Shown here: in pieces, positions 1 to 64,000 of the stretch
How the letters are laid out: every line of letters starts with the position of its first letter
How positions within the stretch are numbered: the first letter of the stretch is position 1
Assembly (NCBI GenBank): GCA_030693235.1
Contig: JAUYBE010000006.1
Span: forward strand, 2,758 to 66,757
Direction: 5' to 3'
Origin: a bacterium
GTDB taxonomy: Bacteria > Patescibacteriota > Minisyncoccia > UBA6257 > UBA9933
DNA: 64,000 nt
Translations under genes and position numbers: made by a program
Notes under the pieces: generated by a model
What the model saw: only the letters and a program-made list of their open reading frames with translations
Databases searched by the model: none
What the model was told of the DNA's origin: nothing

Positions 1-8247: not shown

Positions 8248-8814
8248 ATGAAGATGTTTGTTTTTATTGATGCTTCTAATCTTTGGGCGGCGCAGAAAGC
8301 AAAAAGTAGATTTTTTGATTATGAAAAATTAAGAAAGTTTATTAAAGAAAAGTTCAACGGCTCGTCCGTAGAAGTTTTTTATTATAGTGCCTATCCAGCC
8401 GATGGAACACGAAATTATAGTTTAGATGGAAAGCATAAATTTTTTACTTTTCTTAAAAAAAGATTAGGATTTACGGTTAGAAAAAAAGAATTAAAACGCA
8501 TTCCTATAATTATAAATAATGGCCAAATTATTGAGGAAAAAGGAAATATGGACGTTGAAATGACAATTGACGCTGTGCATTATATAAAAGAATATGATAC
8601 CGCCGTTTTATTTACAGGCGATTCTGATTTTTTAGCTTTGGTTACTTATCTTAAAAATCCTAAAAACGGTGGTAAGAAAGTTTATATTTTTTCATCAAGA
8701 AATAATATTTCGGAAGAATTAAGGACTGGTGGTGATGGATATTTTGATGTATTGGATATTAAAGAAGATATTTGGGGTAGAGAATTAAAGTATAGAGCGG
8801 AAAAAGTCAGATAA
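8248..8814 (+). CDS. NYN domain (LabA-like PIN-fold) nuclease
   Basis: 'VFIDASNLW' at the N-terminus and 'MDVEMTIDAV...LFTGDSDFLALV' match the NYN/LabA acidic-residue pattern. Confidence 0.6.
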   Translation: MKMFVFIDASNLWAAQKAKSRFFDYEKLRKFIKEKFNGSSVEVFYYSAYPADGTRNYSLDGKHKFFTFLKKRLGFTVRKKELKRIPIIINNGQIIEEKGNMDVEMTIDAVHYIKEYDTAVLFTGDSDFLALVTYLKNPKNGGKKVYIFSSRNNISEELRTGGDGYFDVLDIKEDIWGRELKYRAEKVR

Positions 8815-8820
8815 AAAAAA

Positions 8821-8846
8821 GCAACCCTCCGTGAGGAAGGTTGCCC
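8821..8846 (-). terminator. Intrinsic terminator hairpin (gcaacc...ggttgc) followed by a T-run on the minus strand
   Basis: The stem 'gcaaccctccgtgaggaaggttgc' is followed on the minus strand by TTTTTTTT. It probably terminated the ancestral minus-strand methyltransferase gene. Confidence 0.4.
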
Positions 8847-8969
8847 TTGGATGTAATACCCTTTCAGTCTATGACTAAACCGAAAGACATCATTAGTATA
8901 GCGGATCAGCGTAACTCGTCAAGTGTGTCAATATGTGGATAACTAAAAGTCGAAGAATGGCGGTTATCG

Positions 8970-9245
8970 TTATATCCTTACCGTAAAAGAGCTTAAAGCG
9001 ACTAAAAACAATCTTGCCTCAACCAAAGTCGTACCACAGCCGCCAAACGGATCGCAAACAACCTGTTTACCACTTGGGGCGTAATCCTCAATCAATTTTC
9101 GGACAATTTGCGGGATGAACTTTGCAGGGTAGCGATGATAATCGTGAGTGAAAGCGGTTGTTTGTGATCGACCGACATCACGAAAAGACCATTCTTCGCG
9201 TGGTTTAAGATTTATAAATGTTTTTTGATGTATTCTGTGGTAGGC
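8970..9245 (-). pseudogene. Internal fragment of a beta-class N4/N6 DNA methyltransferase, with no start codon and a truncated C-terminus
   Basis: The minus-strand frame reads '...KPREEWSFRDVGRSQTTAFTHDYHRYPAKFIPQIVRKLIEDYAPSGKQVVCDPFGGCGTTLVEARLF..*'. 'HxYPAKFP' followed by 'DPFxGxGTT' is the C-terminal half signature of PF01555-type methylases. The open frame is bounded by stops, carries no ATG, and is too short for the domain. Confidence 0.55.
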
Positions 9246-9311
9246 TTAGAATGTCAAATTTATCAACACCCAATGCTTGACTTTTTTTACATACATAAAT
9301 ATACTTCTAGT

Positions 9312-9989
9312 ATGATTAACAAATATGCGCAATTTATAAAAGATCTTCGAACAGAGCGAGGGTTTTCGCAGTCTTTTGTCGCAGACAAATTAAACCTATC
9401 TCGACCATCCTATACATCTATTGAGAATGGAAATAGAGGGCTTACTTTAGAAGAAGCGCAGAAATTAAAAGATCTGTTCGGCATTTCTATTGAAGAATTT
9501 GCAAAAGCCACTTTGCCAAAGTATAAAAAATATAAGCAAATGATTATTGCTTTTCTTAAATCTTCAATTTCTACTGACGGAAAAGTTCCTAAAACTAAAT
9601 TAGCCAAGCTTCTCTATTTGGCTGATTTCGCGTGGTATTACGCGAATCTTGAGAGTATGAGCGGGATGCAATATCTTCGTAGAACATACGGGCCAGTTCC
9701 TGATCCATATTTCAGAGCTTTAGCCGAGCTTGAAGAAGAAGGAAAAATTACTGTTGATTACAAGAGTGACGCTATTCTTATTGGTGCGGGCGCACAACAC
9801 CAAAAACTTGATCTTCTTAAAACTGAAGAGGTTGATTTAATGAAAAAAATATCCACAAAGTGGAAAAATAAAAGAACTCAAGAAATTATTGATTTTACTC
9901 ACGAACAGTTACCCTACAAACTCTGTGCTCCAGATGAAATGATTCCGTATGAATTGATAATTCAACAGGACCCCGACTATGTTTACTAA
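9312..9989 (+). CDS. HTH_XRE + DUF4065/Panacea-domain protein (PanA-like antitoxin); the track ORF starts at 9225 but the plausible start is ATG 9312
   Basis: The N-terminal HTH is 'LRTERGFSQSFVADKLNLSRPSYTSIENGNRGLTLEEAQKL'. The C-terminal 'KTKLAKLLYLADFAWYY...YLRRTYGPVPDPYF' is Panacea-like. The gene overlaps the downstream toxin-like ORF by 11 nt. Confidence 0.55.
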   Translation: MINKYAQFIKDLRTERGFSQSFVADKLNLSRPSYTSIENGNRGLTLEEAQKLKDLFGISIEEFAKATLPKYKKYKQMIIAFLKSSISTDGKVPKTKLAKLLYLADFAWYYANLESMSGMQYLRRTYGPVPDPYFRALAELEEEGKITVDYKSDAILIGAGAQHQKLDLLKTEEVDLMKKISTKWKNKRTQEIIDFTHEQLPYKLCAPDEMIPYELIIQQDPDYVY

Positions 9990-10374
9990 TTATACGGTTA
10001 TTATAGAACGATACGCGGAACGACACTTTATCTCTAAATTCAAAAAGAAGTATAAAAGGGCATGGGATGTAACTTGGACTGCTGTGCACGAGGAGTTTAA
10101 GCGCATTGATACATTGATTGGACAAACAAACATAGCAGAAACCATTACTGAAGTTGGGGATGTAAGAATTTGCAAAACAGAGTTCCGTGTACATGGAACT
10201 CAAGAGTCTAGACACGCTTCCGGCAATAGGTGCATTATCGCTGTTCACAAACACACTTCAACCGTCCGTGTTTTATTGGTATATAGTAAAAATGATTTAG
10301 GGGGTGGAAACGAAACCGCAAGTTGGAAAGCGGTGGTAAGAGAAAATTATCAAGAGTATTCAAAAATCTTATAG
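9979..10374 (+). CDS. Putative toxin partner of the PanA-like antitoxin, RelE/ParE-fold-like
   Basis: It is 131 aa and overlaps the upstream gene. The C-terminal 'RCIIAVHKHTSTVRVLLVYSKND' resembles the RelE/ParE beta-sheet signature. The family assignment is tentative. Confidence 0.4.
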   Translation: MFTNYTVIIERYAERHFISKFKKKYKRAWDVTWTAVHEEFKRIDTLIGQTNIAETITEVGDVRICKTEFRVHGTQESRHASGNRCIIAVHKHTSTVRVLLVYSKNDLGGGNETASWKAVVRENYQEYSKIL

Positions 10375-10507
10375 AGTGGTTTTATTTATGTTAAAATAAA
10401 TCTTATGAAACCCTATCTTCCCAAACTGCTTATATTCATTTCAGGATTCATTGTTTCTATTTTTGATTAAATCGCTATTTAGTTATATTTATGATATGAT
10501 ATAAATA

Positions 10508-10909
10508 ATGAAATTATTAGGAAAAGTAAAAAGCGATTTAGATAAGAAATTCCAAAAGGTTTTAGAAACGCCCGCGGGTTTTGATTTCTTTGCGGCAATT
10601 CACGATTTTATTGAATATATTGAATTGAATTCATCTCTTTCCAGCAAGCTTTCATTTCGTATAAAATCCAATCGAGAACTGAATATTCCCAACAAATACG
10701 GTTATTTAAAACAAATTTATCAAGGACTGGAAGACGCCGATGTTAAAACAAATGTCGATTTAGGGCATACAAGATATATGGTAATTCAAGAATTAAATCG
10801 GATCAGGAATAAAGATGTTTCAGAAAGCAATTCGTTTTGGAAAAAACGGGAATTATTCAGAAAATTAACGGGCGAGATTTATGATGTATTAAGTCCGAAT
10901 CCAGCATAA
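10508..10909 (+). CDS. Hypothetical protein
   Basis: ORF of 133 aa with no recognisable motifs. Confidence 0.3.
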   Translation: MKLLGKVKSDLDKKFQKVLETPAGFDFFAAIHDFIEYIELNSSLSSKLSFRIKSNRELNIPNKYGYLKQIYQGLEDADVKTNVDLGHTRYMVIQELNRIRNKDVSESNSFWKKRELFRKLTGEIYDVLSPNPA

Positions 10910-10955
10910 AAAGAAAACCGGCGCGTGAACAGAGATTAAAATATCCGTTTTAAAA

Positions 10956-12002
10956 ATGTCAAATAAAAAAATAAAAATAGCTCAATTGGCTCCTCTTTGG
11001 ATTCCGGTACCGCCGCGCACTTACGGCGGTATTGAATTAATGCTGTCTTTGCTCACGGAAGAATTGGTGGCGAGAAATTACGATATTACGCTTTTTGCTT
11101 CCGGTGACTCAAAAACTTCGGCAAAATTATTTCCTTTAACAGAAAAAGGGATTTGGTTGCAAAAAGGATTGCGCAGTCCTCACGCCCACATCAGTGTTGC
11201 GATTGAAAAAATCTATAGACATAAAAATTCTTTTGATTTGTTTCATAATCATGCCGATTTTTTTATGTTTCCGCTGAGTCTTCTTTTGGAGGGAGCGCCG
11301 ACTTTGACAACCCTTCATCGTCCGGTAGATCCAGTGACAGTTCAAGCTTATAAGGCTTACGACAAGATAAGTTTTTGCGCTATTTCCGAAGATCAGCGGC
11401 AGAGCGCCGAAGAAAACGGCATTTCAACGGTCGGCGTTGTTTATAATGGCATTGCCACCGAAAAATACTTGTTTAGGGAAACAGCGGGCGATTATTTTAT
11501 ATATCTGGGGCGACTTAATAAGGAGAAAGGAATTGTTGACGCGATTAATATTTCAAGAGAAGCGGGGGTAAAACTTTTGGTTGCGGGGAATGTCGTTGGC
11601 GCCGATGAATGGAATTATTTTTTTCATGAAGTTCAGCCGTTGCTTAACGAGGAAAATGTTAATTTTGTCGGTCATCTGGATTTTAATGAAAAAGTGCGAT
11701 TACTGGGCGGCGCAAAAGCATTACTTTTTCCTGTTGACAGAAGAGAGCCCTTCGGTCTTGTTATGATTGAAGCCATGGCTTGCGGCGCGCCTGTGATTGC
11801 TTATCGTCGCGGTTCGGTGCCGGAAGTGATTAAAGACAAAAAAACCGGTTTTATTGTTGAAACAAAAGAAGAGATGATTGAAGCGATTAAAAAAATCGAT
11901 ATAATTAAGCGCGAAGATTGCCGCGCTCACGTTGAGCAAAATTTTACTTTAAGACAAATGGTTGATAAATACGAGGAAATTTATAAAAAACTATGCGCAT
12001 AG
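10956..12002 (+). CDS. Glycosyltransferase family 4 (GT-B, retaining)
   Basis: The GT4 EX7E region is 'EPFGLVMIEAMACGAPVIAYRRGSVPEVIKDKKTGFIVE', with N-terminal 'YGGIE'. Confidence 0.75.
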   Translation: MSNKKIKIAQLAPLWIPVPPRTYGGIELMLSLLTEELVARNYDITLFASGDSKTSAKLFPLTEKGIWLQKGLRSPHAHISVAIEKIYRHKNSFDLFHNHADFFMFPLSLLLEGAPTLTTLHRPVDPVTVQAYKAYDKISFCAISEDQRQSAEENGISTVGVVYNGIATEKYLFRETAGDYFIYLGRLNKEKGIVDAINISREAGVKLLVAGNVVGADEWNYFFHEVQPLLNEENVNFVGHLDFNEKVRLLGGAKALLFPVDRREPFGLVMIEAMACGAPVIAYRRGSVPEVIKDKKTGFIVETKEEMIEAIKKIDIIKREDCRAHVEQNFTLRQMVDKYEEIYKKLCA

Positions 12003-13060
12003 CTCAAATAGCCCCTCTTTGGATAACAATTCCGCCCTTAAAATACGGTGGAATTGAAAGAATTATTGCTATGCTTTGCGATGGATTGACCGACAAAGGA
12101 CACGAAGTAACGCTTTTCGCTTCGCCTGGTTCAAAAACCAGAGCAAAACTAATTTCGGTTTTTGATAAACCCCTCCTTGATGTTAATATTTCCTGGTCTA
12201 ATCCAGTTTGGAATCTGCGTAATCTTTCTTTGGCTACGGAAATGGCCAATGAGGGCAAGTTTGATATTATCCATTCGCACCTTGATCTTTGGACGCTTTT
12301 TTTTCATAATCTGACAAAAACTCCGGTAATTCACACGATGCACAACCCTCTTTACAGAACAAACGCCGATGCTAATAAAGACGATCGTTTGCGGCTTTTT
12401 ATGGAAGAGGCGAAAAGAACGAATATTGTTTTTATCAGCCAGTCGGCCAAAGACCAAGCGATGTTGGAATTTCCGGAAAAACGGGCAAGAATTATTTATA
12501 ATGGAACAGATTTGTCCCATTTTCAATTTAACGAAAAAGGCGGAGATCATTTTGTTTGGATTGCCAGAATGAACAAACACAAGGGGGTAGAAAATGCCAT
12601 TGCCGCGGCGGAAAAATTAGGAGCAAAATTACTTTTGGCCGGACGGATTGATCCAACCCAAATTGAATATTTTGAAACTTATATCAAGCCGCATCTTAAT
12701 GAAAAAATTCAGTATGTCGGCGAGTTAACGGAAAATCAACTTTCCGATTTTTATGGTCCGGCAAAAGCGCTTCTTTATCCGATTGAATGGGAGGAGCCGT
12801 TTGGCTTAGTGGTAACGGAAGCTATGGCTTGCGGCACGCCGGTGATCGCGTATCGCAGAGGTTCGATGCCAGAGTTGATTGAAGATGGCAAAACCGGATT
12901 TGTCATAGACAGCAATATAGATTTATTGGTTGAAGCGATGGAAAAAGTCGGTCAGATTGACAGGACTTTGGTCCGAAAGCAGGCTGAAGAAAAGTTTAGC
13001 AAAGAGATAATGGTTGAAAATTACGAAAAAGCTTATTACGAAATAATTGCTAAAAAATAA
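11993..13060 (+). CDS. Glycosyltransferase family 4 paralog
   Basis: 'EPFGLVVTEAMACGTPVIAYRRGSMPELIEDGKTGFVID' and N-terminal 'YGGIE'. It overlaps the upstream GT4 gene by 10 nt. Confidence 0.75.
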   Translation: MRIAQIAPLWITIPPLKYGGIERIIAMLCDGLTDKGHEVTLFASPGSKTRAKLISVFDKPLLDVNISWSNPVWNLRNLSLATEMANEGKFDIIHSHLDLWTLFFHNLTKTPVIHTMHNPLYRTNADANKDDRLRLFMEEAKRTNIVFISQSAKDQAMLEFPEKRARIIYNGTDLSHFQFNEKGGDHFVWIARMNKHKGVENAIAAAEKLGAKLLLAGRIDPTQIEYFETYIKPHLNEKIQYVGELTENQLSDFYGPAKALLYPIEWEEPFGLVVTEAMACGTPVIAYRRGSMPELIEDGKTGFVIDSNIDLLVEAMEKVGQIDRTLVRKQAEEKFSKEIMVENYEKAYYEIIAKK

Positions 13061-14177
13061 CATGAAAGAAAAACTTGAAAATGACATTGAGACTCTTCTT
13101 GACAAAGAATATGGCTATTTAAATGCCGGCTTTCCCAGATTTATGCGTCTTTTTGGCCGCGACTCCTTAATTAGTTCTTGGCAGCTGCTTGAAATCAACC
13201 AGGAAATTGCCAAGGCAACTTTAAAAATTTTAGCAAAACTTCAAGGAAAAAAATTTGATAATATCAGCGAAGAGGAGCCAGGTAAAATCATTCACGAAAC
13301 CCATCCCAAACTACTTCATCATCCAAAATATGATTGGATGCCATTTCCTTATTACGGCTCAATTGATTCCACTCCACTTTTTATAATTATTTCTTCTTTT
13401 TATCTTGAGAAAACCAATGACCGTGAATTTTTAAAAGCGTACCGCTTAAACATTGAATCAGCCGTTAAGTGGCTCGTCCAAAAAATTAAAACTGATAAAT
13501 CCGGACTTTTGCGTTACCAGCGGAAGCAAGAAAGGGGACAACTTTTTCATCAAGGATGGAAAGATAGTTTTTTTAATCATTTTAAAATAGAGCCGCCAGT
13601 GGCTATTGTTGAAGCTCAGGGTTATGGCTATCTGGCTTTTAAAAAAGCCGGCCAAGTGCTTGAAAATGAAAAATATAGTCAATTAGCTGAGCAATTAAAA
13701 AAGCGTTTTGAAAAAAAATTCTGGATGAGCGATAAAAATTATTTTGCCTTGGCTCTTGATGGCCAAGATAATCAGCGTCAAGCCATTACTTCTAATCCCG
13801 GACATTTGCTTTTTTGTGAAATTTTGGAAAAAGAAAAACAAGAAGCGGTGGTTAAAAAACTTTTTAGTCCGGAGCTTTGGACAAAATATGGCATCAGAAC
13901 CCATGGTCTTAGCGAGCCTGATTTTGACGCGGAAAGCTATCATTTAGGTTCTGTCTGGCCCCATGATAACTGGATTATTGCCCAAGGATTGAAAAAATGC
14001 GGCTATCTTGACCAATACCAGAAAGTCAAAGAAGCGATTTTAACCACCCATAAAGAATTAGGATATATTCCAGAACTTTATGCTGTCTTCCCCGACGGGG
14101 AATTAAAAGAAATTCCTAAAGCTTGCACCATTCAGGCCTGGGCCTCAGGAGCCGCTTTACAATTTATTACTGAATAA
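13047..14177 (+). CDS. Glycoside hydrolase, six-hairpin (GDE_C / amylo-alpha-1,6-glucosidase-like); alternative start at 13062
   Basis: 'FGRDSLISSWQLL' and 'GSVWPHDNWIIAQGL' are characteristic of GDE_C / GH63-like (alpha/alpha)6 glycosidases. Confidence 0.5.
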   Translation: MLKNNMKEKLENDIETLLDKEYGYLNAGFPRFMRLFGRDSLISSWQLLEINQEIAKATLKILAKLQGKKFDNISEEEPGKIIHETHPKLLHHPKYDWMPFPYYGSIDSTPLFIIISSFYLEKTNDREFLKAYRLNIESAVKWLVQKIKTDKSGLLRYQRKQERGQLFHQGWKDSFFNHFKIEPPVAIVEAQGYGYLAFKKAGQVLENEKYSQLAEQLKKRFEKKFWMSDKNYFALALDGQDNQRQAITSNPGHLLFCEILEKEKQEAVVKKLFSPELWTKYGIRTHGLSEPDFDAESYHLGSVWPHDNWIIAQGLKKCGYLDQYQKVKEAILTTHKELGYIPELYAVFPDGELKEIPKACTIQAWASGAALQFITE

Positions 14178-14187
14178 TCAAATATTT

Positions 14188-15279
14188 ATGAAAAAACTTA
14201 GAATTGCGACAATGGTTACCGGACATTTTACTACTCCTCCACCCGAAGGAATAATTTATGCTCCTATGGACATTGCCGTGGCGGTGAGCGAAGGTTTAGT
14301 TAAAAAGGGCCATCAAGTGGATTTCTATGGTCCTGAAGGAACGAAAGTTAAAGTGACAAATGTTATCACAGCTGGGCTTAAGCCACTTAAACAACCAGAA
14401 GGCGAAGCGATTACCAAAGGCCCCAATGTCGGCAACGCGGAAGTCAATAAGATTTTTAATCTCTGGGACCAATATCTTATTGCGAAGATGTTTACAGAAG
14501 CGGAAAAAGGAAATTATGATTTGCTTCACATTCATCCGCTTGACAGGGCTCTGCCTTTGGCTTTTTCTCATCCGAAAGTTCCAGTTTTTTATACGCTGCA
14601 TGACCCAATTTACCCCTGGCGAGCGGAAATTTTTTCCATGTTTGCCAGCCCAAATCAGCATTATATTTCTATCAGCGATAGCCAGCGCAAACCAGCACCA
14701 AATTTAAATTATGCGGCCACGATTTACAATGGCATAGATTTAAAACTTTTCCCGTTTTCCGAGAGCCATGATGATTACTTGCTTTTCATCGGCCGTCTTC
14801 AGCCGGAAAAAGGTTTGGCCGAGGCAGTTCAAATTGCAAAAATGACCGGTGAAAAACTTTTAATCGTCGGTCCGCCGGTAACCGGCGATTATTGGGATAA
14901 AAAAGTAAAGCCCTATCTTGATGAAAAAATCAAATACGTCGGCTATGTGCCTTATGGCGAACTTTATCGCTATTATCAAAAAGCCAAAGCCACTTTGGTT
15001 CCGATTCAGTGGGAGGAGCCGTTTGGATTGGTGCTGGCTGAATCAATGGCTTGCGGCGCGCCGGTGATTGCTTTTGAAAGAGGAGCGGTTCCTGAAATAG
15101 TTATAGACGGAAAAACCGGCTTCATAATTAAAAACAATAATTTGGAAGCAATGGCTGACGCTGTTAAAAAAATTGATAAAATAAATCGAGTTGATTGCCG
15201 AAGGCATGTCGAGCAAAATTTTAGCATCCAGCGTATGATCGACAGCTACGAAGAAGTTTTTTTAAAAGCAATCAATTGA
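14188..15279 (+). CDS. Glycosyltransferase family 4 paralog
   Basis: 'EPFGLVLAESMACGAPVIAFERGAVPEIVIDGKTGFIIKN'. Confidence 0.75.
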   Translation: MKKLRIATMVTGHFTTPPPEGIIYAPMDIAVAVSEGLVKKGHQVDFYGPEGTKVKVTNVITAGLKPLKQPEGEAITKGPNVGNAEVNKIFNLWDQYLIAKMFTEAEKGNYDLLHIHPLDRALPLAFSHPKVPVFYTLHDPIYPWRAEIFSMFASPNQHYISISDSQRKPAPNLNYAATIYNGIDLKLFPFSESHDDYLLFIGRLQPEKGLAEAVQIAKMTGEKLLIVGPPVTGDYWDKKVKPYLDEKIKYVGYVPYGELYRYYQKAKATLVPIQWEEPFGLVLAESMACGAPVIAFERGAVPEIVIDGKTGFIIKNNNLEAMADAVKKIDKINRVDCRRHVEQNFSIQRMIDSYEEVFLKAIN

Positions 15280-15535
15280 AAAATACAAAAATAAGTAAGG
15301 ATTGTATGACGCGGCAAAAAACTCTGGCAAGTGCTGGAAATAGGAGTGCTTTTGCCCCAAGAGCAAATAAGGCGGCTATGATATCATCAAAAGCCGCCCT
15401 TTTTTTCGGGATTTTTTACAAGGTTTATGATAAAATAAAAATATGGCAAAAAATAATAACAGCTCAACAGTAATTGCGGCTAAGCCGTTGAAGCTCAAGA
15501 AAACAAAAACCCAAAAATCGCGGTAAAATAAAAGA

Positions 15536-16219
15536 ATGGAGAAAGAAAAACATAAGGGAGCAGGACATAGAAAGCGATTGCGGGATAGATTTTTGCAGTC
15601 AGGACTCGGCGGGTTTCTTAACTATGAAATAGTGGAATTGCTTTTGACTTTGGGTGGTTCAATTCAAGATTGCAAACAGCAGGCAAAACAAGCGATTAAA
15701 AAATTTGGCGGATTGCGGAATGCACTTGACGCCCCGCCAGAAGAATTGCAACAAATAAAAGGAATCGGCCCAAGCAGTATTTTTGGCTTAAAACTTTTTC
15801 AGGCGATTTCCGAAAGATACGCGAAAGAAAAAATTTCCAAGAAAATTCCTTTAACATCGCCAAAAGCAGTGGCGGACTATTTGAGACAAAAACTGGGCAG
15901 AGAAAAGAAAGAAAATTTTGTAATTTTATCATTGGATAGCCGCAATAATTTAATAAAAGATGCCATTGTTTCTGTTGGCACGCTTAACGCTAATTTGGTT
16001 CATCCCCGCGAAGTTTTTAAAGAAGCAATTGACGCTCGCGCGGCTTCGGTAATCGTTGCTCACAACCACCCCTCCGGCGACTCGGAGCCGTCAGAAGATG
16101 ATTTGGTGATTACCAAAAGATTAGTAGAAGCTGGCAAAATTATGGGTATTGAAATAAACGACCATATTATTGTCGGTAAAACAACCTATCGCAGTTTAAA
16201 GAAAGATGGAGTTATATGA
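15536..16219 (+). CDS. radC: RadC-like JAB-domain protein (UPF0758)
   Basis: There is an HhH N-terminus. 'VAHNHPSGDSEPSEDD' is the JAMM/RadC motif. Confidence 0.8.
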   Translation: MEKEKHKGAGHRKRLRDRFLQSGLGGFLNYEIVELLLTLGGSIQDCKQQAKQAIKKFGGLRNALDAPPEELQQIKGIGPSSIFGLKLFQAISERYAKEKISKKIPLTSPKAVADYLRQKLGREKKENFVILSLDSRNNLIKDAIVSVGTLNANLVHPREVFKEAIDARAASVIVAHNHPSGDSEPSEDDLVITKRLVEAGKIMGIEINDHIIVGKTTYRSLKKDGVI

Positions 16220-18588
16220 CTAATCCACAAAATCAAAATTTATCAGAACGGGATATTTGTACCAAGTTTATAACCCCCGCGCTCGTAAAAGCCGGGTGGG
16301 ACGTACAAAAACAAATTCGCGAAGAGGTTTCATTTACCGCAGGCAGGATTATTGTCCGCGGCAAAACTGTATCTCGGGGAAAAGCCAAACGCGCCGATTA
16401 CATACTCTACTATAAATCCCATTTTCCTCTCGTTGTTATTGAAGCAAAAGACGCGGACCACTCGCTCGACGCCGGTCTTCCGCAAGCCGTGGACTACGGC
16501 GAAACGCTTGACGTGCCTTTCGTCTATAGCTCCAACGGCAGCGGTTTTATTGAGCACGACCGCACAAAATATTCCGGCAACATACAGCAAGAACTCTCCC
16601 TGGAAGAATTCCCGAGCCCGGAAAATCTTTACGCGCGTTATCGGGCATGGAGAAAAATTGCCGCGCCGGAAGAAAAAATCATCAACGAGGAATACTTTGA
16701 AGATATCGGCGGAAAACAACCCCGCTATTTCCAGCAAATCGCCATCAACCGCGCCATTGAGGCAATCGTCAAAGGCCAACAGCGCCTGCTTTTGGTCATG
16801 GCGACGGGCACGGGAAAAACATACACTGCGTTTCAAATCGCCTGGCGCCTGTGGAAAGCCGGAGCCAAAAAGCGAATTCTCTTTCTTGTTGATAGAAACA
16901 TTCTTGCGGATCAGCCGCGCCTGAACGATTTCGCGCCCTTTGGCGACAAAATGACAAAAATCACCCAAAGAAACGCCGACAAAGCCTACGAAGTGTATCT
17001 CGCGCTTTATCAGGCAGTTACCGGAACCGAGGAAGAAAGAAACATCTACAAGCAGTTTTCTCCGGATTTTTTTGACTTGGTTATCGTTGACGAATGTCAT
17101 CGCGGCAGCGCTAAGGCAAACTCCGCGTGGCGCGAGATTCTGGAATACTATTCCGGCGCGACGCAAATCGGCCTTACCGCAACCCCGAAAGAAACCAAAG
17201 ATATTTCCAACATTGAATATTTCGGCGAGCCCGTCTATACCTACTCTTTAAAGCAAGGCATAGAGGACGGTTTTCTTGCGCCCTACAAAGTGGTGCGCAT
17301 TACGCTTGATAAAGACCTTGAATGGCGGCCGGAAGCGGGCACGGTTGACGTGGAGGGAGAAGAAGTTCCCGACCGGATTTATAATGTGCGCGACTACGAC
17401 AGAAATATCATTCTTGATAAACGAACCGAGGTGGTGGCAAAAAAGATTACCGAATTTTTGAAAAACACCGACCGTTTTGATAAAACCATTGTCTTTTGCG
17501 CAAACATCAATCACGCCGAGCGGATGACCCGCGCGCTCATAAACGAAAACGCCGATCTCGCGAGCCAAAACAGCAAATACGTGGTGCGTATTACCGGCGA
17601 CCAGCCGGAAGGTAAAAAAGAGCTTGATAATTTTATCAATCCGGAAAGCAAATATCCGGTCATTGCCGTAACTTCCAAATTGATGACCACAGGCGTGGAT
17701 GCCCAGACCTGCAAAGTCATCGTGCTTGACCAAATCATCAACTCCATAAGCGAGTTTAAGCAGATTATCGGCCGCGGCACCCGCGTGCACGAGGACTACG
17801 GCAAATTTTTCTTTACCATTATTGACTTTCGAAACGCCACCGAGCTTTTTGCCGACCCCGCGTTTGACGGCCCGCCAATCCAAATTTACGAACCAAAGAA
17901 AGACGAATCGCCTGTGCCGCCCGAAGCATCGCCAGAGCACTCAGAGAATCAGGCCACGGCCGCGGAAGAAGAAACCGTGATTTACGACATCGCGTCCGAT
18001 GGCGCCGGCGTTGTTCGGGAAAAGCCAAAAGTGTATCGCGTGCGGGATGTTGAGGTGAAAATCATTCAGGAGCGGGTACAATACTACGATGAAAACGGAA
18101 AACTTATTTCCGAGTCGCTCAAGGACTACAGCAAAAAATCGCTTCTTAAAGAATACGCCTCGCTGGACGAATTTTTGAACGCTTGGAAAAGTTCCGAACG
18201 CAAAGAAGCCATCATTGAGGAGTTGCGTGAGCGCGGCGTTTTTCTTGACGAATTAAAACGCGAAACCGGCAAGGACTTGGACGAATTTGATCTCATCTGC
18301 CATGTGGCGTTCGGCAAGCCGCCGCTGACGAGGTATGAACGCGCCGAGAATGTCAAAAAGCGAAATTATTTTGCCGCATACGAAGCCAATGCCCGCGAGG
18401 TGCTTTCCGCCCTTCTTGAAAAGTACGCGGATCAGGGCATTACCGCGATTGAAAATCCGGAAGTGCTTCGCGTCTCGCCCTTCATCCAGTTCGGCACGCC
18501 GTATCAGATCATCAACGACATCTTCGGCGGACGGGAGAAGTATGTGGAGGCCGTACAAAGCATGGAGCAGGCGTTGTATAGCGCGTAA
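16216..18588 (+). CDS. hsdR: Type I restriction enzyme R subunit (HsdR)
   Basis: The N-terminus 'ERDICTKFITPALVKAGWD' is classic HsdR_N. The helicase motifs are 'MATGTGKT' and 'DECHR'. It is locally GC-richer (~50%) than the window average. Confidence 0.9.
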   Translation: MTNPQNQNLSERDICTKFITPALVKAGWDVQKQIREEVSFTAGRIIVRGKTVSRGKAKRADYILYYKSHFPLVVIEAKDADHSLDAGLPQAVDYGETLDVPFVYSSNGSGFIEHDRTKYSGNIQQELSLEEFPSPENLYARYRAWRKIAAPEEKIINEEYFEDIGGKQPRYFQQIAINRAIEAIVKGQQRLLLVMATGTGKTYTAFQIAWRLWKAGAKKRILFLVDRNILADQPRLNDFAPFGDKMTKITQRNADKAYEVYLALYQAVTGTEEERNIYKQFSPDFFDLVIVDECHRGSAKANSAWREILEYYSGATQIGLTATPKETKDISNIEYFGEPVYTYSLKQGIEDGFLAPYKVVRITLDKDLEWRPEAGTVDVEGEEVPDRIYNVRDYDRNIILDKRTEVVAKKITEFLKNTDRFDKTIVFCANINHAERMTRALINENADLASQNSKYVVRITGDQPEGKKELDNFINPESKYPVIAVTSKLMTTGVDAQTCKVIVLDQIINSISEFKQIIGRGTRVHEDYGKFFFTIIDFRNATELFADPAFDGPPIQIYEPKKDESPVPPEASPEHSENQATAAEEETVIYDIASDGAGVVREKPKVYRVRDVEVKIIQERVQYYDENGKLISESLKDYSKKSLLKEYASLDEFLNAWKSSERKEAIIEELRERGVFLDELKRETGKDLDEFDLICHVAFGKPPLTRYERAENVKKRNYFAAYEANAREVLSALLEKYADQGITAIENPEVLRVSPFIQFGTPYQIINDIFGGREKYVEAVQSMEQALYSA

Positions 18589-18680
18589 ACCAAAGAGTCG
18601 GGGAGTTTGTATATCTCGATTGACTTAATTGATACAAACAGATATACTTTGTATAAATCTTAAAAAAGATTGATACGACT

Positions 18681-19814
18681 ATGAATACAGTAGAAATAGG
18701 TAAAAATAGGCCGCAAAAAGAAGGTTTTAACGCCTTTATTCCAAATTTGTTTCCACCTAATGGCGGGTTTAGTTTTGATGCGAAAATTCTCAAAAAGAAT
18801 GACGAGGCAACGCGCCTGCTAGGTAAACTTGATGGCATTACCCAACTTTTGCCGGACATAGATTTTTTTCTTTTCATGTATATTCGCAAAGACGCCGCAT
18901 CTTCAAGCCAAATTGAAGGGACGAGAGCGACGATGATTGATGCCATTGAAGCGGAAGCAAAAATTGATTCTGATATGCCGGAAGATGTTAATGACATTCT
19001 GCACTACATCAGAGCGCTCAATTACGGCCTCGCGCGGCTTGAAGAGTTTCCTTTTGTTTTGCGTTTTTTGCGTGAACTTCATAAAGAGCTGATGATAGGG
19101 GCGCGTGTAAGCCATTTCTCCAGCCCCGGTGAGTTTCGGGAAAGTCAAAATTGGATCGGCGGCACGCGCCCCGACAACGCGCATTTTGTTCCGCCGCCCG
19201 TGGATGAAATGAAACGCGCGCTTGCTGACCTTGAAAAATTCATCCATGCAAAAGACAATGAACTTTCTCTCATCAAGGCCGGTCTTGCGCACGCGCAATT
19301 TGAGACAATCCACCCGTTCCTTGATGGCAACGGACGTACGGGGCGCATGTTGATCACCTTCTATCTTTGGAAAGAAGGGCTTTTGGAAAGACCGGTCCTG
19401 TTTCTTTCTTCTTATTTTAAGAAGCATCAGAAAATATACTATGATCGCCTTGATAAATACCACGAAGGTGATGTGGAAGCGTGGATGGATTTCTTTCTTG
19501 ATGGCGTAATTGAGATTGCTAAAGAGGCGATAGGAACGGTTTTTTCGATTACCAAGTTGCGGGAACAGGACGCGATGAAAATACAGTCGTTAAGCAAACG
19601 CGCTTCAGAAAGTGCGGTGTTGGTGCTGCCCCAGCTTTATAAAATGCCAATTGTAAATGTGGCGAAAGTTCGGGAGTGGACAGGATTTACGCATGCCGGC
19701 GCGCAGAATCTGATTGATCGGTTTGTTGAACTTGATATTTTGCGCGATCGTAATCCAAATGTAACATACGGTAAATCATATATGTATAAAAAATACGTTG
19801 ATATTTTCGTTTAA
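18681..19814 (+). CDS. Fic/Doc family protein inserted between hsdR and hsdM
   Basis: It carries the Fic motif 'HPFLDGNGRTGR'. Confidence 0.85.
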   Translation: MNTVEIGKNRPQKEGFNAFIPNLFPPNGGFSFDAKILKKNDEATRLLGKLDGITQLLPDIDFFLFMYIRKDAASSSQIEGTRATMIDAIEAEAKIDSDMPEDVNDILHYIRALNYGLARLEEFPFVLRFLRELHKELMIGARVSHFSSPGEFRESQNWIGGTRPDNAHFVPPPVDEMKRALADLEKFIHAKDNELSLIKAGLAHAQFETIHPFLDGNGRTGRMLITFYLWKEGLLERPVLFLSSYFKKHQKIYYDRLDKYHEGDVEAWMDFFLDGVIEIAKEAIGTVFSITKLREQDAMKIQSLSKRASESAVLVLPQLYKMPIVNVAKVREWTGFTHAGAQNLIDRFVELDILRDRNPNVTYGKSYMYKKYVDIFV

Positions 19815-19818
19815 CACT

Positions 19819-21205
19819 ATGTCCGTTCAATCCATTATAAAATCAATCCAAGACATTATGCGCCAAGACGCCGGCGTGGACGGCGACGCCCAGAGAATTT
19901 CCCAAATCGTCTGGATGGTTTTTTTGAAAATGTTTGATGACAAAGAAAAAGAATACGGAACGCTTGACCCAAAATATAAATCTCCCATCCCCGAAAAACT
20001 TCGCTGGCGAAACTGGGCGGCAGACGAAGAAGGAATAACCGGCGAAAAACTGCTGGACTTTGTCAATAACGTTCTTTTCAAAGGATTCAAAAATCTTCCC
20101 GCGGGAGGCGACGCGCGCGGCCTGATTGTCCGCCAGGTGTTTGAAGACGCCTACAACTATAATGAAGTCCGGCACGCTTATCCGGCAGGTGGTAAATAAA
20201 ATTAACCAGATTGACTTTAACCGCAAAGACGAACGGCATCTTTTCAACGATATCTACGAACATATGTTGAAAGAGCTCCAGAGCGCGGGCAACGCAGGAG
20301 AATACTACACGCCGCGCCCGATCACGGAATTTATCGTGGAAATGACCGGACCCAAGCTCGGCCAAAAAATTCTTGACCCGGCCTGCGGCACCGGCGGATT
20401 TTTGGCAAACGCCATTGAATACATCCGCGGCCGCGAAGTCAAAAGCCCCAAAGACGAAAAGAAATTGCAGGAGTCGCTTTTTGGCGTGGAGGTCAAGCCG
20501 CTTCCGTATTTGCTCGCGATTACCAATCTTATGCTGCATAACATAGAAGTTCCCCGGCAGATTCGCCGCGCCGATATGCTGGCGCGTCCGCTTCGCGACT
20601 ATGGGCCGAGCGACCGGGTTGATATCATTGTTACCAATCCTCCTTTTGGCGCCATGGTGGCCACCGGCACCGATGCAAACTTTCCCGCGGAACTGCGCAC
20701 GCGCGAGACAGCAGACCTTTTCCTGGTGCTCATTATGCATCTCTTAAAATCCGGCGGGAGCGCTGGCATCGTGCTTCCGGACGGCTCGCTTTTCGGCGAA
20801 GGGGTAAAAACAAGAATCAGGGCAAAACTTCTGGAAGAATGCAATCTGCACACTATCGTGCGCTTGCCGCAGGGCGTATTTTCTCCCTACGCGGGCGTAA
20901 AAACAAACCTGCTTTTCTTTACCAAAGGAGAGCCCACCAAAGAGATTTGGTATTTTGAACACCCTCTGCCCGAGGGCTACCGCGCCTATTCCAAAAATCG
21001 CCCCATCCAGTCAAAAGAATTCGCGCTGGAGCGCAAGTGGTGGCAGAACCGCAAAAAAACCGCCAACGCCTGGAAGGTTTCCATTAAAGAAATCAAAGAC
21101 CAAAACTATAACCTTGATTTCAAAAACCCCAACGGCAAAACCGACCTCGCCCACAAGCCACCCGCGGAGTTGGTGAAGATATTACAAAAAATGAAAATGA
21201 AATAG
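19819..21205 (+). pseudogene. hsdM: Type I RM methyltransferase subunit HsdM, interrupted by a +1 frameshift (extra A at ~20161). It may be a sequencing error rather than genuine inactivation.
   Basis: HsdM_N is in frame 1 ('...RQVFEDAYNY' ending at 20199). The remainder is in frame 2 from 20126 ('MKSGTLIRQVVNKINQIDF...EYYTPRP...DPACGTGGFL...NPPFG'). The two parts are contiguous in the HsdM consensus 'VFEDAYNYMKSGTLLRQVINKI' if one A is removed from 'tataatg' at 20158-20164. Confidence 0.8.
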
Positions 21206-21428
21206 GTACAATAGTGGGTGAAATAAAGCAGATTTTATAGAATTCCATTCTAAATAATGTTCCAACGGCATTTCAGTTCCTAATTGTAATAGTTACTGAA
21301 TTTGAGGTACAGAGCAGTAATTTTTTCGAAATAGGGGTGTGGATAACTACCCCTATTGACTTTTTATATTACCCCGTGTAGTATTCCCAGTATGGGAACT
21401 ATGAACTGGGTAACCCGTATAAAAAAAT

Positions 21429-21716
21429 ATGAAATTAATAGGCAAACAATCATTGCAAGATTTTATAGGAAGGCATGCCGATACTCGATCACAGATTGAA
21501 TCGTGGAAGGCTGAAGTCGAAGAGGCAAAGTGGAGCACCCCACACGAGATTAAAAGCAAATACCCCAAGGCAAGTATTTTAAAGAATCAAAACGTAATTT
21601 TCGATATTTGTAGGAATAAATATCGGTTGTGGGCGAAGGTCAATTATAAGAACGGGTTAGTTTTGATAAAAAATATCGGCACACATAAGGAATATGAGAA
21701 ATGGGAAATAATTTAG
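21429..21716 (+). CDS. higB: HigB-like type II toxin (RelE superfamily)
   Basis: 'SWKAEVEEAKWSTPHEIKSKYPKASIL...CRNKYRLWAKVNYKNGLVLIKNIGTHKEYE' matches the HigB_toxin pattern (NKYRLI...FIGTHAEYD). Confidence 0.7.
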   Translation: MKLIGKQSLQDFIGRHADTRSQIESWKAEVEEAKWSTPHEIKSKYPKASILKNQNVIFDICRNKYRLWAKVNYKNGLVLIKNIGTHKEYEKWEII

Positions 21717-21724
21717 CAAACAAC

Positions 21725-22939
21725 ATGGACAAAATTAGAATCATAAAAACTGAACAAGATTATAAAGAAGCTCTCAAATTAGTCGAGAAGCTAATAATCT
21801 GTGATCCAAATCCAGATTCTCCCAAAGGAGAACAACTTAACCTTCTTGCCATTCTTATTCAAGATTATGAAGCGAGAGCCTTTCCAGAAATACTTCCCAA
21901 CCCAATTGAAGCTATCAAATTTAGAATGGAGCAAGCTGAACTCAAGCCCGCCGATCTCATTCCATATATTGGCAGTCGAAGTAGAGTATCCGAAATTCTT
22001 TCAGGTAAGCGCCAACTCACTTTGGATATGGTAAAAGCCTTATCTGATGGACTTGGAATTCCGGCGAAGGTATTAATAAAAAAACCTGATGAAAAAGAAG
22101 AAACAGAATACCAAAATTGGGATAACCGTCTTGTAGCAGAAATGGAAGCGCGAGGTTATTTCGGAAGTGCTTCAATAAAAAAATCCGGTAAAATTGAATT
22201 GCTCAAAAATTTCTTTTCGTTAGTTAGTTCTCCAGCCCAGATGGTGGGTATGTTGCGCAAATCTAGCTACAGATCATCTCCACTAACAGATAAACACGCA
22301 TTGTCTGCTTGGGCTAATCGTGTACTCAAAAAAGCTCAGAAGGTTAAAATAACAAAAAAATATAAGCACGGCACTATAGATATTAATTTCTTACAGGAGT
22401 TAGTAAAATTAAGCGCAAAAGAGAACAGCCCTATTTTAGCTCAAGAATATCTGAAGAAGTACGGAATTGTATTGGTGATTGAGCCTCATTTTTCTAAAAC
22501 CTATCTGGATGGTGCGGCCATTCTTGTAAATAAAGATAACCCGATTATCGGTCTAACCCTTAGATACGACCGGTTAGATAATTTCTGGTTTACTATACTG
22601 CACGAATTGGCACATATCGTCCGACATTACGATAGCGGTATCAGTCTCTTTTTCGATGAGATCGAAGGAATAAAAGCGATTGACTTAGATGAAAAAGAAA
22701 AAGAAGCCGATGCGTTAGCTGAGGATATTATTCTACCGAAAGCTAAATGGGAGATCAGTCCTGCTAGACTCATCCCTTCTTCTATGGCGGCAAATAGCTT
22801 GGCTAATGAGCTTGGAGTGCATATAGCTCTTGTCGCCGGGCAAATCAGGCATAAAGGAAATAAGTACGTTTATTTAAACAAAATTGTGAACGAATCTAAA
22901 GTTAGAAATTATTTCCCCAACGAAAAGTGGAATAAATAA
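21725..22939 (+). CDS. HigA-like HTH antitoxin fused to an ImmA/IrrE-family zinc metallopeptidase domain (HEXXH); the track ORF starts at 21701
   Basis: The N-terminal HTH is 'RSRVSEILSGKRQLTLDMVKAL'. The C-terminal 'FTILHELAHIVRHYD' is the HEXXH of COG2856/ImmA peptidases. Confidence 0.7.
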   Translation: MDKIRIIKTEQDYKEALKLVEKLIICDPNPDSPKGEQLNLLAILIQDYEARAFPEILPNPIEAIKFRMEQAELKPADLIPYIGSRSRVSEILSGKRQLTLDMVKALSDGLGIPAKVLIKKPDEKEETEYQNWDNRLVAEMEARGYFGSASIKKSGKIELLKNFFSLVSSPAQMVGMLRKSSYRSSPLTDKHALSAWANRVLKKAQKVKITKKYKHGTIDINFLQELVKLSAKENSPILAQEYLKKYGIVLVIEPHFSKTYLDGAAILVNKDNPIIGLTLRYDRLDNFWFTILHELAHIVRHYDSGISLFFDEIEGIKAIDLDEKEKEADALAEDIILPKAKWEISPARLIPSSMAANSLANELGVHIALVAGQIRHKGNKYVYLNKIVNESKVRNYFPNEKWNK

Positions 22940-22940
22940 C

Positions 22941-24020
22941 ATGTTTAATTCAAAGCATTATGTCCCAATATTGAAATGGAAACGCGCCGAACAAGGGGCG
23001 CTTAAAGCATTAAGAGAAAAGCACAAAAAGAACATTACTCCTTTGGTTCAATTTGTGATGCCGAAAAACAAACCACAAGAGCAGCTTGGAGATGTCATAA
23101 AGAGATTTGAGAGACAATTGACTGAAATATCAGCAAAATTAATTGATGTATGGGGTCTCACACCAATATTCGTGGATGTTAGCTTATTATTCTCTACTCC
23201 TTTGAAAACTAAAGCTCTCGACGTTATTTCGCGAGAAGGCCATAGACTCGGAGGCATTTTTATCCCAGTTGCACATCTTAATGATAACGAGCAGATCATA
23301 AAATCAGCCATAGTTGTCGCAAAAAAGACTGAAAAAGGACTGTGTCTGAGATTAATAAGCTCGGATTTCTCGAACACGACTGAACTGAATCAAAATATTA
23401 CCAAATTTTTTTCGGGGGGATTAAGCGAGAAAGATATTGATCTACTGGTTGATATTAAGGAAACCGAAAAGAACGTAGATAAATATGTTAAGTATATAAA
23501 TTTAAGCCAGAACATTCCCGGCTTGTCGAAATGGCGAACGTTTACTTTTGCGAGCGGTTCCTTCCCTGAAGATCTATCTGAATGCAAACTCGATGAAGAA
23601 AATCTCATGCCGCGTATTGACTGGAAAAGTTGGAAAGAACATATTAGTAAAAAGCTACAAAGAAAACCAACATTTGCTGATTACACAATTCAGCACCCGG
23701 TCTATAAAGAAATTACTCAATTTTTCCATCCGACTTCAAGTATTAAATATACTCTGGAAAATGACTGGTTGATTATGAAGGGAAAAAAACAAAAATTCGA
23801 ACTATACTTGGCAAGTGCGGCGGAGTTAGTAAAGGACAAAAGATTTTCCGGAGAAAACTTCAGTGAAGGCGACAAATACATTGCGGAAAAAGCTAAACAT
23901 TTCGAAACGTATATAAAAAATCCCGCGATCAAAGGCACGGGAAGCACTGAGACCTGGCTTAAGGCCGGCATTAACCACCATTTATCGCTAGTTGCGGATC
24001 AGATCGCCAACCTTCCCTAG
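22941..24020 (+). CDS. Beta_protein (PF14350)-like protein; tentative
   Basis: The N-terminus 'YVPILKWKRAEQGAL' resembles the Beta_protein family signature (YVPxLKxKxGExxAL). The stop-start junction with the upstream HTH-peptidase gene is only 2 nt. The assignment is from memory of the family signature and is not verified. Confidence 0.45.
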   Translation: MFNSKHYVPILKWKRAEQGALKALREKHKKNITPLVQFVMPKNKPQEQLGDVIKRFERQLTEISAKLIDVWGLTPIFVDVSLLFSTPLKTKALDVISREGHRLGGIFIPVAHLNDNEQIIKSAIVVAKKTEKGLCLRLISSDFSNTTELNQNITKFFSGGLSEKDIDLLVDIKETEKNVDKYVKYINLSQNIPGLSKWRTFTFASGSFPEDLSECKLDEENLMPRIDWKSWKEHISKKLQRKPTFADYTIQHPVYKEITQFFHPTSSIKYTLENDWLIMKGKKQKFELYLASAAELVKDKRFSGENFSEGDKYIAEKAKHFETYIKNPAIKGTGSTETWLKAGINHHLSLVADQIANLP

Positions 24021-24642
24021 AAACAAGTAATGAACTTACATGTTTTTTAAGGACACTGGTTTCTAATACATTAGCAAGTTTTTCATATACGAATTCTCGT
24101 GGCTTATGGCGCACCTCATCTGCCTCGTTTTGCTCTTCCAGAATTCCAAGTGCTTCTTCTCTCCATAATAACCGAGCTATGGAGATGCCTTTCTGTTTTT
24201 TGTTTTGCTCTGGCTTGCGAATCGTCTGAAAGACAACGCGATCATTATCATCAGTCTTCGCAATCATTACACCCCACCAATCAGGAATGATATGCATTGC
24301 GTGATACAAATGACGTTTTCCTACGACAAGAGTCATCTTATCAAAAACAGAATTGAATTCTTCTACTTGTTCAGGTAATCGTTCTAGCGTATCGCGATCA
24401 CTTTTTATTTCATACCCGCACATTACACCATTAATAATAGCGAGGTCTATTCTTGCGGTTCCGTGTCGGACACCAAGTTCTTCAAAAATTTCTGCCTTAT
24501 GTCCCTTCTTTCGGTACCTTTCTAGTTCTTTATCTAAAACACTTTTTCGGAGAGCTACGCGTATAACTTTATCGTTTGTTGAAAACATTTGATTGTGAGT
24601 TTTTGTTTCCATGGTTAAAAAACTCTTTTTATATATTAGCAC
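23971..24642 (-). CDS. MmcB-like PD-(D/E)xK nuclease family protein (antisense, between the Beta-like gene and hsdS); probable start at Met 24612
   Basis: 'HGTARIDLAIINGVMCGYEIKSDRDTLERLPEQVEEFNSVFDKMTLVV' matches the MmcB-like D...ExK core. Its 3' end overlaps the convergent gene by 50 nt. Confidence 0.5.
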   Translation of the reverse strand: MLIYKKSFLTMETKTHNQMFSTNDKVIRVALRKSVLDKELERYRKKGHKAEIFEELGVRHGTARIDLAIINGVMCGYEIKSDRDTLERLPEQVEEFNSVFDKMTLVVGKRHLYHAMHIIPDWWGVMIAKTDDNDRVVFQTIRKPEQNKKQKGISIARLLWREEALGILEEQNEADEVRHKPREFVYEKLANVLETSVLKKHVSSLLVSREGWRSDPQLAINGG

Positions 24643-24741
24643 ATCTAAAACATATTTTAAACACTCGCCTTGTGATTAATAAGTAAAATACATCAACACT
24701 CCTTTATTTTATAGCAAAATTTGGATAAAGTTAAGTAAACT

Positions 24742-25962
24742 ATGGAAACTAACCATCCAACAAAAAAACTCGGAGAGGTTGTAGATATTTTGGATAACCT
24801 CAGAAAACCGGTGACAAGACGGGAAAGATTGCTTGGCCCATATCCATATTATGGTGCTACCGGTGTTCAGGATTATGTGGCCAATTTTATTTTTGACGAA
24901 GACCTTGTTTTAGTCGGTGAAGATGGCGCCCGATGGAATGCTGGCGATAACTCTGCATATAAAATATCAGGAAAAAGCTGGGTCAATAACCATGCTCATG
25001 TTTTGCGTCCACACAGAGATATTTTACTGGATGATTGGCTTGTATACTTTTTGAACATCTCCGATTTGTCTGGATACATTACGGGAACTACGGTCAAAAA
25101 ATTGAATCAAGCAAAACTAAGGTTAATCGAAATCCCTATCCCTTCTCTTGCGGAGCAGAGGAAAATTGTGGAAAAAATTGAAAAACTTTTTGCGAAAATT
25201 GACGAAGCCAGCCGCCTCCGCGCCGAATCTCTCACCGCCTCCGCCGCCCTCCTCCCCTCCGCCCTCCACCAAATCTTTAGTTCGGCAAGCTCACCACAAG
25301 CTTCCCACCAAAAACATTCCAACATTCTTGAGAATGTGAGAATATCGCAAACCAAGCAAAAAGCTTGGGAAGAAAAGAAAATAGGCGAAATTGCCGAGAT
25401 CAATCCTTCAAAAAGAGAAATCGCTGAAATTAACGCCAGCACAGAAATATCATTTGTTTCAATGTCGGCAGTAAGTGAAAAAACTCAAATCATTGAGAGA
25501 CAAGAAACAAGAAAAATAGATGAGGTGAAAAAGGGCTATACCTATTTCAGAGAAGACGATGTGCTTTTTGCCAAAATAACACCGTGTATGGAAAATGGAA
25601 AAGTAACTATCGCGAAAAACCTAAAAAACGGCATTGGGTTTGGTTCAACTGAATTTCATGTGTTGCGCGCGAAAGAGAATGTTTTATCAAAATGGCTATT
25701 TTATTTTTTGTGGAATCCGGAATTCAGAAAGGAGGCACAAAACAATATGACCGGCACGGCTGGCCAACGCCGTGTGCCGATGGAATTTTTAACAAAGGTA
25801 AAAATCCCTCTCCCGCCCGTTGCCGAGCAAAAAAAAATCGTGGAATATCTTGATTCGCTTTCCGCCAAGGCGCGTGCGTTGCAATCATTGCAACAGGAAA
25901 CAAAAAACGACTTTTCCGCCCTTCGCCAATCCGTGCTTCATCAGTCATTTTCTACCAAATAA
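24742..25962 (+). CDS. hsdS: Type I RM specificity subunit (HsdS), two TRDs
   Basis: The N-terminus is 'KLGEVVDILDNLRKPVTRRERLLGPYPYYGATG'. The conserved central and C-terminal helices are 'LAEQRKIVEKIEKLFAKIDEA' and 'VAEQKKIVEYLDSLSAKARALQ'. Confidence 0.85.
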   Translation: METNHPTKKLGEVVDILDNLRKPVTRRERLLGPYPYYGATGVQDYVANFIFDEDLVLVGEDGARWNAGDNSAYKISGKSWVNNHAHVLRPHRDILLDDWLVYFLNISDLSGYITGTTVKKLNQAKLRLIEIPIPSLAEQRKIVEKIEKLFAKIDEASRLRAESLTASAALLPSALHQIFSSASSPQASHQKHSNILENVRISQTKQKAWEEKKIGEIAEINPSKREIAEINASTEISFVSMSAVSEKTQIIERQETRKIDEVKKGYTYFREDDVLFAKITPCMENGKVTIAKNLKNGIGFGSTEFHVLRAKENVLSKWLFYFLWNPEFRKEAQNNMTGTAGQRRVPMEFLTKVKIPLPPVAEQKKIVEYLDSLSAKARALQSLQQETKNDFSALRQSVLHQSFSTK

Positions 25963-26189
25963 CATACCAACAAACTTGAGAATGTAAGGATGTTATGGAA
26001 CCGACAAAACCCAACTCCTCGCCCAGCGAGCTAAATTGAAAGAACTATTTGATAGCGTGTTGTATAAATCAATGAGGCCTCGCTGATGTTTTAAGCGAAA
26101 TATAGGGTGTGTATAACTTTTTGACATTGCTATTGACAAATAATTTTACATCGGATAAATTGAAAGTAGTTAATAAAAAAAATAAAATT

Positions 26190-26966
26190 ATGTTTTCAAA
26201 ATTTATTCAAAAATTGCGAAAAAAGAATAATTTGACGCAGGGGTTTTTGGCGTCGGAGATTGGCGTGTCTCGCCCGACTTATGCTCAAATAGAGCAAGGC
26301 GAGCGGGACTTGACTATTACCGAGGCGAAAAAGCTGGCGGCTATTTTTAGTATTCCCATCAAGGATTTTTTAGAAAATAAAGATTCTTCTATAATCACAA
26401 AAATTGAAAAAGACGAGAATAAATCAAAACCGCATAAACAAGAAATAAGAATTAATATTCCGCAAAAAAACTTAAAGAAGTTTAAGGAAGTTTTTCTTTA
26501 TGTGCTGGCAAAAGTTGGCAATAAATCCAATATCGGGGAAAGCGTTTTAAACAAATTATTTTATTTTATTGATTTTGACTATTACGAAAAATACGAAGAA
26601 CAGCTAATTGGCGCTACTTACATTAAAAATCATTACGGACCAACGCCTTGCGAATTAAAAAAAATTGTTGACGAAATGAAAAAAAATAAAGAAATTGAAG
26701 AAATCAAAAGCAAGTATTTTAAATTTGACCAAAAAAAGTATCTTCCCTTAAGAAAACCCAACCTTGATATTCTTTCCGCAAGAGAAATAGGGCTTATAGA
26801 TGATGTTTTGAATCGTCTTTCTGACAAAAGCGCGAGTGAAATTCGCGATTATTCTCATGAAGATATTCCGTTTAAGGTTCATAAAGACGGCGAGAAAATC
26901 GATTACGAAACCGTTTTCTACCGCGATGAAAAATATTCCGTAAGAAGCTATGACGATAAACTTTAA
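26190..26966 (+). CDS. HTH_XRE + DUF4065/Panacea-domain protein (second PanA-like antitoxin); the track ORF starts at 26109
   Basis: The HTH is 'LRKKNNLTQGFLASEIGVSRPTYAQIEQGERDLTITEAKKL'. The Panacea-like domain is 'NKLFYFIDFDYYEKYEEQLIGATYIKNHYGPTPCEL'. It overlaps the downstream gene by 17 nt. Confidence 0.55.
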   Translation: MFSKFIQKLRKKNNLTQGFLASEIGVSRPTYAQIEQGERDLTITEAKKLAAIFSIPIKDFLENKDSSIITKIEKDENKSKPHKQEIRINIPQKNLKKFKEVFLYVLAKVGNKSNIGESVLNKLFYFIDFDYYEKYEEQLIGATYIKNHYGPTPCELKKIVDEMKKNKEIEEIKSKYFKFDQKKYLPLRKPNLDILSAREIGLIDDVLNRLSDKSASEIRDYSHEDIPFKVHKDGEKIDYETVFYRDEKYSVRSYDDKL

Positions 26967-27288
26967 TGAATTACCAGAATTTTCAAAAGAATACAAACGC
27001 TATCTTAAAAAATATAGAACATTAGATAGCGATTTTTTAAATTTTAAAAAAATTATTTTATCCATACCGTGTGGAGTTGGTAAACATTTTAATATAATCG
27101 CCATTTCAAATGATATTAAAATTATTAAAGCTCGTTTATTTTGTCGCTATTTAAAAGGCACTTCTTTGAGAGTTATTTACGCTTTTCATTGTACTAATCT
27201 AAAAATTGATTTTATTGAGATATATCCCAAAAGCGACAAGGAAAACGAAGATCGCGAGAGAATAAGAGCGTATTTGAAAAATTTTTAG
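26950..27288 (+). CDS. Putative RelE/ParE-like toxin partner
   Basis: It is 112 aa. 'LRVIYAFHCTNLKIDFIEIYPKSDKEN' resembles the RelE/ParE C-terminal signature. It is translationally coupled to the upstream antitoxin-like gene. Confidence 0.45.
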   Translation: MTINFNELPEFSKEYKRYLKKYRTLDSDFLNFKKIILSIPCGVGKHFNIIAISNDIKIIKARLFCRYLKGTSLRVIYAFHCTNLKIDFIEIYPKSDKENEDRERIRAYLKNF

Positions 27289-27441
27289 GCGGTGTGACTA
27301 TCTGTAATCCTTAATATTAGTAACGAAAAATTAACCCACCGCGACTCGAAGGAGATTTTGAAAACTGACCAACCCTATAGTCATTGAACAATTCTATGGA
27401 ATTGTTCAAAGTATTCAAAATAAAGTCAGTAAAATAATTTT

Positions 27442-27744
27442 ATGCTTAAAATAAATTGGTTTACTAAAATATTAATGCGCTTTACTCCTAAAACTTTTTT
27501 GCGCTATGCGGCAGAAGAACAAGGAATTGAACCTCGAAAAATTGATTACGCAACGAAACTTTTTGGAGAAAATAGCAGAGTGGATATTCATCCCTTGCCT
27601 AGCCAAGGCGGTAGAGGTTTTATTGTTACCTTGGATAATAAGTTATCTTTGTTTTTTTACCAAGACGGCGATCATTTTTATTATGATGGCTGTGAGATAG
27701 GAGAATACGAAAAAGGAGATGTAAACATTTTTGATAATATTTAG
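27442..27744 (+). CDS. Hypothetical protein
   Basis: ORF of 100 aa. Its 3' end overlaps the thermonuclease gene start. Confidence 0.3.
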   Translation: MLKINWFTKILMRFTPKTFLRYAAEEQGIEPRKIDYATKLFGENSRVDIHPLPSQGGRGFIVTLDNKLSLFFYQDGDHFYYDGCEIGEYEKGDVNIFDNI

Positions 27745-28609
27745 AAATCAAAAACATTCCAACATTCTAATGAGTGTTTTTACTTCAAAAAAGTTTCTGA
27801 TTATTGCGGGGATAATTTTAGCGCTGTTTATTGGTATTGCGATTGGCGGTTCGATTGTATTCACCACTAATCCTGTTTTCGACTCCGAGGTCGCTCAGAC
27901 TCGAGGAGAGCATAGTCGAATGTCGCTGACTGAAAACTTCGCGGCTGAAAATGAGAGCGAAAACAGCGAAAATTTAGCAAGCCCCATTGGAAATAAGACG
28001 GTAAAAGTTATCCGCGTTGTTGACGGCGACACGATTGAAATAGAGGGAGGAGAGAGGATTAGATATATTGGAATAGATACGCCGGAGACCGTTGACCCAC
28101 GGAAACCCGTGCAATGTTTTGGAATAGAGGCCTCCAATAAAAACAAGGAATTGGTTGAAGGCAAAATGGCGCGGCTGGAAAAAGACATTACCGACCGCGA
28201 TAAATATAATCGGCTTTTGCGCTATGTTTGGGTAGACGACACTTTTGTTAATCTGGAATTGGTAAAACAAGGTTTTGCTTATTCTTATTCCTACCCGCCG
28301 GATATAAAATATCAAGATTTATTTGTTAAGGCTCAACAGGAAGCAAGGGAAGCGAAGCGGGGTTTATGGAATACCTGCCCGGCTGTTGCTCCGGCCGGAA
28401 TTCAAATCCCGGTCTCGCAAGAAAATAGTTTCGGCGATTCTTGTTTAATCAAGGGAAATATAAGCGCTTCGGGTGAAAAGATTTATCATTTGCCCGGCTG
28501 CGGCTCGTACGAGAAAACCAAAATAGACGAAGCTCGCGGTGAAAAATGGTTTTGCGCCGAATCAGAAGCTCTTGCCGCTGGCTGGCGCAGGGCCTTAAAT
28601 TGTCCGTAA
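27731..28609 (+). CDS. Membrane-anchored/secreted thermonuclease (SNase-like) with a C-terminal Cys-containing extension
   Basis: There is an N-terminal TM helix. The SNase motif is 'VKVIRVVDGDTIEIEGGERIRYIGIDTPE'. The C-terminus is 'GEKIYHLPGCGSYEKTKID...WFCAESEALAAGWR'. Confidence 0.8.
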   Translation: MIIFRNQKHSNILMSVFTSKKFLIIAGIILALFIGIAIGGSIVFTTNPVFDSEVAQTRGEHSRMSLTENFAAENESENSENLASPIGNKTVKVIRVVDGDTIEIEGGERIRYIGIDTPETVDPRKPVQCFGIEASNKNKELVEGKMARLEKDITDRDKYNRLLRYVWVDDTFVNLELVKQGFAYSYSYPPDIKYQDLFVKAQQEAREAKRGLWNTCPAVAPAGIQIPVSQENSFGDSCLIKGNISASGEKIYHLPGCGSYEKTKIDEARGEKWFCAESEALAAGWRRALNCP

Positions 28610-28731
28610 GGCGCGCCATAATATTAAAGCGTATTTGACAAAATATAATTTATAAATAATAATTAAATGGCAAAATAAGATACGGAAACATAGTCGAGTT
28701 TCTCGGTATAATTAATCGTAAAAACAATCGT

Positions 28732-28932
28732 ATGAACGGAACAATCAAAACTCTTATTGCGGATAAAGGATTTGGATTTATTTCTCGCGAAGGAGAAGAA
28801 AAAGACCTATTCTTTCATTCCAAAGAATTGAGCGGCGTGACATTTGACGAATTGAAGGTTGGCGATGCAGTCGCCTTTGAAGTTGTTGAAACCGAAAAGG
28901 GTTCGGCCGCCACAAACGTATCGCGCGCCTAA
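28732..28932 (+). CDS. cspA: Cold-shock protein (CspA family)
   Basis: 'MNGTIKTLIADKGFGFISREGEEKDLFFH' is the cold-shock domain with RNP motifs. Confidence 0.85.
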   Translation: MNGTIKTLIADKGFGFISREGEEKDLFFHSKELSGVTFDELKVGDAVAFEVVETEKGSAATNVSRA

Positions 28933-28945
28933 GCGTTGCAAAGAG

Positions 28946-28978
28946 AAAGCCGTCCTTCGGGGGCGGCTTTTTTGTTTC
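28946..28978 (+). terminator. Rho-independent terminator after csp
   Basis: 'agccgtccttcgggggcggctttttt' is a GC stem plus a T-run. Confidence 0.6.
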
Positions 28979-29025
28979 AGCCCGAGGCTGATTCGCCTCT
29001 ATCGGAATTAATGTATAATTAAATT

Positions 29026-29415
29026 GTGAAAAAGTTAAATCAGACAGAGTTTGAAAAAATCGTGAAAGATGGAATAGAGGCGATTCCGGAAAAATTTTTG
29101 CGAAAACTGGACAATGTGGTAATTGTTATTGAAGTTGAACCGACGCCGGCCCAGAAAAAGAAACTGAATATTCATCCGGGTTGGACGCTGTTCGGTTTAT
29201 ACGAAGGCGTGCCGCAACTGGAAAGAGGAGCGGGATACAGCGCGGTACTGCCCGACAAAATAACTATTTTCCAAAAGCCGATTGAAGATGAGGCGGCAGA
29301 TGAGAAAGATATGAGAGAAATAGTAAAAAATACCGTCTGGCATGAAATCGCCCATCATTTCGGGATGGACGAAGCCCGGGTGCGGCAAACTGAAGCCAAA
29401 AGGCGGAAAAATTAG
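29026..29415 (+). CDS. Zincin-like metallopeptidase family protein (DUF1025-like)
   Basis: It has the 'HEIAHHFG' HExxH motif in a ~130 aa protein. Confidence 0.55.
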   Translation: MKKLNQTEFEKIVKDGIEAIPEKFLRKLDNVVIVIEVEPTPAQKKKLNIHPGWTLFGLYEGVPQLERGAGYSAVLPDKITIFQKPIEDEAADEKDMREIVKNTVWHEIAHHFGMDEARVRQTEAKRRKN

Positions 29416-29480
29416 TATAAAATATTAAATTATTGTACAATCAAGCAAAGGTCGATTTATTAATTAATTTGGGTTGATTT

Positions 29481-30185
29481 ATGAAAAAAATCATTGTTTT
29501 TTCAATTATTTCGGCGATGATAATTGGGTCATTTGGCTTGGCAATGGCGCAAACAAAAAATTCAATAAGGCAAGAATTTGAAGCAAAAAGAACGGAGGCG
29601 AAAAATTTGATGGAAAGTAAAAAGGAAGAATTTAAAAATAAAGTTGAAGCCAAAAGGGAAGAAGCGAAATCCAGAATTGAAGCTAAAAAAGCGGAGTTAA
29701 AAGGGAAATTGACCAAAATCAAAGACGAGCGCAAAAAGCAGATTGTTGAAAGAGTTTATAATCAGATTAATGAATTGAATGAACGTCGCTTGGATCACTT
29801 TTCAGCCGTTCTGGAAAAATTGGAAAAAGTTTTGGATAGAATTTCCAATCGAGCCGCCAAAGCGGAAGTCAATGGCCGCGATATCAGCGCTGTCAAAACA
29901 GCTATCACCGAAGCGACCAATTCCATTGCTTTAAGTAGGACGGCGATTCAGAATCAAGTTGGAAAAGTCTACACGCCGGTCATTAATACTGAAAATACCT
30001 TAAAAACCGATATTGGCAAAATTCGTCAAGCTCTCCATAGCGATTTAGCCGGCGTTCAAGAAACCGTAAAAATTGCTCGAGAAGCGGTTAGGAAGGCCGC
30101 GACAACTCTGGCTCAGATTCCCAAATTTGACGAATTGGAAGTGGCAACTTCAACAACAGCGACAACAACCCAACCAGCTCAATAA
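29481..30185 (+). CDS. Secreted Lys/Glu-rich coiled-coil protein
   Basis: The signal-peptide-like N-terminus is 'MKKIIVFSIISAMIIGSFGLAMA'. Repeated 'EAKREEAKSRIEAKKAE' heptads follow. Confidence 0.4.
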   Translation: MKKIIVFSIISAMIIGSFGLAMAQTKNSIRQEFEAKRTEAKNLMESKKEEFKNKVEAKREEAKSRIEAKKAELKGKLTKIKDERKKQIVERVYNQINELNERRLDHFSAVLEKLEKVLDRISNRAAKAEVNGRDISAVKTAITEATNSIALSRTAIQNQVGKVYTPVINTENTLKTDIGKIRQALHSDLAGVQETVKIAREAVRKAATTLAQIPKFDELEVATSTTATTTQPAQ

Positions 30186-30197
30186 CAATACAAAAAT

Positions 30198-30509
30198 ATG
30201 GAACAAAACACAGAACCCAAAATGGTGCCAAGTATTGAACCAATCGTTGAACCCAAAAGTAAAAAATATTCTATTGTTCTTATAATCGGAGTAGTAGTTA
30301 TTTTGATTGGTTTGGGAGTTTGGTATTGGCAATCTCAAGAAGAAAAAATCATTACTCCTCCAGCAACTGTTCCAACAGCTCCGGCAACAGCTCCAGCAAC
30401 TGTCAAAGAAGATTCCACCTCCGCTATCAATCAAGAATTGGATAATATTGATGTTGGCGATTTGGACAAAGAATTTCAGGCGATTGATACTGATTTGAAT
30501 TCTCTGTAA
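30198..30509 (+). CDS. Small membrane protein with a Pro/Ala/Thr-rich linker
   Basis: A TM helix 'YSIVLIIGVVVILIGLGVWYW' is followed by 'PATVPTAPATAPATV'. Confidence 0.35.
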   Translation: MEQNTEPKMVPSIEPIVEPKSKKYSIVLIIGVVVILIGLGVWYWQSQEEKIITPPATVPTAPATAPATVKEDSTSAINQELDNIDVGDLDKEFQAIDTDLNSL

Positions 30510-30567
30510 TAGAAGTGGATAAACGTTGATTTATGCGAATATGTAGAAGCGGATTAACGCGGAAAAG

Positions 30568-30605
30568 AAAAAGCCCCCCGACCGCGGTCGGGGGGCTTTT
30601 TTGGG
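30568..30605 (+). terminator. Rho-independent terminator
   Basis: 'aaaaagccccccgaccgcggtcggggggctttttt'. Confidence 0.65.
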
Positions 30606-30678
30606 GCGGGCCGCCTTGGCGGAAAAATAATTATGATTTAATATATGCGATAGAGGGTCGTAAAAATCTTTTATAAAA

Positions 30679-31569
30679 ATGCCATTGCGTTTTTTAATCA
30701 TTGTTCTTTTGATTCTCGCGGCAGTTTTTTATTTTCAGAACGGAAGCCTGAAAACCGAAAACGTCGCGACTTTTGAACCGATAAAAAAATCGGTTGTTGG
30801 ATTGGCGGAAGAATCAAAAATAGAAGAAGTGGAGAAAGCGATAAAAGCTGTTTCCGCTCCGCCGCCTCTTAGAATTAAAAAAGAAGTTTCGCAAGAAGTT
30901 CCGCCGTCTATTCTTACCCGGCTTGGGATATTCACTTGGACGAATACCCAGAGAATAATAAACGGTTTTCCGGCGCTTCAGGAAAGCGCTGAATTAAACG
31001 CAGTGGCTCTTTTTAAAGCGGATGATATATTAAAAAGGCAATATTTTAATCATATTTCGCCAATCGGCGAAGGTCCGGCGGAATTGGCGAAGAAAGCCGG
31101 TTATGAATATATTTCGATCGGAGAAAATTTAGCAATGGGCAATTTTAAAAACGACGGCGATTTAGTCGAATCTTGGATGAACAGCCCGGGTCATCGCGCC
31201 AATATTTTGAATTTCAAATACAAAGAATTGGGGGTGGCGGTTGTAAAAGGCGAGTATAAAGGGGAAACCGTCTGGGTGGCGGTTCAGGAATTCGGTTTGC
31301 CGCTTTCCGCTTGCTCTCAGCCGGAGCAGGCTTTAAAAAATCAGATTGAACAAGCGCAAAATCAAATTAACAATTTTAAAAGCCAAATTGAAGATAAAAT
31401 TCAGGAATTGGAAAGCAAGAAATTCAACGGTCGGCAGGAGTATAACCAAAAAATCAACGAGTATAACGAATTAGTCAATCAACACAATAATTTAATTGAA
31501 ACAATCAAATCTTTGATCTCCGATTATAATAATCAGGTAAATAATTTTAATTTTTGTTTAAAAGCATGA
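30679..31569 (+). CDS. CAP/SCP/PR1-like domain protein with an N-terminal TM anchor and a C-terminal coiled coil
   Basis: 'GHRANILNFKYKELGVAVV' is the CAP-domain signature. Confidence 0.65.
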   Translation: MPLRFLIIVLLILAAVFYFQNGSLKTENVATFEPIKKSVVGLAEESKIEEVEKAIKAVSAPPPLRIKKEVSQEVPPSILTRLGIFTWTNTQRIINGFPALQESAELNAVALFKADDILKRQYFNHISPIGEGPAELAKKAGYEYISIGENLAMGNFKNDGDLVESWMNSPGHRANILNFKYKELGVAVVKGEYKGETVWVAVQEFGLPLSACSQPEQALKNQIEQAQNQINNFKSQIEDKIQELESKKFNGRQEYNQKINEYNELVNQHNNLIETIKSLISDYNNQVNNFNFCLKA

Positions 31570-32351
31570 AGGAGTTGCGTATTCAAAAATATCTTTCAGG
31601 TCAAGGCGTTTGTTCCCGCCGGGAAGCCGAAGATTTTATCAGGCGCGGTTTTGTTTTTGTGAACGGCAAAGTCGTCAGAGAAATGGGAGTTAAAATCAAT
31701 CCGGAAACGGACAAGGTGGAGCTTATTATTAAGCCGGCCGGCGGGCCTGCCTGCGCAGGCAGGGAAGATAAAAAAGAAAGCGTGATTGTTTATAAGCCCC
31801 GGGGAATTGTTTCTTCGCGAATTCCTTCCGAGGGAAAAACAATATACGATCTTTTTCCGCAATTTTCCAAATTGAATATTGTGGGGCGGCTTGATAAGGA
31901 AAGCGAAGGATTGCTCTTGCTTTCAAATGACGGCGTTATCGCGAGAGCCGTAACCGGAGAAGAACATATTATGGAAAAAGAATATGAAGTGGTTGTTCGG
32001 GAGAAAATAAACGCTTCCAAAATAATCGGTTCATTTAAAAAAGGCATTCAGTTGGCGGATTGGAAAACTTTTCCGGCAAGGGTTAGGGTTTTGAATGATT
32101 ATACTTTTCGTGTTATTCTTAAGGAAGGAAAAAATCACCAGATTCGCAGAATGTGCGAACATATCCGTCTTACCGTTGTTAAATTAAAGCGGATTCGGAT
32201 AGGAAACATATTGTTAGGCAAGCTTGATATTGGCGGCCACCGTTTGCTTACAAATCAAGAAGTTCAAAAATTAAAGGAAATTTTATATGCTCTAATTCGC
32301 GCGAATAGGAGAATAGATTACAATAAACTAAGCAAAAAGTCGAAAAATTAA
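31554..32351 (+). CDS. Pseudouridine synthase, RsuA/RluB family (S4 + catalytic domain); probable start at 31566
   Basis: S4 is 'RIQKYLSGQGVCSRREAEDFI'. The catalytic Asp lies in 'VGRLDKESEGLLLLSNDG'. The C-terminal coding sequence contains a copy of the ATTCGCGCGAAT repeat (32289-32316). Confidence 0.75.
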   Translation: MFKSMKELRIQKYLSGQGVCSRREAEDFIRRGFVFVNGKVVREMGVKINPETDKVELIIKPAGGPACAGREDKKESVIVYKPRGIVSSRIPSEGKTIYDLFPQFSKLNIVGRLDKESEGLLLLSNDGVIARAVTGEEHIMEKEYEVVVREKINASKIIGSFKKGIQLADWKTFPARVRVLNDYTFRVILKEGKNHQIRRMCEHIRLTVVKLKRIRIGNILLGKLDIGGHRLLTNQEVQKLKEILYALIRANRRIDYNKLSKKSKN

Positions 32352-32627
32352 TTGAGAAATAAATTCATGGAAAATAAGCGGGAAAATTTTGGGAATAAAA
32401 GCGAAAATAAAAACGAGGCGGAGAAAATTCCGGAGAAAGCAAGCGATATGGAAATCGCGCTTTTTTTCGCTAAACACATAGATAATCCTTGCGAAGTGGA
32501 AGTAGCGCCTGATAAAAAAGAAAACATCCGAGAATTTTATCTAAGAGAAGCAAGAAACGCGCTTTCTAAAATGACTAATGAGAACGCGAAAAGATTTTTA
32601 GAGCTCAAAATTAAAGAGTATAAGTGA
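32352..32627 (+). CDS. Hypothetical protein
   Basis: ORF of 91 aa. Confidence 0.25.
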   Translation: MRNKFMENKRENFGNKSENKNEAEKIPEKASDMEIALFFAKHIDNPCEVEVAPDKKENIREFYLREARNALSKMTNENAKRFLELKIKEYK

Positions 32628-32700
32628 ATGAGTAAAGTGAAAAAAATCTAAAAATAAAAATTGGTCTGATTGTGTAACTAAACATAGTTTTGCTCTGGAT

Positions 32701-32916
32701 TTGGAAGAAGGCATTTTTACCTGGGACGACCCGAAAAAAATCGCGAAGTCGCTTAAAAAATCAGCCGAGGCGAGCCAACGCCGGAAAGGAACAGTATTTC
32801 AATCAGCGATGTCAATGCTTAATTTTTACCTCAACCGCGCCGGTAAAAATTTAAAACCAGCAAGAAAACGAATTTTGGAGCAGGCAAAAATAGAACTGCG
32901 AAAATTATTTAAATAA
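32701..32916 (+). CDS. DUF3175-like small protein
   Basis: 'FQSAMSMLNFYLNRAGKNL' resembles the DUF3175 signature. The assignment is tentative. Confidence 0.35.
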   Translation: MEEGIFTWDDPKKIAKSLKKSAEASQRRKGTVFQSAMSMLNFYLNRAGKNLKPARKRILEQAKIELRKLFK

Positions 32917-32921
32917 TATAA

Positions 32922-33515
32922 ATGCTGCGATATAATATTTGTATATTTATGAAAAATAAAATTATTATTTTTGTTGTATTGATAATTTTGATTGCCGCCG
33001 GCGTTTATGTTTATGTTGTTAATAACCAAACTGAAAATATGAAACACTCAATAACCATCAAAACCAATTTCGGCGATATTCAATTTGAAACCTATGACGC
33101 CGACGCGCCTAAGACAGTTAAAAATTTTATCGCTTTGGCAAATAAAGGATTTTATGACGGCTCGACTTCCCACCGCGTTATCAAAGGATTTATGATTCAG
33201 GGAGGGGATCCGACCGGAACCGGCGCCGGCGGGCCGGGATATAAATTTGAAGACGAATTAAATCCTCAAACTGAATCATATAAAGCCGGTTATCAAAAAG
33301 GAGTGGTGGCAATGGCGAATGCCGGCCCGAATACCAATGGCAGTCAGTTTTTCATAATGCTTGAAAATTATCCTTTGCTTAATAATTACACGATTTTCGG
33401 GAAAGTCGTAAAAGGTCAGGATGTGGTTGATAAAATAGGGGATGTAAAAACAGATTCCAATGATAAGCCATTAGTTCCGGTAATAATAGAAAAAGTATTA
33501 ATTAACGAGGCTTGA
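32922..33515 (+). CDS. ppiB: Peptidyl-prolyl cis-trans isomerase, cyclophilin type
   Basis: 'HRVIKGFMIQGGDPTGTGAGG' and 'GVVAMANAGPNTNGSQFFI'. Confidence 0.85.
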   Translation: MLRYNICIFMKNKIIIFVVLIILIAAGVYVYVVNNQTENMKHSITIKTNFGDIQFETYDADAPKTVKNFIALANKGFYDGSTSHRVIKGFMIQGGDPTGTGAGGPGYKFEDELNPQTESYKAGYQKGVVAMANAGPNTNGSQFFIMLENYPLLNNYTIFGKVVKGQDVVDKIGDVKTDSNDKPLVPVIIEKVLINEA

Positions 33516-33670
33516 CATTTTCATAAATATTAGTATTATTGATAATAGATTAAGTCCTTTAATAAATAACAACGGTTTAGCCGTTTATATATAGAGGGAA
33601 TTTGTAGATTTGGATAATAATTTGCAGTTTTGAATCGGTCATACAAAAAAATGGAGGTGTGAGATGAATT
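33506..33670 (+). promoter_or_regulatory. Promoter/leader element, copy 1 (TTGACA-16-TATTAT, hairpin, long leader ending 'aaaatggaggtg' SD + 'atgaatt'); copy 2 at 38038-38215
   Basis: The first ~90 bp are ~90% identical between the copies ('cttgacattttcataaatattagta(t/c)tattgataatag...aacggttt...ccgtttatata(t/a)agag'). Both end with the same SD and an 'atgaatt' start context. Confidence 0.55.
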
Positions 33671-34470
33671 GTAGAAAAGATTGTAGAAAAGGAAGAATAA
33701 ATAATACTCAAACCGTTGGAAATATATTTATTAAGACTGCGGTAAGAGCAGAATCTAGTAGAAGATTGCGGTTAAAAAGAGAGATGTGGTCTTTGTTTAT
33801 TGCTAAGAAGAAAGGAATGAGTGTGCCGAGAGTTATTGATTATTATATTGATCATAAGGGGCAAGAAGTTCTTAAGACGGAGGCGGTAATAAATGGAAAA
33901 GTATTAACAACATTCCCTATTGGGTTGCAAATTCAAGTAATGAAAAAAATAGGTTCTGAGATATTAAAGTTGGAGTTGGTATCGGAAAAATTTGGCTGGC
34001 CCAATCCAAATACCCTTAAAGGAGAATTTGATAAATGGGGATTATTTCTTTATGATTTTACAAGACGGTATGGTCAAAGACTTGTAGACAGGAGTATTCT
34101 TCCTAATAATTTTTTAGAAAGCTTATTAGAAAGAATATCTGGTTTTAATTTTAATCTGAAAAACTCCGGTCTTGTTCATAGAGACATCAAGCCCAACAAC
34201 ATTTTATGTACAGAAAATTTAAATGAATATTGGCTTATTGATTGGGAGAATTCTCTATTGGGAGATCAATTATTTGATTTAGCATCTTATGGCGCCAATT
34301 ATGGCAGGGATTGTTTATGGGAGGGATTAGCCGATGGTTTTGGTAGTTCAGCTGTTATGCCCGAGAAGTACGAACTATATGAAATGATTGTATTAATCGG
34401 GGCTATAGATTTTTATAGGAATCAAGGAATAGACTATTCGCAAAAGCTTAAAAAGCTTTTGCGAATGTAG
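33664..34470 (+). CDS. Protein-kinase-like (APH/choline-kinase-like) phosphotransferase
   Basis: 'LVHRDIKPNNIL' (catalytic loop) and 'LIDWE' (DFG-equivalent IDxE) are typical of APH/Kdo-kinase-like phosphotransferases. Confidence 0.5.
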   Translation: MNCRKDCRKGRINNTQTVGNIFIKTAVRAESSRRLRLKREMWSLFIAKKKGMSVPRVIDYYIDHKGQEVLKTEAVINGKVLTTFPIGLQIQVMKKIGSEILKLELVSEKFGWPNPNTLKGEFDKWGLFLYDFTRRYGQRLVDRSILPNNFLESLLERISGFNFNLKNSGLVHRDIKPNNILCTENLNEYWLIDWENSLLGDQLFDLASYGANYGRDCLWEGLADGFGSSAVMPEKYELYEMIVLIGAIDFYRNQGIDYSQKLKKLLRM

Positions 34471-34544
34471 CCCCATAAGGATTTTATCTTACCTATGGGG
34501 CTATATTTATTATGTCTGATTATATAAATAATATATAAAAATTC

Positions 34545-35462
34545 ATGAAAATTACTATTGGTATTCCCCATCATAGATCTATAGAGCCGATTCGTCGGTT
34601 GATTGATGGTTTAAATAATCAAAAGACAAATTTTCTTGATTTAAAAAATGAAGTAGAAATAATTATCGTAAACGATGGTAAAGAAAGTATCACCAGTAAA
34701 GCCGATTTTAATGTTAAAAATATAAATCTTAAAATCATTAATCAAGAAAATAGAGGAGTTGCGTCTGCAAGAAATAAAATTATAGATTCTGCCTTAAGTG
34801 ATTTAATTTTTTTTCTTGATGATGATTGTTGTCCTAAAGAAAACTGGCTACAATCAATGTATAAACGTTTTTTGGTTGATAAAAAAATTGATGGAGTGGG
34901 GGGAAGAGTAATTCCTCTTCCTAAAAAAGGATTAGTTAATGAATACTATAATGTTGCCAATCGGCTTGAAAAACCAACTATTGACCGTGAAACCGGAGAA
35001 ATTGTTACAATTATTACCGCGAATTGCGGTTTTCGTACGAAAGCACTTCATAATATTAGAGGATTTGATCAAAAAACTTTCAATAAAAATGTTTTTGGCG
35101 GAGAAGATGTAGACTTGACATATCGGCTACGACGAAGGGGATATATTTTAGGTTATGAATCTAGGGCAGTTGTTTTTCATGAATATCCGGAAAAATTTTC
35201 CACTATATTCAGTAAATATGCAAACTATGGATATGGAATGAAAATTTATTGTTTGGCTAGAAATATTGACCCAAAATCAATTCGTCAACCGCGATTAAAT
35301 ATTGTTTCTTGTATAATATATTTTATAAAATTCCCAATTATATTTAAAAATTCTTATTTTGTTTTCAGAAAGAGAATCAACAGATTAAAATCAATTTTAT
35401 TCTCTTTTTTTGATATTATAAGATATATTGGACATGGATATGGATTTTTAATAAAAAAATAA
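34545..35462 (+). CDS. Glycosyltransferase family 2
   Basis: 'IIIVNDGKES', 'FFLDDDCCP' (DxD) and 'GGEDVDL'. Confidence 0.65.
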   Translation: MKITIGIPHHRSIEPIRRLIDGLNNQKTNFLDLKNEVEIIIVNDGKESITSKADFNVKNINLKIINQENRGVASARNKIIDSALSDLIFFLDDDCCPKENWLQSMYKRFLVDKKIDGVGGRVIPLPKKGLVNEYYNVANRLEKPTIDRETGEIVTIITANCGFRTKALHNIRGFDQKTFNKNVFGGEDVDLTYRLRRRGYILGYESRAVVFHEYPEKFSTIFSKYANYGYGMKIYCLARNIDPKSIRQPRLNIVSCIIYFIKFPIIFKNSYFVFRKRINRLKSILFSFFDIIRYIGHGYGFLIKK

Positions 35463-35500
35463 TTTGTTTTTTGTGAGTAATAAATTATCATTTATAAATT

Positions 35501-35908
35501 ATGATAGATAATAAAAAAGAGTTAAAAATAAGCGTTAAGGCAGTTTTTCGCGCTAAAAATAAAGTTATGTTTCATAAATCTAAAGATGGTGTTCGTGATT
35601 TACCAGGCGGCCATATAGAGTTTGGGGAAACAATTATAGAAGCATTAAAAAGAGAGCTAATGGAAGAAATTAATTTTGATTTAAATAACGATCCAAAATT
35701 ATTGCATGTATGGACATATATTTGTAAAAACAAAAATATTCACAGGGTTTATATAGTTTATTTAATTGATATTGGCAATAATCCTAAAAAATTTGTCCAT
35801 CAAGAAGTAAATGATATGGAGTTTGTTTGGTTAAAAAAAGAGAAAGTTAAGGAACAATGTTTTTTGCCAGAAATGGAAAATTTATTATTGAAGGCGTTCG
35901 ATATTTAG
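35501..35908 (+). CDS. NUDIX hydrolase
   Basis: The Nudix box is 'GGHIEFGETIIEALKRELMEEINF'. Confidence 0.7.
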   Translation: MIDNKKELKISVKAVFRAKNKVMFHKSKDGVRDLPGGHIEFGETIIEALKRELMEEINFDLNNDPKLLHVWTYICKNKNIHRVYIVYLIDIGNNPKKFVHQEVNDMEFVWLKKEKVKEQCFLPEMENLLLKAFDI

Positions 35909-35930
35909 TTTTTTAAACAAAGCAAAAACA

Positions 35931-37568
35931 ATGGATTATTTAATAGGAGTAGAATGTAAGGTACGAGGATGTATTACACGAGGCGATTTTAATGACATTT
36001 GTCATTCTATTGAAAAAGATTGGGGGAGATTTGATGAGGGTTTTGAGTTGGTTATATTTTTTAAAAAAGATTATGATTTGCGCCTTAATATAAATAAAAA
36101 GGGTTGTATACTAAGCGCACAAAAAAATATTAATAAGAGGTGGGGGATAAAACAAAAAACAGAATTCTTATTTACTATAGACGAAGTCCCTAAAATTATT
36201 AATCTTCTTAATCAAATTGGATTTACAAAGGGTTTATTTTCTCCTTGTTATCGTTATGACGCAAGTAAATCAAATCGGTTCATTTCTTTTAAGTTTGATA
36301 CAAAAATCGGAGATTTATTTGAATTGGGCGAGGTAATAAATAATAAAAAGAGCTTTAGCGGGGTTTATCATAAACTTTTGAATTTAACCCACATTCATAC
36401 ATTAAATCCATGGGCACAAGAAATTTATAGAAAAATTATTAAAAATTCTTGGGAAGGGGCAGAAGAGGAATTTTTATTAATAAATAATAAATTGCATCCA
36501 TTAATTCAAAAAGCCATTAATAAATCAGAGTGTAAAAAAATAATATCACCCACAAATCAATCAATTTCTTCAATATTAAAAAATAAGTCCAATGATTATA
36601 CAAAATTAGAAAAAATATTTAAAAAATCAACAAAAACCGAATTATTAAACTGGAAACCGGGCTCTTTAAATAATTACAAAGAAACAGTTTCAATTATAAT
36701 CCCAACATTTAATTCGTTAAAAACATTGAAATTAACCCTCCATTCAGTAGAGGGGCAAAAAATTAATAGAAGTCAAAAAAAATATGTTGAAGTTATTGTT
36801 ATTGATGATGGATCAACCGATGGAACTGAAAAATTTTTAGAAAATAAAAATTTTTCATTCAAATTTAGATATATTAAACAAAATAATTTAGGGCGTGTTT
36901 ATGCTAGAAATCTTGGGGCATCAATAGCAATTGGAAATATTTTAATATTTATTGATGCAGATGTCATTCTTGATAAATATTTTCTCAATGAACATATTAG
37001 AAGACATCATTATTTAGATAATATTATTGTCGTTAGTTTTAAAGAAAACATATCGCCAAAAGAAAAATTAATAAAAGATGTTTTAAATGGAATCAATCTT
37101 CAAAGACCAAACATTACAAAGGATTTTAGATTCGAGAAAACGGTTCAAAAAGAATGGTTAAGAATGCATAGACACGTGAGAAATATAGAAGTGAGAAACA
37201 TAAAAATAATCAAAGAAACAAATAATTTTAAAGAGTTTGGAGAAGATCGCATATTGGGCGTTTGGGATTTGCCGGCAATGGTAGTTACTTGCGCTGTTTC
37301 ATTAAAAAGAAAAAGTTTTAAAAATATTGGTGGGTTTAACCTGCAATTTAAGGGGTGGGGGATGGAAGATACTTTCATGGGAGCTTGTTTAATCGCCAAT
37401 GGAGATTATGTAATCCCCTGTTTTTCGACAGGAGTTTTCCATATAAACCATACTGCTAAATCAAAATCTAAACAAAGTAAAATATCAGAATTTAATAGAA
37501 ATGTTCTTGTATATCTTGATCTTATTAATAAACCAATCTATGAGGTGTTTAAAGAAAGGTATTATTAA
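35931..37568 (+). CDS. Glycosyltransferase family 2 with a ~230-aa N-terminal extension (possibly CYTH-like)
   Basis: C-terminal GT2 motifs are 'VSIIIPTFNS', 'VIVIDDGSTDGT' and 'FIDADV'. The N-terminal region is unassigned; 'GVECKV...LRLNINKKG' only weakly resembles the CYTH ExExK/RxR strands. Confidence 0.55.
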   Translation: MDYLIGVECKVRGCITRGDFNDICHSIEKDWGRFDEGFELVIFFKKDYDLRLNINKKGCILSAQKNINKRWGIKQKTEFLFTIDEVPKIINLLNQIGFTKGLFSPCYRYDASKSNRFISFKFDTKIGDLFELGEVINNKKSFSGVYHKLLNLTHIHTLNPWAQEIYRKIIKNSWEGAEEEFLLINNKLHPLIQKAINKSECKKIISPTNQSISSILKNKSNDYTKLEKIFKKSTKTELLNWKPGSLNNYKETVSIIIPTFNSLKTLKLTLHSVEGQKINRSQKKYVEVIVIDDGSTDGTEKFLENKNFSFKFRYIKQNNLGRVYARNLGASIAIGNILIFIDADVILDKYFLNEHIRRHHYLDNIIVVSFKENISPKEKLIKDVLNGINLQRPNITKDFRFEKTVQKEWLRMHRHVRNIEVRNIKIIKETNNFKEFGEDRILGVWDLPAMVVTCAVSLKRKSFKNIGGFNLQFKGWGMEDTFMGACLIANGDYVIPCFSTGVFHINHTAKSKSKQSKISEFNRNVLVYLDLINKPIYEVFKERYY

Positions 37569-37576
37569 TTTAAAAT

Positions 37577-38002
37577 ATGGATTTTAATAAATTTATCAAA
37601 GACAAGAGCATAACAAATATAAATATAAATATAAATGTGGTTGCTCTCATAAGGCGCGATAATAAAATTTTAATGGGATTAAGAGAGTATAAAAAAGGAA
37701 ATCCTTTATGGACTTTTCCTGGCGGACGTTGCGAGGAGGGGGAAACAATTAAAGAGGCTCTTATTAGGGAAATTGAAGAGGAAATCGGTGCCACTAAATT
37801 TAATATCTTGCGTTTTATTGGAGAAAAATTAGGAGTTCATAATGGCGATAAAGTTTATTTTTTTGAATGCAGTATCAAGAATCAGGAACCAAAATTAATG
37901 GAACCTAAAAAATTTATTAAATGGAGTTGGATTTCTTTAGATAATTTACCACCTAATCTAATTGATCAAAATGATGTTAAATTTTTAAAATTATTACTCT
38001 AA
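37577..38002 (+). CDS. NUDIX hydrolase
   Basis: The Nudix box is 'GGRCEEGETIKEALIREIEEEIGA'. Confidence 0.7.
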   Translation: MDFNKFIKDKSITNINININVVALIRRDNKILMGLREYKKGNPLWTFPGGRCEEGETIKEALIREIEEEIGATKFNILRFIGEKLGVHNGDKVYFFECSIKNQEPKLMEPKKFIKWSWISLDNLPPNLIDQNDVKFLKLLL

Positions 38003-38037
38003 AACATCGTTTGGAATAATTAATGCGTGTGGACATT

Positions 38038-38215
38038 ACCACATGGTCTTGACATTTTCATAAATATTAGTATCATTGATAATAGTAGATTTGGTCTTTA
38101 AAAAATAACGGTTTTCAACCGTTTATATAAAGAGTGTGATGGGCGTTATGACTATAAAAACCAAAAGCTAATAGCCAACAGCTAAAAGCTAATAAAATGG
38201 AGGTGAAGATTAAAG
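38038..38215 (+). promoter_or_regulatory. Promoter/leader element, copy 2, ending in an abortive 'atgaattag' (M-N-stop)
   Basis: It is a duplicate of 33506-33670, but its start codon is followed immediately by TAG. The next real ORF begins 220 bp later at 38434. Confidence 0.5.
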
Positions 38216-38433
38216 ATGAATTAGAAAAATATCTTTAACAGTTTTTATCCTACCAAATTCCCTTCATTCCGGTTACTTATTTTACTATTGATTGCGACTT
38301 GCTCCGTTAGAATTTTGTAATAAAATCTTTAATGGGGTATAATTTAAAAAATTGGGGTTGATATAAAAAAGTGAGATGTTGGTCATATTTTTTTATAAAG
38401 AAGATTAATAAATTAAAAATTATTTAAAGGATT

Positions 38434-40029
38434 ATGGATTTAAAGTCTCAACAAAATAAACTTATAATTAATATTATTGATTATGATTTGGATAAAATGT
38501 GGCAAGCGCATCCTTTAATTAATCAGCTTAGAGCGCGATTGCATCAATTTTTGCCGAAAGGAGTATATGACCCGCAAGATTTAGAACATCAGGCATTGTT
38601 TAGATTAACCACTTTTGACCCCAAGGATATTACGGATGAGATTATTCAGCTTGTGATAGAAGAACAATTTTTAATAGTGCAAGACAGATTGAGTAAGTCG
38701 GATTTTGATTTGGAATATATATTTAGGGGATTAACGGGTAAATACCCGGACTTAAATATTAATAATAGGCTGGAATTATGCAAAGAAAATAATAAATTAG
38801 TGGCGAAGAGTGATAATCGATCGTTTATTGTGGAATTTAGAACAGTGCAGGACGATAATATTATTTCTTTATTTACGAATGAGTTGCATTATATTCATCA
38901 AGGCAGGCCAAAAGGAGAAACCTTTGCTTTTTATTTTGTCGGCGATAATATTCCATGGGCGATAGAAACAACCGAGCCGTCGGTGATATCAAAAGATTAT
39001 AAACGAGACGCCTTATTGGCTAATGGCGTTGATCCAAATAAAGCCGTTGAATTAACGCGTTTTTATACTTTGCCCGGCGCGCCGCTGAATGCGATTTCTT
39101 TGATGGATGGCCTTATATCAAAATATTATGAGTCAAAAGGAATTGAGGCGTTGTTTACAACCACAATGCCGATGTATTCAAAAACAAAAAGCGCTACCAT
39201 AGCCGGCGGCATAAATAAACCGCTTTTAGTTAAAGATTTACGCCATAAATTTATTCCGGAAAAAATTAAAGAGAAAATTTGTTACAGGCACACAACAACA
39301 ATTCCTGAACAACAAAAAGAAATTGATTTTATTACGACCCATCCAAATTTTCCCACCATGTTGGTTGTTGAAGTTTATAAATTGATTAGCGAACCAAGTT
39401 TGAAGCCGTTAAAGGTACTGGAAGATGGGAAAAAAGTTATTTATGTCAAACAACGCGACGTTAAGATTGAAAAAGAAATAAAATTTCTCGTAAAAGATGT
39501 TAATGCCGTTTTAGAAAAAATTAATAAAGAAAATATTACTAAATTTTCCAGAACAGAATATATACGAGATATTATTTACGGTTCTGCCGATGATAATCGC
39601 AAAATAAGATTGCGATTGGAAAATAATTTTGAAAACCTTTTAGTAGAAGCTGTTTATAAGCATAAAATTGATTACACCGATGATATTAAAGCAGAGGTGG
39701 AAGAAATAATATACAAAGGCGATCAAATAAAAAATGCTTTAAGTGCTATTAAACAACAAGGCGATTTTAAAGAAGAAAATTCTTACGAGAAAATCAGAGC
39801 GGTTTATTCGGGAGATAAAGTTGAAATCGTTTTGGATATTTATCCGTATGGCATTTGGCTGGAGATAGAAGGCGACCCGGAAAAAATATGGGAGGCGGCG
39901 GGGAAGTTGGGATATAAAAAAGAAGACGGTATAGTGTTAAATGCGGATGAGCTTTATTTGGAATGGAATAAAAAACAAGGACTTAAAGAATTTTGGGATG
40001 TAAGGTTTGGTTTGACCGGTGAAAAATGA
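38434..40029 (+). CDS. Large protein with a C-terminal CYTH (triphosphate tunnel metalloenzyme / CyaB-like) domain and an unassigned ~360-aa N-terminal region
   Basis: The C-terminal 'KIEKEIKFLVKD' is the ExExK start of CYTH. 'RKIRLRLEN', 'KAEVEEIIYKGD' and 'VEIVLDIYPYGIWLEIEGD' follow the CYTH strand pattern (RxR, ExE, E-x-E). Confidence 0.5.
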   Translation: MDLKSQQNKLIINIIDYDLDKMWQAHPLINQLRARLHQFLPKGVYDPQDLEHQALFRLTTFDPKDITDEIIQLVIEEQFLIVQDRLSKSDFDLEYIFRGLTGKYPDLNINNRLELCKENNKLVAKSDNRSFIVEFRTVQDDNIISLFTNELHYIHQGRPKGETFAFYFVGDNIPWAIETTEPSVISKDYKRDALLANGVDPNKAVELTRFYTLPGAPLNAISLMDGLISKYYESKGIEALFTTTMPMYSKTKSATIAGGINKPLLVKDLRHKFIPEKIKEKICYRHTTTIPEQQKEIDFITTHPNFPTMLVVEVYKLISEPSLKPLKVLEDGKKVIYVKQRDVKIEKEIKFLVKDVNAVLEKINKENITKFSRTEYIRDIIYGSADDNRKIRLRLENNFENLLVEAVYKHKIDYTDDIKAEVEEIIYKGDQIKNALSAIKQQGDFKEENSYEKIRAVYSGDKVEIVLDIYPYGIWLEIEGDPEKIWEAAGKLGYKKEDGIVLNADELYLEWNKKQGLKEFWDVRFGLTGEK

Positions 40030-40516
40030 AAATATGAAAAAGAATGATAAAAATTTCTATTTAACTAAGACGGAAATTCAAAAGATTAAAAAATCTAAAA
40101 CATTTTATGAATTGGTTATTATCGGACGCGGAATTCTTTATCGCATGAGTGATCCAATTTCGCAAGTTTGCGGTCCAATTTCTACTGGCGGAAACGGTTC
40201 GGTGGAAGAAAATCTTGGCACACTTGCTAAAGCAATAAAATTTCTGACAGAAAAAGAAATCAGCGTTTTTAATCAATTGCCGTTTGAAAAGACATTTGAT
40301 AAAATAATGAGAAATTATAAAACAAGCAGTTATGACACTCCTATTTTAGAAGAATTTTACGGGCCAGTATTTGAATCCGGAAAAATAAAAAACGTTTATT
40401 TTCTTCCGGGATGGAGAAAATCAGTAGGCGCCAGATGGGAATATAATTACGCAAAAAAATTGGGGATTAAAACTATTTTTTTACCCAAAAATTGGATTAA
40501 AAACTATAAAAAGTAA
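40019..40516 (+). CDS. Nucleoside 2-deoxyribosyltransferase-like / SLOG-superfamily Rossmannoid protein (tentative); overlaps the CYTH gene by 11 nt
   Basis: 'ELVIIGRGILYRMSDPISQVCGPISTGG...EEN' and the C-terminal 'LPGWRKSVGARWEYNYAKKLGIKTIF' resemble Nuc_deoxyrib_tr/DUF4406-type motifs. Confidence 0.4.
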   Translation: MKNENMKKNDKNFYLTKTEIQKIKKSKTFYELVIIGRGILYRMSDPISQVCGPISTGGNGSVEENLGTLAKAIKFLTEKEISVFNQLPFEKTFDKIMRNYKTSSYDTPILEEFYGPVFESGKIKNVYFLPGWRKSVGARWEYNYAKKLGIKTIFLPKNWIKNYKK

Positions 40517-40684
40517 AAAGTTATAAAGACAAAAACAAAGGGAGATAGTATTATCTCCCCTTTAATTTTATCGGTTCACTGTATTGTTTTAATATTTTTG
40601 GATTATAAACGATTTCTTTTCCATATTTGTTCCAGATTTTCTTCTTCTTTTTTAGCTCATCTTCAATAGATAAAATTATTTTTA

Positions 40685-41030
40685 TCACGTCGTTAAGTAT
40701 TTGGTTATTTTTTTTTGTTTTTTGTATTTAGCAGTTTCATAAAATTGTTGGAAAAATTTTGTTATTTGCTTTTTTTGTTTTTTAGCGCCGGTTGTTACGA
40801 ATAAATAGCGCAACAGCGAATTCCCTAAATAATTTTTTAAATCAAGCATTTTCTTTAATGGTTTCTGGTTTATTATTGCCGGCGCTAAAATTTCTTTCAG
40901 AAAATAAAGAGAAGTCGCCTCTATTATTTGGGAAAGCGGTTTTTTATATTGTTTTTCCATTATTTCAAACAGTACCATATGAGAAATCTCATGAGCGCTT
41001 ATAAAAAGAACATCGCTCTCTTTTTTATCA
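40685..41030 (-). other. Orphan open frame without a start codon containing 'SAHEISH' (HExxH) and a Lys-rich tail; possible fused/remnant fragment downstream of the lnt remnant
   Basis: The frame is open immediately after a TAA with no ATG/GTG/TTG before the HExxH motif. It is not Lnt-like. Confidence 0.25.
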
Positions 41031-41778
41031 AAGAGAGTTTTTAAAATTGATTAAAACGCTTGAATTATAGCGTTTGTTGTTTTCTCGCCGGTCGCCGGTT
41101 GCCAAAAGATTGGCATTTATTTCTTTGGCAAAATCGCGCCAAAATTTCAGGTCTGATTCCCGCGGCGAGTCATTAAAAATATCTTCCGGCAAAACTAAAA
41201 AATCAATTTTATTGTTTATTATTTCATTTTTGATTTTTTCCAAATCGGAATAATTAAAATTTTCGTTGGTTGAAACAGCGGCGATTTTAAAATAGTTTTC
41301 AAAATTTTTATAGGCTTCAGAATTTTTTTGAAGTTGGAAAATTGAAATTTGCCAGGCGCTAAACAATACTATGACTATGACTATGATGATGACAATCATT
41401 TTTCGGAGGTCAAACCTCTTAATATTTAAAATAATCGCTGCGATTAAAATATTTATCAAAGCTACAAAAAAAATAAGTGAGATTAATCCGCCAACAGAAG
41501 CCAGTCCTAAAAACGGCGATGAACCCAAAGAATTGCCGGCAGTTATGATGTAGGTCGGCAACAGGGAATACCTTGCTTGAAGATGGTCAAAAAATGTCCA
41601 GAGGAAAGGCAATGATATTAACAATAATCATTGACTATTGACAATTGACAACGGTAAAAATCGGATTAATCCGCGTTTAATGATGAAAACGGAAACCGGC
41701 AATCCCAAAAATCTAAAAAAAATTGAAAGGCAGAAACGCCAAAATTCCCAAAATTACCGAAAGAATGGGCAAGAACAT
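41028..41778 (-). pseudogene. lnt: Degraded apolipoprotein N-acyltransferase (Lnt)-like gene. The N-terminal piece is at 41713-41778, the central piece is ORF 41028-41624, and the C-terminal half of the CN-hydrolase domain is missing.
   Basis: The N-terminal fragment 'MFLPILSVILGILAFLPFNFF*' is Lnt-like (LAFxPF). It is separated from the central piece by a frameshift at an A8/T8 run (41715-41722) and an in-frame TGA (41631-41633). The central ORF has Lnt TM5-7 and the start of the CN-hydrolase domain ('KIAAVSTNE', 'FLVLPED', 'YNSSVLI') but stops after ~100 aa of the ~250-aa domain. Confidence 0.5.
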
Positions 41779-41800
41779 ATTTTTATTATAGAATATATTT

Positions 41801-43600
41801 ATGCCCAGAACAAAATTTTTACAATTAGCCGAGGTTTTTGAACGGCTGGAAAAAACAGCTTCCAGTTTGGCGATGATCGATATTTTAGCGGATTTTTTCC
41901 CGAAAATTTCGCCGGAAGAAGCGAAAATCAGCGCTTATCTTTTGCGGGGCGAGCTGGCTCCGGCTTACGAAAATTTGGAAATCGGTTTGGCCGACAAGAT
42001 GGTAGCGCGGGCGATTGCCAAGTCCGAAAATATCAAAGTTGAAAAGGTAAAACTTTTATATAATAAAACCGGCGATTTAGGATTGGTGGTTGTCTCCCTG
42101 CGGGAGATGTCCCGAAGGGACAAAAATTTAAAATTGAAATCTTCGGTCGTCCGACGACCGAATATTGATTTTTTGACGGTTAAAGAAGTTTTTGAAAAAC
42201 TGATTGAAATTGCCAGAATCGGCGGCGAGGGTTCGCAAGATAAAAAAATAAATCTTTTGGCTGATTTATTCTCAAAGACCTCCAATCTTGAGGCAAAATA
42301 TATTATTAGAACAATTCTGGGGACATTGCGATTGGGAGTAGGCGAAATGACTTTTCTTCAAGGATTGGCCAAAGCGTTCGGAGCGGGCAAAAAAGACAAA
42401 GAGATTTTGGAATACGCCTTTAACGTTTTGTCGGACTTGGGCGAAATAGCTTGTATAGTTTCCGAATCGGGAATTAAAAAAATTTCAGAAATTAAACCGA
42501 AAGTTGGAGCGCCGATCAGAGTAATGCTGTCCAACAGAATTCAGGAATTGGAAGAAATAAAAGATCATATTTCCGGCTTGGTTTCGGTTGAAGAAAAATA
42601 TGACGGCGAAAGAATTCAGGCGCACATAAAAAAAACCGGCGAAACTTCGCTGTTTTCCCGCCGGCAGGACAATATCACTCATCAATACCCCGACATTATT
42701 GATGGCTTAAAAAAATCTTTCGCAGGCAAGGAAGCGATCGTTGAGGGAGAAGTCGTGGCCTACAATGAAGCTAAGGGAAAATTGTTGCCGTTTCAGGTTT
42801 TGATGTCGCGGCGGCGGAAACATAATATTGAAGAATACGTCAAAAAAATTCCGGTTCGTTATTTTTTGTTTGATTTGCTTTATTTGGACGGCAAAAATTA
42901 TTTAAAACAGCCATTGAAAGAAAGAAGAGCGGTCTTGGAACGTTCTTTTTCCGATAAAGGCGGGAAGAAAATCAATCCGATTAATTTCGGCAGATACGCG
43001 ATTACGGACGATTTATCTGAAATTAAATCTTATTTCAACGATTCAATTAAGCGCGGAGCCGAAGGCGTGATGATTAAAGATTATTCCGGTATTTATCAAG
43101 CCGGTTCGCGCGGCTGGCTTTGGATTAAATTTAAAAAAGAATATCAGAAAGAATTAGCGGACAATTTTGATTTAGCGGTAATTGGCGGGCTTTACGGCGC
43201 CGGCCGTCGGGCAAAAACTTATGGTTCTCTTTTAGTCGCGGCCTATAATCCTATCACAAACAAATATTATTCTTTTACTAAGGTTGGCACCGGTTTTACT
43301 GATGAAAATCTGTCCCGATTAATGAAAATGTTTGAAAAATATAAATTAAAAGAAAAGCATAAATCGGTGGAAACAGGAATGAAACCCGATGTCTGGTTTG
43401 AGCCGAAAATCGTGATGGAGATTTCCGGCGCGGAGATAACAGTTTCGCCGATTCATACGGTGGCAAAAGACAAAATCAAGACCGGCGGCTTGGCTTTGAG
43501 ATTCCCGAAGTTTTTAAGATGGCGCGAAGATAAATCCGCCGAAAACGCCACCACGGTTGAAGAAATTTATAATATTTACAAAATGGGAGTGAAAAAGTAA
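41801..43600 (+). CDS. lig: ATP-dependent DNA ligase (archaeal/eukaryotic-type, LigB family)
   Basis: Motif I is 'EEKYDGERIQAH' (KxDG). The adenylation and OB domain layout fits, and the C-terminus is 'LRFPKFLRWREDK'. Confidence 0.85.
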   Translation: MPRTKFLQLAEVFERLEKTASSLAMIDILADFFPKISPEEAKISAYLLRGELAPAYENLEIGLADKMVARAIAKSENIKVEKVKLLYNKTGDLGLVVVSLREMSRRDKNLKLKSSVVRRPNIDFLTVKEVFEKLIEIARIGGEGSQDKKINLLADLFSKTSNLEAKYIIRTILGTLRLGVGEMTFLQGLAKAFGAGKKDKEILEYAFNVLSDLGEIACIVSESGIKKISEIKPKVGAPIRVMLSNRIQELEEIKDHISGLVSVEEKYDGERIQAHIKKTGETSLFSRRQDNITHQYPDIIDGLKKSFAGKEAIVEGEVVAYNEAKGKLLPFQVLMSRRRKHNIEEYVKKIPVRYFLFDLLYLDGKNYLKQPLKERRAVLERSFSDKGGKKINPINFGRYAITDDLSEIKSYFNDSIKRGAEGVMIKDYSGIYQAGSRGWLWIKFKKEYQKELADNFDLAVIGGLYGAGRRAKTYGSLLVAAYNPITNKYYSFTKVGTGFTDENLSRLMKMFEKYKLKEKHKSVETGMKPDVWFEPKIVMEISGAEITVSPIHTVAKDKIKTGGLALRFPKFLRWREDKSAENATTVEEIYNIYKMGVKK

Positions 43601-43821
43601 ATTTGGTTACGCTTACAAAACAAAAACTTCCCGTGAGCGTTTTAAATAAAATTTTAAGCGGATTTGATTTGGGCAAATTGAAAGAAATTAAGCCGTTTAT
43701 AGAAATAATAAATAAAGTTGCGATAAAAAATTTATAGTATTAAAATAAACAATATGCAGATTTTAAAGAATGGCGACTGGGTGGAGGTGAACGCGGAAAA
43801 GGGAATGGTAGGGTTTTTAAA

Positions 43822-44922
43822 ATGATTAAGTATGAAAAGAAAATTGAAGCCGGAATTGATTACAAAAAAGCTGTTTTTTGGGCCAGGGAATTTCGGATGC
43901 CTTTGTTTTGGATTGGCGATAAAGAGCGCAAAATCTTCCAAAAGAACAACCTGGTTTTATATAGAAATTCAGTGATTGTCATGTTTCATCTGAACGGGCG
44001 GGAAGTAGTTTGGGCGGAGGAGGGGCTTAATTATTTTTCCAGCTTCCAGAAGATTGAAGATTACGAAAAGAAAGTTAAGGAGTCGTTTTTAGCAATCGAT
44101 AAATTTCTGGCTGACCTGAAGAAAATAAACCCAAAAAAATTAAGCAACTCGGAGCTGGAGGCCTGGTTCGTCAAAACGCTAAAATTGCTGACCAATTTCA
44201 GCAATATTTATACTCGGACAGAACCCGCTTTTATGGCTGAGTTTGAGAAATTAAAATCAAATGAGAAGGCGATAAAAAAATTAGGTCAATTGCGATTTGC
44301 TTTGCGGGAAAAATGCGACCCGGTTTGGCAGGTTTTAATGGGTAAGATTTGCGGCCAAATCGCTCGAAAAGCTGGACGGCGAGGACTTGACCTTTTCTTT
44401 TATACAAAAGAAGAATTGATTGGGCTTTTAAAGGGGAAAGCAGTTTCGGAAAAAGTGATTAGCAATCGTCGGGGAGGATACGCTTTAATTTCTTTGGCTA
44501 ATGGAGAAAAAATATTAAAGACTGGCAATGGGTTCAGAAAAATTTACCGGTTACTCTTGACTCAACCAAAGAAAATAGTTGAAATTAAGGGACAGACGGC
44601 CTGCCAAGGCAAGGCCAGGGGTAGGGTTAGGATAATTTTGCACAATAAAAAAGATATTTCCAAGGATGTGGCCAGATTTAGACAAGGAGAGATTTTAGTT
44701 ACGGAAATGACCCGGCCGGATACTGTTATGGTTTGTCGCCAAGCCGCCGCCATAATCACTGATGAGGGAAGTATCACCAGTCACGCCGCCATAATTTCGC
44801 GCGAGCTGGGCATTCCCTGCGTGGTTGGCACCAGGCACGCAACGCAGATTTTAGAAACCGGCGATTGGGTAGAAGTGGATGCCACCAAGGGATTAGTGAA
44901 GATAATAAATAAGAATAGTTAA
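43822..44922 (+). CDS. Protein with a C-terminal PEP-utilising-enzyme mobile (swivel phosphohistidine) domain and an unassigned N-terminal region
   Basis: 'VTEMTRPDTVMVCRQAAAIITDEGSITSHAAIISRELGIPCVVG' is the PEP-utilizers signature with the phospho-His. Confidence 0.6.
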   Translation: MIKYEKKIEAGIDYKKAVFWAREFRMPLFWIGDKERKIFQKNNLVLYRNSVIVMFHLNGREVVWAEEGLNYFSSFQKIEDYEKKVKESFLAIDKFLADLKKINPKKLSNSELEAWFVKTLKLLTNFSNIYTRTEPAFMAEFEKLKSNEKAIKKLGQLRFALREKCDPVWQVLMGKICGQIARKAGRRGLDLFFYTKEELIGLLKGKAVSEKVISNRRGGYALISLANGEKILKTGNGFRKIYRLLLTQPKKIVEIKGQTACQGKARGRVRIILHNKKDISKDVARFRQGEILVTEMTRPDTVMVCRQAAAIITDEGSITSHAAIISRELGIPCVVGTRHATQILETGDWVEVDATKGLVKIINKNS

Positions 44923-44927
44923 AAATT

Positions 44928-45683
44928 ATGTCGGAAAAATTTAAGGAAATCATTGAAAAAAAGGAAAGCGTGCCGTTTGAAGCCGATATGCGGGTGGATT
45001 TTTTCCGTCATGGCAAGGTAAATTATACTGCGGAAGAATTAGCTTCCGCCAAATATGAAGGCCAGCTGGGAGATGTCGGCAGAAAGCAGGTAGAAGCAGG
45101 GGCGCAAAAATTAGCCCAATCAATTGATAGGGAGCGAGAGTTAGTCGTGCTTTGGGCCAGTCCCAGGCAAAGAGCTCAAGAGTCGGCCGAAATTATCGCT
45201 GAAATTTTAAAAGCAGAGAATATCGGCGTTATTCAGAAATTGGGTAAAAAAGATATCAGGAAAATAGGAGCTTTAAGAGATGTTGGCTTGAGCCCGGAAT
45301 TTATGAAGGCCAAAGGACCCGACCGGGATTGGATGGAATTTTGGGATAAAGCTGATAATTTGCCCGAGAGCACGGAAGCTCCCGAGAGTCTTAAAGAACG
45401 TTCATTGAGAATATTGGCTTACTTGGAAAAAATTTCCCGCTTGATTTCACCACCGGCTGATAAGAAATTACATTTTATTTGCGTGGGGCACGAGGAAAGC
45501 TTTAAAGAGTTGTTGAGCGAGGGTTTTGGTCAGGGCGTTGAAAAAGAGAGTCGGCCGGCCAATGCGGAAACCATGAGACTGGATATTTTTCATTCCGGCG
45601 CCAAGCCAGAATTTAGGTTAAAATATAGAGATGAGGAAGCAGATTTAAAATTTGATTCGGCCGAAAGAAAGATCTATAAATAA
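44928..45683 (+). CDS. Histidine phosphatase superfamily (PGAM branch) protein
   Basis: 'VDFFRHGK' (RHG) and the second His in 'FICVGHEESF'. It is tightly packed between the two PEP-synthase-like genes. Confidence 0.55.
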   Translation: MSEKFKEIIEKKESVPFEADMRVDFFRHGKVNYTAEELASAKYEGQLGDVGRKQVEAGAQKLAQSIDRERELVVLWASPRQRAQESAEIIAEILKAENIGVIQKLGKKDIRKIGALRDVGLSPEFMKAKGPDRDWMEFWDKADNLPESTEAPESLKERSLRILAYLEKISRLISPPADKKLHFICVGHEESFKELLSEGFGQGVEKESRPANAETMRLDIFHSGAKPEFRLKYRDEEADLKFDSAERKIYK

Positions 45684-46630
45684 TGAAAATTTACACTAAA
45701 CAATTTAAACAATTAAGTAAAGTCGATGTGGCCATCGCCGGCGGGAAAGGGGCGAGCTTGGGTGAGATGGCGCAAGCAGGCTTTCTTGTTCCGCCGGGTT
45801 TTGTAGTTTTGGCGAGCGCGTTCGAGAAATTTTTGGAAGAGACGGATTTAAACGTGGAGATGAGCGCGATTTTAAAAAAGGTGAATTACAAAGATATTAA
45901 TTCGGTTGATAAGGCCTCAAATCAAATCGGGGATTTGATCGCTGACGCGGATTTTCCTAAAGACATTGGTAAGGAAATAAAAAAAGAATTTGGCAAGATG
46001 GGTGTCAAATTTGTGGCCGTGCGTTCTTCCGCCACGGCCGAGGACTCCTCGATTGCCTCTTGGGCAGGGGAGTTGGAAAGTCATTTGAATGTTGATGAAA
46101 AAGACTTATTTGAGGCGGTTAAAAAATGCTGGGCTTCTCTTTTTACTCCCCGCGCCATATTTTATCGTTTTGAAAAGAATTTGCAAAAGCAAAAAGTTTC
46201 AGTGGCGGTGGTGGTGCAGGCAATGGTGCAGTCGGAGGTTTCGGGCGTTGCTTTCACCGTGCATCCCGTAACCGAAGACAGAAATCAGATGGTTATTGAA
46301 GCGGGTTGGGGTCTCGGCGAGGCGATAGTGGGCGGAAAAATCACGCCTGATACCTATATTGTCGCCAAAGACAGCTTAGAAATTTTGGATAAAAATATTT
46401 TTTCCCAGGAGATAAAAATCGTTAAAGACGGTTTGGGCACAAAAGAAGAAGCGGTTGAAAAGAGCGAACAGGAAAAACAGAAGCTGACTGATGAAAAAAT
46501 CATTGAACTTGCCAAAATTTGTAAAAAAATAGAAGAGCATTATGGATTTCCGCAAGATATTGAATGGGCGTTTGAAAAAGAAAAATTTTATATTGTCCAA
46601 AGCAGGCCAATAACCACTTTAGTTGAATAA
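45683..46630 (+). CDS. PPDK_N-like PEP/pyruvate-binding (ATP-grasp) domain protein, PEP-synthase N-terminal homologue
   Basis: 'DVAIAGGKGASLGEMAQAGFLVPPGFVV' and 'FVAVRSSATAEDS...SWAGELES' are the hallmark of the PEP synthase/PPDK N-domain. Confidence 0.65.
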   Translation: MKIYTKQFKQLSKVDVAIAGGKGASLGEMAQAGFLVPPGFVVLASAFEKFLEETDLNVEMSAILKKVNYKDINSVDKASNQIGDLIADADFPKDIGKEIKKEFGKMGVKFVAVRSSATAEDSSIASWAGELESHLNVDEKDLFEAVKKCWASLFTPRAIFYRFEKNLQKQKVSVAVVVQAMVQSEVSGVAFTVHPVTEDRNQMVIEAGWGLGEAIVGGKITPDTYIVAKDSLEILDKNIFSQEIKIVKDGLGTKEEAVEKSEQEKQKLTDEKIIELAKICKKIEEHYGFPQDIEWAFEKEKFYIVQSRPITTLVE

Positions 46631-46657
46631 ACTTTGTTTTACGTCATTTTTATTAAT

Positions 46658-46960
46658 ATGTTAATCAACAAAAAAACTTTGGAACATTTGGTCGAGTTAA
46701 GCCGGATTGAATTGGATAAAAAAAGCGAAGAAAAGCTGTTGGGAGACCTTCAGAAAATTTTGGGGCACTTTGAGGAATTGGAGGGAGTGGATACGGAAAA
46801 TGTTGAGCCAATAGCGGGTGGAACGGAATTAAAAAATGTTTTTAGAGAAGATGAGTCAAATGTCAGTTGTCAGATGTCAAATGTTAAAATAGTGGAGGCG
46901 TTCCCGGAGAAAGAAAACGGTTTTTTAAAAGTGCCGCCCATATTTCAGAATAACGAATAA
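46658..46960 (+). CDS. gatC: Asp/Glu-tRNA amidotransferase subunit C
   Basis: 'LEHLVELSRIELDKKSEEKLLGDLQKILGHFEEL'. The track ORF starts at 46634. Confidence 0.8.
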   Translation: MLINKKTLEHLVELSRIELDKKSEEKLLGDLQKILGHFEELEGVDTENVEPIAGGTELKNVFREDESNVSCQMSNVKIVEAFPEKENGFLKVPPIFQNNE

Positions 46961-47003
46961 TGTTTTCGCCGAAGGCGAATCCCCGAAGGGTCTATTAAGA
47001 ATT

Positions 47004-48488
47004 ATGGATATTCGCGATTTAACAATTAAAAAATTTCACGAAGGATTGGTAAATAAACAATTTTCGGTTTTTGAGATTACGAAAGCGTTTTTTAATTATA
47101 TTAAAGAAAAAGATTCACGGATAAACGCTTATTTGCGTCTAACCGAAGATTCAGCTTTGTCGCGGGCGAATAAAGTTGATATTGAATTGGCCGAGGGGAA
47201 AAACTTGGGAATTTTAGCAGGTATCCCTTTGGCTATTAAAGACAATATTTTAATTGAAGGCGAGTTGGCGACAGCTGGCTCGAAAATTTTAGAAAATTAT
47301 CGGGCGAGCTATGACGCGACCGTAATTAAAAAACTTAAAAAATCCGGCGCCGTGTTTTTAGGCAAAACTAATATGGACGAATTTGCCATGGGTTCTTCGA
47401 CGGAAAATTCGGCTTTTAAAATTACCAAAAATCCTCATGATTTGGAACGGGTGCCGGGCGGTTCTTCCGGCGGTTCAGCCGCGGCTGTTGCTTCTGATAT
47501 GGCTGTGGCGGCATTGGGTTCGGATACAGGTGGCTCTATCAGACAGCCGGCGGGTTTTTGCGGCGTGGTTGGTTTAAAGCCGACTTACGGCGCGGTTTCC
47601 AGAAACGGTTTAATCGCAATGGCTTCTTCTTTGGATCAAATCGGTCCGATAACAAAAACAGTTGAAGACGCGGGAATATTATTTGAGGCGATTAAAGGCA
47701 AAGATGAATTGGACGCGACCAGCGCTACGAATTCAGAATTCAGAATTCAGAATTCAGAATTACAGGATATTCGGAAATTGAAAATCGGGTTGCCGAAGGA
47801 GTATTTTGCCGGTGGATTAATCAAGGAAGTGGAAGAGGCGATTGAAGAAGCGATTAAAAATTTAAAATCATTAAAAATAGAATTTAAAGAAATCAGTTTG
47901 CCGCACACAAAATACGCTTTATCCTGTTATTATATTATTATGCCGGCGGAAGTAAGCGCGAATCTGGCGAGGTTTGATGGAGTGCGCTATGCGCGCCTAA
48001 GCGATGCAAAACTACGAATACACGCGAATGCCGCGAATAAATCAGAATTATTAAATATTTATCTTAAAACGAGGGGTGAGGGATTCGGCGATGAAGCAAA
48101 ACGAAGAATTATTTTAGGAACTTTTGTTTTGTCGTCGGGATATTACGACGCTTATTATTCTAAAGCTCAAAAAGTCAGGCGATTAATTAAAGAAGATTTT
48201 GACAAAGCGTTTGAAGAAGTCGATGTAATTTTAACGCCGGTTTCGCCGACCCCGGCCTTCAAAATCGGCGAAAAAACTGATGACCCGCTTCAAATGTATT
48301 TGTCAGATATTTTTACCATTCCGGTTAATTTGGCAGGGCTCCCGGCTCTTTCGATTCCAGTTAACCCAAAACCTAAAACCCAAAACCTAAAACCTAATTT
48401 ACCCGTTGGTTTCCAGCTTATCGGCAAACCGTTTCGCGAAGTTGATATTTTAGGAATCGGGCAGTATTATGAGAAAATCATCGAATAA
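47004..48488 (+). CDS. gatA: Asp/Glu-tRNA amidotransferase subunit A (amidase signature)
   Basis: The AS signature is 'GGSSGGSAAAVAS'. It contains in-frame tandem-repeat insertions at 47729-47763 and 48368-48395. Confidence 0.9.
   Translation: MDIRDLTIKKFHEGLVNKQFSVFEITKAFFNYIKEKDSRINAYLRLTEDSALSRANKVDIELAEGKNLGILAGIPLAIKDNILIEGELATAGSKILENYRASYDATVIKKLKKSGAVFLGKTNMDEFAMGSSTENSAFKITKNPHDLERVPGGSSGGSAAAVASDMAVAALGSDTGGSIRQPAGFCGVVGLKPTYGAVSRNGLIAMASSLDQIGPITKTVEDAGILFEAIKGKDELDATSATNSEFRIQNSELQDIRKLKIGLPKEYFAGGLIKEVEEAIEEAIKNLKSLKIEFKEISLPHTKYALSCYYIIMPAEVSANLARFDGVRYARLSDAKLRIHANAANKSELLNIYLKTRGEGFGDEAKRRIILGTFVLSSGYYDAYYSKAQKVRRLIKEDFDKAFEEVDVILTPVSPTPAFKIGEKTDDPLQMYLSDIFTIPVNLAGLPALSIPVNPKPKTQNLKPNLPVGFQLIGKPFREVDILGIGQYYEKIIE
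47729..47763 (+). repeat. (GAATTCA)5 tandem heptamer, in-frame within gatA
   Basis: Four perfect units and one variant unit encode 'NSEFRIQNSEL'. Each unit contains an EcoRI site. Confidence 0.8.
48368..48395 (+). repeat. (AAAACCT)4 tandem heptamer in gatA
   Basis: Units aaaacct/aaaaccc/aaaacct/aaaacct encode 'PKPKTQNLKP'. Confidence 0.8.
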
Positions 48489-48511
48489 CGAATTAGCGCG
48501 AATATACAAAT

Positions 48512-49009
48512 ATGATTGATGATTTTATAAATTTCTTTACAGAAAACTTGCTGGTTTTTCAGATTGTTTCGCTTTTTGTGTCCACGATTCTTTTGAGTTT
48601 TATTATTTATTTTATCGCCAAACTTAATATTATCGGCGAGAAAATAGAAAATTTTATCGATGTGCTTGGAGCTAAAGATATTTCAAAGCGCCGGACGTTG
48701 AAAGCTTGGAAGCAGATTCAGAGGCGGTTAAAAACGGGCGAACTTAATCAATTAAAACTGGCCATTTTGGAAGCGGACAAAGTTTTGTACGAGGTTTTAA
48801 AAATGATTGACTATCAGGCCAAAAATTTCGATGAAATTTTGGAAAAAATTACCGAAATACAGCTTTCCAATATCAAAGAGATCCGGCATATTCATAAACT
48901 TCGGCATCGGATTGCCAGCGAGCCGGATTTTCAAATCAGCGTCAATGAAGCGGAAATGGCGATTGAGATTTACAAAAGAGCTTTTCAGGAGTTAAAACTT
49001 ATTGAATGA
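48512..49009 (+). CDS. Hypothetical membrane-anchored protein
   Basis: An N-terminal TM helix is followed by a helical region. Confidence 0.3.
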   Translation: MIDDFINFFTENLLVFQIVSLFVSTILLSFIIYFIAKLNIIGEKIENFIDVLGAKDISKRRTLKAWKQIQRRLKTGELNQLKLAILEADKVLYEVLKMIDYQAKNFDEILEKITEIQLSNIKEIRHIHKLRHRIASEPDFQISVNEAEMAIEIYKRAFQELKLIE

Positions 49010-50201
49010 TTTTTGCAAATCTTCTTTTTCCAGATTGAATAATCATTCCGTTTTTTATTGGAATGTTTTTTCGCCAATCTTCTTGAATTTCGTTATTAAT
49101 TTTCACGCCTTTTTGTTCAATCAATCTTTTGGCTTCGGCTTTTGATGAAGCGAGTTTGGTTTTGGTTAATAAATCCAAGATATTAATATTTTTCGCGGCA
49201 ATTTTAATTAAAGGAATTTCCGACGGCAGTTTTTTCTCTTTGAAAATTTGATTAAATTCTTTTTCAGCTTTTTGGGCCGCGATTTTTCCGTGATAGAGCG
49301 CGACGATTTCATGAGCAAGTCTGGCTTTGACATCGCGGGGGTTTAATTTGCTTCGTTCCATATCCGTTTTTATTTTTTGTATTTCCTTTTTGGATTTGTC
49401 GGTGCAAAGCAAAAAATATTTTGCGATAAGATTATCCGGTAACCGCATTATTTTTTCAAACATTTTGTTTGGCGTTTCATTGACGGCAATATAATTTCCA
49501 GCGCTTTTGCTCATTTTTTTTATGCCATCTAGTCCTTCAAGAAGCGAGGTGGTTAAAATGTCTTGTTCCGGCATTTCATAAAATCTTTGGACCTTCCTCC
49601 CCATCAGAAGATTAAATAATTGATCTGTTCCGCCAATTTCAACATCAGCCTTGACCATTACTGAGTCATATCCTTGAAGTAAAGGATAAAGCGTTTCAAG
49701 GAGCGTTATGTCTTGATTTTTTTGTAAGCGTTTTTGAAAATCTGTTCTGTGCAAGATTTGCTGAATACTGCCTGCTCTGGCAAGCTTAAAAATTATTTTA
49801 GCGTTATCCTTTGCGAACCATTCACTATTGTAAATAACTTCAGTTTTGTCTAAATTGATTATTTTGTCCGCCTGCTTGAGATACCCTTTCATATTCTTTT
49901 TTATCTCCTCTGCAGTTAATGGCTTTCTTGTTTCTTTGCGTTCGCTGGGATCGCCGATTTGCGCCGTAAAGTCGCCGATTATTAATATAATTTGATGGCC
50001 AAGTTCCTGAAATTGTTTTAATTTTCTAAGCGGTACGGAATGTCCAAGATGTATGTCCGGCGCTGTTGGATCAATGCCAAATTTGACCCGCAAATTTCTT
50101 CCAGATTTTAATTGCTTTTCGAGGTGATTTTTTACGATTATTTCTTTCACGCCGTGCGTCAAAATTTTTTCGATTTTTTGAGAGTCAGTGTTGATTTTCA
50201 T
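48999..50201 (-). CDS. tyrS: Tyrosyl-tRNA synthetase
   Basis: 'PDIHLGHSVPL' (HIGH) and 'KMSKSAGN' (KMSKS), with a C-terminal S4 domain. Confidence 0.9.
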   Translation of the reverse strand: MKINTDSQKIEKILTHGVKEIIVKNHLEKQLKSGRNLRVKFGIDPTAPDIHLGHSVPLRKLKQFQELGHQIILIIGDFTAQIGDPSERKETRKPLTAEEIKKNMKGYLKQADKIINLDKTEVIYNSEWFAKDNAKIIFKLARAGSIQQILHRTDFQKRLQKNQDITLLETLYPLLQGYDSVMVKADVEIGGTDQLFNLLMGRKVQRFYEMPEQDILTTSLLEGLDGIKKMSKSAGNYIAVNETPNKMFEKIMRLPDNLIAKYFLLCTDKSKKEIQKIKTDMERSKLNPRDVKARLAHEIVALYHGKIAAQKAEKEFNQIFKEKKLPSEIPLIKIAAKNINILDLLTKTKLASSKAEAKRLIEQKGVKINNEIQEDWRKNIPIKNGMIIQSGKRRFAKIIQ

Positions 50202-50218
50202 AATTTTTAGAGTTTAAA

Positions 50219-50295
50219 TGGCGCGGGTGACCGGATTTGAACCGGCGATCCCTGCCGTGACAGGGCAGTGCTTTAGACCGCTAAGCTACACCCGC
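50219..50295 (-). tRNA. tRNA-Asp (GUC), with CCA encoded
   Basis: The reverse complement is 'GCGGGTGTAGCTTAGCGGTCTAAAGCACTGCCCTGTCACGGCAGGGATCGCCGGTTCAAATCCGGTCACCCGCGCCA'. It folds as a cloverleaf with the anticodon loop CTGTCAC. Confidence 0.85.
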
Positions 50296-50328
50296 ATTAC
50301 GCGCTAAAATTATAGATTAAAATCGTTT

Positions 50329-51735
50329 TTATTTCAACTTTTTAACTATTTTTTTGATTTTTTCACCTCTTTCTTTATAATCTTTGAACATATCAAAGCT
50401 GGCTGAGGCGGGGGAGAAGATGACGGTAATTGGTAATTGGTAATTAGTAATTAGAGATTTGGCGGTTTTATAAGAAAGATTAATAGCTTTATTTAAATTT
50501 TTAACTTTTCTAATTACTATTTGCCGATTACTATTTACTGAAATTGCTTTAGCGATTTTTTGTTTGTTTTCGCCGAATAAAATCACCATTTTTGTATTGG
50601 AATTTTTTAACGCTTTGGCGAGAGGGGAATAATTTAAATTTTTGTCTTTGCCGCCGGCGATTAAGATTTTCGGTTCGCTAAAGGCGTGGATTGCCGCGGC
50701 CGCGGTTTGGGGATTGGTGGAAGCGGAGTCGTTGTAGAATTTAATTAATGTTTTGGAAGTCCGACCTCCCAAATATTGACGATTAATTTTAGGAGGTCGG
50801 ACTTCCCGAAATTGGTTAACGTTGATACTACGAACAAATTCTAATCGGTGCTCCAAACCGCGGAAATTTTTAATGGCCTTAATTATCTTTTCTTTCGGAC
50901 AACCGAGTGATAGAGCGACGGTCGCCGCCATTATTGCGTTTTTCAAATTATGCGTTCCGGGGATCTTTATAACTGATTTTATTTTATTCTCTAATTCGCG
51001 CGAATTAGAGAACGATAAATCTATGGGAAATTTTTTGCCGGGACTTTTTTGGGCGGTTAACTTTGAATATTTATCATCCGAAAAATAAAATATTTTATCG
51101 TTTTTTTTCTGCCATTTGGCGATATTGGCTTTGGCGTTGAAGTATTCGCGGAAATTTTTGTGAGCGTCTAAATGGTCTGGGAAAATACCCAAGAAAACGG
51201 CAATGTCGGGTGATTGGGTTAAGTCCTGAAGCTGAAAACTGGAAAGCTCTAAAATAACGACAGAATTATTTTTTAATTTTGGCAAAATTTCAATAGCTGG
51301 TTTGCCGATGTTGCCGGCTAAATAAGTATTTTTATCGCAAGCTTTTAAAATTTTATAAAGCAGAGTGGAAGTTGTCCCTTTGCCCTTAGTGCCTGTTATG
51401 CCGATGACTTGTGGTGAGCCGCGCCGAACCGTTTTTCTTATCTCTTCAAAAAACAATTGAGTGGCGCTGGAAAATTTAACTCCTTTTTTAACAGCTTTTT
51501 GGATTTCCGGCGAATTATAAGGCACGCCCGGCGAGCGAAAAACAAGGTCGAATTGTTCCAGATTTTTCAAATAATTTTTATCGAGTTTTTTGTCTAAAAC
51601 AGAAACATCCGATTTCTTAAACCGCGGGGACTTTTTGAGAAATTTCAATAGAGATTTTCCTTCAAGGCCAAAGCCCAGAATGGCGATTTTTTTTGAAGTT
51701 AAATTATTGGTCATAAATAAAAAATACCCCGCCAT
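50329..51735 (-). CDS. murD: UDP-N-acetylmuramoylalanine--D-glutamate ligase
   Basis: The N-terminus is 'KIAILGFGLEGKSLLKFL' and the P-loop is 'GITGTKGKGTT'. It contains three small in-frame insert elements: 50425-50456, 50755-50806 and 50988-51011. Confidence 0.85.
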   Translation of the reverse strand: MAGYFLFMTNNLTSKKIAILGFGLEGKSLLKFLKKSPRFKKSDVSVLDKKLDKNYLKNLEQFDLVFRSPGVPYNSPEIQKAVKKGVKFSSATQLFFEEIRKTVRRGSPQVIGITGTKGKGTTSTLLYKILKACDKNTYLAGNIGKPAIEILPKLKNNSVVILELSSFQLQDLTQSPDIAVFLGIFPDHLDAHKNFREYFNAKANIAKWQKKNDKIFYFSDDKYSKLTAQKSPGKKFPIDLSFSNSRELENKIKSVIKIPGTHNLKNAIMAATVALSLGCPKEKIIKAIKNFRGLEHRLEFVRSINVNQFREVRPPKINRQYLGGRTSKTLIKFYNDSASTNPQTAAAAIHAFSEPKILIAGGKDKNLNYSPLAKALKNSNTKMVILFGENKQKIAKAISVNSNRQIVIRKVKNLNKAINLSYKTAKSLITNYQLPITVIFSPASASFDMFKDYKERGEKIKKIVKKLK

Positions 51736-51764
51736 TGCTTAAAAAGCAAATGACGGGGAAAAAC

Positions 51765-52553
51765 CTATGCCAATGTTGTGATAAAAGCGGCGTTCCGATG
51801 TTTTACCCCATTTTTATCATCGTGGTAATAACACCAGTATTTTCCGCTACAACAGACACATTCTCCTATCTCATTAATTTTTTTATAGCCCTTTTCCATA
51901 AATAATTCGCAGATAAGGCCGATTAAATTGAAATTAATGGAATGGTCTGCGGTATGAATGAATCGATCGTTATCGTCCGGCCTCATAGCTTTAATAGCAG
52001 GATAGACGGTTTTTAAAAAATAATCATAACCGTCGTTTTCATATTTTAGACAATTGCCGCATGTTGAAGGAAGAAAGATTATCTGCGTGGTTTCTTTTCT
52101 TCCGCCAGCATTTTCCCATAACGAAAAAAACCTTTCAACTATGTCTTGCGTTATGGATTTCCATCCTCCATGAAGAAGGCCAGAAATATTCGTCTTTTCA
52201 TTCCGAAAAGCGATCGCCGGACATCCGCCGGGGAAAAATATGGCTGCTCCGGCGCCACGGTAAATAACACCGTCGCAGAAGCGTTGTGTTGTTCCAGTCT
52301 TGAAATTATTTGGGAAATAGGTTATCCTGTCGCCATGTTTTTCTGCTCTCATTATTATAAGCTTATCGGAAACGGCAGAATAAAAACCGGTAATTTCTAA
52401 TACCTTTTTAGCCAACTCAAAAGCTTTTTTACTTGAGCCGTTAGGATAGAAGTTTCCGGAGTTTTTATGGGTCATACCAACTGTGGCATTCCCATCAATT
52501 TGAAAAGAACAAAATTTTTCTTCCAGAACAGATTCTTCTTTTATCGTTACCAC
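51765..52553 (-). CDS. YfiH/PgeF (DUF152) family purine-nucleoside phosphorylase / laccase-domain protein
   Basis: 'FFPGGCPAIAF' and 'GLLHGGWKS' match the YfiH 'ADCxP' and 'HAGWRG' regions. Confidence 0.55.
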   Translation of the reverse strand: MVTIKEESVLEEKFCSFQIDGNATVGMTHKNSGNFYPNGSSKKAFELAKKVLEITGFYSAVSDKLIIMRAEKHGDRITYFPNNFKTGTTQRFCDGVIYRGAGAAIFFPGGCPAIAFRNEKTNISGLLHGGWKSITQDIVERFFSLWENAGGRKETTQIIFLPSTCGNCLKYENDGYDYFLKTVYPAIKAMRPDDNDRFIHTADHSINFNLIGLICELFMEKGYKKINEIGECVCCSGKYWCYYHDDKNGVKHRNAAFITTLA

Positions 52554-52712
52554 GGTGTCCCTCCTTTTTGAATTTATTTTAAAGACGCTATATTATTTTT
52601 ATTCGAATTTTTGACTTATGTCAAGTTGTTTGTTATTATTTTATCGTGGGGTGGACCAATGATATTCTATTTTCTATTTCGCCGAGATTTCCTGATAAAA
52701 TCGGGATATCTC

Positions 52713-52782
52713 GGCGGGGTGGACCAATGGTAGGTCGGGAGGCTCATAATCTCCAGAAGTGGGTTCAATTCCCACCCCCGCA
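52713..52782 (+). tRNA. tRNA with a CAU anticodon (Met elongator or Ile2-lysidine type); short D-arm, CCA not encoded
   Basis: 'GGCGGGGTGGACCAATGGTAGGTCGGGAGGCTCATAATCTCCAGAAGTGGGTTCAATTCCCACCCCCGCA'. The anticodon loop is CTCATAA and the T-loop is TTCAATT. Confidence 0.65.
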
Positions 52783-52791
52783 ACATTCTTC

Positions 52792-52866
52792 GTCGGCGTA
52801 GCTCAGTGGCAGAGCGAGGGACTCATAAACCCTAGGTCACAGGTTCGATCCCTGTCGCCGGCACCA
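52792..52866 (+). tRNA. tRNA-Met (CAU), possibly the initiator (three G-C pairs in the anticodon stem), with CCA encoded
   Basis: 'GTCGGCGTAGCTCAGTGGCAGAGCGAGGGACTCATAAACCCTAGGTCACAGGTTCGATCCCTGTCGCCGGCACCA'. Confidence 0.8.
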
Positions 52867-52956
52867 TTAAAATTAAAAGTTTAAAATTCAAAAATCAAAA
52901 TGACAAATCAAAATTTTAAAATGATTTAAATTAAAAATTTTGAATCTTACATTTTT

Positions 52957-54005
52957 ATGATTAAAGAAATTAGTAGAAATTTTGGGGAAGAAATAAAAAA
53001 AGTCGAAGATTTAAAAAGTTTAGAACAACTGCGTATTAAATATCTCGGCCGGAAAGGCGAGTTAACGCGAATTTTGCGCGGGCTCAAGGATTTATCGGTG
53101 GAAGAGCGCCGAAAAATCGGCCCTCAAGCCCAAAAACTCAAAAAAGAACTGGAAGAATTATTTAGAGAAAAAACAGATGAACTAAAACCTAAAAACTATA
53201 ACCTAAAACCTAAAATTGACATCACCAAGCCGGGCAAAAAGATTCCCGTAGGCCATCTTCATCTTTTATCGAAAACGGAAGAGGAAATTCGCCAGATCTT
53301 TCTTTCGATGAATTTTTCGGCGGTTGAAGGGCCGGAAATTGAGGACGAGTATCATAATTTTGACGCTTTAAACATTCCACCGAATCATCCGGCAAGAGAT
53401 ATGTGGGATACATTTTGGCTTCGCCAAAATGAAATCAAAAATCAAAAATCAAAAATAACCTAAAACCTAAAACCCAAAACCTAAAACCTTTATTATTGCG
53501 CACTCACACAAGCCCTATGCAAATCCGCTATATGGAAACTCACAATCCGCCGTTTCAGATTATTGTGCCGGGACGAGTTTTTCGTTACGAAGCCACAGAC
53601 GCCTCTCATGAAACCAATTTTTATCAAGTTGAGGGGTTGATGGTTGGCAAAGATGTTTCTTTGGCGAATTTTAAGTTTGTTATTGAGGAATTTTTTAAGA
53701 AATTTTTTGCTTCGACGGGTTCGGCGCGGGGCGGCAAAGAGATAGAATTTCGCTATCGGCCGAGTTATTTTCCTTTTGTCGAGCCGGGCGTTGAAGTCGA
53801 TATTAAATTTGAAAATAAATGGCTGGAAATTATGGGCGCTGGTATGGTCCATCACAATGTTTTTGAAGCGGTGAAATATAATCCTTATGAATGGCAAGGT
53901 TTTGCTTTTGGAATGAGTTTAGAAAGATTGACGATGATCAAATACAATATTCCCGACATCAGACTGTTCTACTCCGGCGACTTGAGATTTATAAATCAAT
54001 TCTAA
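52957..54005 (+). CDS. pheS: Phenylalanyl-tRNA synthetase alpha subunit, split into two ORFs (52957-53463 and 53496-54005) by a frameshift within a heptamer tandem-repeat tract
   Basis: ORF1 ends '...HPARDMWDTFWLRQNEIKNQKSKIT*'. ORF2 (TTG start) continues 'LLRTHTSPMQIRYM...FRYEATDASHETNFYQVEGL...' with class II motifs 2 and 3. Frame 3 is open from 53433, so a 1-nt insertion in the A5 runs at 53433-53460 would fuse the two. Confidence 0.8.
53432..53488 (+). repeat. (AAATCAA)3-(CTAAAAC)4 compound tandem repeat at the pheS break
   Basis: Seen directly in the sequence. The same (AAAACCT)n family occurs at 53184-53211, 60593-60620, 60724-60744 and 48368-48395. A related (AAAACTC)4 is at 56051-56078, and (GGTAATT)4 is at 50425-50456. 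Confidence 0.8.
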
Positions 54006-55873
54006 TGTTTAAAAAGGAATTATTTTTAGAGGAAGCCGTTTTGGACGACCTTTCGCGGGGTTTTGATTCTTTGGAGCAGCCTATTTCTCGGAAGGCTTTT
54101 AAATTGCTTTTTATTGCCGCTGTTATCGTTATAACCGTAGTTATAGCCAGATTATTTTTTTTGGGTTGGTGGCAGAATGATTTTTATAAAAAACGGGCGT
54201 TGGCCAATGCCGGAGAGATGACCGTTATTCGGACTCAGCGGGGGATTATTTTTGACCGTTTTAACAAGCCCTTGGTCAAAAACCTTCCGGCTTTTCATTT
54301 AAATCTTAAACTCGTCGAGTTTTTCAAAAATAGCGAAGAGCGGCCTCAGACGATAAAAGCTCTTCAGAGTATTCTTAATTTGCCGCCTGATTATATAGAA
54401 GATTTGTTTAAAAACGTTAACTTGGAGAGGCAAAATATTTTAACCGTCGCCAGGCAATTAACAGTTGACCAAATAATTAAAATTAAAAATTTAAATTTGC
54501 CGGCGGTTCAAGTAGAAGACGATTTTGAAAGGCAATATCCCGAAGTGGAAGTTTTTTCTCATCTCCTTGGTTATACCGGGCCGGTCAGCAAAGCCGATTT
54601 GGGGAAAAAATCGTCGCTTTCTTTGAATGATATTGTCGGCAAAAACGGTTTGGAGCTTTATTATGATACGGAATTGAGAGGGGAAGACGGAGAAACGATT
54701 AATTATCGGAATGCCAAAGGAGAAATTATAGACAATAAATTATTTAAAAAGCCGGAGCCGGGCCATGAATTTCATATTACGATTGACGCCGAATTTCAAT
54801 CTTTTTTTTATAATCGATTGAAGCAAGGATTGAATTATTTGGGAAGCCGGGCCGGCGTGGGAATCGCTTTAAATCCCCAAAACGGAGAAGTTTTGGCCTT
54901 GGTCAGTTTGCCGAGTTTTGATAATAATAAAATCAAATCGGAAGATTTAGTTGATTCTTCCAAGCCGCTTTTTAACCGCGCCGTTTCCGGATTTTACGCG
55001 CCGGGTTCAACGATTAAACCTTTAGTGGCTTTTGGGGCTTTGAAAGAGGGAATTATCGCGCCGGAAAAAGAAATCCTTTCAATCGGCTATATAGAAATTC
55101 CCAATCCTTATCATCCGGATCAGCCTTCCCGTTTTGTGGATTGGAAGCCGCACGGCTGGGTAAATTTATATTCGGCTCTGGCTCGTTCTTCAAATGTTTA
55201 TTTTTATGAAATCGGCGGGGGATTTGGCGATCAAAAAGGATTGGGAATCGAGAAATTGAAAGATTATTGGCAAAAATTCGGCTTGGGAGATCTTACCGGT
55301 ATTGATTTGCCGGGCGAAGCCAAAGGATTTCTTCCTGATCCGGAAACCAAAGAAAAAAAACAAGGAGAAATTTGGCGGATAGGCGACACTTACAATGTTT
55401 CTATCGGCCAGGGCGATCTTTTAGTGACTCCGCTTCAGCTTATTAATTTTATTGCCGCTATCGCCAATGGCGGGAAAATTTATCAGCCGTTTATTGTTCA
55501 AAAGATTGTTTCGGAAGACGGAAAAGTCATTAAAGAAACAAATCCAAAAATTATAAAAGATTATTCTTTAGATATTGAAATAATCAAGAAAGTCCAGAAA
55601 GGAATGATTGATGGCGTTGAAAAATCTTACGGCACGTCTCATCTTTTGGCTGGTTTGCCGGTATCGGTTGCCGGTAAAACCGGCACTTCGCAGGTTGAAA
55701 ACAAAACTAAAACAAACGCTTTTTTCGTCGGATACAGTCCAAAAGAAAATCCTCAAATCGCGATTCTGGTTTTAGTCGAAGACGCCCGCGAAGGCAGCAT
55801 TAACACAGTCCCGATAGCCAAAGACGCGCTTAATTGGTATTATACAAATAGAATAAAGAATAATGAATTATGA
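54006..55873 (+). CDS. Penicillin-binding protein 2 / FtsI-type transpeptidase (the track ORF starts at 53891 inside pheS)
   Basis: An N-terminal TM anchor is followed by 'PGSTIKPLVAFGAL' (SxxK), 'ARSSNVYF' (SxN) and 'AGKTGTSQ' (KTG). Confidence 0.85.
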
Positions 55874-56874
55874 ATTCTGAATTACGACAAGACCTTGTTT
55901 CCGGCGATTGGGTTGTAATCGTGCCGAAAAGGGTTAAGCGATTAGAACAATTTATTAAAAAAGAAAAACGAATTAAGTCGCCGATTAAGGGGTGTCCTTT
56001 TGAAAATCCGCAAAAAAGCGGGAACGAACAGCCGACTCTAATATACCCTCAAAACTCAAAACTCAAAACTCAAAACTTTTCTGGTTGGCAGGTACAGGTG
56101 ATTCCTAATAAATATCCGGCTCTTATTCGTAAAAATGTTTGTCCGGCAGTTCTTAAAAACGGCCCTTATTCAGTTATTGAAGGCATTGGCCATCACGATT
56201 TAGTTATAACCAGAGATCACCATAAAAATTTTCCGCTGTTGGACAAAAAATCGGCCAATTTGGTTTTTCAGGCTTTTCAAGAGCGTTATCGGATTCTTAT
56301 TAAAGATTCTTGTTCGGCTTATGTTTCTATTTTTCATAATTGGGGGCCGAAGGCCGGCGCTTCAATTTATCACCCGCATTATCAGATAATTTCTATTCCG
56401 GTTGTTCCGCCGGATATCGGCCATTCGCTTTCCGGTTCGGCTGATTATTTCAAAAAAAATAAAAAATGCGTTCATTGCGTAATGATTGAATGGGAAAAGA
56501 GAATAAAAAAGAGAATCGTTTATGAAAATAAAGGCGCTATTGTTTTTACTCCTTTTGTTTCCCGCGAACCGTTTGAATTGAGAATCTTTCCCAAAAAACA
56601 CCTGCCTTGTTTTGAAGACACTTCAAAACAAGATTTGGAATTGGTTGTTGAAGCTTTACAAAAAGCTTTGACGAAGATTGAAATCAAACTCAATGATCCG
56701 GATTATAATTTTTTCATTCATACGGCGCCGATTTTAAACAAGAAAAATTACAAGCATTATCACTGGCATATTGAAATTCAGCCGAAAATCAGCATCTCGG
56801 CCGGATTTGAACTGGGAACAGGAATTGAAATTACCGTCGTTGACCCGGATGAAGCGGCGAGGATATTGAGGTAA
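55870..56874 (+). CDS. Galactose-1-phosphate uridylyltransferase-like (GalT / HIT-fold nucleotidyltransferase)
   Basis: 'GCPFENP' (Zn site), 'SIYHPHYQII' (HxHxQ active-site motif) and a C-terminal 'YHWHIEIQP'. It contains an (AAAACTC)4 insertion at 56051-56078. Confidence 0.65.
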   Translation: MNSELRQDLVSGDWVVIVPKRVKRLEQFIKKEKRIKSPIKGCPFENPQKSGNEQPTLIYPQNSKLKTQNFSGWQVQVIPNKYPALIRKNVCPAVLKNGPYSVIEGIGHHDLVITRDHHKNFPLLDKKSANLVFQAFQERYRILIKDSCSAYVSIFHNWGPKAGASIYHPHYQIISIPVVPPDIGHSLSGSADYFKKNKKCVHCVMIEWEKRIKKRIVYENKGAIVFTPFVSREPFELRIFPKKHLPCFEDTSKQDLELVVEALQKALTKIEIKLNDPDYNFFIHTAPILNKKNYKHYHWHIEIQPKISISAGFELGTGIEITVVDPDEAARILR

Positions 56875-56891
56875 AGCGTGAATTATAAATT

Positions 56892-57338
56892 ATGGAAAAA
56901 GAAATTTTAACAATTTTAATTGCCGCCTCGCCAGTTTCGGAATTAAGAGGAGCGATTCCGGCAGCTATTTTCTTCTGGGATTTTCCGGCGTTAAAAGCGT
57001 TTTTATTAAGCGTCTTCGGAAATTTTCTGCCGGTTATACCACTTCTTCTTTTTTTAAAATATCTTACCGGCTGGTTGTCTCACCGGGTTTATTTTTTAAA
57101 TAGATTTTTCAGTTGGCTCTTTGAAAGAACCAGAAAACAGCACAATCATCATTTTGAGGTCTGGAAAGAATTAGCGCTGATAATATTTGTTGCCATTCCT
57201 CTGCCTTTGACCGGCGCTTGGGGCGGAACAGTGGCGGCTTTTGTTTTTGGTATTCCTCTTCACCGCGCGATTTTAGACATTGGTTTGGGAATTTTAATCT
57301 CCGGTTTAATTGTTTTGTCCATTACATATGTTTTATAA
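56892..57338 (+). CDS. Small membrane protein (COG2426-like)
   Basis: It has four predicted TM helices. Confidence 0.4.
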   Translation: MEKEILTILIAASPVSELRGAIPAAIFFWDFPALKAFLLSVFGNFLPVIPLLLFLKYLTGWLSHRVYFLNRFFSWLFERTRKQHNHHFEVWKELALIIFVAIPLPLTGAWGGTVAAFVFGIPLHRAILDIGLGILISGLIVLSITYVL

Positions 57339-60015
57339 TCAAACTTTTTCCGAGGTTTTGGAATTTTTAAAATCAAGCGAAAGGGGATTGACCCAGGAAG
57401 AAGCGGAAAAGCGCTTGAAGGATTGCGGCCTTAATGAACTGCCGGAAGCCAAACCTGACAGTCTTTTTATTATTTTTATCCGTCAGTTTCAAAGCCCTTT
57501 GATTTATATTTTATTTGGCGCGGCTTTGATTGTTTTTTATTTAGGCGAAATGATTGACGGTTCGATTATTTTGGCGGTTCTTTTATTTAACGCTTTTGTT
57601 GGTATGCTTCAGGAAGGGAAAGCGCAAAACACTTTATCGGCTTTAAAAAAATTCGTTGAAACCAAAGCTTTGATTTTGCGCGACGGAAAAGAAATTATTA
57701 TTTCCGATTCCCGAATAGCGCCCGGTGATATTATTCTTCTTCAGGAAGGAGAAAAGGCGCCGGCTGACGCCAGAGTAATCGTCTCTAATAATCTTAAAAT
57801 TGATCAGGCTGCCTTGACCGGTGAATCAGAGCCGGTTTTTAAAACAGTGGAACCTATTCATCAAAAAGACATGCCATTTATTGACCAGAAAAATATGGTT
57901 TTTAAAGGAACTTATATTGTTAGTGGCAATGGTCAGGCGGTAGCGGTTAACACCGGCGTCAATACGATAATTGGCAAGATCGGCCAAAAAATCGCTTTAA
58001 TTGACACGGAAATACCGCTTAAAAAAGACATTCGCCAGCTCTCGCGGCTTATCATTTTTACGGTCGCTTTAATCAGCGTTATTTTGTTTGCCGTCGGCAT
58101 TTTTTTCGGAAAATCTTTGATAGAAATGTTCAAGGTTGTGGTCGCTCTTTCGGTTTCTATAATTCCCGAAGGATTGCCGGTGGTTATTACCTTGGTTTTG
58201 GCCACCGGTGTTTGGCGGATGGCAAAACGCAATGCTTTGGTCAAACGGCTTCAGGCGGTTGAGGCCTTGGGACAAACAAAAATCATCGCTCTTGATAAAA
58301 CCGGAACAATCACGAAAAATGAATTGGCGATTCAAAAAGTTTTTATCAATGGTAAATTTTTTGAGATTGGCGGAGTCGGTTATGAGCCGAAAGGAGACAT
58401 CTATTATATTCCCGATGCGAAACAACGAATAGATGCGAATGCCGCGAATGAAAACAAAGAAAAACAATTAATCTCCCCGCCTGATTTTGAAGAACTGATT
58501 CTTGCCGGGAAAATAGCGGCTTTTTGTTCCAACGCCTATGTTTTTTATTCGGAAGAAGACAAGAATTATAAAATCAGCGGCGACCCGACCGAAGCCGCGA
58601 TTTTGGTTTTCAGTCAAAAAATCGGTTTTCAGAAAGAAATCATTGAAAAACAGCATCCGCTTATTGAAGAAATCCCCTTTGATTATAAAAATAAATATCG
58701 TTTTACGCTGCGTCAATCGGATGCTAATAAATTCGCGTCTATCATCGGCGCGCCGGAGTCGGTGCTTTCTTTATGCAAACTCGCAAAAAAAGAAAAAGAA
58801 AATTTAGAAAATATTTTTTATAAAATGTCAGCCGAAGGACTGCGGGTTTTGGCTTTTGCTTATAAAGAGGCCGGCCCTAAAATAAAAATTGAACCCGAGA
58901 AAACGAAATTTGTTTTCGCTGGATTTTATGGAATGAGGGACGGTTTAAGAGAAGAAGCCAAAGAAGCGATTAAACAGGCGCAGGAAGCGGGCATCAGAAT
59001 AATAATGATTACCGGCGACCATAAAATTACCGCCCAAGCAATCGCCAAAGAAGCGGGAATTTTCAAAGAAGGCGATGAGATTTTAACCGGTAAAGATTTA
59101 GAAGAAATTTCCGAAGAAGAACTTATTTTAAAACTGCCGAAAGTTTCGGTTTTCGCCAGAGTAACGCCTGAACATAAATTAAGAATTATTGAGGCCTATC
59201 GGAAAAGAAAAGAAATTATCGCGATGACCGGCGACGGCGTCAATGACGCGCCTTCTTTGGTGGCGGCTGATTTGGGAGTGGCAATGGGTAAAATCGGCAC
59301 CGAGGTTGCCAAAGAAGCGTCTGACATTATTCTTTTGGATGACAATTTTGGCACAATTATTTCGGCTATTGAAGAGGGAAGGAGTATTTATAAGACGATT
59401 AAAAAGGTGATTGTATATCTTTTTTCCACAAGCTTGGGCGAGGTTTTAACTATTAGCATCGCTCTTTTTTCCGGCTATCCTTTGCCGCTTTTAGCAGGTC
59501 AGATTATTTGGTTAAATTTTATCACTGATGGTTTTTTGGTTGTGGCTTTAGGAATGGAGCCGAAAGAAAAAGGATTGCTTCATCTGAAATTCAAAAAACC
59601 GGCAAGATATTTAGTTGATTCATTAATGGTTCAGCGAATGGCAGTGATGGCTTTGCCGATGTCCATCGGCAGCTTTTTTATTTTTCAGAAATACTTGGAT
59701 TTTGATTTAACTAAAGCTTTGACGATGTGTTTGACTACGTTGGCGATTTTTCAATGGTTTAACGCTTTTAATTGCCGTTCGGAAAACAAGTCAATTTTTC
59801 GGATGAACTTTTTCTCCAATAAGTGGCTGCTCGCCGCGGCGTTTATTGTTGTTTTTCTTCAACTAATGGCGGTTTATAATCCGATAATGCAAAAAATTTT
59901 GCGCACCACTGCTTTGGAATTTTCCGACTGGCTGATTGCCATCGCTATTGCTTTTTCTATTATAATAATTGAAGAATTTAGAAAAGTAGTTTACAGGAAG
60001 TTTGCGAAAAGTTAA
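57310..60015 (+). CDS. P-type cation-transporting ATPase (type II, Ca2+/Mg2+-like)
   Basis: 'DKTGTITKN', 'MITGDH' and 'TGDGVNDAPSL', with 10 TM segments. Confidence 0.9.
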   Translation: MFCPLHMFYNQTFSEVLEFLKSSERGLTQEEAEKRLKDCGLNELPEAKPDSLFIIFIRQFQSPLIYILFGAALIVFYLGEMIDGSIILAVLLFNAFVGMLQEGKAQNTLSALKKFVETKALILRDGKEIIISDSRIAPGDIILLQEGEKAPADARVIVSNNLKIDQAALTGESEPVFKTVEPIHQKDMPFIDQKNMVFKGTYIVSGNGQAVAVNTGVNTIIGKIGQKIALIDTEIPLKKDIRQLSRLIIFTVALISVILFAVGIFFGKSLIEMFKVVVALSVSIIPEGLPVVITLVLATGVWRMAKRNALVKRLQAVEALGQTKIIALDKTGTITKNELAIQKVFINGKFFEIGGVGYEPKGDIYYIPDAKQRIDANAANENKEKQLISPPDFEELILAGKIAAFCSNAYVFYSEEDKNYKISGDPTEAAILVFSQKIGFQKEIIEKQHPLIEEIPFDYKNKYRFTLRQSDANKFASIIGAPESVLSLCKLAKKEKENLENIFYKMSAEGLRVLAFAYKEAGPKIKIEPEKTKFVFAGFYGMRDGLREEAKEAIKQAQEAGIRIIMITGDHKITAQAIAKEAGIFKEGDEILTGKDLEEISEEELILKLPKVSVFARVTPEHKLRIIEAYRKRKEIIAMTGDGVNDAPSLVAADLGVAMGKIGTEVAKEASDIILLDDNFGTIISAIEEGRSIYKTIKKVIVYLFSTSLGEVLTISIALFSGYPLPLLAGQIIWLNFITDGFLVVALGMEPKEKGLLHLKFKKPARYLVDSLMVQRMAVMALPMSIGSFFIFQKYLDFDLTKALTMCLTTLAIFQWFNAFNCRSENKSIFRMNFFSNKWLLAAAFIVVFLQLMAVYNPIMQKILRTTALEFSDWLIAIAIAFSIIIIEEFRKVVYRKFAKS

Positions 60016-60024
60016 AATGATTTT

Positions 60025-60891
60025 ATGAGCGCTAAAAAACTTTTAATTTTCAATTGGAAAATGGCGCCGGACTCGCTAAAAGAAGCGATTTCGCTTTTTG
60101 AGCGAACGCGGACTTGCGCGGACAAAACGCGGAATCACGCAGAAACAATTATTGCTCCGCCGTTTGTTTATCTATCAAATTTGTCAAAAGTCAAAAGTTC
60201 TCTCTTCGGGAGATCTCCCGTAGGGAGACAAAAGTCAAAAGTTGCGCTGGCTGCCCAGAATGTTTTCTGGGAAGACAGCGTCGCTTATACTGGTGAAATT
60301 TCAGCGAGTATGCTAAAAGATTTAGGCGTGGAATATGCGATTATCGGACATTCAGAAAGGCGGAAATATTTATCCGCCGAAGGCGGATTCGCCTCTGGCG
60401 GAAACGAAACAGATAAGATGATTAACAAAAAAATTCTGGCGTCATTGAAAGCGGGATTGAAAGTAATTCTCTGTGTCGGTGAACCGACACAACGCGGACA
60501 AACGCGGACTGAACGCGGACTGACGCGGAATATAAAATGGGCGAAAAATTATGTTAAAAATCAATTAGAAAAAGATTTAAAAAATTTAATCCAAAACCTA
60601 AAACCTAAAACCCAAAACCTAATTATTGCCTACGAGCCCCTCTGGTCCATCGGCACCGGCCATTCGGACGCGCCGCAAGACGCGGCAGAAATGATAAATT
60701 TTATTAAAAATATTCTAAAAGCTAAAACCTATAACCTAAAACCTAAGGTTTTGTATGGCGGCTCCGTTAATTCCAAAAACATCGCCAAATTTCTAAAGCA
60801 TCCCGAAATCGACGGCGCGCTTGTCGGTCACGCGAGTTTGAAACCCAAAGAAGTTAAAGCTATTATTGAAATAGCGTCGAAAATGTGCTAA
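60025..60891 (+). CDS. tpiA: Triosephosphate isomerase carrying four in-frame repeat insertions
   Basis: 'IIGHSERR' and 'AYEPLWSIGTGHSDAP' (TIM signature). It has extra segments at 60183-60243, 60490-60536, 60593-60620 and 60724-60744. Confidence 0.85.
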   Translation: MSAKKLLIFNWKMAPDSLKEAISLFERTRTCADKTRNHAETIIAPPFVYLSNLSKVKSSLFGRSPVGRQKSKVALAAQNVFWEDSVAYTGEISASMLKDLGVEYAIIGHSERRKYLSAEGGFASGGNETDKMINKKILASLKAGLKVILCVGEPTQRGQTRTERGLTRNIKWAKNYVKNQLEKDLKNLIQNLKPKTQNLIIAYEPLWSIGTGHSDAPQDAAEMINFIKNILKAKTYNLKPKVLYGGSVNSKNIAKFLKHPEIDGALVGHASLKPKEVKAIIEIASKMC

Positions 60892-60903
60892 AATGCGGTC
60901 ATT

Positions 60904-61932
60904 ATGGACACAAAATCACTTATTCAACAAATTGAAAAAGCGCGTAATTCTCACGTTATTACTTATTTAACCAGCGACAGACCCGGCCCGATTAACGCCC
61001 GCGTGGCAATGGATATTATTCCGATTATCAGCAAACAACTTCAAACAATCGGCAAAACGCAAAATATTGATTTGTTTTTATATAGCGCGGGCGGGGACAC
61101 GATGGTTCCGTGGCGGTTGGTTTCGATGATTCGCGAGTATTGCGACAAGTTTTCGGTTTTAATTCCTTACAAGGCGCACAGCGCGGCAACGATGATCGCG
61201 CTCGGAGCAGATGAAATTGTAATGAGCGATCTTTCGGAACTTTCGCCGATTGACCCTTCAACCGCCAATGTTTTTAATCCTTCAGACCCGCAAAATCCGC
61301 AGAATAAAATTCCGATTTCGGTTGAAGACGTGATGGCGTACTTTGATTTGGCAAAAAACAAATTCGGCATTAAAAATGATGAACAGTTAGCGGCGATATT
61401 TAATAAATTCGTGGAGTCAAATCCGCAGATTCATCCTTTGGCGCTCGGTAATGTCAACCGCATTCATAATTTAATCCGCATACTCGCCAAACGGCTTTTG
61501 AAAAGCCACAAATCGTCGATGAAAGACGACGAGATCGAAAAAATAGTTGATTATTTCACGGAAAAATTATATTCGCACCAGTATTTCATCGGTCGTAAAG
61601 AAGCTAAAGAGGATTTGGGATTAAAAAATGTCCAATACGCGGACAGCGAATTGTCAAAGACGATGATCGATTTATACGAAGAATATAAAAATGAAATGGG
61701 ACTGGGAATGAATATCTGGAATCCGGAAAACGAACTTGGACAAAACGCTATGCAAAATAAAAAAGATTATAAAATCGCCTTTATTGAAAGCCGGCAGTTA
61801 TCCAGCTATTTCGAGCTTTCAATTGATTACCGAAAACAGCAGGTTAATGTTGTTCAACAAACTCCGCAAGGCCCGATTCAAGTTCCGCAGGAGCAAGTGG
61901 GATTTAGAATCGTCGGCCAGGGATGGAAGTAA
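60904..61932 (+). CDS. SDH-family (serine dehydrogenase proteinase, ClpP/crotonase-fold S49-like) protease
   Basis: 'YLTSDRPG...DLFLYSAGGD...AHSAATMIALGADEIVMSDLSELSPIDP'. Confidence 0.65.
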   Translation: MDTKSLIQQIEKARNSHVITYLTSDRPGPINARVAMDIIPIISKQLQTIGKTQNIDLFLYSAGGDTMVPWRLVSMIREYCDKFSVLIPYKAHSAATMIALGADEIVMSDLSELSPIDPSTANVFNPSDPQNPQNKIPISVEDVMAYFDLAKNKFGIKNDEQLAAIFNKFVESNPQIHPLALGNVNRIHNLIRILAKRLLKSHKSSMKDDEIEKIVDYFTEKLYSHQYFIGRKEAKEDLGLKNVQYADSELSKTMIDLYEEYKNEMGLGMNIWNPENELGQNAMQNKKDYKIAFIESRQLSSYFELSIDYRKQQVNVVQQTPQGPIQVPQEQVGFRIVGQGWK

Positions 61933-62244
61933 TTTATGAATTATAGGGGTGGGGGCAAATTGCCACCCTCCTTATTAATACCAATAGAAGGCGGGCCTCA
62001 AAAGACGAATTGCGCTGATACAAAAGGCATATTTTGGAAAAACGTTTGGGCAAATCGATGATTTCAAAAGATAATTTTAAGAAATTAAACAGTAGAAAAA
62101 TGTTAAAATAAAACCTCGCGCGAATTGTCGGGTAAGGGCGAAGGTAAAGCGAGCAAAGTGATTGACTCAACATTGCTTTTTGGATAAAAATATGGTAAGA
62201 TATAGTAAATTTCACATTATGAAAAATAATAATTTTATAATTTT

Positions 62245-63990
62245 ATGGCTATGAAATTTGATGCCGAAGACAAGGCGTTAGTTGACATTCTCAACGGCAA
62301 AGAAAAATATAAAATACCTAGATATCAAAGACCTTATTCTTGGACTACAGATGAGGTGTCTGACTTGTGGAATGACTTAAAGGAAGGGGAATCAGTTTTT
62401 TTGGGATCTTTCGTATTTAATTATGAAAAATACGATGAAGATGGTTTCGTAGAGGTTATAGATGGACAACAACGATTGATAACCTTAACAATACTAATGG
62501 CGGTTTTAAGAGATATTTACAAAGAATTAGGAGAAGATAGAAAATCTAATAGAACCCAAGATATAATAGGCTTTTCCGACCCGATTACACTAAAAGAAGA
62601 ATACAGATTGAAATGTGGAGATACTTTAAATAAATTTTTTAGTGAAAATATTCAAAAAGAAAATTCTAATATTCTTATAACTAAGGCCAAAGGAAGAGAG
62701 GAAAAAGCAATAAAAGAGAACTATAAATTTTTAAGAGACGGAATAAGCGATGAGCTAAGACAGTTGTCTGAAAAAACCAGAAAAATTCAATATATAGATG
62801 ATTTAAAGAAAAGAATTTTTGATTTTAAGATAATCTGGATAAAAATTGAAAATGATGAAGATGCTTATTCTATTTTTGAAACCGTCAATGCTCGAGGTGC
62901 TGATCTAACTGCGGCGGATCTTTTAAAAAATTATCTTTTCAGTAAATTGCCCGGAAAGGAAGGAAAGGAAAAGGGAATAGATCTTGCAAAAGACATATGG
63001 TCAACGATAGAAAATAATGTTGAAAGCGCGAAAGGCCCCCTAAATGTTTCTAAATTTATAAGATATTTTTGGCTTTCAAAGTATTCTTTCGTATCAGAAA
63101 AAAAGCTTTACAAAGAGGTAAAAAGAACGATAGGCGATCCAAGTATCTTCTTATTAGATATTTCTAATGCGTCAGAATATTATTATAAAATAGCCAACGA
63201 TTCAATAAGTATTAATGATTGGTCAGAAGATTTCGTTGATAAAAAAATAGCGCAAAGAATAATTGAAACATTAAACGGATTGAGGACAATGGGTATTACA
63301 CAGTGTTATTCTCTGCTTTTTTGTCTATTATTAAACAAAGATAAAATTAATTTCGATTTTAGTGATGTTTTTAAAACTATCGAAAAATATCACTTTGCCT
63401 ATTCGGCTGTTTGTAAGCTTTCTGGTAATGTTGTTGAAAGGTTATATTTCAATACTTCAAGGGACATACAAGAAGCATTAAAAATAGCAGATTCTAAAAA
63501 AAGAACTAAAAATATCCAAAGAGCGCTTTCTAATTTCAAGAATAAACTAGATTATCCAACCAAAGATTTCTTTGTCGAGAAATTTATGGATCTTGAGTAC
63601 AGAAATTACCCTTTGGTTATTTACATACTCTCAAACATAGAAAGAGCCATTGGAATAGCGGAAGAAAAATCTATTAATTTTACAAAAGTAAATATCGAAC
63701 ATATTTTACCCCAAGATCCTACTGCGTGGAAACTTTCCAAAAAGGACATCAAAGATTATGTCAATAAATTAGGTAATTTAACTTTGATTTCCAAAAAGAT
63801 TAATGGGCCTATGGGAAACAAACCATTAAAGAAGAAAGTAGAATTATTTAAAGAGTCAGAATTAAATATTAATAACGAATTAGTTAAGAAATTTGAAGTA
63901 TTGAAATATAAATGGGGTGAGAAAGAAATTATTGACAGACAGAAAGAGTTAGCAAAGTTTGCCTATGATGTTGTTTGGAAATTTAAATAA
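62245..63990 (+). CDS. GmrSD-like type IV restriction endonuclease family protein (DUF262 + DUF1524)
   Basis: The N-terminal 'IPRYQRPYSW...VIDGQQRLITL' is the DUF262 DGQQR motif. The C-terminal 'NIEHILPQDP...LGNLTLISKKIN' is the DUF1524 His-Me finger. Confidence 0.75.
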   Translation: MAMKFDAEDKALVDILNGKEKYKIPRYQRPYSWTTDEVSDLWNDLKEGESVFLGSFVFNYEKYDEDGFVEVIDGQQRLITLTILMAVLRDIYKELGEDRKSNRTQDIIGFSDPITLKEEYRLKCGDTLNKFFSENIQKENSNILITKAKGREEKAIKENYKFLRDGISDELRQLSEKTRKIQYIDDLKKRIFDFKIIWIKIENDEDAYSIFETVNARGADLTAADLLKNYLFSKLPGKEGKEKGIDLAKDIWSTIENNVESAKGPLNVSKFIRYFWLSKYSFVSEKKLYKEVKRTIGDPSIFLLDISNASEYYYKIANDSISINDWSEDFVDKKIAQRIIETLNGLRTMGITQCYSLLFCLLLNKDKINFDFSDVFKTIEKYHFAYSAVCKLSGNVVERLYFNTSRDIQEALKIADSKKRTKNIQRALSNFKNKLDYPTKDFFVEKFMDLEYRNYPLVIYILSNIERAIGIAEEKSINFTKVNIEHILPQDPTAWKLSKKDIKDYVNKLGNLTLISKKINGPMGNKPLKKKVELFKESELNINNELVKKFEVLKYKWGEKEIIDRQKELAKFAYDVVWKFK

Positions 63991-64000
63991 TTATCTAGCC

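Follow-up and report, generated by a model that had tools for sequence, protein, structure and literature searches.

The stretch of DNA analysed here, a window of 64,000 nucleotides, very probably carries a self-contained anti-phage cassette of 3.3 kb (approximately 21356-24641) that is of the PD-lambda-2 type and consists of four genes rather than three. Genes A, B and C are a copy of PD-lambda-2, and gene D is a relative of P4 cII and a constant fourth partner in this clade. Given these two assignments, the locus varies known systems and is not a new kind of system. The cassette and its flanks comprise the following features.

19798-21205, plus strand: hsdM, left flank, split by a +1 frameshift into HsdM_N (19798-20199) and N6_Mtase (20126-21205)
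21330-21338 and 21349-21357, plus strand: perfect 9-bp inverted repeat, AATAGGGGT and ACCCCTATT, followed by a T-run and scoring as terminator-like
21356-21384, plus strand: promoter of A-B-C, with TTGACT (21356-21361), a 17 nt spacer and TAGTAT (21379-21384)
21384-21398, no strand assigned: candidate operator, palindrome TTCCCA-GTA-TGGGAA, overlapping the last base of the -10 box and lying 30 nt before the start of A
21429-21716, plus strand: gene A (PD-Lambda-2_A), 95 aa, HigB-family (RelE-like) mRNA interferase toxin
21701-22939, plus strand: gene B (PD-Lambda-2_B), 412 aa, HigA-like Xre HTH and M78 ImmA/IrrE peptidase
22941-24020, plus strand: gene C (PD-Lambda-2_C), 359 aa, P4 beta-family protein with a predicted TIM-barrel fold
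23921-23942, minus strand: terminator-like hairpin with T-run for the D transcript, within the coding 3' end of C; tentative
23971-24612, minus strand: gene D, 213 aa, P4 cII / sce7726-family protein of PD-(D/E)xK nuclease fold, convergent with C
24633-24641, minus strand: extended -10 element TGCTAATAT within the predicted promoter of gene D itself
24742-25962, plus strand: hsdS, right flank, with two Methylase_S target-recognition domains, divergent from gene D

Between hsdM and hsdS, the three co-oriented genes A, B and C are tightly packed on the plus strand (21429-24020) and form one compact operon, the order of which is kept in all related loci. The open reading frames of A and B share 16 nt. 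Should B start instead at Met9 (ATG 21725), the start in most homologues and an alternative to 21701, the two genes lie 8 nt apart. The start of C follows 1 nt past the stop of B. Gene D runs convergently at the 3' end of the operon and overlaps C by 50 nt. This layout is as it had been described in an earlier, sequence-only reading of the DNA.

Gene A was assigned to the HigB toxins, as proposed before, by its matches to Pfam HigB_toxin (4.7e-26), to the PADLOC model PD-Lambda-2_A (1.6e-38, positions 1-93 of 94) and, over the full length, to E. coli HigB (5ycl_B, 6e-4); it is intact in all related loci. For gene B, a HigA-like HTH joined to an ImmA-like HEXXH peptidase had been predicted, and matches to both Pfam HTH_3 (7e-5) and Peptidase_M78 (4.2e-7, above the cut-off of 22 bits) were obtained. 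Residues 15-124 match E. coli HigA (5ycl_A, 1.5e-10), while the peptidase domain extends approximately from residue 264 to 360 and includes an intact HELAH motif encoded at 22601-22615, the residues of which (H301-E302-L-A-H305) are invariant among 21 homologues. B further matches PD-Lambda-2_B (4.6e-143, positions 1-399 of 402), and about 120 database proteins from many phyla are 73-86% identical to it; its match to PADLOC capP is weak (2.8e-6), as is that to RmrA.

In gene C, residues 7-351 of the 359 matched Pfam Beta_protein (4.1e-59); the entire protein, and not only the N-terminus to which the resemblance had been confined, thus belongs to the family that had been correctly named. Matches to PADLOC PD-Lambda-2_C (1.8e-37) and 'beta' (7.2e-8) were obtained as well, and C can also be aligned with P4 beta. 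C is predicted to be a TIM barrel; the TIM-barrel matches are generic, and a substrate of beta can therefore not be named from them. Variability of C is concentrated in residues 41-160. The combination of a HigB, an Xre-M78 fusion and a P4-beta-like protein is exactly PD-lambda-2, and the earlier view that the arrangement was undescribed is thus incorrect.

The open reading frame of D mechanically extends from 23971 to 24642, where it reaches a GTG, but the most likely start, judged from its database record and its homologues, is the ATG at 24612. D matched NCBIfam sce7726_fam (1.6e-49, above the cut-off of 70 bits) and PADLOC 'cll' (5.5e-27), its database record carries the precomputed Pfam family PF26915 Phage_P4_cII, and identity to P4 cII is 36.6% (tblastn). 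The protein has a PD-(D/E)xK restriction-endonuclease-like alpha/beta core with invariant E, D and ExK residues; D56/E68/K70 are candidate catalytic residues of the D...ExK type. It had previously been called MmcB-like. The resemblance of the PD-(D/E)xK fold holds, but none of 40 D-family members matched Pfam MmcB (PF06319) at E <= 1. Judging from the invariant catalytic-type residues kept in both proteins, C and D are under selection.

The block of DNA homology with the closest relative (21356-24612) extends exactly from the -35 box to the start codon of D. All 19 genome loci for which sufficient sequence was available, from many phyla, contain genes A, B and C with a convergent D and a 3' overlap of about 40 nt, and the same unit is present in seven further metagenome contexts. 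The co-conservation of the trio and the antisense gene in every related locus examined answers the neighbourhood check that had been suggested for this arrangement. Among the cassette genes, mean pairwise identity is highest for B (71%) and lowest for C (57%).

Upstream of the operon, the conserved control region consists of a TTGACA-17-TATAAT-like promoter of the sigma-70 type, directly followed by TTCCCA-N3-TGGGAA. Read by eye, most homologous upstream regions show, in one common register, a -35 box of the TTGAC type and a -10 box rich in A/T, and an automated scan for -35 box, spacer and palindrome jointly matched 13 of 20. The TTGACT/TAGTAT site that had been pointed out in the window is present and conserved across loci, with a spacer of 17 nt instead of the 18 nt given. 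Promoter-like sites in the region do not exceed the chance level (17 against 13.9 +/- 3.6 in shuffled sequence), yet the A-B-C promoter is kept across loci. All 20 homologous upstream regions contain the palindrome, which is placed around -10/+1 and 27-37 nt ahead of the ATG. In the 64-kb window it is the sole match, with no second TTCCCA/TGGGAA palindrome at the D promoter or elsewhere; at least one match occurred in 19 of 100 shuffles. We infer that the HTH of B binds to this element. The 9-bp inverted repeat, to which attention had been drawn earlier, is real but distinct from the conserved regulatory element: homologous operons lack it upstream, save for a partly similar stretch in locus L006, and it lies outside the homology block. 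It probably serves hsdM as intrinsic terminator and does not belong to the cassette. On the opposite strand, a TGnTAnAAT-like element precedes the start of D in most of 17 related loci examined. The hairpin that may terminate the D transcript has the same form only in the closest relatives (L001, L006, L008 and L020), and some other loci carry a different D-side hairpin or a T-run only.

The position between hsdM and hsdS, on which the earlier interpretation had drawn, is not conserved among related cassettes. Nesting in an hsd operon was seen in the window alone and in none of the other related loci examined, where the cassettes adjoin integrases, RM systems of type I or II, or further defence genes. 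Almost all loci place the cassette among genes for defence (RM, SoFic, AbiEii, GmrSD, BrnTA). Type I RM genes are nearby in L004, L008, L011, L013, L016, L020 and L125, and type II RM genes or methyltransferases in L037, L121, L126 and L127. The hsdM/hsdS position probably reflects defence-island clustering and not functional dependence on the type I enzyme. A guard of restriction-modification resembling PrrC/EcoprrI, in which loss of type I activity to a phage anti-restriction factor would set off the cassette, is very improbable, even though it would explain the placement physically inside the hsd locus. RM genes occur within about 9 kb in roughly half of the related loci, and the trigger of P4 gop-beta-cII is a phage accessory gene beside the anti-restriction gene ral (bioRxiv 10.1101/2023.04.06.535777), both of which would suit such a guard. 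However, the RM systems next to the cassettes belong to unrelated types or are lacking, the conserved DNA block stops exactly at the cassette borders, and E. coli PD-lambda-2 cloned alone still defends. In the window itself hsdM is frameshifted, with an identical split in an independent assembly of the same sample, and GC content is 50% in hsdR and hsdM against 38% in the cassette, indicating separate origins. The PrrC anticodon nuclease in EcoprrI likewise is an abortive-infection-type element within a type I hsd cluster, but it has no homology to the cassette. Conserved embedding of the PrrC type was not found: the cassette is embedded in the window only and its relatives lie beside different RM types or none.

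Two further explanations concern the unity of the cassette and its purpose. That A-B-C is an ordinary PD-lambda-2 and that D, as a solitary gene for a nuclease or for DNA repair ('MmcB-like'), is unrelated to it and adjoins it by chance is very improbable. Such independence would fit the separate promoter of D, which is without the operator palindrome, and the existence of a PD-lambda-2 clade without D. The defending E. coli clone extended no more than 396 bp past the three genes and was active with no complete gene downstream of them, and C and D types have been shuffled and recombined independently between loci, which speaks against a close one-to-one co-adaptation of C with D. Against it, all 26 contexts of the window's clade contain D with orientation and 3' overlap unchanged, a pair of beta and convergent cII recurs at 23-28% identity on plasmids of Proteobacteria and Actinobacteria as well as in phage P4, and the NCBI family of D is sce7726, which gives no match to MmcB. 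Hardly probable at all is an addiction module only, with a HigBA-type TA system that stabilises a genomic island, beta and cII as passengers, and no phage defence in the host. In its favour, plasmids and prophages contain HigB and HTH-M78 as a pair with no further partners, A is a homologue of E. coli HigB and the N-terminus of B one of HigA, and the candidate operator is a palindrome of the autoregulatory type typical of type II TA systems. The E. coli homologue, however, does defend: defence against lambda-vir needs C and was classed as abortive infection (PMC9519451), and the earlier reading of the locus, abortive infection or a TA-like defence, is in line with these experiments. The defence genes around the cassette and the selection on C and D argue in the same direction.

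For the preferred reading, a four-gene PD-lambda-2-type cassette, the following mode of action is proposed. In the uninfected cell, A and B would keep each other inactive, and the HigA-like HTH of B would bind the candidate operator TTCCCAGTATGGGAA, so that the operon is repressed. Infection might be sensed by beta and cII as a pair; beta evolves faster than the other components, as would suit a determinant of specificity, and the cII-like protein may act on DNA either as second effector or as generator of the signal. By analogy with ImmA/ImmR, IrrE/DdrO and CapP/CapH, the signal would activate the M78 peptidase, which in its active state might break the A-B complex, derepress the operon and free HigB. 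HigB, possibly together with a toxic activity of B, would then stop translation before the phage cycle ends. In E. coli PD-lambda-2, B alone is toxic and this toxicity is neutralised by A (PMC9519451). The toxicity of B, and not of HigB, in E. coli means that a simple model of 'release of HigB' may be wrong.

The closest known system is PD-lambda-2 of E. coli ECOR42 (Vassallo et al. 2022; PADLOC, DefenseFinder), with which the window shares the A-B-C proteins, their order and their packing; the PADLOC models are matched by all three proteins over the full length. Differences lie in the fourth gene and in the host. A convergent overlapping cII/sce7726 gene is present in every member of the window's clade, whereas the clade closest to the PADLOC models (L052, L054) is without cII, indicating that a cII partner is not universally required. 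L052 scores best on these models, with 609 bits for B and 448 bits for C; C of the window reaches only 127 bits with the C model nearest to it. PD-lambda-2 was tested in E. coli, while the host of the window, judged from the closest homologues, is probably an uncultivated Patescibacteria-like bacterium. A RelE-family toxin with an Xre-COG2856 fusion had already been predicted as a three-component TA system in 2009 (Makarova et al., PMC2701414).

With the type II TA system HigBA of E. coli K-12 (PDB 5ycl/5ifg), the cassette has in common the toxin-first order and a palindrome at the promoter, an operator in HigBA and a conserved candidate operator in the window. The small HigA of about 100-140 aa corresponds, however, to the first ~125 residues of the 412-aa fusion, which extends the HigA homologue by 290 aa with an active-site-intact metallopeptidase not found in HigBA. 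In this respect the cassette departs from canonical HigBA, as a small stand-alone HigA is lacking. Compared with the antitoxin role in HigBA, the roles are reversed in E. coli PD-lambda-2, where the 'antitoxin' homologue B is the toxic partner. An M78/COG2856 HEXXH domain and an Xre HTH, as in B, also make up ImmA-ImmR (ICEBs1), IrrE-DdrO (Deinococcus) and CapP-CapH (CBASS). In these systems the protease inactivates the repressor upon a stress or infection signal. Unlike them, B combines HTH and protease in one polypeptide, and its gene is preceded by that of a toxin.

Gop-beta-cII of satellite phage P4 (Ghisotti 1990; Rousset et al. 2022) resembles the 3' part of the cassette, with beta followed by convergent cII, both homologous to C and D of the window. 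Where P4 has gop, the window has HigB and HTH-M78: A and B gave no match to the PADLOC gop model, whereas P4 Gop matched it with 4.8e-70, and tblastn of P4 Gop against the window gave no match at E <= 0.01. P4 beta and cII are 27 nt apart with a terminator between them, in contrast to the overlapping C and D, and P4 cII has a C-terminal extension of about 50 aa compared with D. Related arrangements were found as well. In a P4-like satellite of E. coli, genes for a hypothetical protein, an ImmA/IrrE protein and beta are followed by a convergent sce7726 gene, and on plasmids the 3' neighbour of beta is nearly always a convergent sce7726 gene that overlaps it, whether or not partners lie upstream. 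P4 gop-beta-cII protects against lambda and P1 (PMC9122126), and both it and, very probably, the window cassette are defence or abortive-type systems of mobile elements.

Between the end of hsdM (21205) and the start of hsdS (24742), three co-oriented open reading frames (genes A, B and C) and one convergent frame (gene D) are found. Together they form a cassette within a 12-kb defence island.

Features of the defence island and the cassette
15536-16219: RadC gene, JAB type, overlapping the start of hsdR
16216-18588: hsdR, EcoAI type
18681-19814: Fic gene (PADLOC SoFic, 3.7e-108)
19798-21205: hsdM, frameshifted
about 21356-24641: the cassette
21356-21361: -35 box TTGACT of the A-B-C operon promoter
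21379-21384: -10 box TAGTAT of the A-B-C operon promoter
21384-21398: palindrome TTCCCAGTATGGGAA, the single site of its kind in 64 kb
21429-21716, plus strand: gene A, open reading frame
21701-22939, plus strand: gene B, open reading frame
22941-24020, plus strand: gene C, open reading frame
23942-23921, minus strand: terminator-like hairpin for gene D, inside the end of gene C
23971-24642, minus strand: gene D as mechanical open reading frame, convergent with gene C and overlapping it by 50 nt
24742-25962: hsdS
26109-27288: HTH-Panacea gene and an overlapping 112-aa frame

The identity of the four proteins is established. A matches Pfam HigB_toxin (4.7e-26), and its alignment with E. coli HigB (5ycl_B, 6e-4) spans the full length. 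B contains the Pfam domains HTH_3 and Peptidase_M78; its residues 1 to about 125 resemble E. coli HigA (5ycl_A, 1.5e-10), and its HELAH motif (H301, E302, H305) is invariant among 21 homologues, down to 38% identity. For C, the match to Beta_protein (4.1e-59) covers residues 7-351, so the whole protein belongs to this family; the sequence-only reading had named the right family and confined the likeness to the N-terminus. D had no match in the local Pfam copy; it belongs to NCBIfam sce7726_fam (1.6e-49), matches the PADLOC model 'cll' (5.5e-27), and its database record lists PF26915 Phage_P4_cII. Both the homologues and this record place its start at the ATG at 24612, giving 213 aa. The same reading had called the antisense gene MmcB-like, which is valid for the PD-(D/E)xK fold and has to be replaced, as a family name, by sce7726/P4 cII. 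No sequence tie to the Pfam MmcB-like family was found; kinship with any solved structure was likewise sought by sequence, and no link emerged. With these small corrections, its observation of the genes and its family calls proved right (open reading frames, Pfam, PADLOC, NCBIfam). The catalytic motifs of B and D are intact. Across very distant members of the C family, Y7, D171, P209, D247, G310, W339 and H347 are invariant, and K12/K14, R137 and the SGSFP and NHH motifs nearly so; the pattern of invariant residues suggests a putative active site.

A, B and C match the PADLOC PD-lambda-2 models over their full length (1.6e-38, 4.6e-143 and 1.8e-37, respectively). PD-lambda-2 was obtained by functional selection from E. 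coli ECOR42 and consists of a HigB-like protein, a fusion of a HigA-like HTH with a peptidase, and a protein akin to a P4 antitoxin; B is toxic when alone, its toxicity is rescued by A, C is required, and the system is classed among abortive-infection TA-like systems (PMC9519451). The pair of a RelE-family toxin and an Xre-COG2856 fusion had been flagged in 2009 as a probable three-component TA system (PMC2701414). The arrangement is thus a published defence system, validated by experiment, and the assertion that it had not been described was incorrect, while the accompanying guess at an abortive-infection or TA-type function agrees with the published data. On the mechanism of PD-lambda-2 or sce7725/sce7726, the literature searched held surveys and genome reports only. 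That the locus is a defence cassette of the PD-lambda-2 type, with cII as its constant partner, is, in our judgement, very probable.

To follow gene D across related loci, one genome per species was scanned, yielding 31 loci, of which 19 were retained because B was full-length or nearly so (57-82% identity) and the downstream sequence sufficed to judge. The hosts belong to Syntrophaceae, Planctomycetota, Omnitrophota, Aminicenantes, Patescibacteria, Gammaproteobacteria, Bacteroidota, Saccharibacteria and Atribacterota. B, C and a convergent D with a 3' overlap of about 40 nt were present in all 19, and A in every one with an uncut 5' end; the complete set A-B-C-D also occurs in seven more metagenome contexts. 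The four genes therefore co-occur strictly in the window's clade, and the trio proposed from the sequence is indeed co-conserved in other genomes, kept there together with D. The window's closest relative is a Taylorbacteria contig (78% DNA identity), with similarity running from 21356, where the -35 box begins, to 24612, where the D start codon begins; as DNA similarity ends at these two positions, they are taken as the borders of an exchanged unit. Transposon-like borders were also sought around 21206-24741, and neither direct repeats or a target-site duplication nor terminal inverted repeats were found.

A clade with A-B-C and no D does exist (loci L052 and L054), and it reaches the top PADLOC PD-lambda-2 scores (609 bits for B and 448 for C; the window's B and C score 475 and 127 bits). 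Whether cII follows the prototype PD-lambda-2 was addressed indirectly, via the clone coordinates and this PADLOC-nearest clade. Past the three genes, the defence-giving E. coli clone has no more than 396 bp and so does not contain a complete cII gene. When the prototype locus was sought by blastn with the window cassette in 5,426 E. coli genomes, the sole match was 91 nt long and lay in a different, P4-satellite system (L035); blastn with that locus returned only itself.

The control elements of the cassette were compared in 20 upstream regions. Most of them have, in the same register, a -35 box of the TTGAC type and a -10 hexamer rich in A/T, and the palindrome TTCCCA-N3-TGGGAA lies directly 3' of the -10 box in all 20, 27-37 nt ahead of the A start codon; when one scan required all of -35 box, spacer and palindrome, 13 of the 20 regions matched. 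This is the position of a classical autorepression operator, and the candidate operator would be bound by the HigA-like HTH of B. The perfect 9-bp inverted repeat noted earlier in the leader (21330-21357) is real, and a role as operator was considered for it and rejected: it is unconserved ahead of homologous operons, save for a partly similar stretch in one related locus (L006), a T-run follows it, its score is terminator-like, and its position is outside the homology block. The repeat most plausibly serves as the terminator of hsdM. Gene D has an extended -10 element of its own (TGnTAnAAT, 24641-24633, minus strand), with a similar element ahead of D in most of 17 related loci examined. As there is no second copy of the operator palindrome at the D promoter or elsewhere in the window, expression of D is probably independent of B. 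All three control elements, the operon promoter, the palindrome and the promoter of D itself, are conserved. The hairpin for D inside gene C was also considered as a conserved feature; it is common only to the closest relatives and is kept as tentative. A search of leader and overlap against Rfam gave no known RNA elements.

Mean pairwise identity, computed among 18 cassettes, is 71% for B, 63.5% for A, 60.5% for D and 57% for C. B is unusually conserved (70-86% identity across phyla), and variation in C is concentrated in residues 41-160, the first half of beta, far above the rest. Such a fast-evolving beta would fit recognition of a phage product. C and D types are shuffled among otherwise similar cassettes (loci L001-L020): the window carries the B and C types of L001 and L020 and the D type of L002-L005 and L014.

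Clustering in a defence island best accounts for the nesting within the hsd genes. Type I RM genes stand beside related cassettes at L004, L008, L011, L013, L016, L020 and L125, type II RM genes or methyltransferases at L037, L121, L126 and L127, and other neighbours are integrases, recombinases, AbiEii, GmrSD or BrnTA; none of the related cassettes examined lies between hsdM and hsdS. In the Taylorbacteria relative the order is RadC, BpuJI-like type II RM and cassette, and only the cassette is shared with the window at the DNA level. GC content is about 50% in hsdR and hsdM, 42% in hsdS, 37-39% in the cassette and 37.8% in the window; the block hsdR-fic-hsdM has the look of foreign DNA, possibly of another origin than hsdS.

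Several further observations were made in this region. hsdM is split into an HsdM_N frame (19798-20199) and an N6_Mtase frame (20126-21205) by a frameshift near 20158-20170, apparently caused by a single surplus A in AACTATAATGAAG; at this point intact homologues would have N-Y-M-K-S-G. The same split (113 + 347 aa) is present in an independent Logan assembly of the sample, and, if true, would leave the type I system unable to methylate or restrict. The Fic/DOC gene between hsdR and hsdM (NCBIfam 139 bits, under the equivalog cut-off of 550 bits) is a second defence-type insert of the same hsd cluster. Directly after hsdS, a 285-aa HTH_3 + SocA_Panacea protein and the overlapping 112-aa frame, which has no family match, look like a Panacea-type antitoxin with an uncharacterised toxin. 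RadC genes are also found upstream in the Taylorbacteria relative (L121, 1485-2147, ahead of type II RM and cassette) and just ahead of the cassette in L125 (7538-7999); they are dissimilar to that of the window at the DNA level, and RadC beside RM genes or cassette may be a recurrent island organisation. Elsewhere in the window, a pair of tRNA-Met (CAT) genes is separated by 8 nt (52713-52866).

The beta/cII pair links the cassette to satellite phage P4, in which gop and beta lie on the plus strand and cII, on the minus strand, is convergent with beta. P4 cII is now named 'sce7726 family protein' in RefSeq, and D shares 36.6% identity with it over about 100 residues. In satellite and plasmid settings, beta and the convergent sce7726 gene overlap by 23-47 nt, and nearly all of 18 plasmid matches to C have an sce7726 gene beneath their 3' end. 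On a Sinorhizobium plasmid the pair is preceded by an unknown gene and an XRE-M78 gene. In L035 (3800-6980; E. coli QDFD216 chromosome, P4-like satellite by tRNA-Leu), a 227-aa hypothetical protein and a 300-aa ImmA/IrrE peptidase that lacks the HigA domain precede beta and the overlapping convergent sce7726; this P4 defence hotspot, detected by DNA search in one of 5,426 E. coli genomes, adds another kind of front end to the beta/cII core. The overlapping convergent pair also occurs by itself on the E. coli phage-plasmid pSTEC1024_3 (L039, 3489-5124) and on Rhodococcus plasmids, e.g. in Rhodococcus ruber (L041, 3477-5079), with no recognisable toxin or regulator gene ahead of it in either locus, which suggests that it is able to stand alone. 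Conversely, HigB + HTH-M78 pairs without beta or cII are found on plasmids and many viral contigs. Taken together, the P4, satellite, plasmid, D-less and beta-less layouts show that the family is modular: its front end (A-B) and its back end (beta-cII) are combined in several ways, of which the window has the four-gene combination. Neither the constant fourth gene nor the bridge between PD-lambda-2 and P4 gop-beta-cII appears in the literature searched, nor is this link stated in PADLOC's three-gene PD-Lambda-2 model set.

A wider proposal, offered tentatively and at less than even odds, is that the beta TIM-barrel and the convergent cII-like PD-(D/E)xK protein may be the true conserved core of a wider defence superfamily. 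Front ends would then be interchangeable (Gop in P4, an unknown protein with ImmA/IrrE in some satellites and plasmids, HigB with HigA-M78 here, or none), PD-lambda-2 and Gop-beta-cII would be two faces of one modular system, and the nuclease would be an effector or sensor required in the four-gene clade and missed by the E. coli experiments.

For P4, the toxicity of Gop is countered by beta, and gop-beta-cII defends against lambda and P1 (PMC9122126) and is triggered by a phage accessory gene (bioRxiv 10.1101/2023.04.06.535777). In the cassette, A and B might join in a complex in which each neutralises the other and which represses the operon via the palindrome, while the beta/cII pair might sense infection or a DNA state caused by it. 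The M78 domain could then be activated, as in ImmA, IrrE and CapP, and disrupt the complex, whereupon HigB, and possibly B too, would halt translation and the nuclease may add a DNA-directed blow. As a whole, this chain from A-B repression through beta/cII sensing and M78 activation to the translation halt is unlikely to be correct at every step.

The locus introduces no new principle and clarifies two annotated, mechanistically opaque defence systems. PD-lambda-2 is widespread far outside E. coli, candidate-phyla-radiation bacteria included, with B about 75% identical across phyla, and in its commonest environmental form a fourth gene, for a cII-like nuclease, is added. For annotators, this means that a constant partner in the window's clade goes unnoticed under the three-gene definition. 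The unit borders, promoter, candidate operator and invariant residues of the four proteins defined here provide mutants and probes for phage sensing. Compared with P4 gop-beta-cII, the cassette has in common beta followed by a convergent cII, whereas the gene ahead of them is gop in P4 and the genes here encode HigB and HigA-M78.

What the first reader, a model, noticed from the sequence alone, without database searches (positions are those of the whole stretch)
38434..40516. CYTH-domain protein translationally coupled to a SLOG/nucleoside-deoxyribosyltransferase-like protein
A 531-aa protein has an unassigned N-terminal region and a C-terminal CYTH (triphosphate tunnel) domain with ExExK, RxR and ExE strands. 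It overlaps by 11 nt a 165-aa Rossmannoid protein with Ndt/DUF4406-like motifs.

CYTH enzymes act on nucleotide triphosphates. SLOG-like domains are nucleotide or nucleotide-derivative binders in conflict and signalling systems. The pair could be a nucleotide-signal generator/sensor or a nucleotide-modifying module. This is inference from domain types only.
Basis: partly seen in the sequence, partly recalled or inferred. Interest (0 to 1): 0.6.

Follow-up and report, generated by a model that had tools for sequence, protein, structure and literature searches.

The report
Mom-like acyltransferase fused to triphosphatase
A conserved gene of tiny candidate-phyla-radiation (CPR) bacteria, publicly labelled "adenylate cyclase" or "hypothetical", fuses a relative of the phage Mu DNA-modifying enzyme Mom to a triphosphate-cleaving domain and often sits beside a nucleoside-transferase-like gene, so it looks like an undescribed nucleotide-modifying module, not a signalling system.

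Summary
Both ORFs are real: ORF1 at 38434-40029 (531 aa) and ORF2 at 40019/40034-40516.

The CYTH call is confirmed by fold (SaTTM, E 1.5e-9, TM 0.78) and by a full motif set. It is the triphosphatase type, not the class IV cyclase type.

ORF2 is a DUF4406 / nucleoside-deoxyribosyltransferase-superfamily protein. All 30 homologues match that family. Its fold was not modelled.

The 11-nt overlap depends on a GTG start. Homologues and the NCBI call favour ATG 40034, 4 nt after the ORF1 stop.

The main new result concerns the "unassigned" N-terminus. It is a helical subdomain plus a GNAT domain of the Mom family. Mom's H58, Y59, R111 and S124 align with invariant residues. Mom's D149, R151 and its DNA-binding insertion are missing.

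The same helical+GNAT module occurs elsewhere fused to Ham1 NTP pyrophosphatase, cytidylate kinase or P-loop kinase domains.

DUF4406 is the only conserved neighbour, seen in 6 lineages including the window and in two orientations. A divergent clade has guanylate kinase and Ham1 genes instead.

Best reading (0.45): an (amino)acyl-transferase acting on free nucleotides, coupled to triphosphate cleavage and N-glycosidic processing.

The signalling generator/sensor idea is not supported. No chemistry was tested.

The parts
38049..38076 (+). Promoter-like site (TTGACA-16-TATCAT) in the 430-nt gap upstream of ORF1. A second site lies at 38315-38343.
   Evidence: 11 of 12 and 10 of 12 consensus matches. 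The number of such sites in the region is not above the shuffle expectation, so this is weak evidence.
38434..40029 (+). ORF1, 531 aa: helical subdomain + Mom-like GNAT + CYTH. It is NCBI MDP3014936.1, annotated as a hypothetical protein.
   Evidence: The family has more than 190 clusters of about 530 aa. Those that carry a lineage name are almost all Patescibacteria/CPR. 74 columns are invariant among 41 sequences that go down to 44% identity.
38434..38763 (+). Residues 1-110: helical subdomain with the invariant motif D46-P-Q48-D-L-E-H52-Q53-x-L-F-R57-L-T-T.
   Evidence: helices 27-37, 47-58, 68-87. In most of the related proteins in the representative set that span this part, it occurs together with the GNAT part. 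No Pfam or PDB match.
38764..39453 (+). Residues 111-340: GNAT-fold domain of the Mom family. Invariant H152, Y153, R209, N219 and S222 align with Mom H58, Y59, R111, N121 and S124.
   Evidence: - Model pLDDT 90.8, pTM 0.87.
- PDB hits are all GNAT acetyltransferases.
- Viral hits are better (E 2e-6) and include annotated Mom and large 'endonuclease-like' phage proteins.
- hhalign against a 13-sequence Mom alignment gives E 1.5e-4 over 97 columns.
- 14 of 41 homologues give sub-threshold Pfam Mom hits.
- Relatives P0179, P0267 and P0301 pass the Mom gathering score.
39460..40026 (+). Residues 343-531: CYTH / triphosphate tunnel domain of the triphosphatase type.
   Evidence: 7ns9 E 1.5e-9, TM 0.78, 23% identity. 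(motifs). (subtype determinants: no HF motif, RxR kept, no W before RxR, ExE and DxY present).
40034..40516 (+). ORF2, 160 aa from ATG 40034 (165 aa from GTG 40019): DUF4406, nucleoside 2-deoxyribosyltransferase superfamily. Invariant C46-G-P-I-S-T-G-G and W127..S130.G132..W135-E136.
   Evidence: - DUF4406 at 28.6 bits against a cut-off of 22.
- P0121 is a 100% identical 160-aa NCBI call.
- 30 of 30 homologues hit DUF4406 and 9 of 30 hit DUF1937.
- Profile hit to 1t1j, aligned over the W..S.G...E motif.
- phrog_355 'nucleoside 2-deoxyribosyltransferase', E 1.1e-7.
40540..40569 (+). Terminator-like hairpin GGGAGATA-GTAT-TATCTCCC followed by CTTTAATTTT. It closes the two-gene unit.

Best explanation
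ORF1 is a three-part enzyme found almost only in CPR/Patescibacteria. It has a conserved helical subdomain, a Mom-family GNAT transferase domain and a catalytically equipped CYTH triphosphatase domain. ORF2 is an Ndt-superfamily (DUF4406) N-glycosidic-bond enzyme.

Proposed mechanism. The CYTH tunnel grips the triphosphate of a free (deoxy)nucleoside triphosphate and, in most members, cleaves it. The GNAT site uses Mom-type chemistry, with Ser222 and Arg209 matching Mom Ser124 and Arg111. It moves an acyl or aminoacyl group onto an exocyclic amine of the base. The donor could be an aminoacyl-tRNA, as in Mom, or an acyl-CoA. ORF2 then swaps or releases the base from the resulting nucleotide or nucleoside. 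The pair would be a nucleotide-pool modification, salvage or clean-up module, not a signalling or defence system.

Shown: the folds, the domain families, the conserved catalytic residues, the fusion partners and the gene neighbourhoods.

Inferred: the substrate class (free nucleotide), the donor, the order of steps and any product.
For: - CYTH fold and complete triphosphatase-type motifs.
- GNAT fold with Mom as the closest family. Viral Foldseek hits at E 2e-6 include annotated Mom, against about 4e-4 for generic GNATs in the PDB.
- hhalign to a Mom alignment gives E 1.5e-4 and places invariant H152/Y153/R209/S222 on Mom H58/Y59/R111/S124. The role of those residues comes from PMC13219725.
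- Relatives found at E 1e-43 or better, and others, pass Pfam's Mom cut-off.
- Evidence for a nucleotide substrate from fusions: the same helical+GNAT module is fused to Ham1p_like (P0176, P0182), Cytidylate_kin (P0267, P0279, P0290, P0300, P0301) and P-loop kinase domains (P0155, P0160).
- Evidence from neighbourhoods: DUF4406 is the only conserved neighbour. It lies downstream on the same strand in the window and L006, and upstream and divergent in L001, L007, L008 and L079.
- In the divergent clade the next genes are Guanylate_kin, which overlaps ORF1's homologue, and then Ham1p_like (L074, L080).
- NUDIX, HIT and thymidine kinase genes recur nearby.
- ORF1 lacks Mom's helical DNA-binding insertion (no helix from 257 to 342).
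- GNAT residues are invariant in all 41 sequences, whereas the CYTH acidic metal ligands are lost in about 6-10 of them and the basic phosphate-binding residues stay. This fits a core transferase with a phosphate-gripping accessory domain.
Against: - No biochemical data exist for this family.
- The window protein itself gets no Pfam hit to either Mom or CYTH.
- The Mom relationship is remote: hhalign probability is only 52% and covers only the first half of the domain.
- Mom's D149 and R151 align with M245 and M247, so the chemistry may differ.
- NUDIX, Gmk and Ham1 are common housekeeping genes in compact CPR genomes, so their proximity may be chance.
- DUF4406 is absent within 6 kb in L015/L077 and absent in L078, L074 and L080.
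- More distant DUF4406 homologues sit away from any ORF1 homologue.
- The full-length model has pTM 0.67, so the arrangement of the domains is not established.
- ORF2 was not modelled.
Confidence: 0.45

Rival explanations
1. ORF1 modifies a nucleic acid polymer, as Mom does. It would transfer an aminoacyl group from charged tRNA to adenine in DNA, or to a base in tRNA or rRNA. The CYTH domain would act as an RNA 5'-triphosphatase or an accessory binding domain.
For: Mom is the closest family, and its catalytic R111 and S124 and its H58 and Y59 are conserved. CYTH relatives include RNA triphosphatases (Cet1, mimivirus, ranks 36, 49, 50). A leucyl-tRNA synthetase gene lies directly upstream in L078. 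High conservation across CPR would suit an RNA-modification housekeeping role.
Against: - Mom's helix-turn-helix-like insertion, essential for its activity on DNA, is absent.
- D149 and R151 are not conserved.
- No conserved restriction or defence partner was found among the conserved neighbours, and there is no PADLOC hit.
- The fusion partners of the module (Ham1, cytidylate kinase) act on mononucleotides.
- The closest CYTH structures are small triphosphatases rather than Cet1-type enzymes.
Confidence: 0.2
2. CYTH makes a cyclic or other nucleotide signal, and the SLOG-like ORF2 senses it.
For: Public annotations call homologues 'adenylate cyclase class IV'. CyaB structures are among the fold matches (ranks 11-16). 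Ndt/SLOG-type domains can bind nucleotides (general knowledge).
Against: - The HFxxxxExExK motif required for true class IV cyclases is absent (Q340, R341).
- The central Arg that cyclases replace is kept.
- The best matches are triphosphatases.
- ORF2 keeps the catalytic-type Glu motif.
- No conserved effector gene was found among the conserved neighbours, and there is no PADLOC hit.
- This idea gives no role to the invariant GNAT domain.
Confidence: 0.06
3. The GNAT domain aminoacylates or acylates a non-nucleobase acceptor, as tRNA-dependent FemX or MprF-type transferases do. The acceptor could be a nucleotide-linked cell-wall precursor, a lipid or a protein. CYTH would bind the nucleotide-diphosphate handle, and ORF2 would be an unrelated salvage gene.
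For: The PDB matches are protein N-acetyltransferases, N-acyl amino acid synthase FeeM and acyl-homoserine-lactone synthases. Other GNATs use charged tRNA on peptidoglycan precursors and lipids (PMC13219725). Glycosyltransferase genes lie upstream in the window.
Against: Viral Mom-type domains match better than any PDB GNAT. The Mom-specific residues are conserved. The fusion partners and neighbours are nucleotide enzymes rather than envelope enzymes. The glycosyltransferase neighbours are not conserved in other loci.
Confidence: 0.1
4. ORF1 and ORF2 have no functional link. The adjacency is leftover synteny in a compact genome, and each gene works alone.
For: DUF4406 is missing next to ORF1 homologues in about half of the loci that can be evaluated. 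Distant ORF2 homologues lie next to dCTP deaminase or an Lhr helicase instead.
Against: It is the only neighbour conserved across loci whose other genes all differ. It also occurs in two different arrangements, co-directional and abutting or divergent. That is hard to explain by inherited synteny alone. In addition, six short contigs carry the same longest-contig length for an ORF1 homologue and an ORF2 homologue.
Confidence: 0.15

Closest known systems
Phage Mu Mom (Pfam PF25680). A GNAT enzyme that moves glycine from Gly-tRNAGly to N6 of adenine in dsDNA (PMC13219725).
   Same: GNAT fold. Shared motif pattern HY ... EL-x-R-(9 residues)-N-x-x-S with identical spacing. Mom H58, Y59, R111 and S124 correspond to invariant H152, Y153, R209 and S222. 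Mom-type phage proteins are the best structural matches.
   Different: - No helix-turn-helix-like insertion.
- Mom D149 and R151 are replaced by Met.
- An extra, highly conserved 110-residue helical subdomain sits in front.
- A CYTH domain is fused behind.
- The gene is cellular (CPR), not phage, with no restriction-evasion context.
- The window protein does not reach the Pfam threshold.
Triphosphate tunnel metalloenzymes of the SaTTM / NeuTTM / CthTTM type (CYTH, PF01928)
   Same: Eight-stranded tunnel fold (TM 0.78 to 7ns9). ExExK, RxR, K, ExKxR, DxY and ExE motifs. Triphosphatase-type determinants.
   Different: It is not a stand-alone protein of about 170 aa. It is the C-terminal domain of a GNAT fusion. 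One clade has lost the acidic metal ligands while keeping the basic residues.
Class IV adenylyl cyclase CyaB (the current public annotation of homologues)
   Same: The same CYTH fold (3n10 and 2fjt at E about 6e-7).
   Different: It lacks the HF motif four residues before ExExK and keeps the central Arg of RxR, both of which discriminate against cyclase function. The public name is probably wrong.
DUF4406 / DUF1937 / nucleoside 2-deoxyribosyltransferase superfamily (PDB 1t1j; phrog_355)
   Same: ORF2 passes the DUF4406 threshold. It shares the G-P-x-S/T-G loop and the W..S.G...E motif aligned to 1t1j.
   Different: It has an extra N-terminal segment of about 35 residues. It forms its own CPR subfamily. 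No member has a tested function, and the fold was not modelled here.
Cytokinin-type route: base modified at N6 on an adenine nucleotide, dephosphorylated, then the base released by LOG. This is an analogy only, from general knowledge.
   Same: The same three kinds of step could be encoded here: modification of an exocyclic amine (GNAT), removal of phosphate (CYTH) and N-glycosidic cleavage by a Rossmann-like enzyme (ORF2).
   Different: No homology to isopentenyl transferases. ORF2 is DUF4406, not LOG (1 of 30 homologues gives a weak LOG hit). No product is known.

Membership tests
CYTH / triphosphate tunnel metalloenzyme (PF01928) | Eight-stranded beta-barrel tunnel fold | tested here: met
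   7ns9 E 1.5e-9, TM (target) 0.78. 1yem, 2dc4 and 2een are similar. The model has pLDDT 88.5.
CYTH / triphosphate tunnel metalloenzyme (PF01928) | N-terminal ExExK plus basic RxR/K/KxR residues and the acidic ExE motif | tested here: met
   E346, E348, K350, R392, R394, K409, E452, K453, R455, D468, E477 and E479 are all present in the window protein. In the family, E348, R394, K409, E452 and K453 are invariant. E346 is kept in 30 of 41, E477 in 35 of 41 and E479 in 32 of 41.
CYTH / triphosphate tunnel metalloenzyme (PF01928) | Pfam profile score above the gathering cut-off (23.2 bits) | tested here: inconclusive
   The window protein gets no hit at E<=0.1. Homologues P0011 (27.2 bits) and P0015 (26.6 bits) pass. 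8 of 41 match at E<=1.
Class IV adenylyl cyclase (CyaB type) | HFxxxxExExK extension, and replacement of the central Arg of RxR by a small residue (PMC8233210) | tested here: not met
   the positions are Q340 and R341, and R392 and R394 are retained.
Thiamine triphosphatase type of CYTH | W/YxRxR motif that stacks the thiazolium ring | tested here: not met
   the sequence is K-I-R-L-R, with an aliphatic residue in place of Trp.
Mom family (PF25680) | GNAT fold | tested here: met
   all top PDB matches are GNAT acetyltransferases; viral matches include annotated Mom (S4TTR0, E 6e-5) and 'NAT_SF' proteins.
Mom family (PF25680) | Pfam profile score above the gathering cut-off (27.1 bits) | tested here: not met
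   The window protein gets no hit. 14 of 41 homologues hit below threshold (best 20.9 bits). Relatives reached by the ORF1 N-terminal profile do pass: P0179 31.5, P0267 30.0 and P0301 29.9 bits. Homology is therefore supported through intermediates, but this clade lies outside the curated model.
Mom family (PF25680) | Catalytic R111 and S124, plus H58 and Y59 (PMC13219725) | tested here: met
   One search aligns them with R209, S222, H152 and Y153. All four are invariant in 41 sequences.
Mom family (PF25680) | D149 and R151, needed for Mom activity | tested here: not met
   they align with M245 (invariant) and M247.
Mom family (PF25680) | Helix-turn-helix-like insertion (residues about 175-209), essential for activity on dsDNA | tested here: not met
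   no helix between residues 257 and 342. A beta-hairpin (272-287) and a low-confidence loop lie there instead. The hhalign alignment ends at residue 249.
Mom family (PF25680) | Gly-tRNAGly as donor and adenine N6 in dsDNA as acceptor | not testable with these tools
   This needs biochemistry.
DUF4406 (PF14359), Ndt superfamily | Pfam profile score above the gathering cut-off (22 bits) | tested here: met
   28.6 bits, although only residues 124-153 align; 30 of 30 homologues match, best E 1.6e-9.
DUF4406 (PF14359), Ndt superfamily | Conserved Glu in the W/D..S/G.G...E motif (the position of the nucleophile in nucleoside deoxyribosyltransferases, from general knowledge) and the Gly-rich first loop | tested here: met
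   C46-G-P-I-S-T-G-G and W127, S130, G132, W135, E136 are invariant; these align to the LPGWRDSAGIRRE motif of 1t1j.
DUF4406 (PF14359), Ndt superfamily | Rossmann-like three-layer fold | not tested
The profile hit to 1t1j is weak (E 0.043).
SLOG (LOG/DprA-type) superfamily | Profile match to a SLOG family | tested here: not met
   only 1 of 30 homologues touches Lysine_decarbox (LOG), at E 0.11.
Known anti-phage defence systems (PADLOC) | Match to any defence-system protein model | tested here: not met
   no hit for either protein at E<=0.1.

The most novel reading that the evidence does not exclude
A cellular, vertically inherited branch of the Mom family uses charged tRNA to aminoacylate the exocyclic amine of free purine or pyrimidine nucleotides. 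The nucleotides would be held by interchangeable phosphate-handling domains (CYTH here; Ham1 or nucleotide kinases elsewhere). The Ndt-like partner would then release or transplant the modified base. CPR bacteria would thereby make a previously unknown class of N-aminoacyl or carbamoylmethyl nucleobases or nucleotides, as metabolites, cofactors or precursors of modified nucleic acids.
Probability: 0.12. Interest if true: 0.85.

Novelty: new variant of a known kind. Interest (0 to 1): 0.62.

Why it matters
Mom was shown only in 2026 to be a tRNA-dependent DNA-modifying GNAT, and it has been treated as a phage counter-defence enzyme. This study finds a strongly conserved cellular branch of that family in CPR bacteria, which depend on nucleotide salvage.

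Its catalytic Ser and Arg are intact. It is always accompanied by a new helical subdomain. It is fused, in different lineages, to four kinds of nucleotide-phosphate enzyme. That pattern points to Mom-type chemistry on the nucleotide pool, which has not been described in the literature searched.

There is also a practical correction. More than 190 database clusters of this protein are labelled 'adenylate cyclase class IV', 'CYTH domain-containing' or 'hypothetical'. The cyclase label fails the published determinants, and the larger, better conserved half of the protein is not annotated at all.

Tried and rejected
- Sequence searches of ORF1 and of its family profile against PDB chains found nothing usable. 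Only fold comparison worked.
- hhalign of the N-terminal profile against the single Mu Mom sequence gave only a 23-residue match (E 0.12). It became informative only after a 13-sequence Mom alignment was built from phage records.
- A viral-contig scan with Mu Mom returned only near-identical Mu-like copies.
- The third homologous-protein search, run with the N-terminal profile, listed only the same family and gave no names for the wider family.
- The N-terminus of the neighbouring glycosyltransferase (35931-37568) looked CYTH-like by eye. Pfam and a local HMM search do not support this, so the idea was dropped.
- The defence-system reading was dropped: no PADLOC hits.
- Rfam found nothing in or near the locus.
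- Literature searches for DUF4406, for Mom with CYTH, and for Mom with cytidylate kinase found no description of this architecture. Iyer et al. 2009 could not be read.
Full report
**Observation**

The two ORFs exist as described. ORF1 runs from 38434 to 40029 (+, 531 aa). ORF2 runs from 40019 to 40516 (+, 165 aa) if it starts at a GTG.

The ORF1 stop is the TGA at 40027-40029, and an ATG lies at 40034. NCBI calls ORF2 from that ATG (P0121, 160 aa, 100% identical, on a 228,450-bp MAG contig). The alignment of 30 homologues also starts there. The 11-nt overlap is therefore probably a start-codon artefact. The likely arrangement is a 4-nt gap.

A terminator-like hairpin follows ORF2 at 40540-40559. 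Promoter-like sites lie in the 430-nt gap upstream of ORF1. These consensus matches are no more frequent than in shuffled sequence.

ORF1 is NCBI MDP3014936.1, annotated as a hypothetical protein.

**The C-terminal domain of ORF1 is CYTH**

- The window protein gets no Pfam or NCBIfam hit.
- It belongs to a family of more than 190 clusters of about 530 aa. Those that carry a lineage name are almost all Patescibacteria: Parcubacteria, Minisyncoccia, Paceibacterota, Zambryskibacteria and Torokbacteria. Two genome-scan loci carry other bin labels (Gammaproteobacteria, Saccharibacteria). Some members are named 'adenylate cyclase class IV' or 'CYTH domain-containing'.
- Eight of 41 aligned members hit Pfam CYTH at residues about 345-481, best E 4e-6.
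- An AlphaFold model built on the alignment has pLDDT 88.5. Its best PDB matches are triphosphate tunnel enzymes: SaTTM 7ns9 (E 1.5e-9, TM 0.78), 1yem and 2dc4. CyaB and plant and mammalian tunnel enzymes come next.
- All motifs are present: ExExK 346-350, RxR 392-394, K409, ExKxR 452-455, DxY 468-470 and ExE 477-479.

The subtype can be assigned with the determinants published for the family (PMC8233210). The domain lacks the HFxxxxExExK motif of true class IV cyclases; it has Q340 and R341 at those positions. It keeps the central Arg that cyclases lose. It lacks the Trp of thiamine triphosphatases. It is therefore a triphosphatase-type tunnel, and the public 'adenylate cyclase' label is probably wrong.

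In a divergent clade (P0101-P0119) the acidic metal ligands are replaced, while the basic phosphate-binding residues stay. In that clade the domain probably binds but does not cleave.

**The 'unassigned' N-terminus of ORF1 is a Mom-like GNAT domain**

- Fourteen of 41 homologues give sub-threshold hits to Pfam 'Mom' at residues about 140-240.
- A separate model of residues 1-342 has pLDDT 90.8 and pTM 0.87. It shows a helical part (1-110) and an alpha/beta part (about 114-317).
- Against the PDB, every top match is a GNAT acetyltransferase, at E about 4e-4 and above.
- Against predicted viral structures the matches are stronger, at E 2e-6. They include an annotated Mom and many 500-560-aa 'endonuclease-like' myovirus proteins. 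These are probably the Mom-endonuclease fusions described in jumbo phages (PMC7824862).
- I built a 13-sequence Mom alignment from phage records. hhalign against the ORF1 N-terminal alignment gives E 1.5e-4 over 97 columns.
- That alignment puts ORF1 H152, Y153, R209, N219 and S222 on Mom H58, Y59, R111, N121 and S124, using the paper's numbering. All five are invariant in 41 sequences. R111 and S124 are the residues shown to be essential for Mom catalysis (PMC13219725).

There are clear differences from Mom:
- Mom D149 and R151 align with Met.
- Mom's helical insertion, essential for activity on DNA, has no counterpart.
- The window protein does not reach Pfam's Mom threshold.

**The wider family**

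A profile of residues 1-342 was searched against 1.84 billion representative proteins. It found 168 proteins at E<=0.001.

Local domain mapping shows that the helical part and the GNAT part occur together in most of the hits that span them. CYTH is attached in only two 50%-identity clusters plus one fragment.

Other members carry a different attached domain:
- Ham1p_like: P0176 (52.6 bits) and P0182.
- Cytidylate_kin: P0267, P0279, P0290, P0300 and P0301.
- P-loop kinase domains: P0155 and P0160.
- An unidentified N-terminal region of 200-270 residues in many proteins of about 600 aa.

Three of these relatives pass Pfam's Mom threshold: P0179 (31.5 bits), P0267 (30.0) and P0301 (29.9). This links ORF1 to the Mom family through intermediates. 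Two of them that I looked up lie among ordinary cellular genes.

All identified fusion partners are enzymes that handle the phosphates of mononucleotides.

**ORF2**

- It passes the DUF4406 threshold.
- All 30 homologues match DUF4406 and nine also match DUF1937.
- The family profile finds the DUF1937 structure 1t1j, aligned over the W..S.G...E motif.
- PHROGs gives 'nucleoside 2-deoxyribosyltransferase' at E 1.1e-7.
- The Gly-rich first loop and W127, S130, G132, W135 and E136 are invariant. This suits an active enzyme.

**Neighbourhood**

Across 12 loci, the only gene family shared around ORF1 homologues is this DUF4406.

| Arrangement | Loci |
|---|---|
| DUF4406 abutting downstream, same strand | window, L006 |
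| DUF4406 upstream, divergent | L001, L007, L008, L079 |
| DUF4406 absent within 6 kb | L015/L077 |
| DUF4406 absent | L078, L074, L080 |
| Contig ends at ORF1, cannot be judged | L005, L011, L012, L014 |

- In the divergent clade, the ORF1 homologue overlaps a guanylate-kinase gene, which is followed by a Ham1 gene.
- NUDIX, HIT, thymidine kinase and HD genes recur nearby. These are common genes, so this point is weak.
- Distant ORF2 homologues are not next to ORF1 homologues. One sits beside dCTP deaminase.

**Interpretation**

The shown facts are the folds, the family relationships, the conserved catalytic residues, the fusion partners and the neighbourhoods.

From these I infer a nucleotide-directed module:
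1. A Mom-type transferase modifies an exocyclic amine of a base on a free nucleotide.
2. The CYTH tunnel holds, and usually cleaves, that nucleotide's triphosphate.
3. An Ndt-like enzyme acts on the N-glycosidic bond.

The donor (charged tRNA or acyl-CoA), the acceptor and the product are unknown. I put 0.45 on this reading.

The rivals are:

| Rival reading | Confidence | Main evidence against |
|---|---|---|
| Polymer (DNA or RNA) modification | 0.2 | Missing DNA-binding insertion; mononucleotide-type fusion partners |
| Non-nucleobase acceptor | 0.1 | Mom-type domains match better than other GNATs; neighbours are nucleotide enzymes |
| No functional link between the two genes | 0.15 | Only conserved neighbour, in two different arrangements |

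The signalling idea fails on the cyclase determinants, on the catalytic look of ORF2, on the lack of conserved effector genes among the conserved neighbours and on the absence of PADLOC hits.

**Novelty**

Each domain family is known. I found no description of a Mom-like GNAT fused to CYTH, Ham1 or nucleotide kinases, nor of the conserved helical subdomain, in the searchable literature. One relevant paper could not be read. I rate the finding a new variant of a known kind.

Noticed in passing
window 35501-35908 and 37577-38002 (+); 35931-37568 (+): Two NUDIX hydrolase genes flank a 545-aa protein. The C-terminal half of that protein is a family-2 glycosyltransferase. Its first 250 residues or so match no Pfam family. 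A CYTH-like appearance by eye was not supported.
   Followed up: partly
L005, L011, L012, L014 (3' end of the ORF1 homologue): In 4 of 12 genome loci the contig ends within 0-270 nt after, or just inside, the 3' end of the ORF1 homologue. This could be chance, masked sequence (runs of X were seen in L005) or an assembly-breaking element next to the gene.
   Followed up: no
L016:5884-6213 (+), Candidatus Micrarchaeota contig JAKASU010000001.1: An archaeal (DPANN) contig carries only a 110-codon open frame with the helical-subdomain motif LLDPQDLKHQVLFRLTTYDP. No GNAT or CYTH part was detected within several kb. It could be a fragment, a pseudogene or a stand-alone form.
   Followed up: partly
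L066:395-1128 (Microbacterium phage Pickles13): A Mom-like 'acetyltransferase' gene is followed directly by a phage tRNA-Gly(ccc) gene. This fits the recently shown dependence of Mom on Gly-tRNAGly.
   Followed up: no
P0176, P0182, P0267, P0279, P0290, P0300, P0301, P0155, P0160 (proteins): Relatives of the ORF1 helical+GNAT module are fused to Ham1, cytidylate kinase or P-loop kinase domains. Many others, of about 600 aa, have an unidentified N-terminal region of 200-270 residues. Their organisms are not named in the library.
   Followed up: partly
window 38003-38433: The non-coding gap before ORF1 is unusually long for this compact genome, at 430 nt. It contains a hairpin at 38107-38123, probably the terminator of the upstream NUDIX gene. 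It has no Rfam match.
   Followed up: partly
window 41028-41624 (-): A 198-aa membrane ORF gives only a weak match to the end of the N-terminal domain of apolipoprotein N-acyltransferase (E 0.0046, below threshold). It may be a truncated or split Lnt gene.
   Followed up: no
window 43822-46630 (+): Three consecutive ORFs were read by eye. The first contains the motif TSHAAIISRELGIPCVVG, typical of the mobile domain of PEP-utilising enzymes. The second is a 251-aa ORF. The third resembles the N-terminal ATP-grasp part of pyruvate phosphate dikinase or PEP synthase. This looks like a split or rearranged enzyme. It was not checked with any tool (own reading).
   Followed up: no

Follow-up and report, generated by a model that had tools for sequence, protein, structure and literature searches.

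The three-gene cluster at positions 43,822 to 46,630 of the window (the whole 64,000-nt stretch of DNA analyzed here) probably forms one functional module, in which a two-component small-molecule water dikinase of the rifampin phosphotransferase (RPH)/HpeHI type is accompanied by a cognate phosphohydrolase. ORF1 and ORF3 would constitute the dikinase, a kind of enzyme already characterized in PpsAB, CreHI, and HpeHI, and ORF2 would be the phosphohydrolase.

Organization of the Gene Cluster

The cluster consists of three ORFs on the same strand, encoding a total of 932 aa, and their coordinates are exactly those of the original prediction. The following features were assigned:

43754..43825, + strand: vestigial swivel-gene tail, a 23-codon mini-ORF (MQILKNGDWVEVNAEKGMVGFLK, then a stop) overlapping the ORF1 start in ATGA
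43822-44922, + strand: ORF1, 366 aa, N-terminal domain plus PEP-utilizers swivel-His domain
43822..44571, + strand: ORF1 N-terminal domain (aa 1-250), putative substrate-binding/specificity domain of shortened RPH type
44572..44922, + strand: ORF1 swivel phosphohistidine domain (aa 251-366), PF00391
44928-45683, + strand: ORF2, 251 aa, histidine-phosphatase-fold enzyme, His_Phos_1 (PF00300)
45683-46630, + strand: ORF3, 315 aa, stand-alone ATP-grasp (PPDK_N) nucleotide-binding subunit, PF01326

Pfam and the coordinates confirmed the tight packing of the three genes and the domains predicted for them. The overlap that had been predicted was found at the ORF2/ORF3 junction (TAATG, 1 nt), while the spacer between ORF1 and ORF2 (TAA, AAATT, ATG) is 5 nt long and not 6 nt. 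The catalytic motifs of both ORF1 and ORF2 are intact.

A promoter and terminator scan returned counts that match those of shuffled sequence; a single weak promoter-like site was located upstream of ORF1 (43718-43746). According to Rfam, the window contains just three tRNAs, all away from the trio. PADLOC gave no defense-system match for any of the ORFs, and no relatives were present in the viral contigs searched.

ATP-Grasp and Swivel Domains

ORF3 carries PPDK_N (PF01326; E 2.7e-104, profile positions 3-312 of 328) and no other domain, and is thus a stand-alone ATP-grasp protein that shares an operon-like cluster with ORF1. It can be aligned from end to end with RPH's ATP-grasp domain (5hv6, 224 bits), with the N-terminus of PEP synthase (8a8e, 265 bits), and with 9goj, a 387-aa stand-alone chain (205 bits). 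In ORF1, the PEP-utilizers domain (PF00391) was detected at aa 287-357 (E 2e-26), and the swivel matches that of PEP synthase 8a8e with 94 bits. The swivel motif TDEGSITS-H321-AAIISRE contains the catalytic His321 (codon 44782-44784), which is invariant across 29 homologues; within T313-D-E-G-S-I-T-S-H321, the window has GS where the family consensus has GG.

On the PEP synthase model, ORF3 occupies positions 6-338 and the ORF1 swivel positions 353-460; on the Rph model, the respective positions are 2-313 and 699-863. The PPDK_N-first domain order originally described for PEP synthase and RPH is therefore borne out. As a candidate, true PEP synthase was rejected, with PEP-utilizers_C in none of the three ORFs and TIGR01418/PRK06464 scores of 109-352 bits versus 598-740.

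Immediately upstream, the mini-ORF at 43754..43825 encodes a peptide similar to the C-terminus of swivel domains of the ORF1 type. Its nucleotide sequence is identical at 52 of 67 positions to the 3' end of the ORF1 orthologue in the closest relative, locus L089, and at 39 of 54 positions to the 3' end of ORF1 itself. It is the vestigial leftover of a lost swivel-domain gene. L089 carries the same remnant with its frame broken by a 5-nt deletion, and the remnant is therefore old and non-functional.

N-Terminal Domain of ORF1

The N-terminal region of ORF1 (aa 1-250), initially regarded as unknown, has no Pfam match but aligns from aa 89-190 onward, under the NCBIfam Rph/PRK06241 models, to the pre-swivel region of ~870-aa proteins. 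The top PDB matches of the AF2 model of ORF1 (pLDDT 92.4) in Foldseek are all RPH-Lm structures (5fbu/5fbt/5hv1, E 3e-12, ~270 columns), and the match reaches ~160 columns past the swivel. The TM-scores between the ORF1 model and RPH are low (0.4), to which differing domain orientations in model and crystal may contribute. Because the AlphaFold model matches RPH over ~270 columns, ORF1 is predicted to combine the swivel with a substrate-binding domain that is a shortened version of the one in RPH. A profile of the N-terminal domain alone found no significant chain match among PDB sequences, so the first ~90 residues lie outside this assignment. The arrangement is that of a second dikinase subunit, an RPH-type domain and then the swivel His, with the substrate domain truncated to ~250 aa.

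The conserved residues of the N-terminal domain are W20, E23, P27, L28, Y130, R158, Y194, E198, and R216, and of the 1.84 billion searched, the N-domain-only profile recovered just 39 representatives at E<=1e-30. Rifamycin phosphotransferase Rph itself was rejected as an identity, with 64 bits for ORF1 and 299 bits for ORF3 against the NF041857 cutoff of 999, and with the parts not joined in a single ~865-aa chain.

The Histidine Phosphatase ORF2

A histidine phosphatase between the swivel and ATP-grasp genes, as predicted, was found in ORF2, where PF00300 scores 46.2 bits versus a cutoff of 21.7 (E 5.5e-12). Residues R27-H28-G29, R82, and G187-H188-E189 (RHG, GHEE) are invariant in nine ORF2 homologues; the nucleophile His28 is encoded at 45009-45011 and His188 at 45489-45491. 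The AF2 model is of moderate confidence (pLDDT 72) and has a conserved C-terminal beta extension; numerous histidine phosphatases match it with similar scores (E ~1e-7, 15-20% identity). The score, the RHG motif, the second Arg/His, and the fold all place ORF2 in branch 1 of the histidine phosphatase superfamily.

Within this superfamily, ORF2 represents its own small family: 5.8 billion sequences, screened for relatives with exact shared 5-residue words, gave nine matches. Its scores are far under the NCBIfam cutoffs for SixA, dPGM, CobC, and PspA. SixA membership was rejected at 25.3 bits versus the TIGR00249 cutoff of 74.5, with only aa 21-106 aligned (E 1.1e-5). SixA proteins are ~160 aa long; ORF2 belongs to the same superfamily and has the same RHG/His core for catalysis, but is ~90 aa longer. 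Cofactor-dependent phosphoglycerate mutase was rejected as well, the dPGM models giving 13-24 bits against cutoffs of 82-316. In a single pairwise alignment with S. pombe PGAM, the segment 'NERYYGDLQG', presumably the substrate-binding segment of dPGM, is unmatched by ORF2. The NCBI label of ORF2 is 'phosphoglycerate mutase family'.

Conservation of the Cluster among Relatives

A scan of genome contigs with the full ORF1 alignment, in which the search patterns came from the swivel, returned mainly canonical PEP synthases and arrays and few ORF1-type loci. With an alignment of the N-terminal domain only, 21 specific loci were recovered from metagenome contigs. The genes are linked in related genomes, whereas unlinked genes there would have refuted the original prediction: a His_Phos_1 gene lies in the cluster in ~18 non-redundant loci with unrelated flanks, and in 16 of these it directly adjoins the ORF1-type gene:

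Phosphatase adjoining the ORF1-type gene: window, L081, L085, L086, L087, L088, L090, L091, L093/L112, L094, L098, L099/L102, L103, L109, L113, L114
Phosphatase elsewhere within the cluster: L096/L111

The flanks all differ (DNA ligase/gatCA, RecR/L21, ZnuA, MazE-PIN, EF-Tu operon, ParAB), and an ATP-grasp gene adjoins the ORF1-type gene in more than 20 loci. Chance does not account for the arrangement, since all three genes are kept side by side on many unrelated contigs. Overlaps of 4-11 nt between the ORF1-type and phosphatase genes in L085, L088, and L091 suggest translational coupling. Some ORF1-type loci (L082, L083, L106) have no phosphatase within 5 kb.

The original prediction took the reversed gene order and the intervening phosphatase as signs of mechanism. 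In relatives, however, the order is ATP-grasp, swivel, phosphatase in most and phosphatase, swivel, ATP-grasp in some, and L089 has the swivel gene followed by the ATP-grasp gene without a phosphatase between them. The swivel-first order with a central phosphatase is peculiar to this genome, and since relatives differ in order, neither feature carries mechanistic weight. The proposal that the swivel-His and ATP-grasp genes are halves of one enzyme fared better, as fusions of both exist: ATP-grasp, ORF1-type N-domain, and swivel are joined in this order in L106 (675 aa), P0083, and P0135; P0226 has the order N-domain, swivel, ATP-grasp; and an ATP-grasp is fused to several swivels in P0150, P0132, L018, and L082. 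No phosphatase fusion to a swivel or ATP-grasp protein was found in a Pfam scan of 10 N-domain-profile matches with multi-domain architecture or atypical length. Overall, a functional tie of the phosphatase to the swivel/ATP-grasp pair is supported.

Comparison with Characterized Dikinases

HpeHI, CreHI, and PpsAB are characterized two-component RPH homologues, in which an ATP-grasp subunit works with a second subunit composed of a substrate domain and a swivel; they require the His of the swivel and yield AMP (PMC12167813). ORF1 and ORF3 resemble HpeHI (Rhodococcus), CreHI (Corynebacterium), and the phenylphosphate synthase PpsAB (Thauera) in the separate ATP-grasp (HpeI ~40 kDa, ORF3 ~35 kDa), in the second subunit with its RPH-type substrate domain and swivel His, and in the T-x-x-G-G/S-x-x-x-H motif around the catalytic His. 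Unlike HpeH (~640 aa, 71 kDa), ORF1 has 366 aa and a substrate domain of roughly half size (~250 aa, compared with ~450 in RPH and HpeH), and its hosts are CPR/DPANN organisms rather than aromatic degraders. HpeH, CreH, and PpsA share ~45% mutual identity. The size difference (366 aa vs ~640 aa) argues that ORF1 represents a subfamily separate from these three.

A pathway-specific phosphatase, HpeD, also exists in the Hpe pathway, where its target is an intermediate further along (PMC9618137). ORF2 has the His_Phos_1 fold instead of HAD/NagD, and its gene lies immediately beside the others, without an intervening carboxylase or oxidase.

RPH of Listeria (5FBS, 5FBT, 5FBU, 5HV1) has the same three parts; no other structure matches ORF1 better, and ORF3 spans its ATP-grasp domain end to end. 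It differs in being a single ~865-aa chain (ATP-grasp/RIF-binding/swivel), and ORF1 lacks most of the RIF-binding domain. PEP synthase and pyruvate phosphate dikinase are the closest sequence relatives of the ATP-grasp and the swivel, but here these domains lie on separate proteins, and the TIM barrel is replaced by a helical domain of RPH type. Plant glucan water dikinase is a single polypeptide in which the His domain precedes an ATP-binding domain at the C-terminus (PMC13553574). This is the order of ORF1 and ORF3, but the plant enzyme is one large chain with carbohydrate-binding modules, of which ORF1 has none. The phosphoglucan phosphatases SEX4/LSF2 act on its phosphorylated product, a comparable functional pairing of dikinase and phosphatase, although they are dual-specificity phosphatases and not of the His_Phos_1 type; no homology is claimed past the shared domains.

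Proposed Mechanism

From the domains and their characterized relatives, we infer that ORF3 would bind ATP and pyrophosphorylate His321 on the ORF1 swivel, after which the gamma-phosphate would leave as Pi and AMP would be formed. The swivel would then return the beta-phosphate to the helical N-terminal domain of ORF1, where it would be moved to a hydroxyl of a putative small molecule. ORF2 may hydrolyze a phosphomonoester of the same metabolite family: its target could be a derivative formed later from the product, by analogy with HpeD, or the same molecule phosphorylated at a different position. Adding and removing phosphate at one and the same group would be futile, but with either of these targets the pair would not form a futile cycle. 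Against a dikinase with a phosphohydrolase stands the finding that no transforming enzyme recurs beside the trio. Further counterpoints are the small N-terminal domain, the low TM-scores, the loci that lack a phosphatase, and the pLDDT of 72 for ORF2.

Multi-Module Arrays in CPR and DPANN

In relatives from CPR bacteria and DPANN archaea, as many as eight modules are arranged in tandem or fused into giant proteins. Each module consists of a divergent N-terminal domain and a conserved swivel (44-79% identity among array members), and there is often a single ATP-grasp per array; some polyproteins exceed 2,500 aa and contain six to seven phosphohistidine carrier domains. In the multi-module arrays L091, L094, and L102, the phosphatase is located beside the ORF1-type module specifically and not beside any swivel gene, while it is absent from the large arrays L002, L008, and L083. 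The locus in the window is a minimal, rearranged version of these larger loci, in which one ATP-grasp is combined with several N-domain-swivel modules. A literature search on swivel or dikinase systems of CPR, Patescibacteria, or DPANN, arrays included, found no description of them; the sole exception is a resistome survey that counted rph-like genes in CPR (PMC8651080).

The trio might, tentatively, be the smallest version of a so far undescribed system by which CPR bacteria and DPANN archaea distribute phosphoryl groups at the expense of ATP, and in which one ATP-grasp charges many interchangeable specificity-domain/swivel carriers. The logic would be like that of the PTS, where Enzyme I feeds several branches, but with RPH-type parts. 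Its substrates could be a range of small molecules that are scavenged or come from the host. The ORF1-type module would then be the one whose chemistry needs a dedicated histidine phosphatase, one possibility being the relocation of a phosphate through a bisphosphate intermediate.

Alternative Explanations

ORF2 could also be a phosphohistidine phosphatase that throttles or resets the dikinase, by removing the phosphate of His321 or one on nearby Thr319 that would have a regulatory role. SixA, of the same His_Phos_1 superfamily, reportedly dephosphorylates phosphohistidines that serve in catalysis or as carriers, such as those of NPr and nucleoside diphosphate kinase (PMC7948535, PMC6282199, PMC12934123). 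The weak sixA match (E 1.1e-5), the lack of a transforming enzyme between kinase and phosphatase in the cluster, the overlapping stop/start codons, which suggest stoichiometric co-expression, and the T-S-H motif retained in ORF1 are consistent with this role. Nevertheless, it is unlikely: the sixA match reaches 25 bits against 74.5 and covers only 86 N-terminal residues, and the 251-aa ORF2 with its C-terminal beta extension is unlike SixA. Moreover, with swivels 44-79% identical, a general phosphohistidine phosphatase should accompany any array, whereas the gene is found specifically beside ORF1-type modules and is missing from L002, L008, and L083.

More doubtful still is an RPH-like phosphotransferase that inactivates antibiotics or xenobiotics, with ORF1 and ORF3 as the enzyme, the arrays as multi-drug versions, and the phosphatase accessory or unrelated. 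Kinases of antibiotics and of zearalenone belong to the RPH family (PMC4844700, PMC11768653), ORF1 finds its best structural match in RPH, rph-like genes are counted in the CPR resistome survey (PMC8651080), and divergent N-terminal domains on conserved swivels would suit many ligands. However, a tightly coupled cytoplasmic phosphatase would reverse the inactivation, the Rph score of ORF1 is far under the cutoff (64 bits vs 999), and most of the rifampin-binding domain is missing.

The phosphotransfer relay of the original prediction retains some small probability but is not the best-supported reading, and we consider it improbable. Phosphate would pass from ATP to swivel His321 and on to ORF2 His28, and ORF2 would transfer it to an acceptor or act as a primed mutase, with the N-terminal domain docking ORF2 instead of binding a small molecule. 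Histidine-phosphatase-fold enzymes act via a phospho-His intermediate and dPGM requires priming phosphorylation, which fits such chemistry, as do an N-terminal domain unusually small for an RPH-type substrate domain and the strict adjacency of the phosphatase to the ORF1-type module. On the other hand, none of the 10 proteins scanned with Pfam fuses the phosphatase to a swivel or ATP-grasp, 'NERYYGDLQG' is unmatched in the one alignment made, and the scores are far below the dPGM cutoffs. In addition, ORF1-type modules occur without the phosphatase in L082, L083, and L106, and the N-terminal domain has many invariant Arg/Tyr/Glu/Trp residues, as is usual for sites of catalysis or ligand binding.

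Finally, a split but genuine PEP synthase with a phosphoglycerate mutase, serving gluconeogenesis or glycolysis, is extremely improbable: PEP synthases are the top sequence matches of ORF3 and the swivel, and NCBI names ORF2 after the mutase family, but the TIM-barrel, PEP/pyruvate-binding PEP-utilizers_C is absent, the model scores are 117 and 352 bits versus a cutoff of 598, and the dPGM models fall short of their cutoffs as given above, so that "PEP synthase-like" was right about the split between swivel and ATP-grasp but overstated the relationship.

Significance

Two-component RPH-like dikinases have so far been characterized only in aromatic-compound catabolism, and the authors of the HpeHI study (2025) expected homologues in other processes (PMC12167813). 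As a dikinase with a cognate phosphohydrolase, the trio adds a compact, CPR/DPANN-restricted subfamily with a conserved histidine-phosphatase partner, and with 932 aa it is small and easily tested in vitro. Reduced-genome symbionts invest heavily in the multi-module versions. Once identified, the substrates could reveal how metabolites are captured or processed in organisms that lack most biosynthesis, and could also yield a natural, modular set of small-molecule kinases.

Gene content of the trio

The three ORFs lie on one strand at 43822-46630, exactly where they were originally placed, and encode the following products (Pfam).

43822-44922, ORF1, 366 aa, PEP-utilizers swivel domain at aa 287-357 (E 2e-26)
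44928-45683, ORF2, 251 aa, His_Phos_1 histidine phosphatase (E 5.5e-12)
45683-46630, ORF3, 315 aa, full PPDK_N ATP-grasp domain (E 2.7e-104)

No Pfam match was found in aa 1-250 of ORF1. The ORF1/ORF2 junction (TAA-AAATT-ATG) has a spacer of 5 nt rather than the proposed 6 nt, and the overlap of ORF2 and ORF3 is 1 nt (TAATG). A 221-nt spacer parts the trio from the upstream ORF, which, from reading its translation, we take to be ATP-dependent DNA-ligase-like; the next ORFs, presumably gatC-like and gatA-like by the same reading, begin 3 nt past ORF3. The HMM scan detected no further swivel, ATP-grasp or related phosphatase genes within the 64 kb window. Homologues carry Patescibacteria/CPR names.

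Several other features of the window were recorded. The 599-aa ORF directly upstream of the trio in this bacterial MAG (41801-43600) carries a KYDGER motif, the adenylation motif of ATP-dependent DNA ligases. The exact ORF1 protein is missing from the NCBI protein set, in which those of ORF2 and ORF3 follow one another directly (MDP3014942.1 and MDP3014943.1), so ORF1 was probably left out, called differently or marked as a pseudogene in the deposited annotation. The region 16001-22000 has a G+C of 0.45-0.49, versus 0.28-0.42 in the rest of the window, with several overlapping antisense ORFs, and a tandem pair of tRNA-Met (CAT) genes with 7 nt between them is located at 52713-52866.

ORF1 and ORF3 as a probable two-component dikinase

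From residue 89-190 on, ORF1 matches the NCBIfam models for Rph and for PRK06241 ("PEP synthase" paralogue) over the last 170-270 of their ~830-930 positions, which exceeds the swivel alone. The AlphaFold model of ORF1, built with an alignment of 29 homologues, is confident (pLDDT 92.4, pTM 0.86), and the six best PDB matches to it are all entries for rifampin phosphotransferase from Listeria (RPH; best E 3e-12, ~270 columns aligned, 21-22% identity), followed by other swivel-containing enzymes with much weaker scores. Given this top structural match, ORF1 is a shortened RPH-type substrate domain plus swivel. The N-domain profile alone gave no significant match to PDB sequences, and the first ~90 residues are predicted to form a small beta sub-domain without homology assignment. 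The N-domain residues W20, E23, P27, L28, Y130, R158, Y194, E198 and R216 do not vary among 18 diverse members of the family. It is a rare one, with a search of 1.84 billion sequences giving 39 representatives at E<=1e-30. ORF3 is the ATP-grasp counterpart of ORF1, residues 1-313 aligning with RPH 1-316.

The PEP/pyruvate TIM-barrel domain is absent from all three ORFs and all equivalog scores are far under the cutoff, which rules out a PEP synthase. According to previous studies, HpeHI, CreHI and PpsAB are split RPH homologues, with the ATP-grasp in one subunit and the substrate domain and swivel in the other, which use a conserved His and make AMP (PMC12167813), and the single-chain glucan water dikinase has its His domain before a C-terminal ATP-binding domain (PMC13553574). 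The reversed, split order of the original prediction thus has precedents. The original prediction of a split PEP synthase-like enzyme with an intervening phosphatase, forming a phosphotransfer relay, is supported in part, the observation itself being confirmed.

Linkage of the trio in relatives

The word-indexed search of 5.8 billion sequences returned only nine ORF2 homologues; in all four contigs inspected, the phosphatase gene directly follows an ORF1-type gene, with the stand-alone PPDK_N gene first in two (L085, L086) and truncated contigs in the others (L087, L088). The survey from the ORF1 N-domain side (metagenome loci, extra look-ups and HMM scan) placed a phosphatase gene beside the ORF1-type gene in the window and in loci L081, L085-L088, L090, L091, L093/L112, L094, L098, L099/L102, L103, L109, L113 and L114, and inside the cluster in L096/L111; none was present within about 5 kb in L082, L083 and L106, and L089 and L097 are uninformative on this linkage as their contigs end. 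The commonest order is ATP-grasp-swivel-phosphatase, others being phosphatase-swivel-ATP-grasp (L099, L102), swivel-phosphatase(-)-ATP-grasp (L081) and, in the window only among the loci surveyed, swivel-phosphatase-ATP-grasp. The flanks are unrelated (ligase/gatCA, RecR/L21, ZnuA, MazE-PIN, EF-Tu/ribosomal operon, ParAB). A neighbourhood conserved through order shuffling and flank change is a classical sign of functional coupling; the linkage thus holds in relatives, and the trio is a unit. Natural fusions of the ATP-grasp and ORF1-type proteins (L106 and proteins P0083 and P0135; swivel first in P0226) confirm that these two act as one enzyme.

The closest relative, L089 (~80% identical in nucleotide sequence where its ORF1 and ATP-grasp segments align with the window), has a swivel (322 aa), the ORF1 orthologue and the ATP-grasp gene with no phosphatase between, so the middle position in the window is a recent local feature.

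In L081 (6797-7747) and L114 (5088-5953) the ATP-grasp gene is split into two ORFs, which could reflect decay or assembly error. In L114, the ORF1-type gene and the phosphatase additionally have a 95-aa swivel fragment between them. Genes found now and then next to the trio or array encode a HIT-family hydrolase (L112, 1473-1889), OMP decarboxylase plus phosphoribosyltransferase (L111, 1-1033) and an acylphosphatase (L081, 8833-9108); since none recurs, they give only faint hints of nucleotide or acyl-phosphate chemistry.

Swivel arrays and their scars

In relatives, as many as eight genes stand in tandem, each a divergent N-domain plus a conserved swivel-His domain; some arrays are fused into polyproteins with 6-7 swivels, and often a single ATP-grasp domain accompanies an array.

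L083/L084, 556-10161, 7 array genes
L002, 3-10887, 8 array genes
L010, 1-8028, >2,676 aa, 6 swivels
L037, 1-7716, >2,572 aa, 7 swivels
L018, 4084-10068, 1,995 aa, one ATP-grasp and 4 swivels
L082, 2-10079, >1,666 aa, ATP-grasp and 4 swivels, then 4 more genes

They come from CPR bacteria and from DPANN archaea of the Woesearchaeota, Micrarchaeota and Nanoarchaeia. No description of such arrays or polyproteins was found in the searchable literature, the coverage of which is incomplete. Adjoining the L082 array (10769-11068, the gene running past the locus end) is a 553-aa protein with HTH_17/MerR-type DNA-binding matches and a PEP-utilizers swivel, which may be either a regulator controlled by phosphorylation or a module that acts on something other than a small molecule.

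The window retains a scar of such an array.

43754-43825, swivel-tail mini-ORF of 23 codons, MQILKNGDWVEVNAEKGMVGFLK*, sharing ATGA with the ORF1 ATG

This is a vestige of the C-terminal end of a swivel domain of the ORF1 type, and the same remnant occurs in L089, its frame broken by a 5-nt deletion. In L087 (1-237), the C-terminal end of the ATP-grasp gene continues in frame into the final ~35 residues of a swivel, which looks like a deletion scar of the same kind from a lost intervening module.

Role of the phosphatase and proposed mechanism

The catalytic core of ORF2 is kept (R27-H28-G29, R82, H188-E189). Its structural model (pLDDT 72), with a predicted family-specific C-terminal beta extension, matches many histidine phosphatases about equally (E ~1e-7), including RosC, Rv2419c, PGAM5, PspA and acid phosphatases. 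Model scores rule out a SixA, dPGM, CobC or PspA equivalog.

A real, albeit improbable, alternative is dephosphorylation of the carrier or catalytic phospho-His in the manner of SixA. Array members share 44-79% identity in their swivels, so a phosphatase that served as a generic phosphohistidine reset should accompany any array; instead, the phosphatase gene in arrays adjoins the ORF1-type module and not other swivel genes (L091, L094, L102), and large arrays lacking that module also lack the phosphatase (L002, L008). This distribution speaks for a role linked to the substrate of the ORF1-type module. The Hpe pathway, in which a dikinase has a dedicated phosphatase acting on a later intermediate (PMC9618137), is a precedent for the arrangement proposed here.

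From the domains, motifs, structural match, linkage and fusions observed, we infer the chemistry and substrate class of the trio. ORF3 would bind ATP and pyrophosphorylate His321 of ORF1; after Pi leaves, the swivel would carry the beta-phosphate to a small molecule in the ORF1 N-domain, and ORF2 would hydrolyse a phosphomonoester of the same metabolite family (a derivative or another position). The dikinase part is very likely, and the whole scheme including the ORF2 role is somewhat favoured.

Among two-component RPH-like dikinases, the trio represents a compact CPR/DPANN subfamily whose conserved partner is a His_Phos_1 protein; by itself it is of moderate interest. BLAST mostly detects no similarity between the N-regions of an array, while the swivels are conserved. 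This fits a single charging domain that serves many specificity modules, and the multi-module context raises the interest of the trio and makes it attractive for experiment.

What the first reader, a model, noticed from the sequence alone, without database searches (positions are those of the whole stretch)
47729..60744. Family of in-frame heptanucleotide tandem repeats, (AAAACCT)n and relatives, inserted into conserved housekeeping genes
Arrays of 3-5 copies of AAAACCT occur at seven places. Six are inside coding sequence: gatA 48368-48395, pheS 53184-53211 and 53460-53488, tpiA 60593-60620 and 60724-60744, and the galT-like gene 56051-56078 as AAAACTC. They encode KPK/TQN-rich peptides such as 'NLKPKTQNLKP'.

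The units carry point variants (ccc for cct) exactly where a perfect array would create an in-frame TAA, implying selection to keep the reading frame open. Sister arrays are (GAATTCA)5 in gatA and (GGTAATT)4 in murD. I saw no arrays of this family in the first 47 kb (the defence island).

The sequence resembles telomere-type CCCTAAA repeats. The mechanism that seeds identical heptamer arrays into unrelated essential genes is unexplained.
Basis: seen in the sequence. Interest (0 to 1): 0.65.

Follow-up and report, generated by a model that had tools for sequence, protein, structure and literature searches.

The report
Translated 7-base repeats inside essential genes
Short tandem repeats of a 7-base unit sit inside, and are translated as part of, essential housekeeping enzymes of this ultra-small (Patescibacteria/CPR) bacterium and many of its relatives, at the same few protein loops; I found no paper describing this for the group, and why the repeat length is 7 is unexplained.

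Summary
In 46.5-61 kb there are 11 tandem arrays of period 7 (3.4-5 units, about 30 nt), against 0.02 expected from shuffles and none of period 5, 6 or 8-11.

Five arrays use AAAACCT (gatA, pheS twice, tpiA twice). The others use GAATTCA, AATTACC, AAATCAA, CTCAAAA and TGTCAGA.

The arrays are read in the gene's frame. All 6 in-frame TAA positions are mutated, against 1 of 18 out-of-frame ones.

One correction: the (AAATCAA) array in pheS is one unit short of the in-frame orthologue, so pheS is frame-broken in this assembly.

The genome is a Paceibacteria-type Patescibacterium, and the phenomenon is clade-wide. Tandem-heptamer-encoded peptides occur in 107 of 120 TIM orthologues and 82 of 120 PheS orthologues (602 and 411 windows, against 1 each in shuffles). 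They fall at the same few loops. Units differ between lineages and are shared between unrelated sites within a genome.

The telomere resemblance is superficial.

Best explanation: these are STRR-like heptanucleotide microsatellites, kept uniform by slippage, locked in place by frame constraint, and occasionally copied between loci. What produces the period-7 bias and the genome-specific units is still unexplained.

The parts
46861..46884 (+). (TGTCAGA)3.4 array inside gatC, encoding NVSCQMSNVK
47729..47761 (+). Perfect (GAATTCA)4.7 array inside gatA, encoding NSEFRIQNSEL. No net length change against Aquifex GatA 3h0l. The relative L128 has ACTGCAG/ACTACAG units at the same site.
48363..48397 (+). 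(AAAACCT)5.0 array inside gatA, encoding NPKPKTQNLKP. It is an exact 7-aa insertion against 3h0l. The in-frame TAA is changed to CAA.
50425..50454 (-). Array in murD, AATTACC x4.3 on the coding strand, encoding LITNYQLPIT. It is a 7-aa insertion against MurD 3lk7. The same unit sits at the same site in relative L123.
53182..53215 (+). pheS site 1 (end of the N-terminal arm): (AAAACCT)4.9 encoding LKPKNYNLKPK, with the in-frame TAA changed to TAT. At the same site L123 has AATTACC, L129 AACCTAA, L146 AAAATTT and L160 AACTCAA.
53432..53456 (+). pheS site 2a: perfect (AAATCAA)3.6 array. It is one unit shorter than the in-frame orthologous array (4.7 units) in L166, and this is where pheS changes frame.
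53457..53489 (+). pheS site 2b: (AAAACCT)4.7 array, open only in the frame of the C-terminal half (NLKPKTQNLKP). It differs at 1 of 33 nt from the gatA array.
55850..55883 (+). Degenerate heptamer array (GAATAAA/GAATTAT/GAATTCT) spanning the PBP2 stop and the galT-like start. The 33 nt from 55851 are identical in L123, L127 and L130.
56048..56077 (+). Perfect (CTCAAAA)4.3 array in the galT/HIT-like gene, encoding QNSKLKTQN. L123 has (ACCAACG)4.3, also 30 nt, at the same site.
60593..60622 (+). tpiA site before strand beta-6 (AYEP): (AAAACCT)4.3 array encoding QNLKPKTQNL.
60715..60746 (+). tpiA site before strand beta-7 (LYGGS): (AAAACCT)4.6 array encoding LKAKTYNLKPK. L123 has CTAAATT units, and the Liptonbacteria locus L124 has AAAACCT units, at the same site.
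41630..41651 (.). Intergenic (ATTGACA)3.1 array.
38155..38192 (.). Degenerate intergenic period-7 array (AAAAGCY-like, 74% matches).

Best explanation
**What it is (shown).** These are genuine, translated heptanucleotide microsatellites. Each is a tandem array of 3.4-5 units (about 30 nt) lying in permissive loops and linkers of core genes: gatC, gatA, murD, pheS, a galT/HIT-like gene and tpiA. The genome is a Paceibacteria-type Patescibacterium (CPR). Three units make 21 nt, or 7 codons, so an array is read in all three phases of its unit and yields peptides such as KPKTQNL. The trait is clade-wide. Orthologues in many related metagenome genomes carry heptamer-encoded peptides at the same few positions. 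The unit differs between lineages, and within a genome the same unit recurs at unrelated sites.

**How it most likely works (inferred).**
- Arrays arise, and are kept uniform, by slipped-strand or unequal exchange within the array.
- In essential genes only changes of three units (21 nt) are viable. Arrays are therefore 'frame-locked' and persist instead of being whittled away.
- Selection removes in-frame stop codons and out-of-frame copy numbers.
- Array sequence is occasionally copied from one locus to another by ectopic template switching or gene conversion. This would give each genome its own dominant units.

**Consequence seen here.** In this assembly the (AAATCAA) array in pheS is one unit short of the in-frame state, which breaks the gene. 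That is either a real slippage allele or an assembly error.

**What it is not, and what stays open.** The arrays are not telomere-related. Why the period is 7 (with a minor 10-11-nt class), rather than a multiple of 3, is not explained by this model.
For: **The excess is real and specific to period 7**
- 11 arrays against 0.02 expected, and no arrays of period 5, 6 or 8-11.
- across 419 kb of relatives, 37 period-7 arrays against 4 (period 6), 2 (period 8) and 1 (periods 9-12).

**The arrays are translated**
- In-frame TAA is changed at 6 of 6 positions, out-of-frame TAA at 1 of 18, p=5e-5.
- Units that cannot form stop codons (GAATTCA, CTCAAAA, AAATCAA) form 100% perfect arrays, while AAAACCT arrays are 85-92% matched.

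**Location in loops and linkers**
- Insertions of exactly 7 aa against solved GatA, MurD and PheS.
- In TIM the arrays lie in the two helix-to-strand connections before beta-6 and beta-7.

**The phenomenon is clade-wide**
- 107 of 120 TIM and 82 of 120 PheS orthologues have windows that a tandem heptamer could encode: 602 and 411 windows, against 1 each in shuffles. The hits fall at recurrent sites.
- DNA of syntenic relatives shows the same sites with different units.

**In-situ evolution and three-unit steps**
- The pheS site-1 array in L129 is a mixture of ACTAAAA and CCTAAAA units.
- The tpiA array in L128 has 7.3 units where others have 4.3.

**Short-term stability**
- L122 and L123 are 99.83% identical, and none of their indels lies in an array.

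**Sharing and copying within a genome**
- 10.3% of within-genome array pairs share a unit, against 1.7% between genomes; permutation p=0.005.
- A 40-nt cassette is 35/40 identical between gatA (48002-48041) and the P-type ATPase (58413-58452). Both copies are insertions and both are in the same frame.

**Slippage cost**
- The window has (AAATCAA)3.6 where L166 has 4.7 units in frame, with an identical flank.
Against: - Slippage alone does not predict a period of 7. Repeats of period 3n should be the best tolerated in coding sequence, yet they are absent.
- Frame-locking would equally protect periods 4, 5 and 8, which are not enriched.
- Complete replacement of the unit at a fixed site, with the array length preserved, is hard to reach through viable three-unit steps. 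Example: galT, CTCAAAA against ACCAACG, both 30 nt, in genomes whose PBP2 is 90% identical.
- No direct observation of copy-number polymorphism was obtained.
- The mechanism of inter-locus copying is unknown. No target-site duplications or terminal repeats were seen at array or cassette edges.
- Translation is inferred from sequence only.
Confidence: 0.55

Rival explanations
1. A dedicated copy-and-paste or templated-synthesis process creates the arrays. This could be a miniature mobile element, a reverse-transcriptase- or nuclease-linked templated insertion, or a molecular drive through DNA uptake plus recombination. It would install and overwrite roughly 30-40-nt periodic cassettes (period 7, and 10-11) at permissive sites. 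Slippage would be secondary.
For: - The period bias is also present in intergenic arrays of relatives, for example L123 2726-2767 with 6 units.
- Dominant units are genome-specific and occur at unrelated sites (p=0.005).
- The gatA and pheS-2 arrays differ at 1 of 33 nt.
- A 40-nt cassette is 88% identical in gatA and the ATPase. It is new in this lineage: L123 lacks it in the ATPase, and L128 and L129 have a different array at the gatA site.
- Units are swapped completely at fixed sites with array length preserved.
- The window and the distant L166 share about 47 identical nt around the pheS array at 71.5% overall identity, while closer relatives lack that array.
- Heptamer repeats in other phyla have likewise been suspected of horizontal spread with no mechanism identified (PMC4679880).
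Against: - No candidate enzyme was identified in the window.
- No target-site duplications, terminal inverted repeats or conserved flanks were found.
- Mixed-unit arrays suggest gradual in-situ change.
- Some arrays are conserved vertically: murD in the window and L123, and pheS site 1 in the window, L129 and P0121.
- The identity among the AAAACCT arrays could be forced by the need to remove the one in-frame TAA.
Confidence: 0.28
2. The arrays are kept because they do something useful. Possibilities are flexible surface linkers in the proteins, or nucleic-acid signals such as DNA-uptake or self-recognition sequences, translational pause sites, or sites for a DNA-binding protein that reads a 21-bp (two helical turns) spacing.
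For: - Periodicity persists at the same sites across orthologues only 50-60% identical.
- Array lengths cluster near 30-33 nt. A preference for four units was also reported for GGGAATC repeats in Xanthomonas and Nostoc (PMC4692102).
- Identical 33-nt and roughly 47-nt stretches are conserved between diverged genomes.
Against: - The unit sequence is not conserved at a given site, and several unrelated units coexist in one genome.
- The closest PheS relative (P0121, L167) does without the site-2 array, and some relatives have none in 20 kb, so the arrays are dispensable.
- They occur in unrelated enzymes with no common need.
- No structure-forming potential is evident in these A-rich units.
Confidence: 0.1
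3. The arrays are assembly or sequencing artefacts, or the affected genes are decaying pseudogenes.
For: pheS is frame-broken within an array. I could not inspect reads. No intact PheS of this genome is in the protein database.
Against: - A Logan assembly of SRR13727537 reproduces both tpiA arrays exactly.
- In the relatives L123, L127 and L130, assembled from different samples, the arrays they share are identical.
- All the other arrays keep long ORFs open, with targeted removal of stops.
- Flanking proteins are 84-90% identical to relatives and full length.
Confidence: 0.03
4. The arrays are telomere-derived or telomerase-like repeats.
For: AAAACCT differs at one position from a rotation of CCCTAAA, by inspection of the two sequences.
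Against: - The arrays are internal, short (about 30 nt), translated, and use many unrelated units.
- (AAAACCT)3 also occurs in cyanobacteria, Bacteroidota and other phyla.
Confidence: 0.01

Closest known systems
STRR (short tandemly repeated repetitive) heptanucleotide sequences of heterocystous cyanobacteria, and the general excess of heptameric simple sequence repeats in some bacterial genomes. My knowledge: Mazel 1990; Mrazek 2007. Both are cited in PMC4692102.
   Same: 7-nt unit, short tandem arrays, many dispersed loci per genome, several unit families per genome, mechanism unknown. (AAAACCT)3 itself occurs in many cyanobacteria.
   Different: - STRR and the related repeats are reported as mainly intergenic and under-represented in coding regions.
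- Here 10 of 12 arrays lie in or overlap coding sequence of essential genes and are translated.
- The host is a Patescibacterium with a small genome.
- The sites are conserved across orthologues.
GGGAATC/GGGGAYT heptamer repeats of Xanthomonas and Nostoc (PMC4692102).
   Same: Period 7, genome-wide dispersal, and a preference for about four units.
   Different: Those are G-rich and form quadruplexes. They lie near gene ends on particular strands and are under-represented in ORFs. The units here are A/T-rich and sit mid-gene.
TAACTGA direct repeats of Beggiatoaceae, cyanobacteria and Bacteroidetes (PMC4679880).
   Same: A heptamer repeated 2-6 or more times, a patchy phylogenetic spread with no known mechanism, and occasional in-ORF copies translated as a 7-aa repeat (LSVISYQ).
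   Different: There it is one dominant unit, mostly just upstream of start codons. In-ORF copies are at protein termini or in hypothetical proteins, not in the loops of core enzymes.
Phase-variable contingency loci (simple sequence repeats in Haemophilus, Neisseria and others).
   Same: A repeat of non-3n period inside a coding sequence, so that slippage by one unit shifts the frame, as seen in pheS here.
   Different: - Contingency repeats sit in surface or restriction-modification genes, near the 5' end, and vary between close strains.
- These arrays sit mid-gene in housekeeping enzymes.
- In the relatives L122 and L123, 99.83% identical, no array differs.
Low-complexity insertions in Plasmodium falciparum housekeeping proteins (my knowledge).
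   Same: Slippage-prone repetitive DNA tolerated as extra surface loops in conserved enzymes of an A/T-rich genome.
   Different: Plasmodium tracts are mostly codon-periodic (Asn/Lys runs). Here the period is 7 nt, which forces a 7-aa peptide period and stop-codon repair.
DNA uptake sequences (USS/DUS), and small dispersed repeats or REP-like miniature elements (my knowledge; REPINs in PMC3116915, listed).
   Same: Genome-specific short motifs found at many loci, including tolerant parts of coding regions, and thought to spread by a molecular drive or a dedicated enzyme.
   Different: USS and DUS are single motifs, not tandem arrays. REPs are palindromic and intergenic. No uptake or transposase link was tested here.

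Membership tests
Heptanucleotide SSR / STRR-type tandem repeats | Unit length of 7 nt in head-to-tail tandem copies | tested here: met
   TRF and my own scan: 12 arrays of period 7 with 3.1-5.0 copies.
Heptanucleotide SSR / STRR-type tandem repeats | Statistical excess of period 7 over other periods, at many dispersed loci | tested here: met
   11 arrays against 0.02 expected, none of the other periods. The same holds in relatives.
Heptanucleotide SSR / STRR-type tandem repeats | Predominantly intergenic location, as reported for the cyanobacterial, Xanthomonas and Beggiatoa repeats | tested here: not met
   9 arrays lie inside ORFs, 1 spans a gene junction and 2 are intergenic.
Heptanucleotide SSR / STRR-type tandem repeats | Host is a (heterocystous) cyanobacterium (STRR in the strict sense) | tested here: not met
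   Closest proteins are from Patescibacteria, Wolfebacteria and Liptonbacteria MAGs.
Phase-variable contingency locus | Copy number varies between closely related strains | tested here: not met
   In the relatives L122 and L123 (99.83% identical) none of the indels is in an array, and the arrays shared by L123, L127 and L130 are identical. Only indirect evidence exists for this genome: pheS is one unit short of L166.
Phase-variable contingency locus | Located in surface, virulence or restriction-modification genes, where on/off switching is adaptive | tested here: not met
   The hosts are gatA, gatC, murD, pheS, tpiA and a galT-like gene. The restriction-modification and glycosyltransferase genes of the window carry none.
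Telomeric repeats | One conserved unit in long arrays at the ends of a linear replicon | tested here: not met
   The arrays are internal, about 30 nt long, use at least eight different units and are translated.
Translated repeat insertion in a protein loop | Extra residues relative to orthologues at a surface loop, with the reading frame kept | tested here: met
   +7 aa in GatA, MurD and PheS site 2. The TIM helix-to-strand connections are from the alignment and the AF2 model, mean pLDDT 80.8. Exceptions: two arrays show no net length change, and pheS is frame-broken.
Miniature mobile element (MITE/REP/SDR-like) | Near-identical copies at unrelated loci, with defined ends or target duplications, and an associated enzyme | tested here: inconclusive
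   Near-identical copies exist: a 40-nt cassette at 35/40, and 33-nt arrays differing at 1 nt. No terminal repeats or target duplications were seen. No enzyme was identified.
DNA uptake sequence | Biased uptake of DNA that carries the motif | not testable with these tools
   Needs uptake assays. Only the genome-specific enrichment was seen.

The most novel reading that the evidence does not exclude
Paceibacteria (CPR) would possess an active, period-specific process that writes and overwrites short periodic cassettes directly inside the coding sequence of essential genes, at a small set of permissive loops. The cassettes are 7-nt units, with a second 10-11-nt class, each about 30-40 nt long. 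Each genome would propagate its own preferred units between loci. That would be a new kind of intragenic 'mobile microsatellite'. It might share its mechanism with the unexplained heptamer repeats of cyanobacteria, Beggiatoaceae and Bacteroidota.
Probability: 0.28. Interest if true: 0.85.

Novelty: new variant of a known kind. Interest (0 to 1): 0.68.

Why it matters
- **An old puzzle.** Heptanucleotide repeats have been noted in bacterial genomes for decades (STRRs, GGGAATC, TAACTGA) without a mechanism. They have been described as mainly intergenic.
- **A natural experiment.** Here the same kind of repeat sits in the reading frames of essential enzymes across a large clade of ultra-small bacteria. 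Every array must stay in frame and free of stops, and orthologous sites can be compared across hundreds of genomes. Turnover, unit replacement and spread within a genome can therefore be measured from sequence alone.
- **Practical consequences.**
  - Frameshifted 'pseudogenes' in CPR genomes may be one-unit slippage alleles or assembly errors, as in pheS here.
  - Alignments and phylogenies of CPR marker proteins contain repeat-derived segments that are not homologous residue by residue.
  - CPR proteomes carry recurrent 7-aa-periodic peptides, such as KFYILNS, ELRIKNY and SSVVGRR, that could be mistaken for motifs.

Tried and rejected
- **Telomere-like origin.** Rejected, because the units are diverse.
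- **Assembly artefact.** Rejected for tpiA: the Logan contig is identical. The arrays shared by the relatives L123, L127 and L130, assembled from different samples, are also identical.
- **Exact scan for (AAAACCT)3 in GTDB genomes.** It did not return this genome. It is also biased towards untranslated arrays, because perfect AAAACCT arrays longer than three units carry a stop in every frame. It shows only that the unit is not specific to this lineage.
- **Exact-protein look-ups.** Look-ups for GatA and for both pheS fragments found nothing. A search with a conceptually repaired PheS found no intact copy from this genome; the best hit was 80% identical. The pheS frame break therefore could not be checked against another assembly.
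- **Phase variation.** The two near-identical relatives L122 and L123 differ only at homopolymers, not at arrays.
- **Transposon footprint.** No target duplications or terminal repeats were seen at array or cassette edges.
- **Programmed -1 frameshifting on the A-rich (CAAAAAT)n tract of pheS.** Considered, but the orthologue with one more unit is simply in frame, so no recoding signal is needed.
- **Literature.** Five searches and one targeted read found nothing on heptamer repeats in CPR/Patescibacteria.

Full report
**1. What is in the sequence**

Tandem Repeats Finder and an independent scan both show a striking excess of period-7 tandem arrays in the last quarter of the window.
- Requiring at least 3 copies, the window holds 12 period-7 arrays, against 0-1 for every other period from 4 to 12.
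- In 46.5-61 kb there are 11, against 0.02 expected from 100 dinucleotide-preserving shuffles, and none of period 5, 6 or 8-11.
- The AAAACCT dimer pattern with up to 2 mismatches occurs 19 times against 1.78 expected.

The arrays are:

| Coordinates | Gene | Unit and copies |
|---|---|---|
| 46861-46884 | gatC | TGTCAGA x3.4 |
| 47729-47761 | gatA | GAATTCA x4.7, perfect |
| 48363-48397 | gatA | AAAACCT x5 |
| 50425-50454 | murD (minus strand) | AATTACC x4.3 on the coding strand |
| 53182-53215 | pheS | AAAACCT x4.9 |
| 53432-53456 | pheS | AAATCAA x3.6, perfect |
| 53457-53489 | pheS | AAAACCT x4.7 |
| 55850-55883 | PBP2 stop / galT start | degenerate |
| 56048-56077 | galT/HIT-like | CTCAAAA x4.3, perfect |
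| 60593-60622 | tpiA | AAAACCT x4.3 |
| 60715-60746 | tpiA | AAAACCT x4.6 |
| 41630-41651 | intergenic | ATTGACA x3.1 |

Gene identities come from Pfam.

**2. The arrays are translated**

Three heptamers make 21 nt, or 7 codons, so a tandem AAAACCT tract places a TAA in each frame once every three units.
- In the five AAAACCT arrays, all 6 in-frame TAA positions are altered (four to CAA, two to TAT). Only 1 of 18 out-of-frame TAA positions is altered (Fisher p=5e-5).
- Units that cannot create a stop (GAATTCA, CTCAAAA, AAATCAA) form 100% perfect arrays.

**3. Relation to orthologues**

- Against solved structures, the gatA AAAACCT array is an exact 7-aa insertion.
- The murD array is a 7-aa insertion.
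- pheS site 2 is 7 aa longer than the already long loop of Thermus PheS.
- The gatA GAATTCA array and pheS site 1 occupy variable segments with no net length change.
- In TIM the two arrays lie in the helix-to-strand connections just before beta-6 (AYEP) and beta-7 (LYGGS). By standard TIM-barrel topology this is the face opposite the catalytic loops (alignment; AF2 model with mean pLDDT 80.8).

**4. pheS is not in frame**

- Pfam splits PheS into two ORFs in different frames.
- The switch must occur inside the (AAATCAA) array.
- The AAAACCT array that follows is open, with its TAA repaired, only in the downstream frame.
- Wolfebacteria orthologues read FWLRQNEIKNQKSKIKN....
- At the DNA level, locus L166 has the identical flank TTTTGGCTTCGCCAAAATG followed by 4.7 perfect units in frame. 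The window has 3.6 units.
- The assembly is therefore exactly one unit short: either a slippage allele or an assembly error.
- No intact PheS from this genome is in the protein collection, so this remains open.

**5. Where the window comes from, and how general the pattern is**

- The TIM protein is recorded from an NCBI 'MAG: bacterium' contig of 228 kb. Its homologues are from Patescibacteria, Wolfebacteria, Liptonbacteria and Colwellbacteria.
- A TIM alignment showed that other genomes carry different heptamer-derived peptides at the same two loops: KFYILNS from AAATTCT, TNYHLLI from ACTAATT, and KPKTYNL from AAAACCT.
- I tested whether a 10-aa window can be encoded by a tandem heptamer with at most 2 amino-acid mismatches.

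| Protein set | Positive | Windows (real vs shuffled) |
|---|---|---|
| TIM homologues | 107 of 120 | 602 vs 1 |
| PheS homologues | 82 of 120 | 411 vs 1 |

- The PheS hits cluster at three sites; TIM hits in the 40 proteins listed recur at about five positions.
- In the window itself, none of the 42 ORFs before 43.7 kb scores, while 10 segments score in 46.9-60.9 kb.
- The empty part encodes restriction-modification enzymes, a kinase, glycosyltransferases and an ATP-dependent ligase.

**6. DNA of relatives**

Syntenic loci from groundwater metagenomes were retrieved.
- The period-7 excess recurs in the nearer relatives: L123 has 10 arrays in 21 kb, L128 has 7 and L129 has 5. Many more distant loci have none. 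In total there are 37 period-7 arrays, against 4, 2 and 1 for periods 6, 8 and 9-12, in 419 kb.
- Arrays occupy the same protein positions with different units:

| Site | Units found |
|---|---|
| pheS site 1 | window CTAAAAC; L123 AATTACC; L129 AACCTAA; L146 AAAATTT; L160 AACTCAA |
| pheS site 2 | window AAATCAA + AACCTAA; L129 ACAAACG; L146 AAAGTTC; L123 GGTCGTC |
| galT | window CTCAAAA; L123 ACCAACG (both 30 nt) |
| murD | window and L123 both GGTAATT |

- L123 is close to the window: PBP2 and the ATPase are 90% identical and GalT 84%. TIM is only 63% identical, with differences visible at the repeat-bearing segments.
- L122 and L123 are 99.83% identical, and their indels are all single-base homopolymer differences. 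Arrays are therefore stable at strain level.

**7. Signs of intragenomic spread**

- Array pairs within a genome share the same unit in 10.3% of cases, against 1.7% between genomes and 0.3% at random (permutation p=0.005).
- The gatA and pheS-2 arrays differ at 1 of 33 nt.
- A 40-nt cassette with an internal 10-nt period is 35/40 identical between gatA (48002-48041) and the P-type ATPase (58413-58452). Both copies are insertions in the same frame, encoding DAKLRIHANAANK and DAKQRIDANAANE. L123 lacks it in the ATPase.
- A second repeat class, ACGCGGAC plus 2-3 nt (period 10-11), occurs twice in tpiA and in relatives.
- Against this, mixed-unit arrays (L129 pheS site 1) and a 7.3-unit array (L128 tpiA, 4.3 plus 3) fit gradual in-situ evolution by slippage in three-unit steps.

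**8. Interpretation**

- Shown: these are real, translated heptanucleotide microsatellites at permissive loops, and the trait is clade-wide.
- Inferred: the arrays are homogenised by slippage. They are frame-locked in essential genes, because only changes of three units are viable. They are purged of stops by selection, and they are occasionally copied between loci.
- Not explained: why the period is 7 rather than 3n, and how a unit is fully replaced at a fixed site.
- Those gaps keep open a dedicated writing or mobility mechanism (probability about 0.28).
- The telomere idea is rejected.

**9. Comparison with what is known**

- An excess of heptamer repeats is documented in cyanobacteria (STRR), Xanthomonas and Nostoc (GGGAATC; PMC4692102), and in Beggiatoaceae, cyanobacteria and Bacteroidetes (TAACTGA; PMC4679880).
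- In those cases the repeats are mostly intergenic and under-represented in ORFs, and the mechanism is unknown.
- (AAAACCT)3 itself is found in many phyla.
- I found no paper on heptamer repeats in CPR/Patescibacteria.
- I classify this as a new variant of a known kind. It meets the defining period, tandem and dispersal features. It fails the 'intergenic' and host features of STRRs, and it does not behave like a contingency locus.

Noticed in passing
window 52957-54005 (break inside 53432-53461): pheS is split into two ORFs in different frames. The (AAATCAA) array has 3.6 units where the orthologue in L166 has 4.7 in frame, so one added unit would restore a full-length PheS.
   Followed up: yes
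window 48002-48041 and 58413-58452: A 40-nt cassette with CGAAT recurring every 10 nt is 35/40 identical in gatA and the P-type ATPase. Both copies are in-frame insertions (DAKLRIHANAANK and DAKQRIDANAANE). L123 lacks it in the ATPase.
   Followed up: partly
window 60104-60143 and 60486-60529 (tpiA); also L123 ~452-480 and ~911-945, L125 ~2467: A second family of translated tandem repeats with a period of 10-11 nt (ACGCGGAC plus 2-3 nt) encodes RTRTCADKTRN and TQRGQTRTERGLTRN. It occupies sites where relatives have heptamer arrays.
   Followed up: partly
window 60178-60250, 60372-60402 and about 53709-53741: Small GC-rich insertions in coding sequence: tctccc-gta-gggaga flanked by GTCAAAA repeats in tpiA; CCGCC-gaa-GGCGG and CGCC-tct-GGCG encoding SAEGGFASGG in tpiA (both visibly hairpin-like); and ASTGSARGGKE in pheS. 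They are absent from most orthologues.
   Followed up: no
window 53412-53456 vs L166 ~10465-10510: About 47 nt, covering the flank and the AAATCAA array, are identical between the window and a Wolfebacteria MAG whose pheS is only 71.5% identical overall. Closer relatives (L167, L123) lack this array. This could be an ancient retained array or a transferred patch.
   Followed up: partly
window 41630-41651: (ATTGACA)3 in a divergent intergenic region gives three tandem copies of the sigma-70 -35 consensus TTGACA.
   Followed up: no
window 47729-47761 and 164-1234: The (GAATTCA)4.7 array is a run of four tandem EcoRI sites (GAATTC). The window also encodes an EcoRI-type adenine methyltransferase (PF13651). 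No link was tested.
   Followed up: no
window 55850-55883: The heptamer-periodic junction carrying the PBP2 stop and the overlapping galT-like start (ATGA) is conserved: the 33 nt from 55851 are identical in L123, L127 and L130.
   Followed up: partly
window 52713-52866 and 52866-52950: Two adjacent tRNA-Met(CAT) genes are followed by an A-rich, loosely heptamer-periodic spacer upstream of pheS. L123 has a (GGTAATT)6 array in the corresponding spacer.
   Followed up: no
window 1-46600 and 62245-63990: The repeat-free part of the window is accessory: an EcoRI-like methylase, type I restriction-modification R and S subunits, a Ser/Thr kinase, glycosyltransferases and an ATP-dependent DNA ligase. 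A GmrSD-type restriction enzyme follows the housekeeping block.
   Followed up: partly
L122 vs L123: L122 fragments several genes (PBP2, ATPase, murD). Every difference from L123 in the shared 19 kb is a 1-nt homopolymer indel, typical of long-read consensus error rather than biology.
   Followed up: yes
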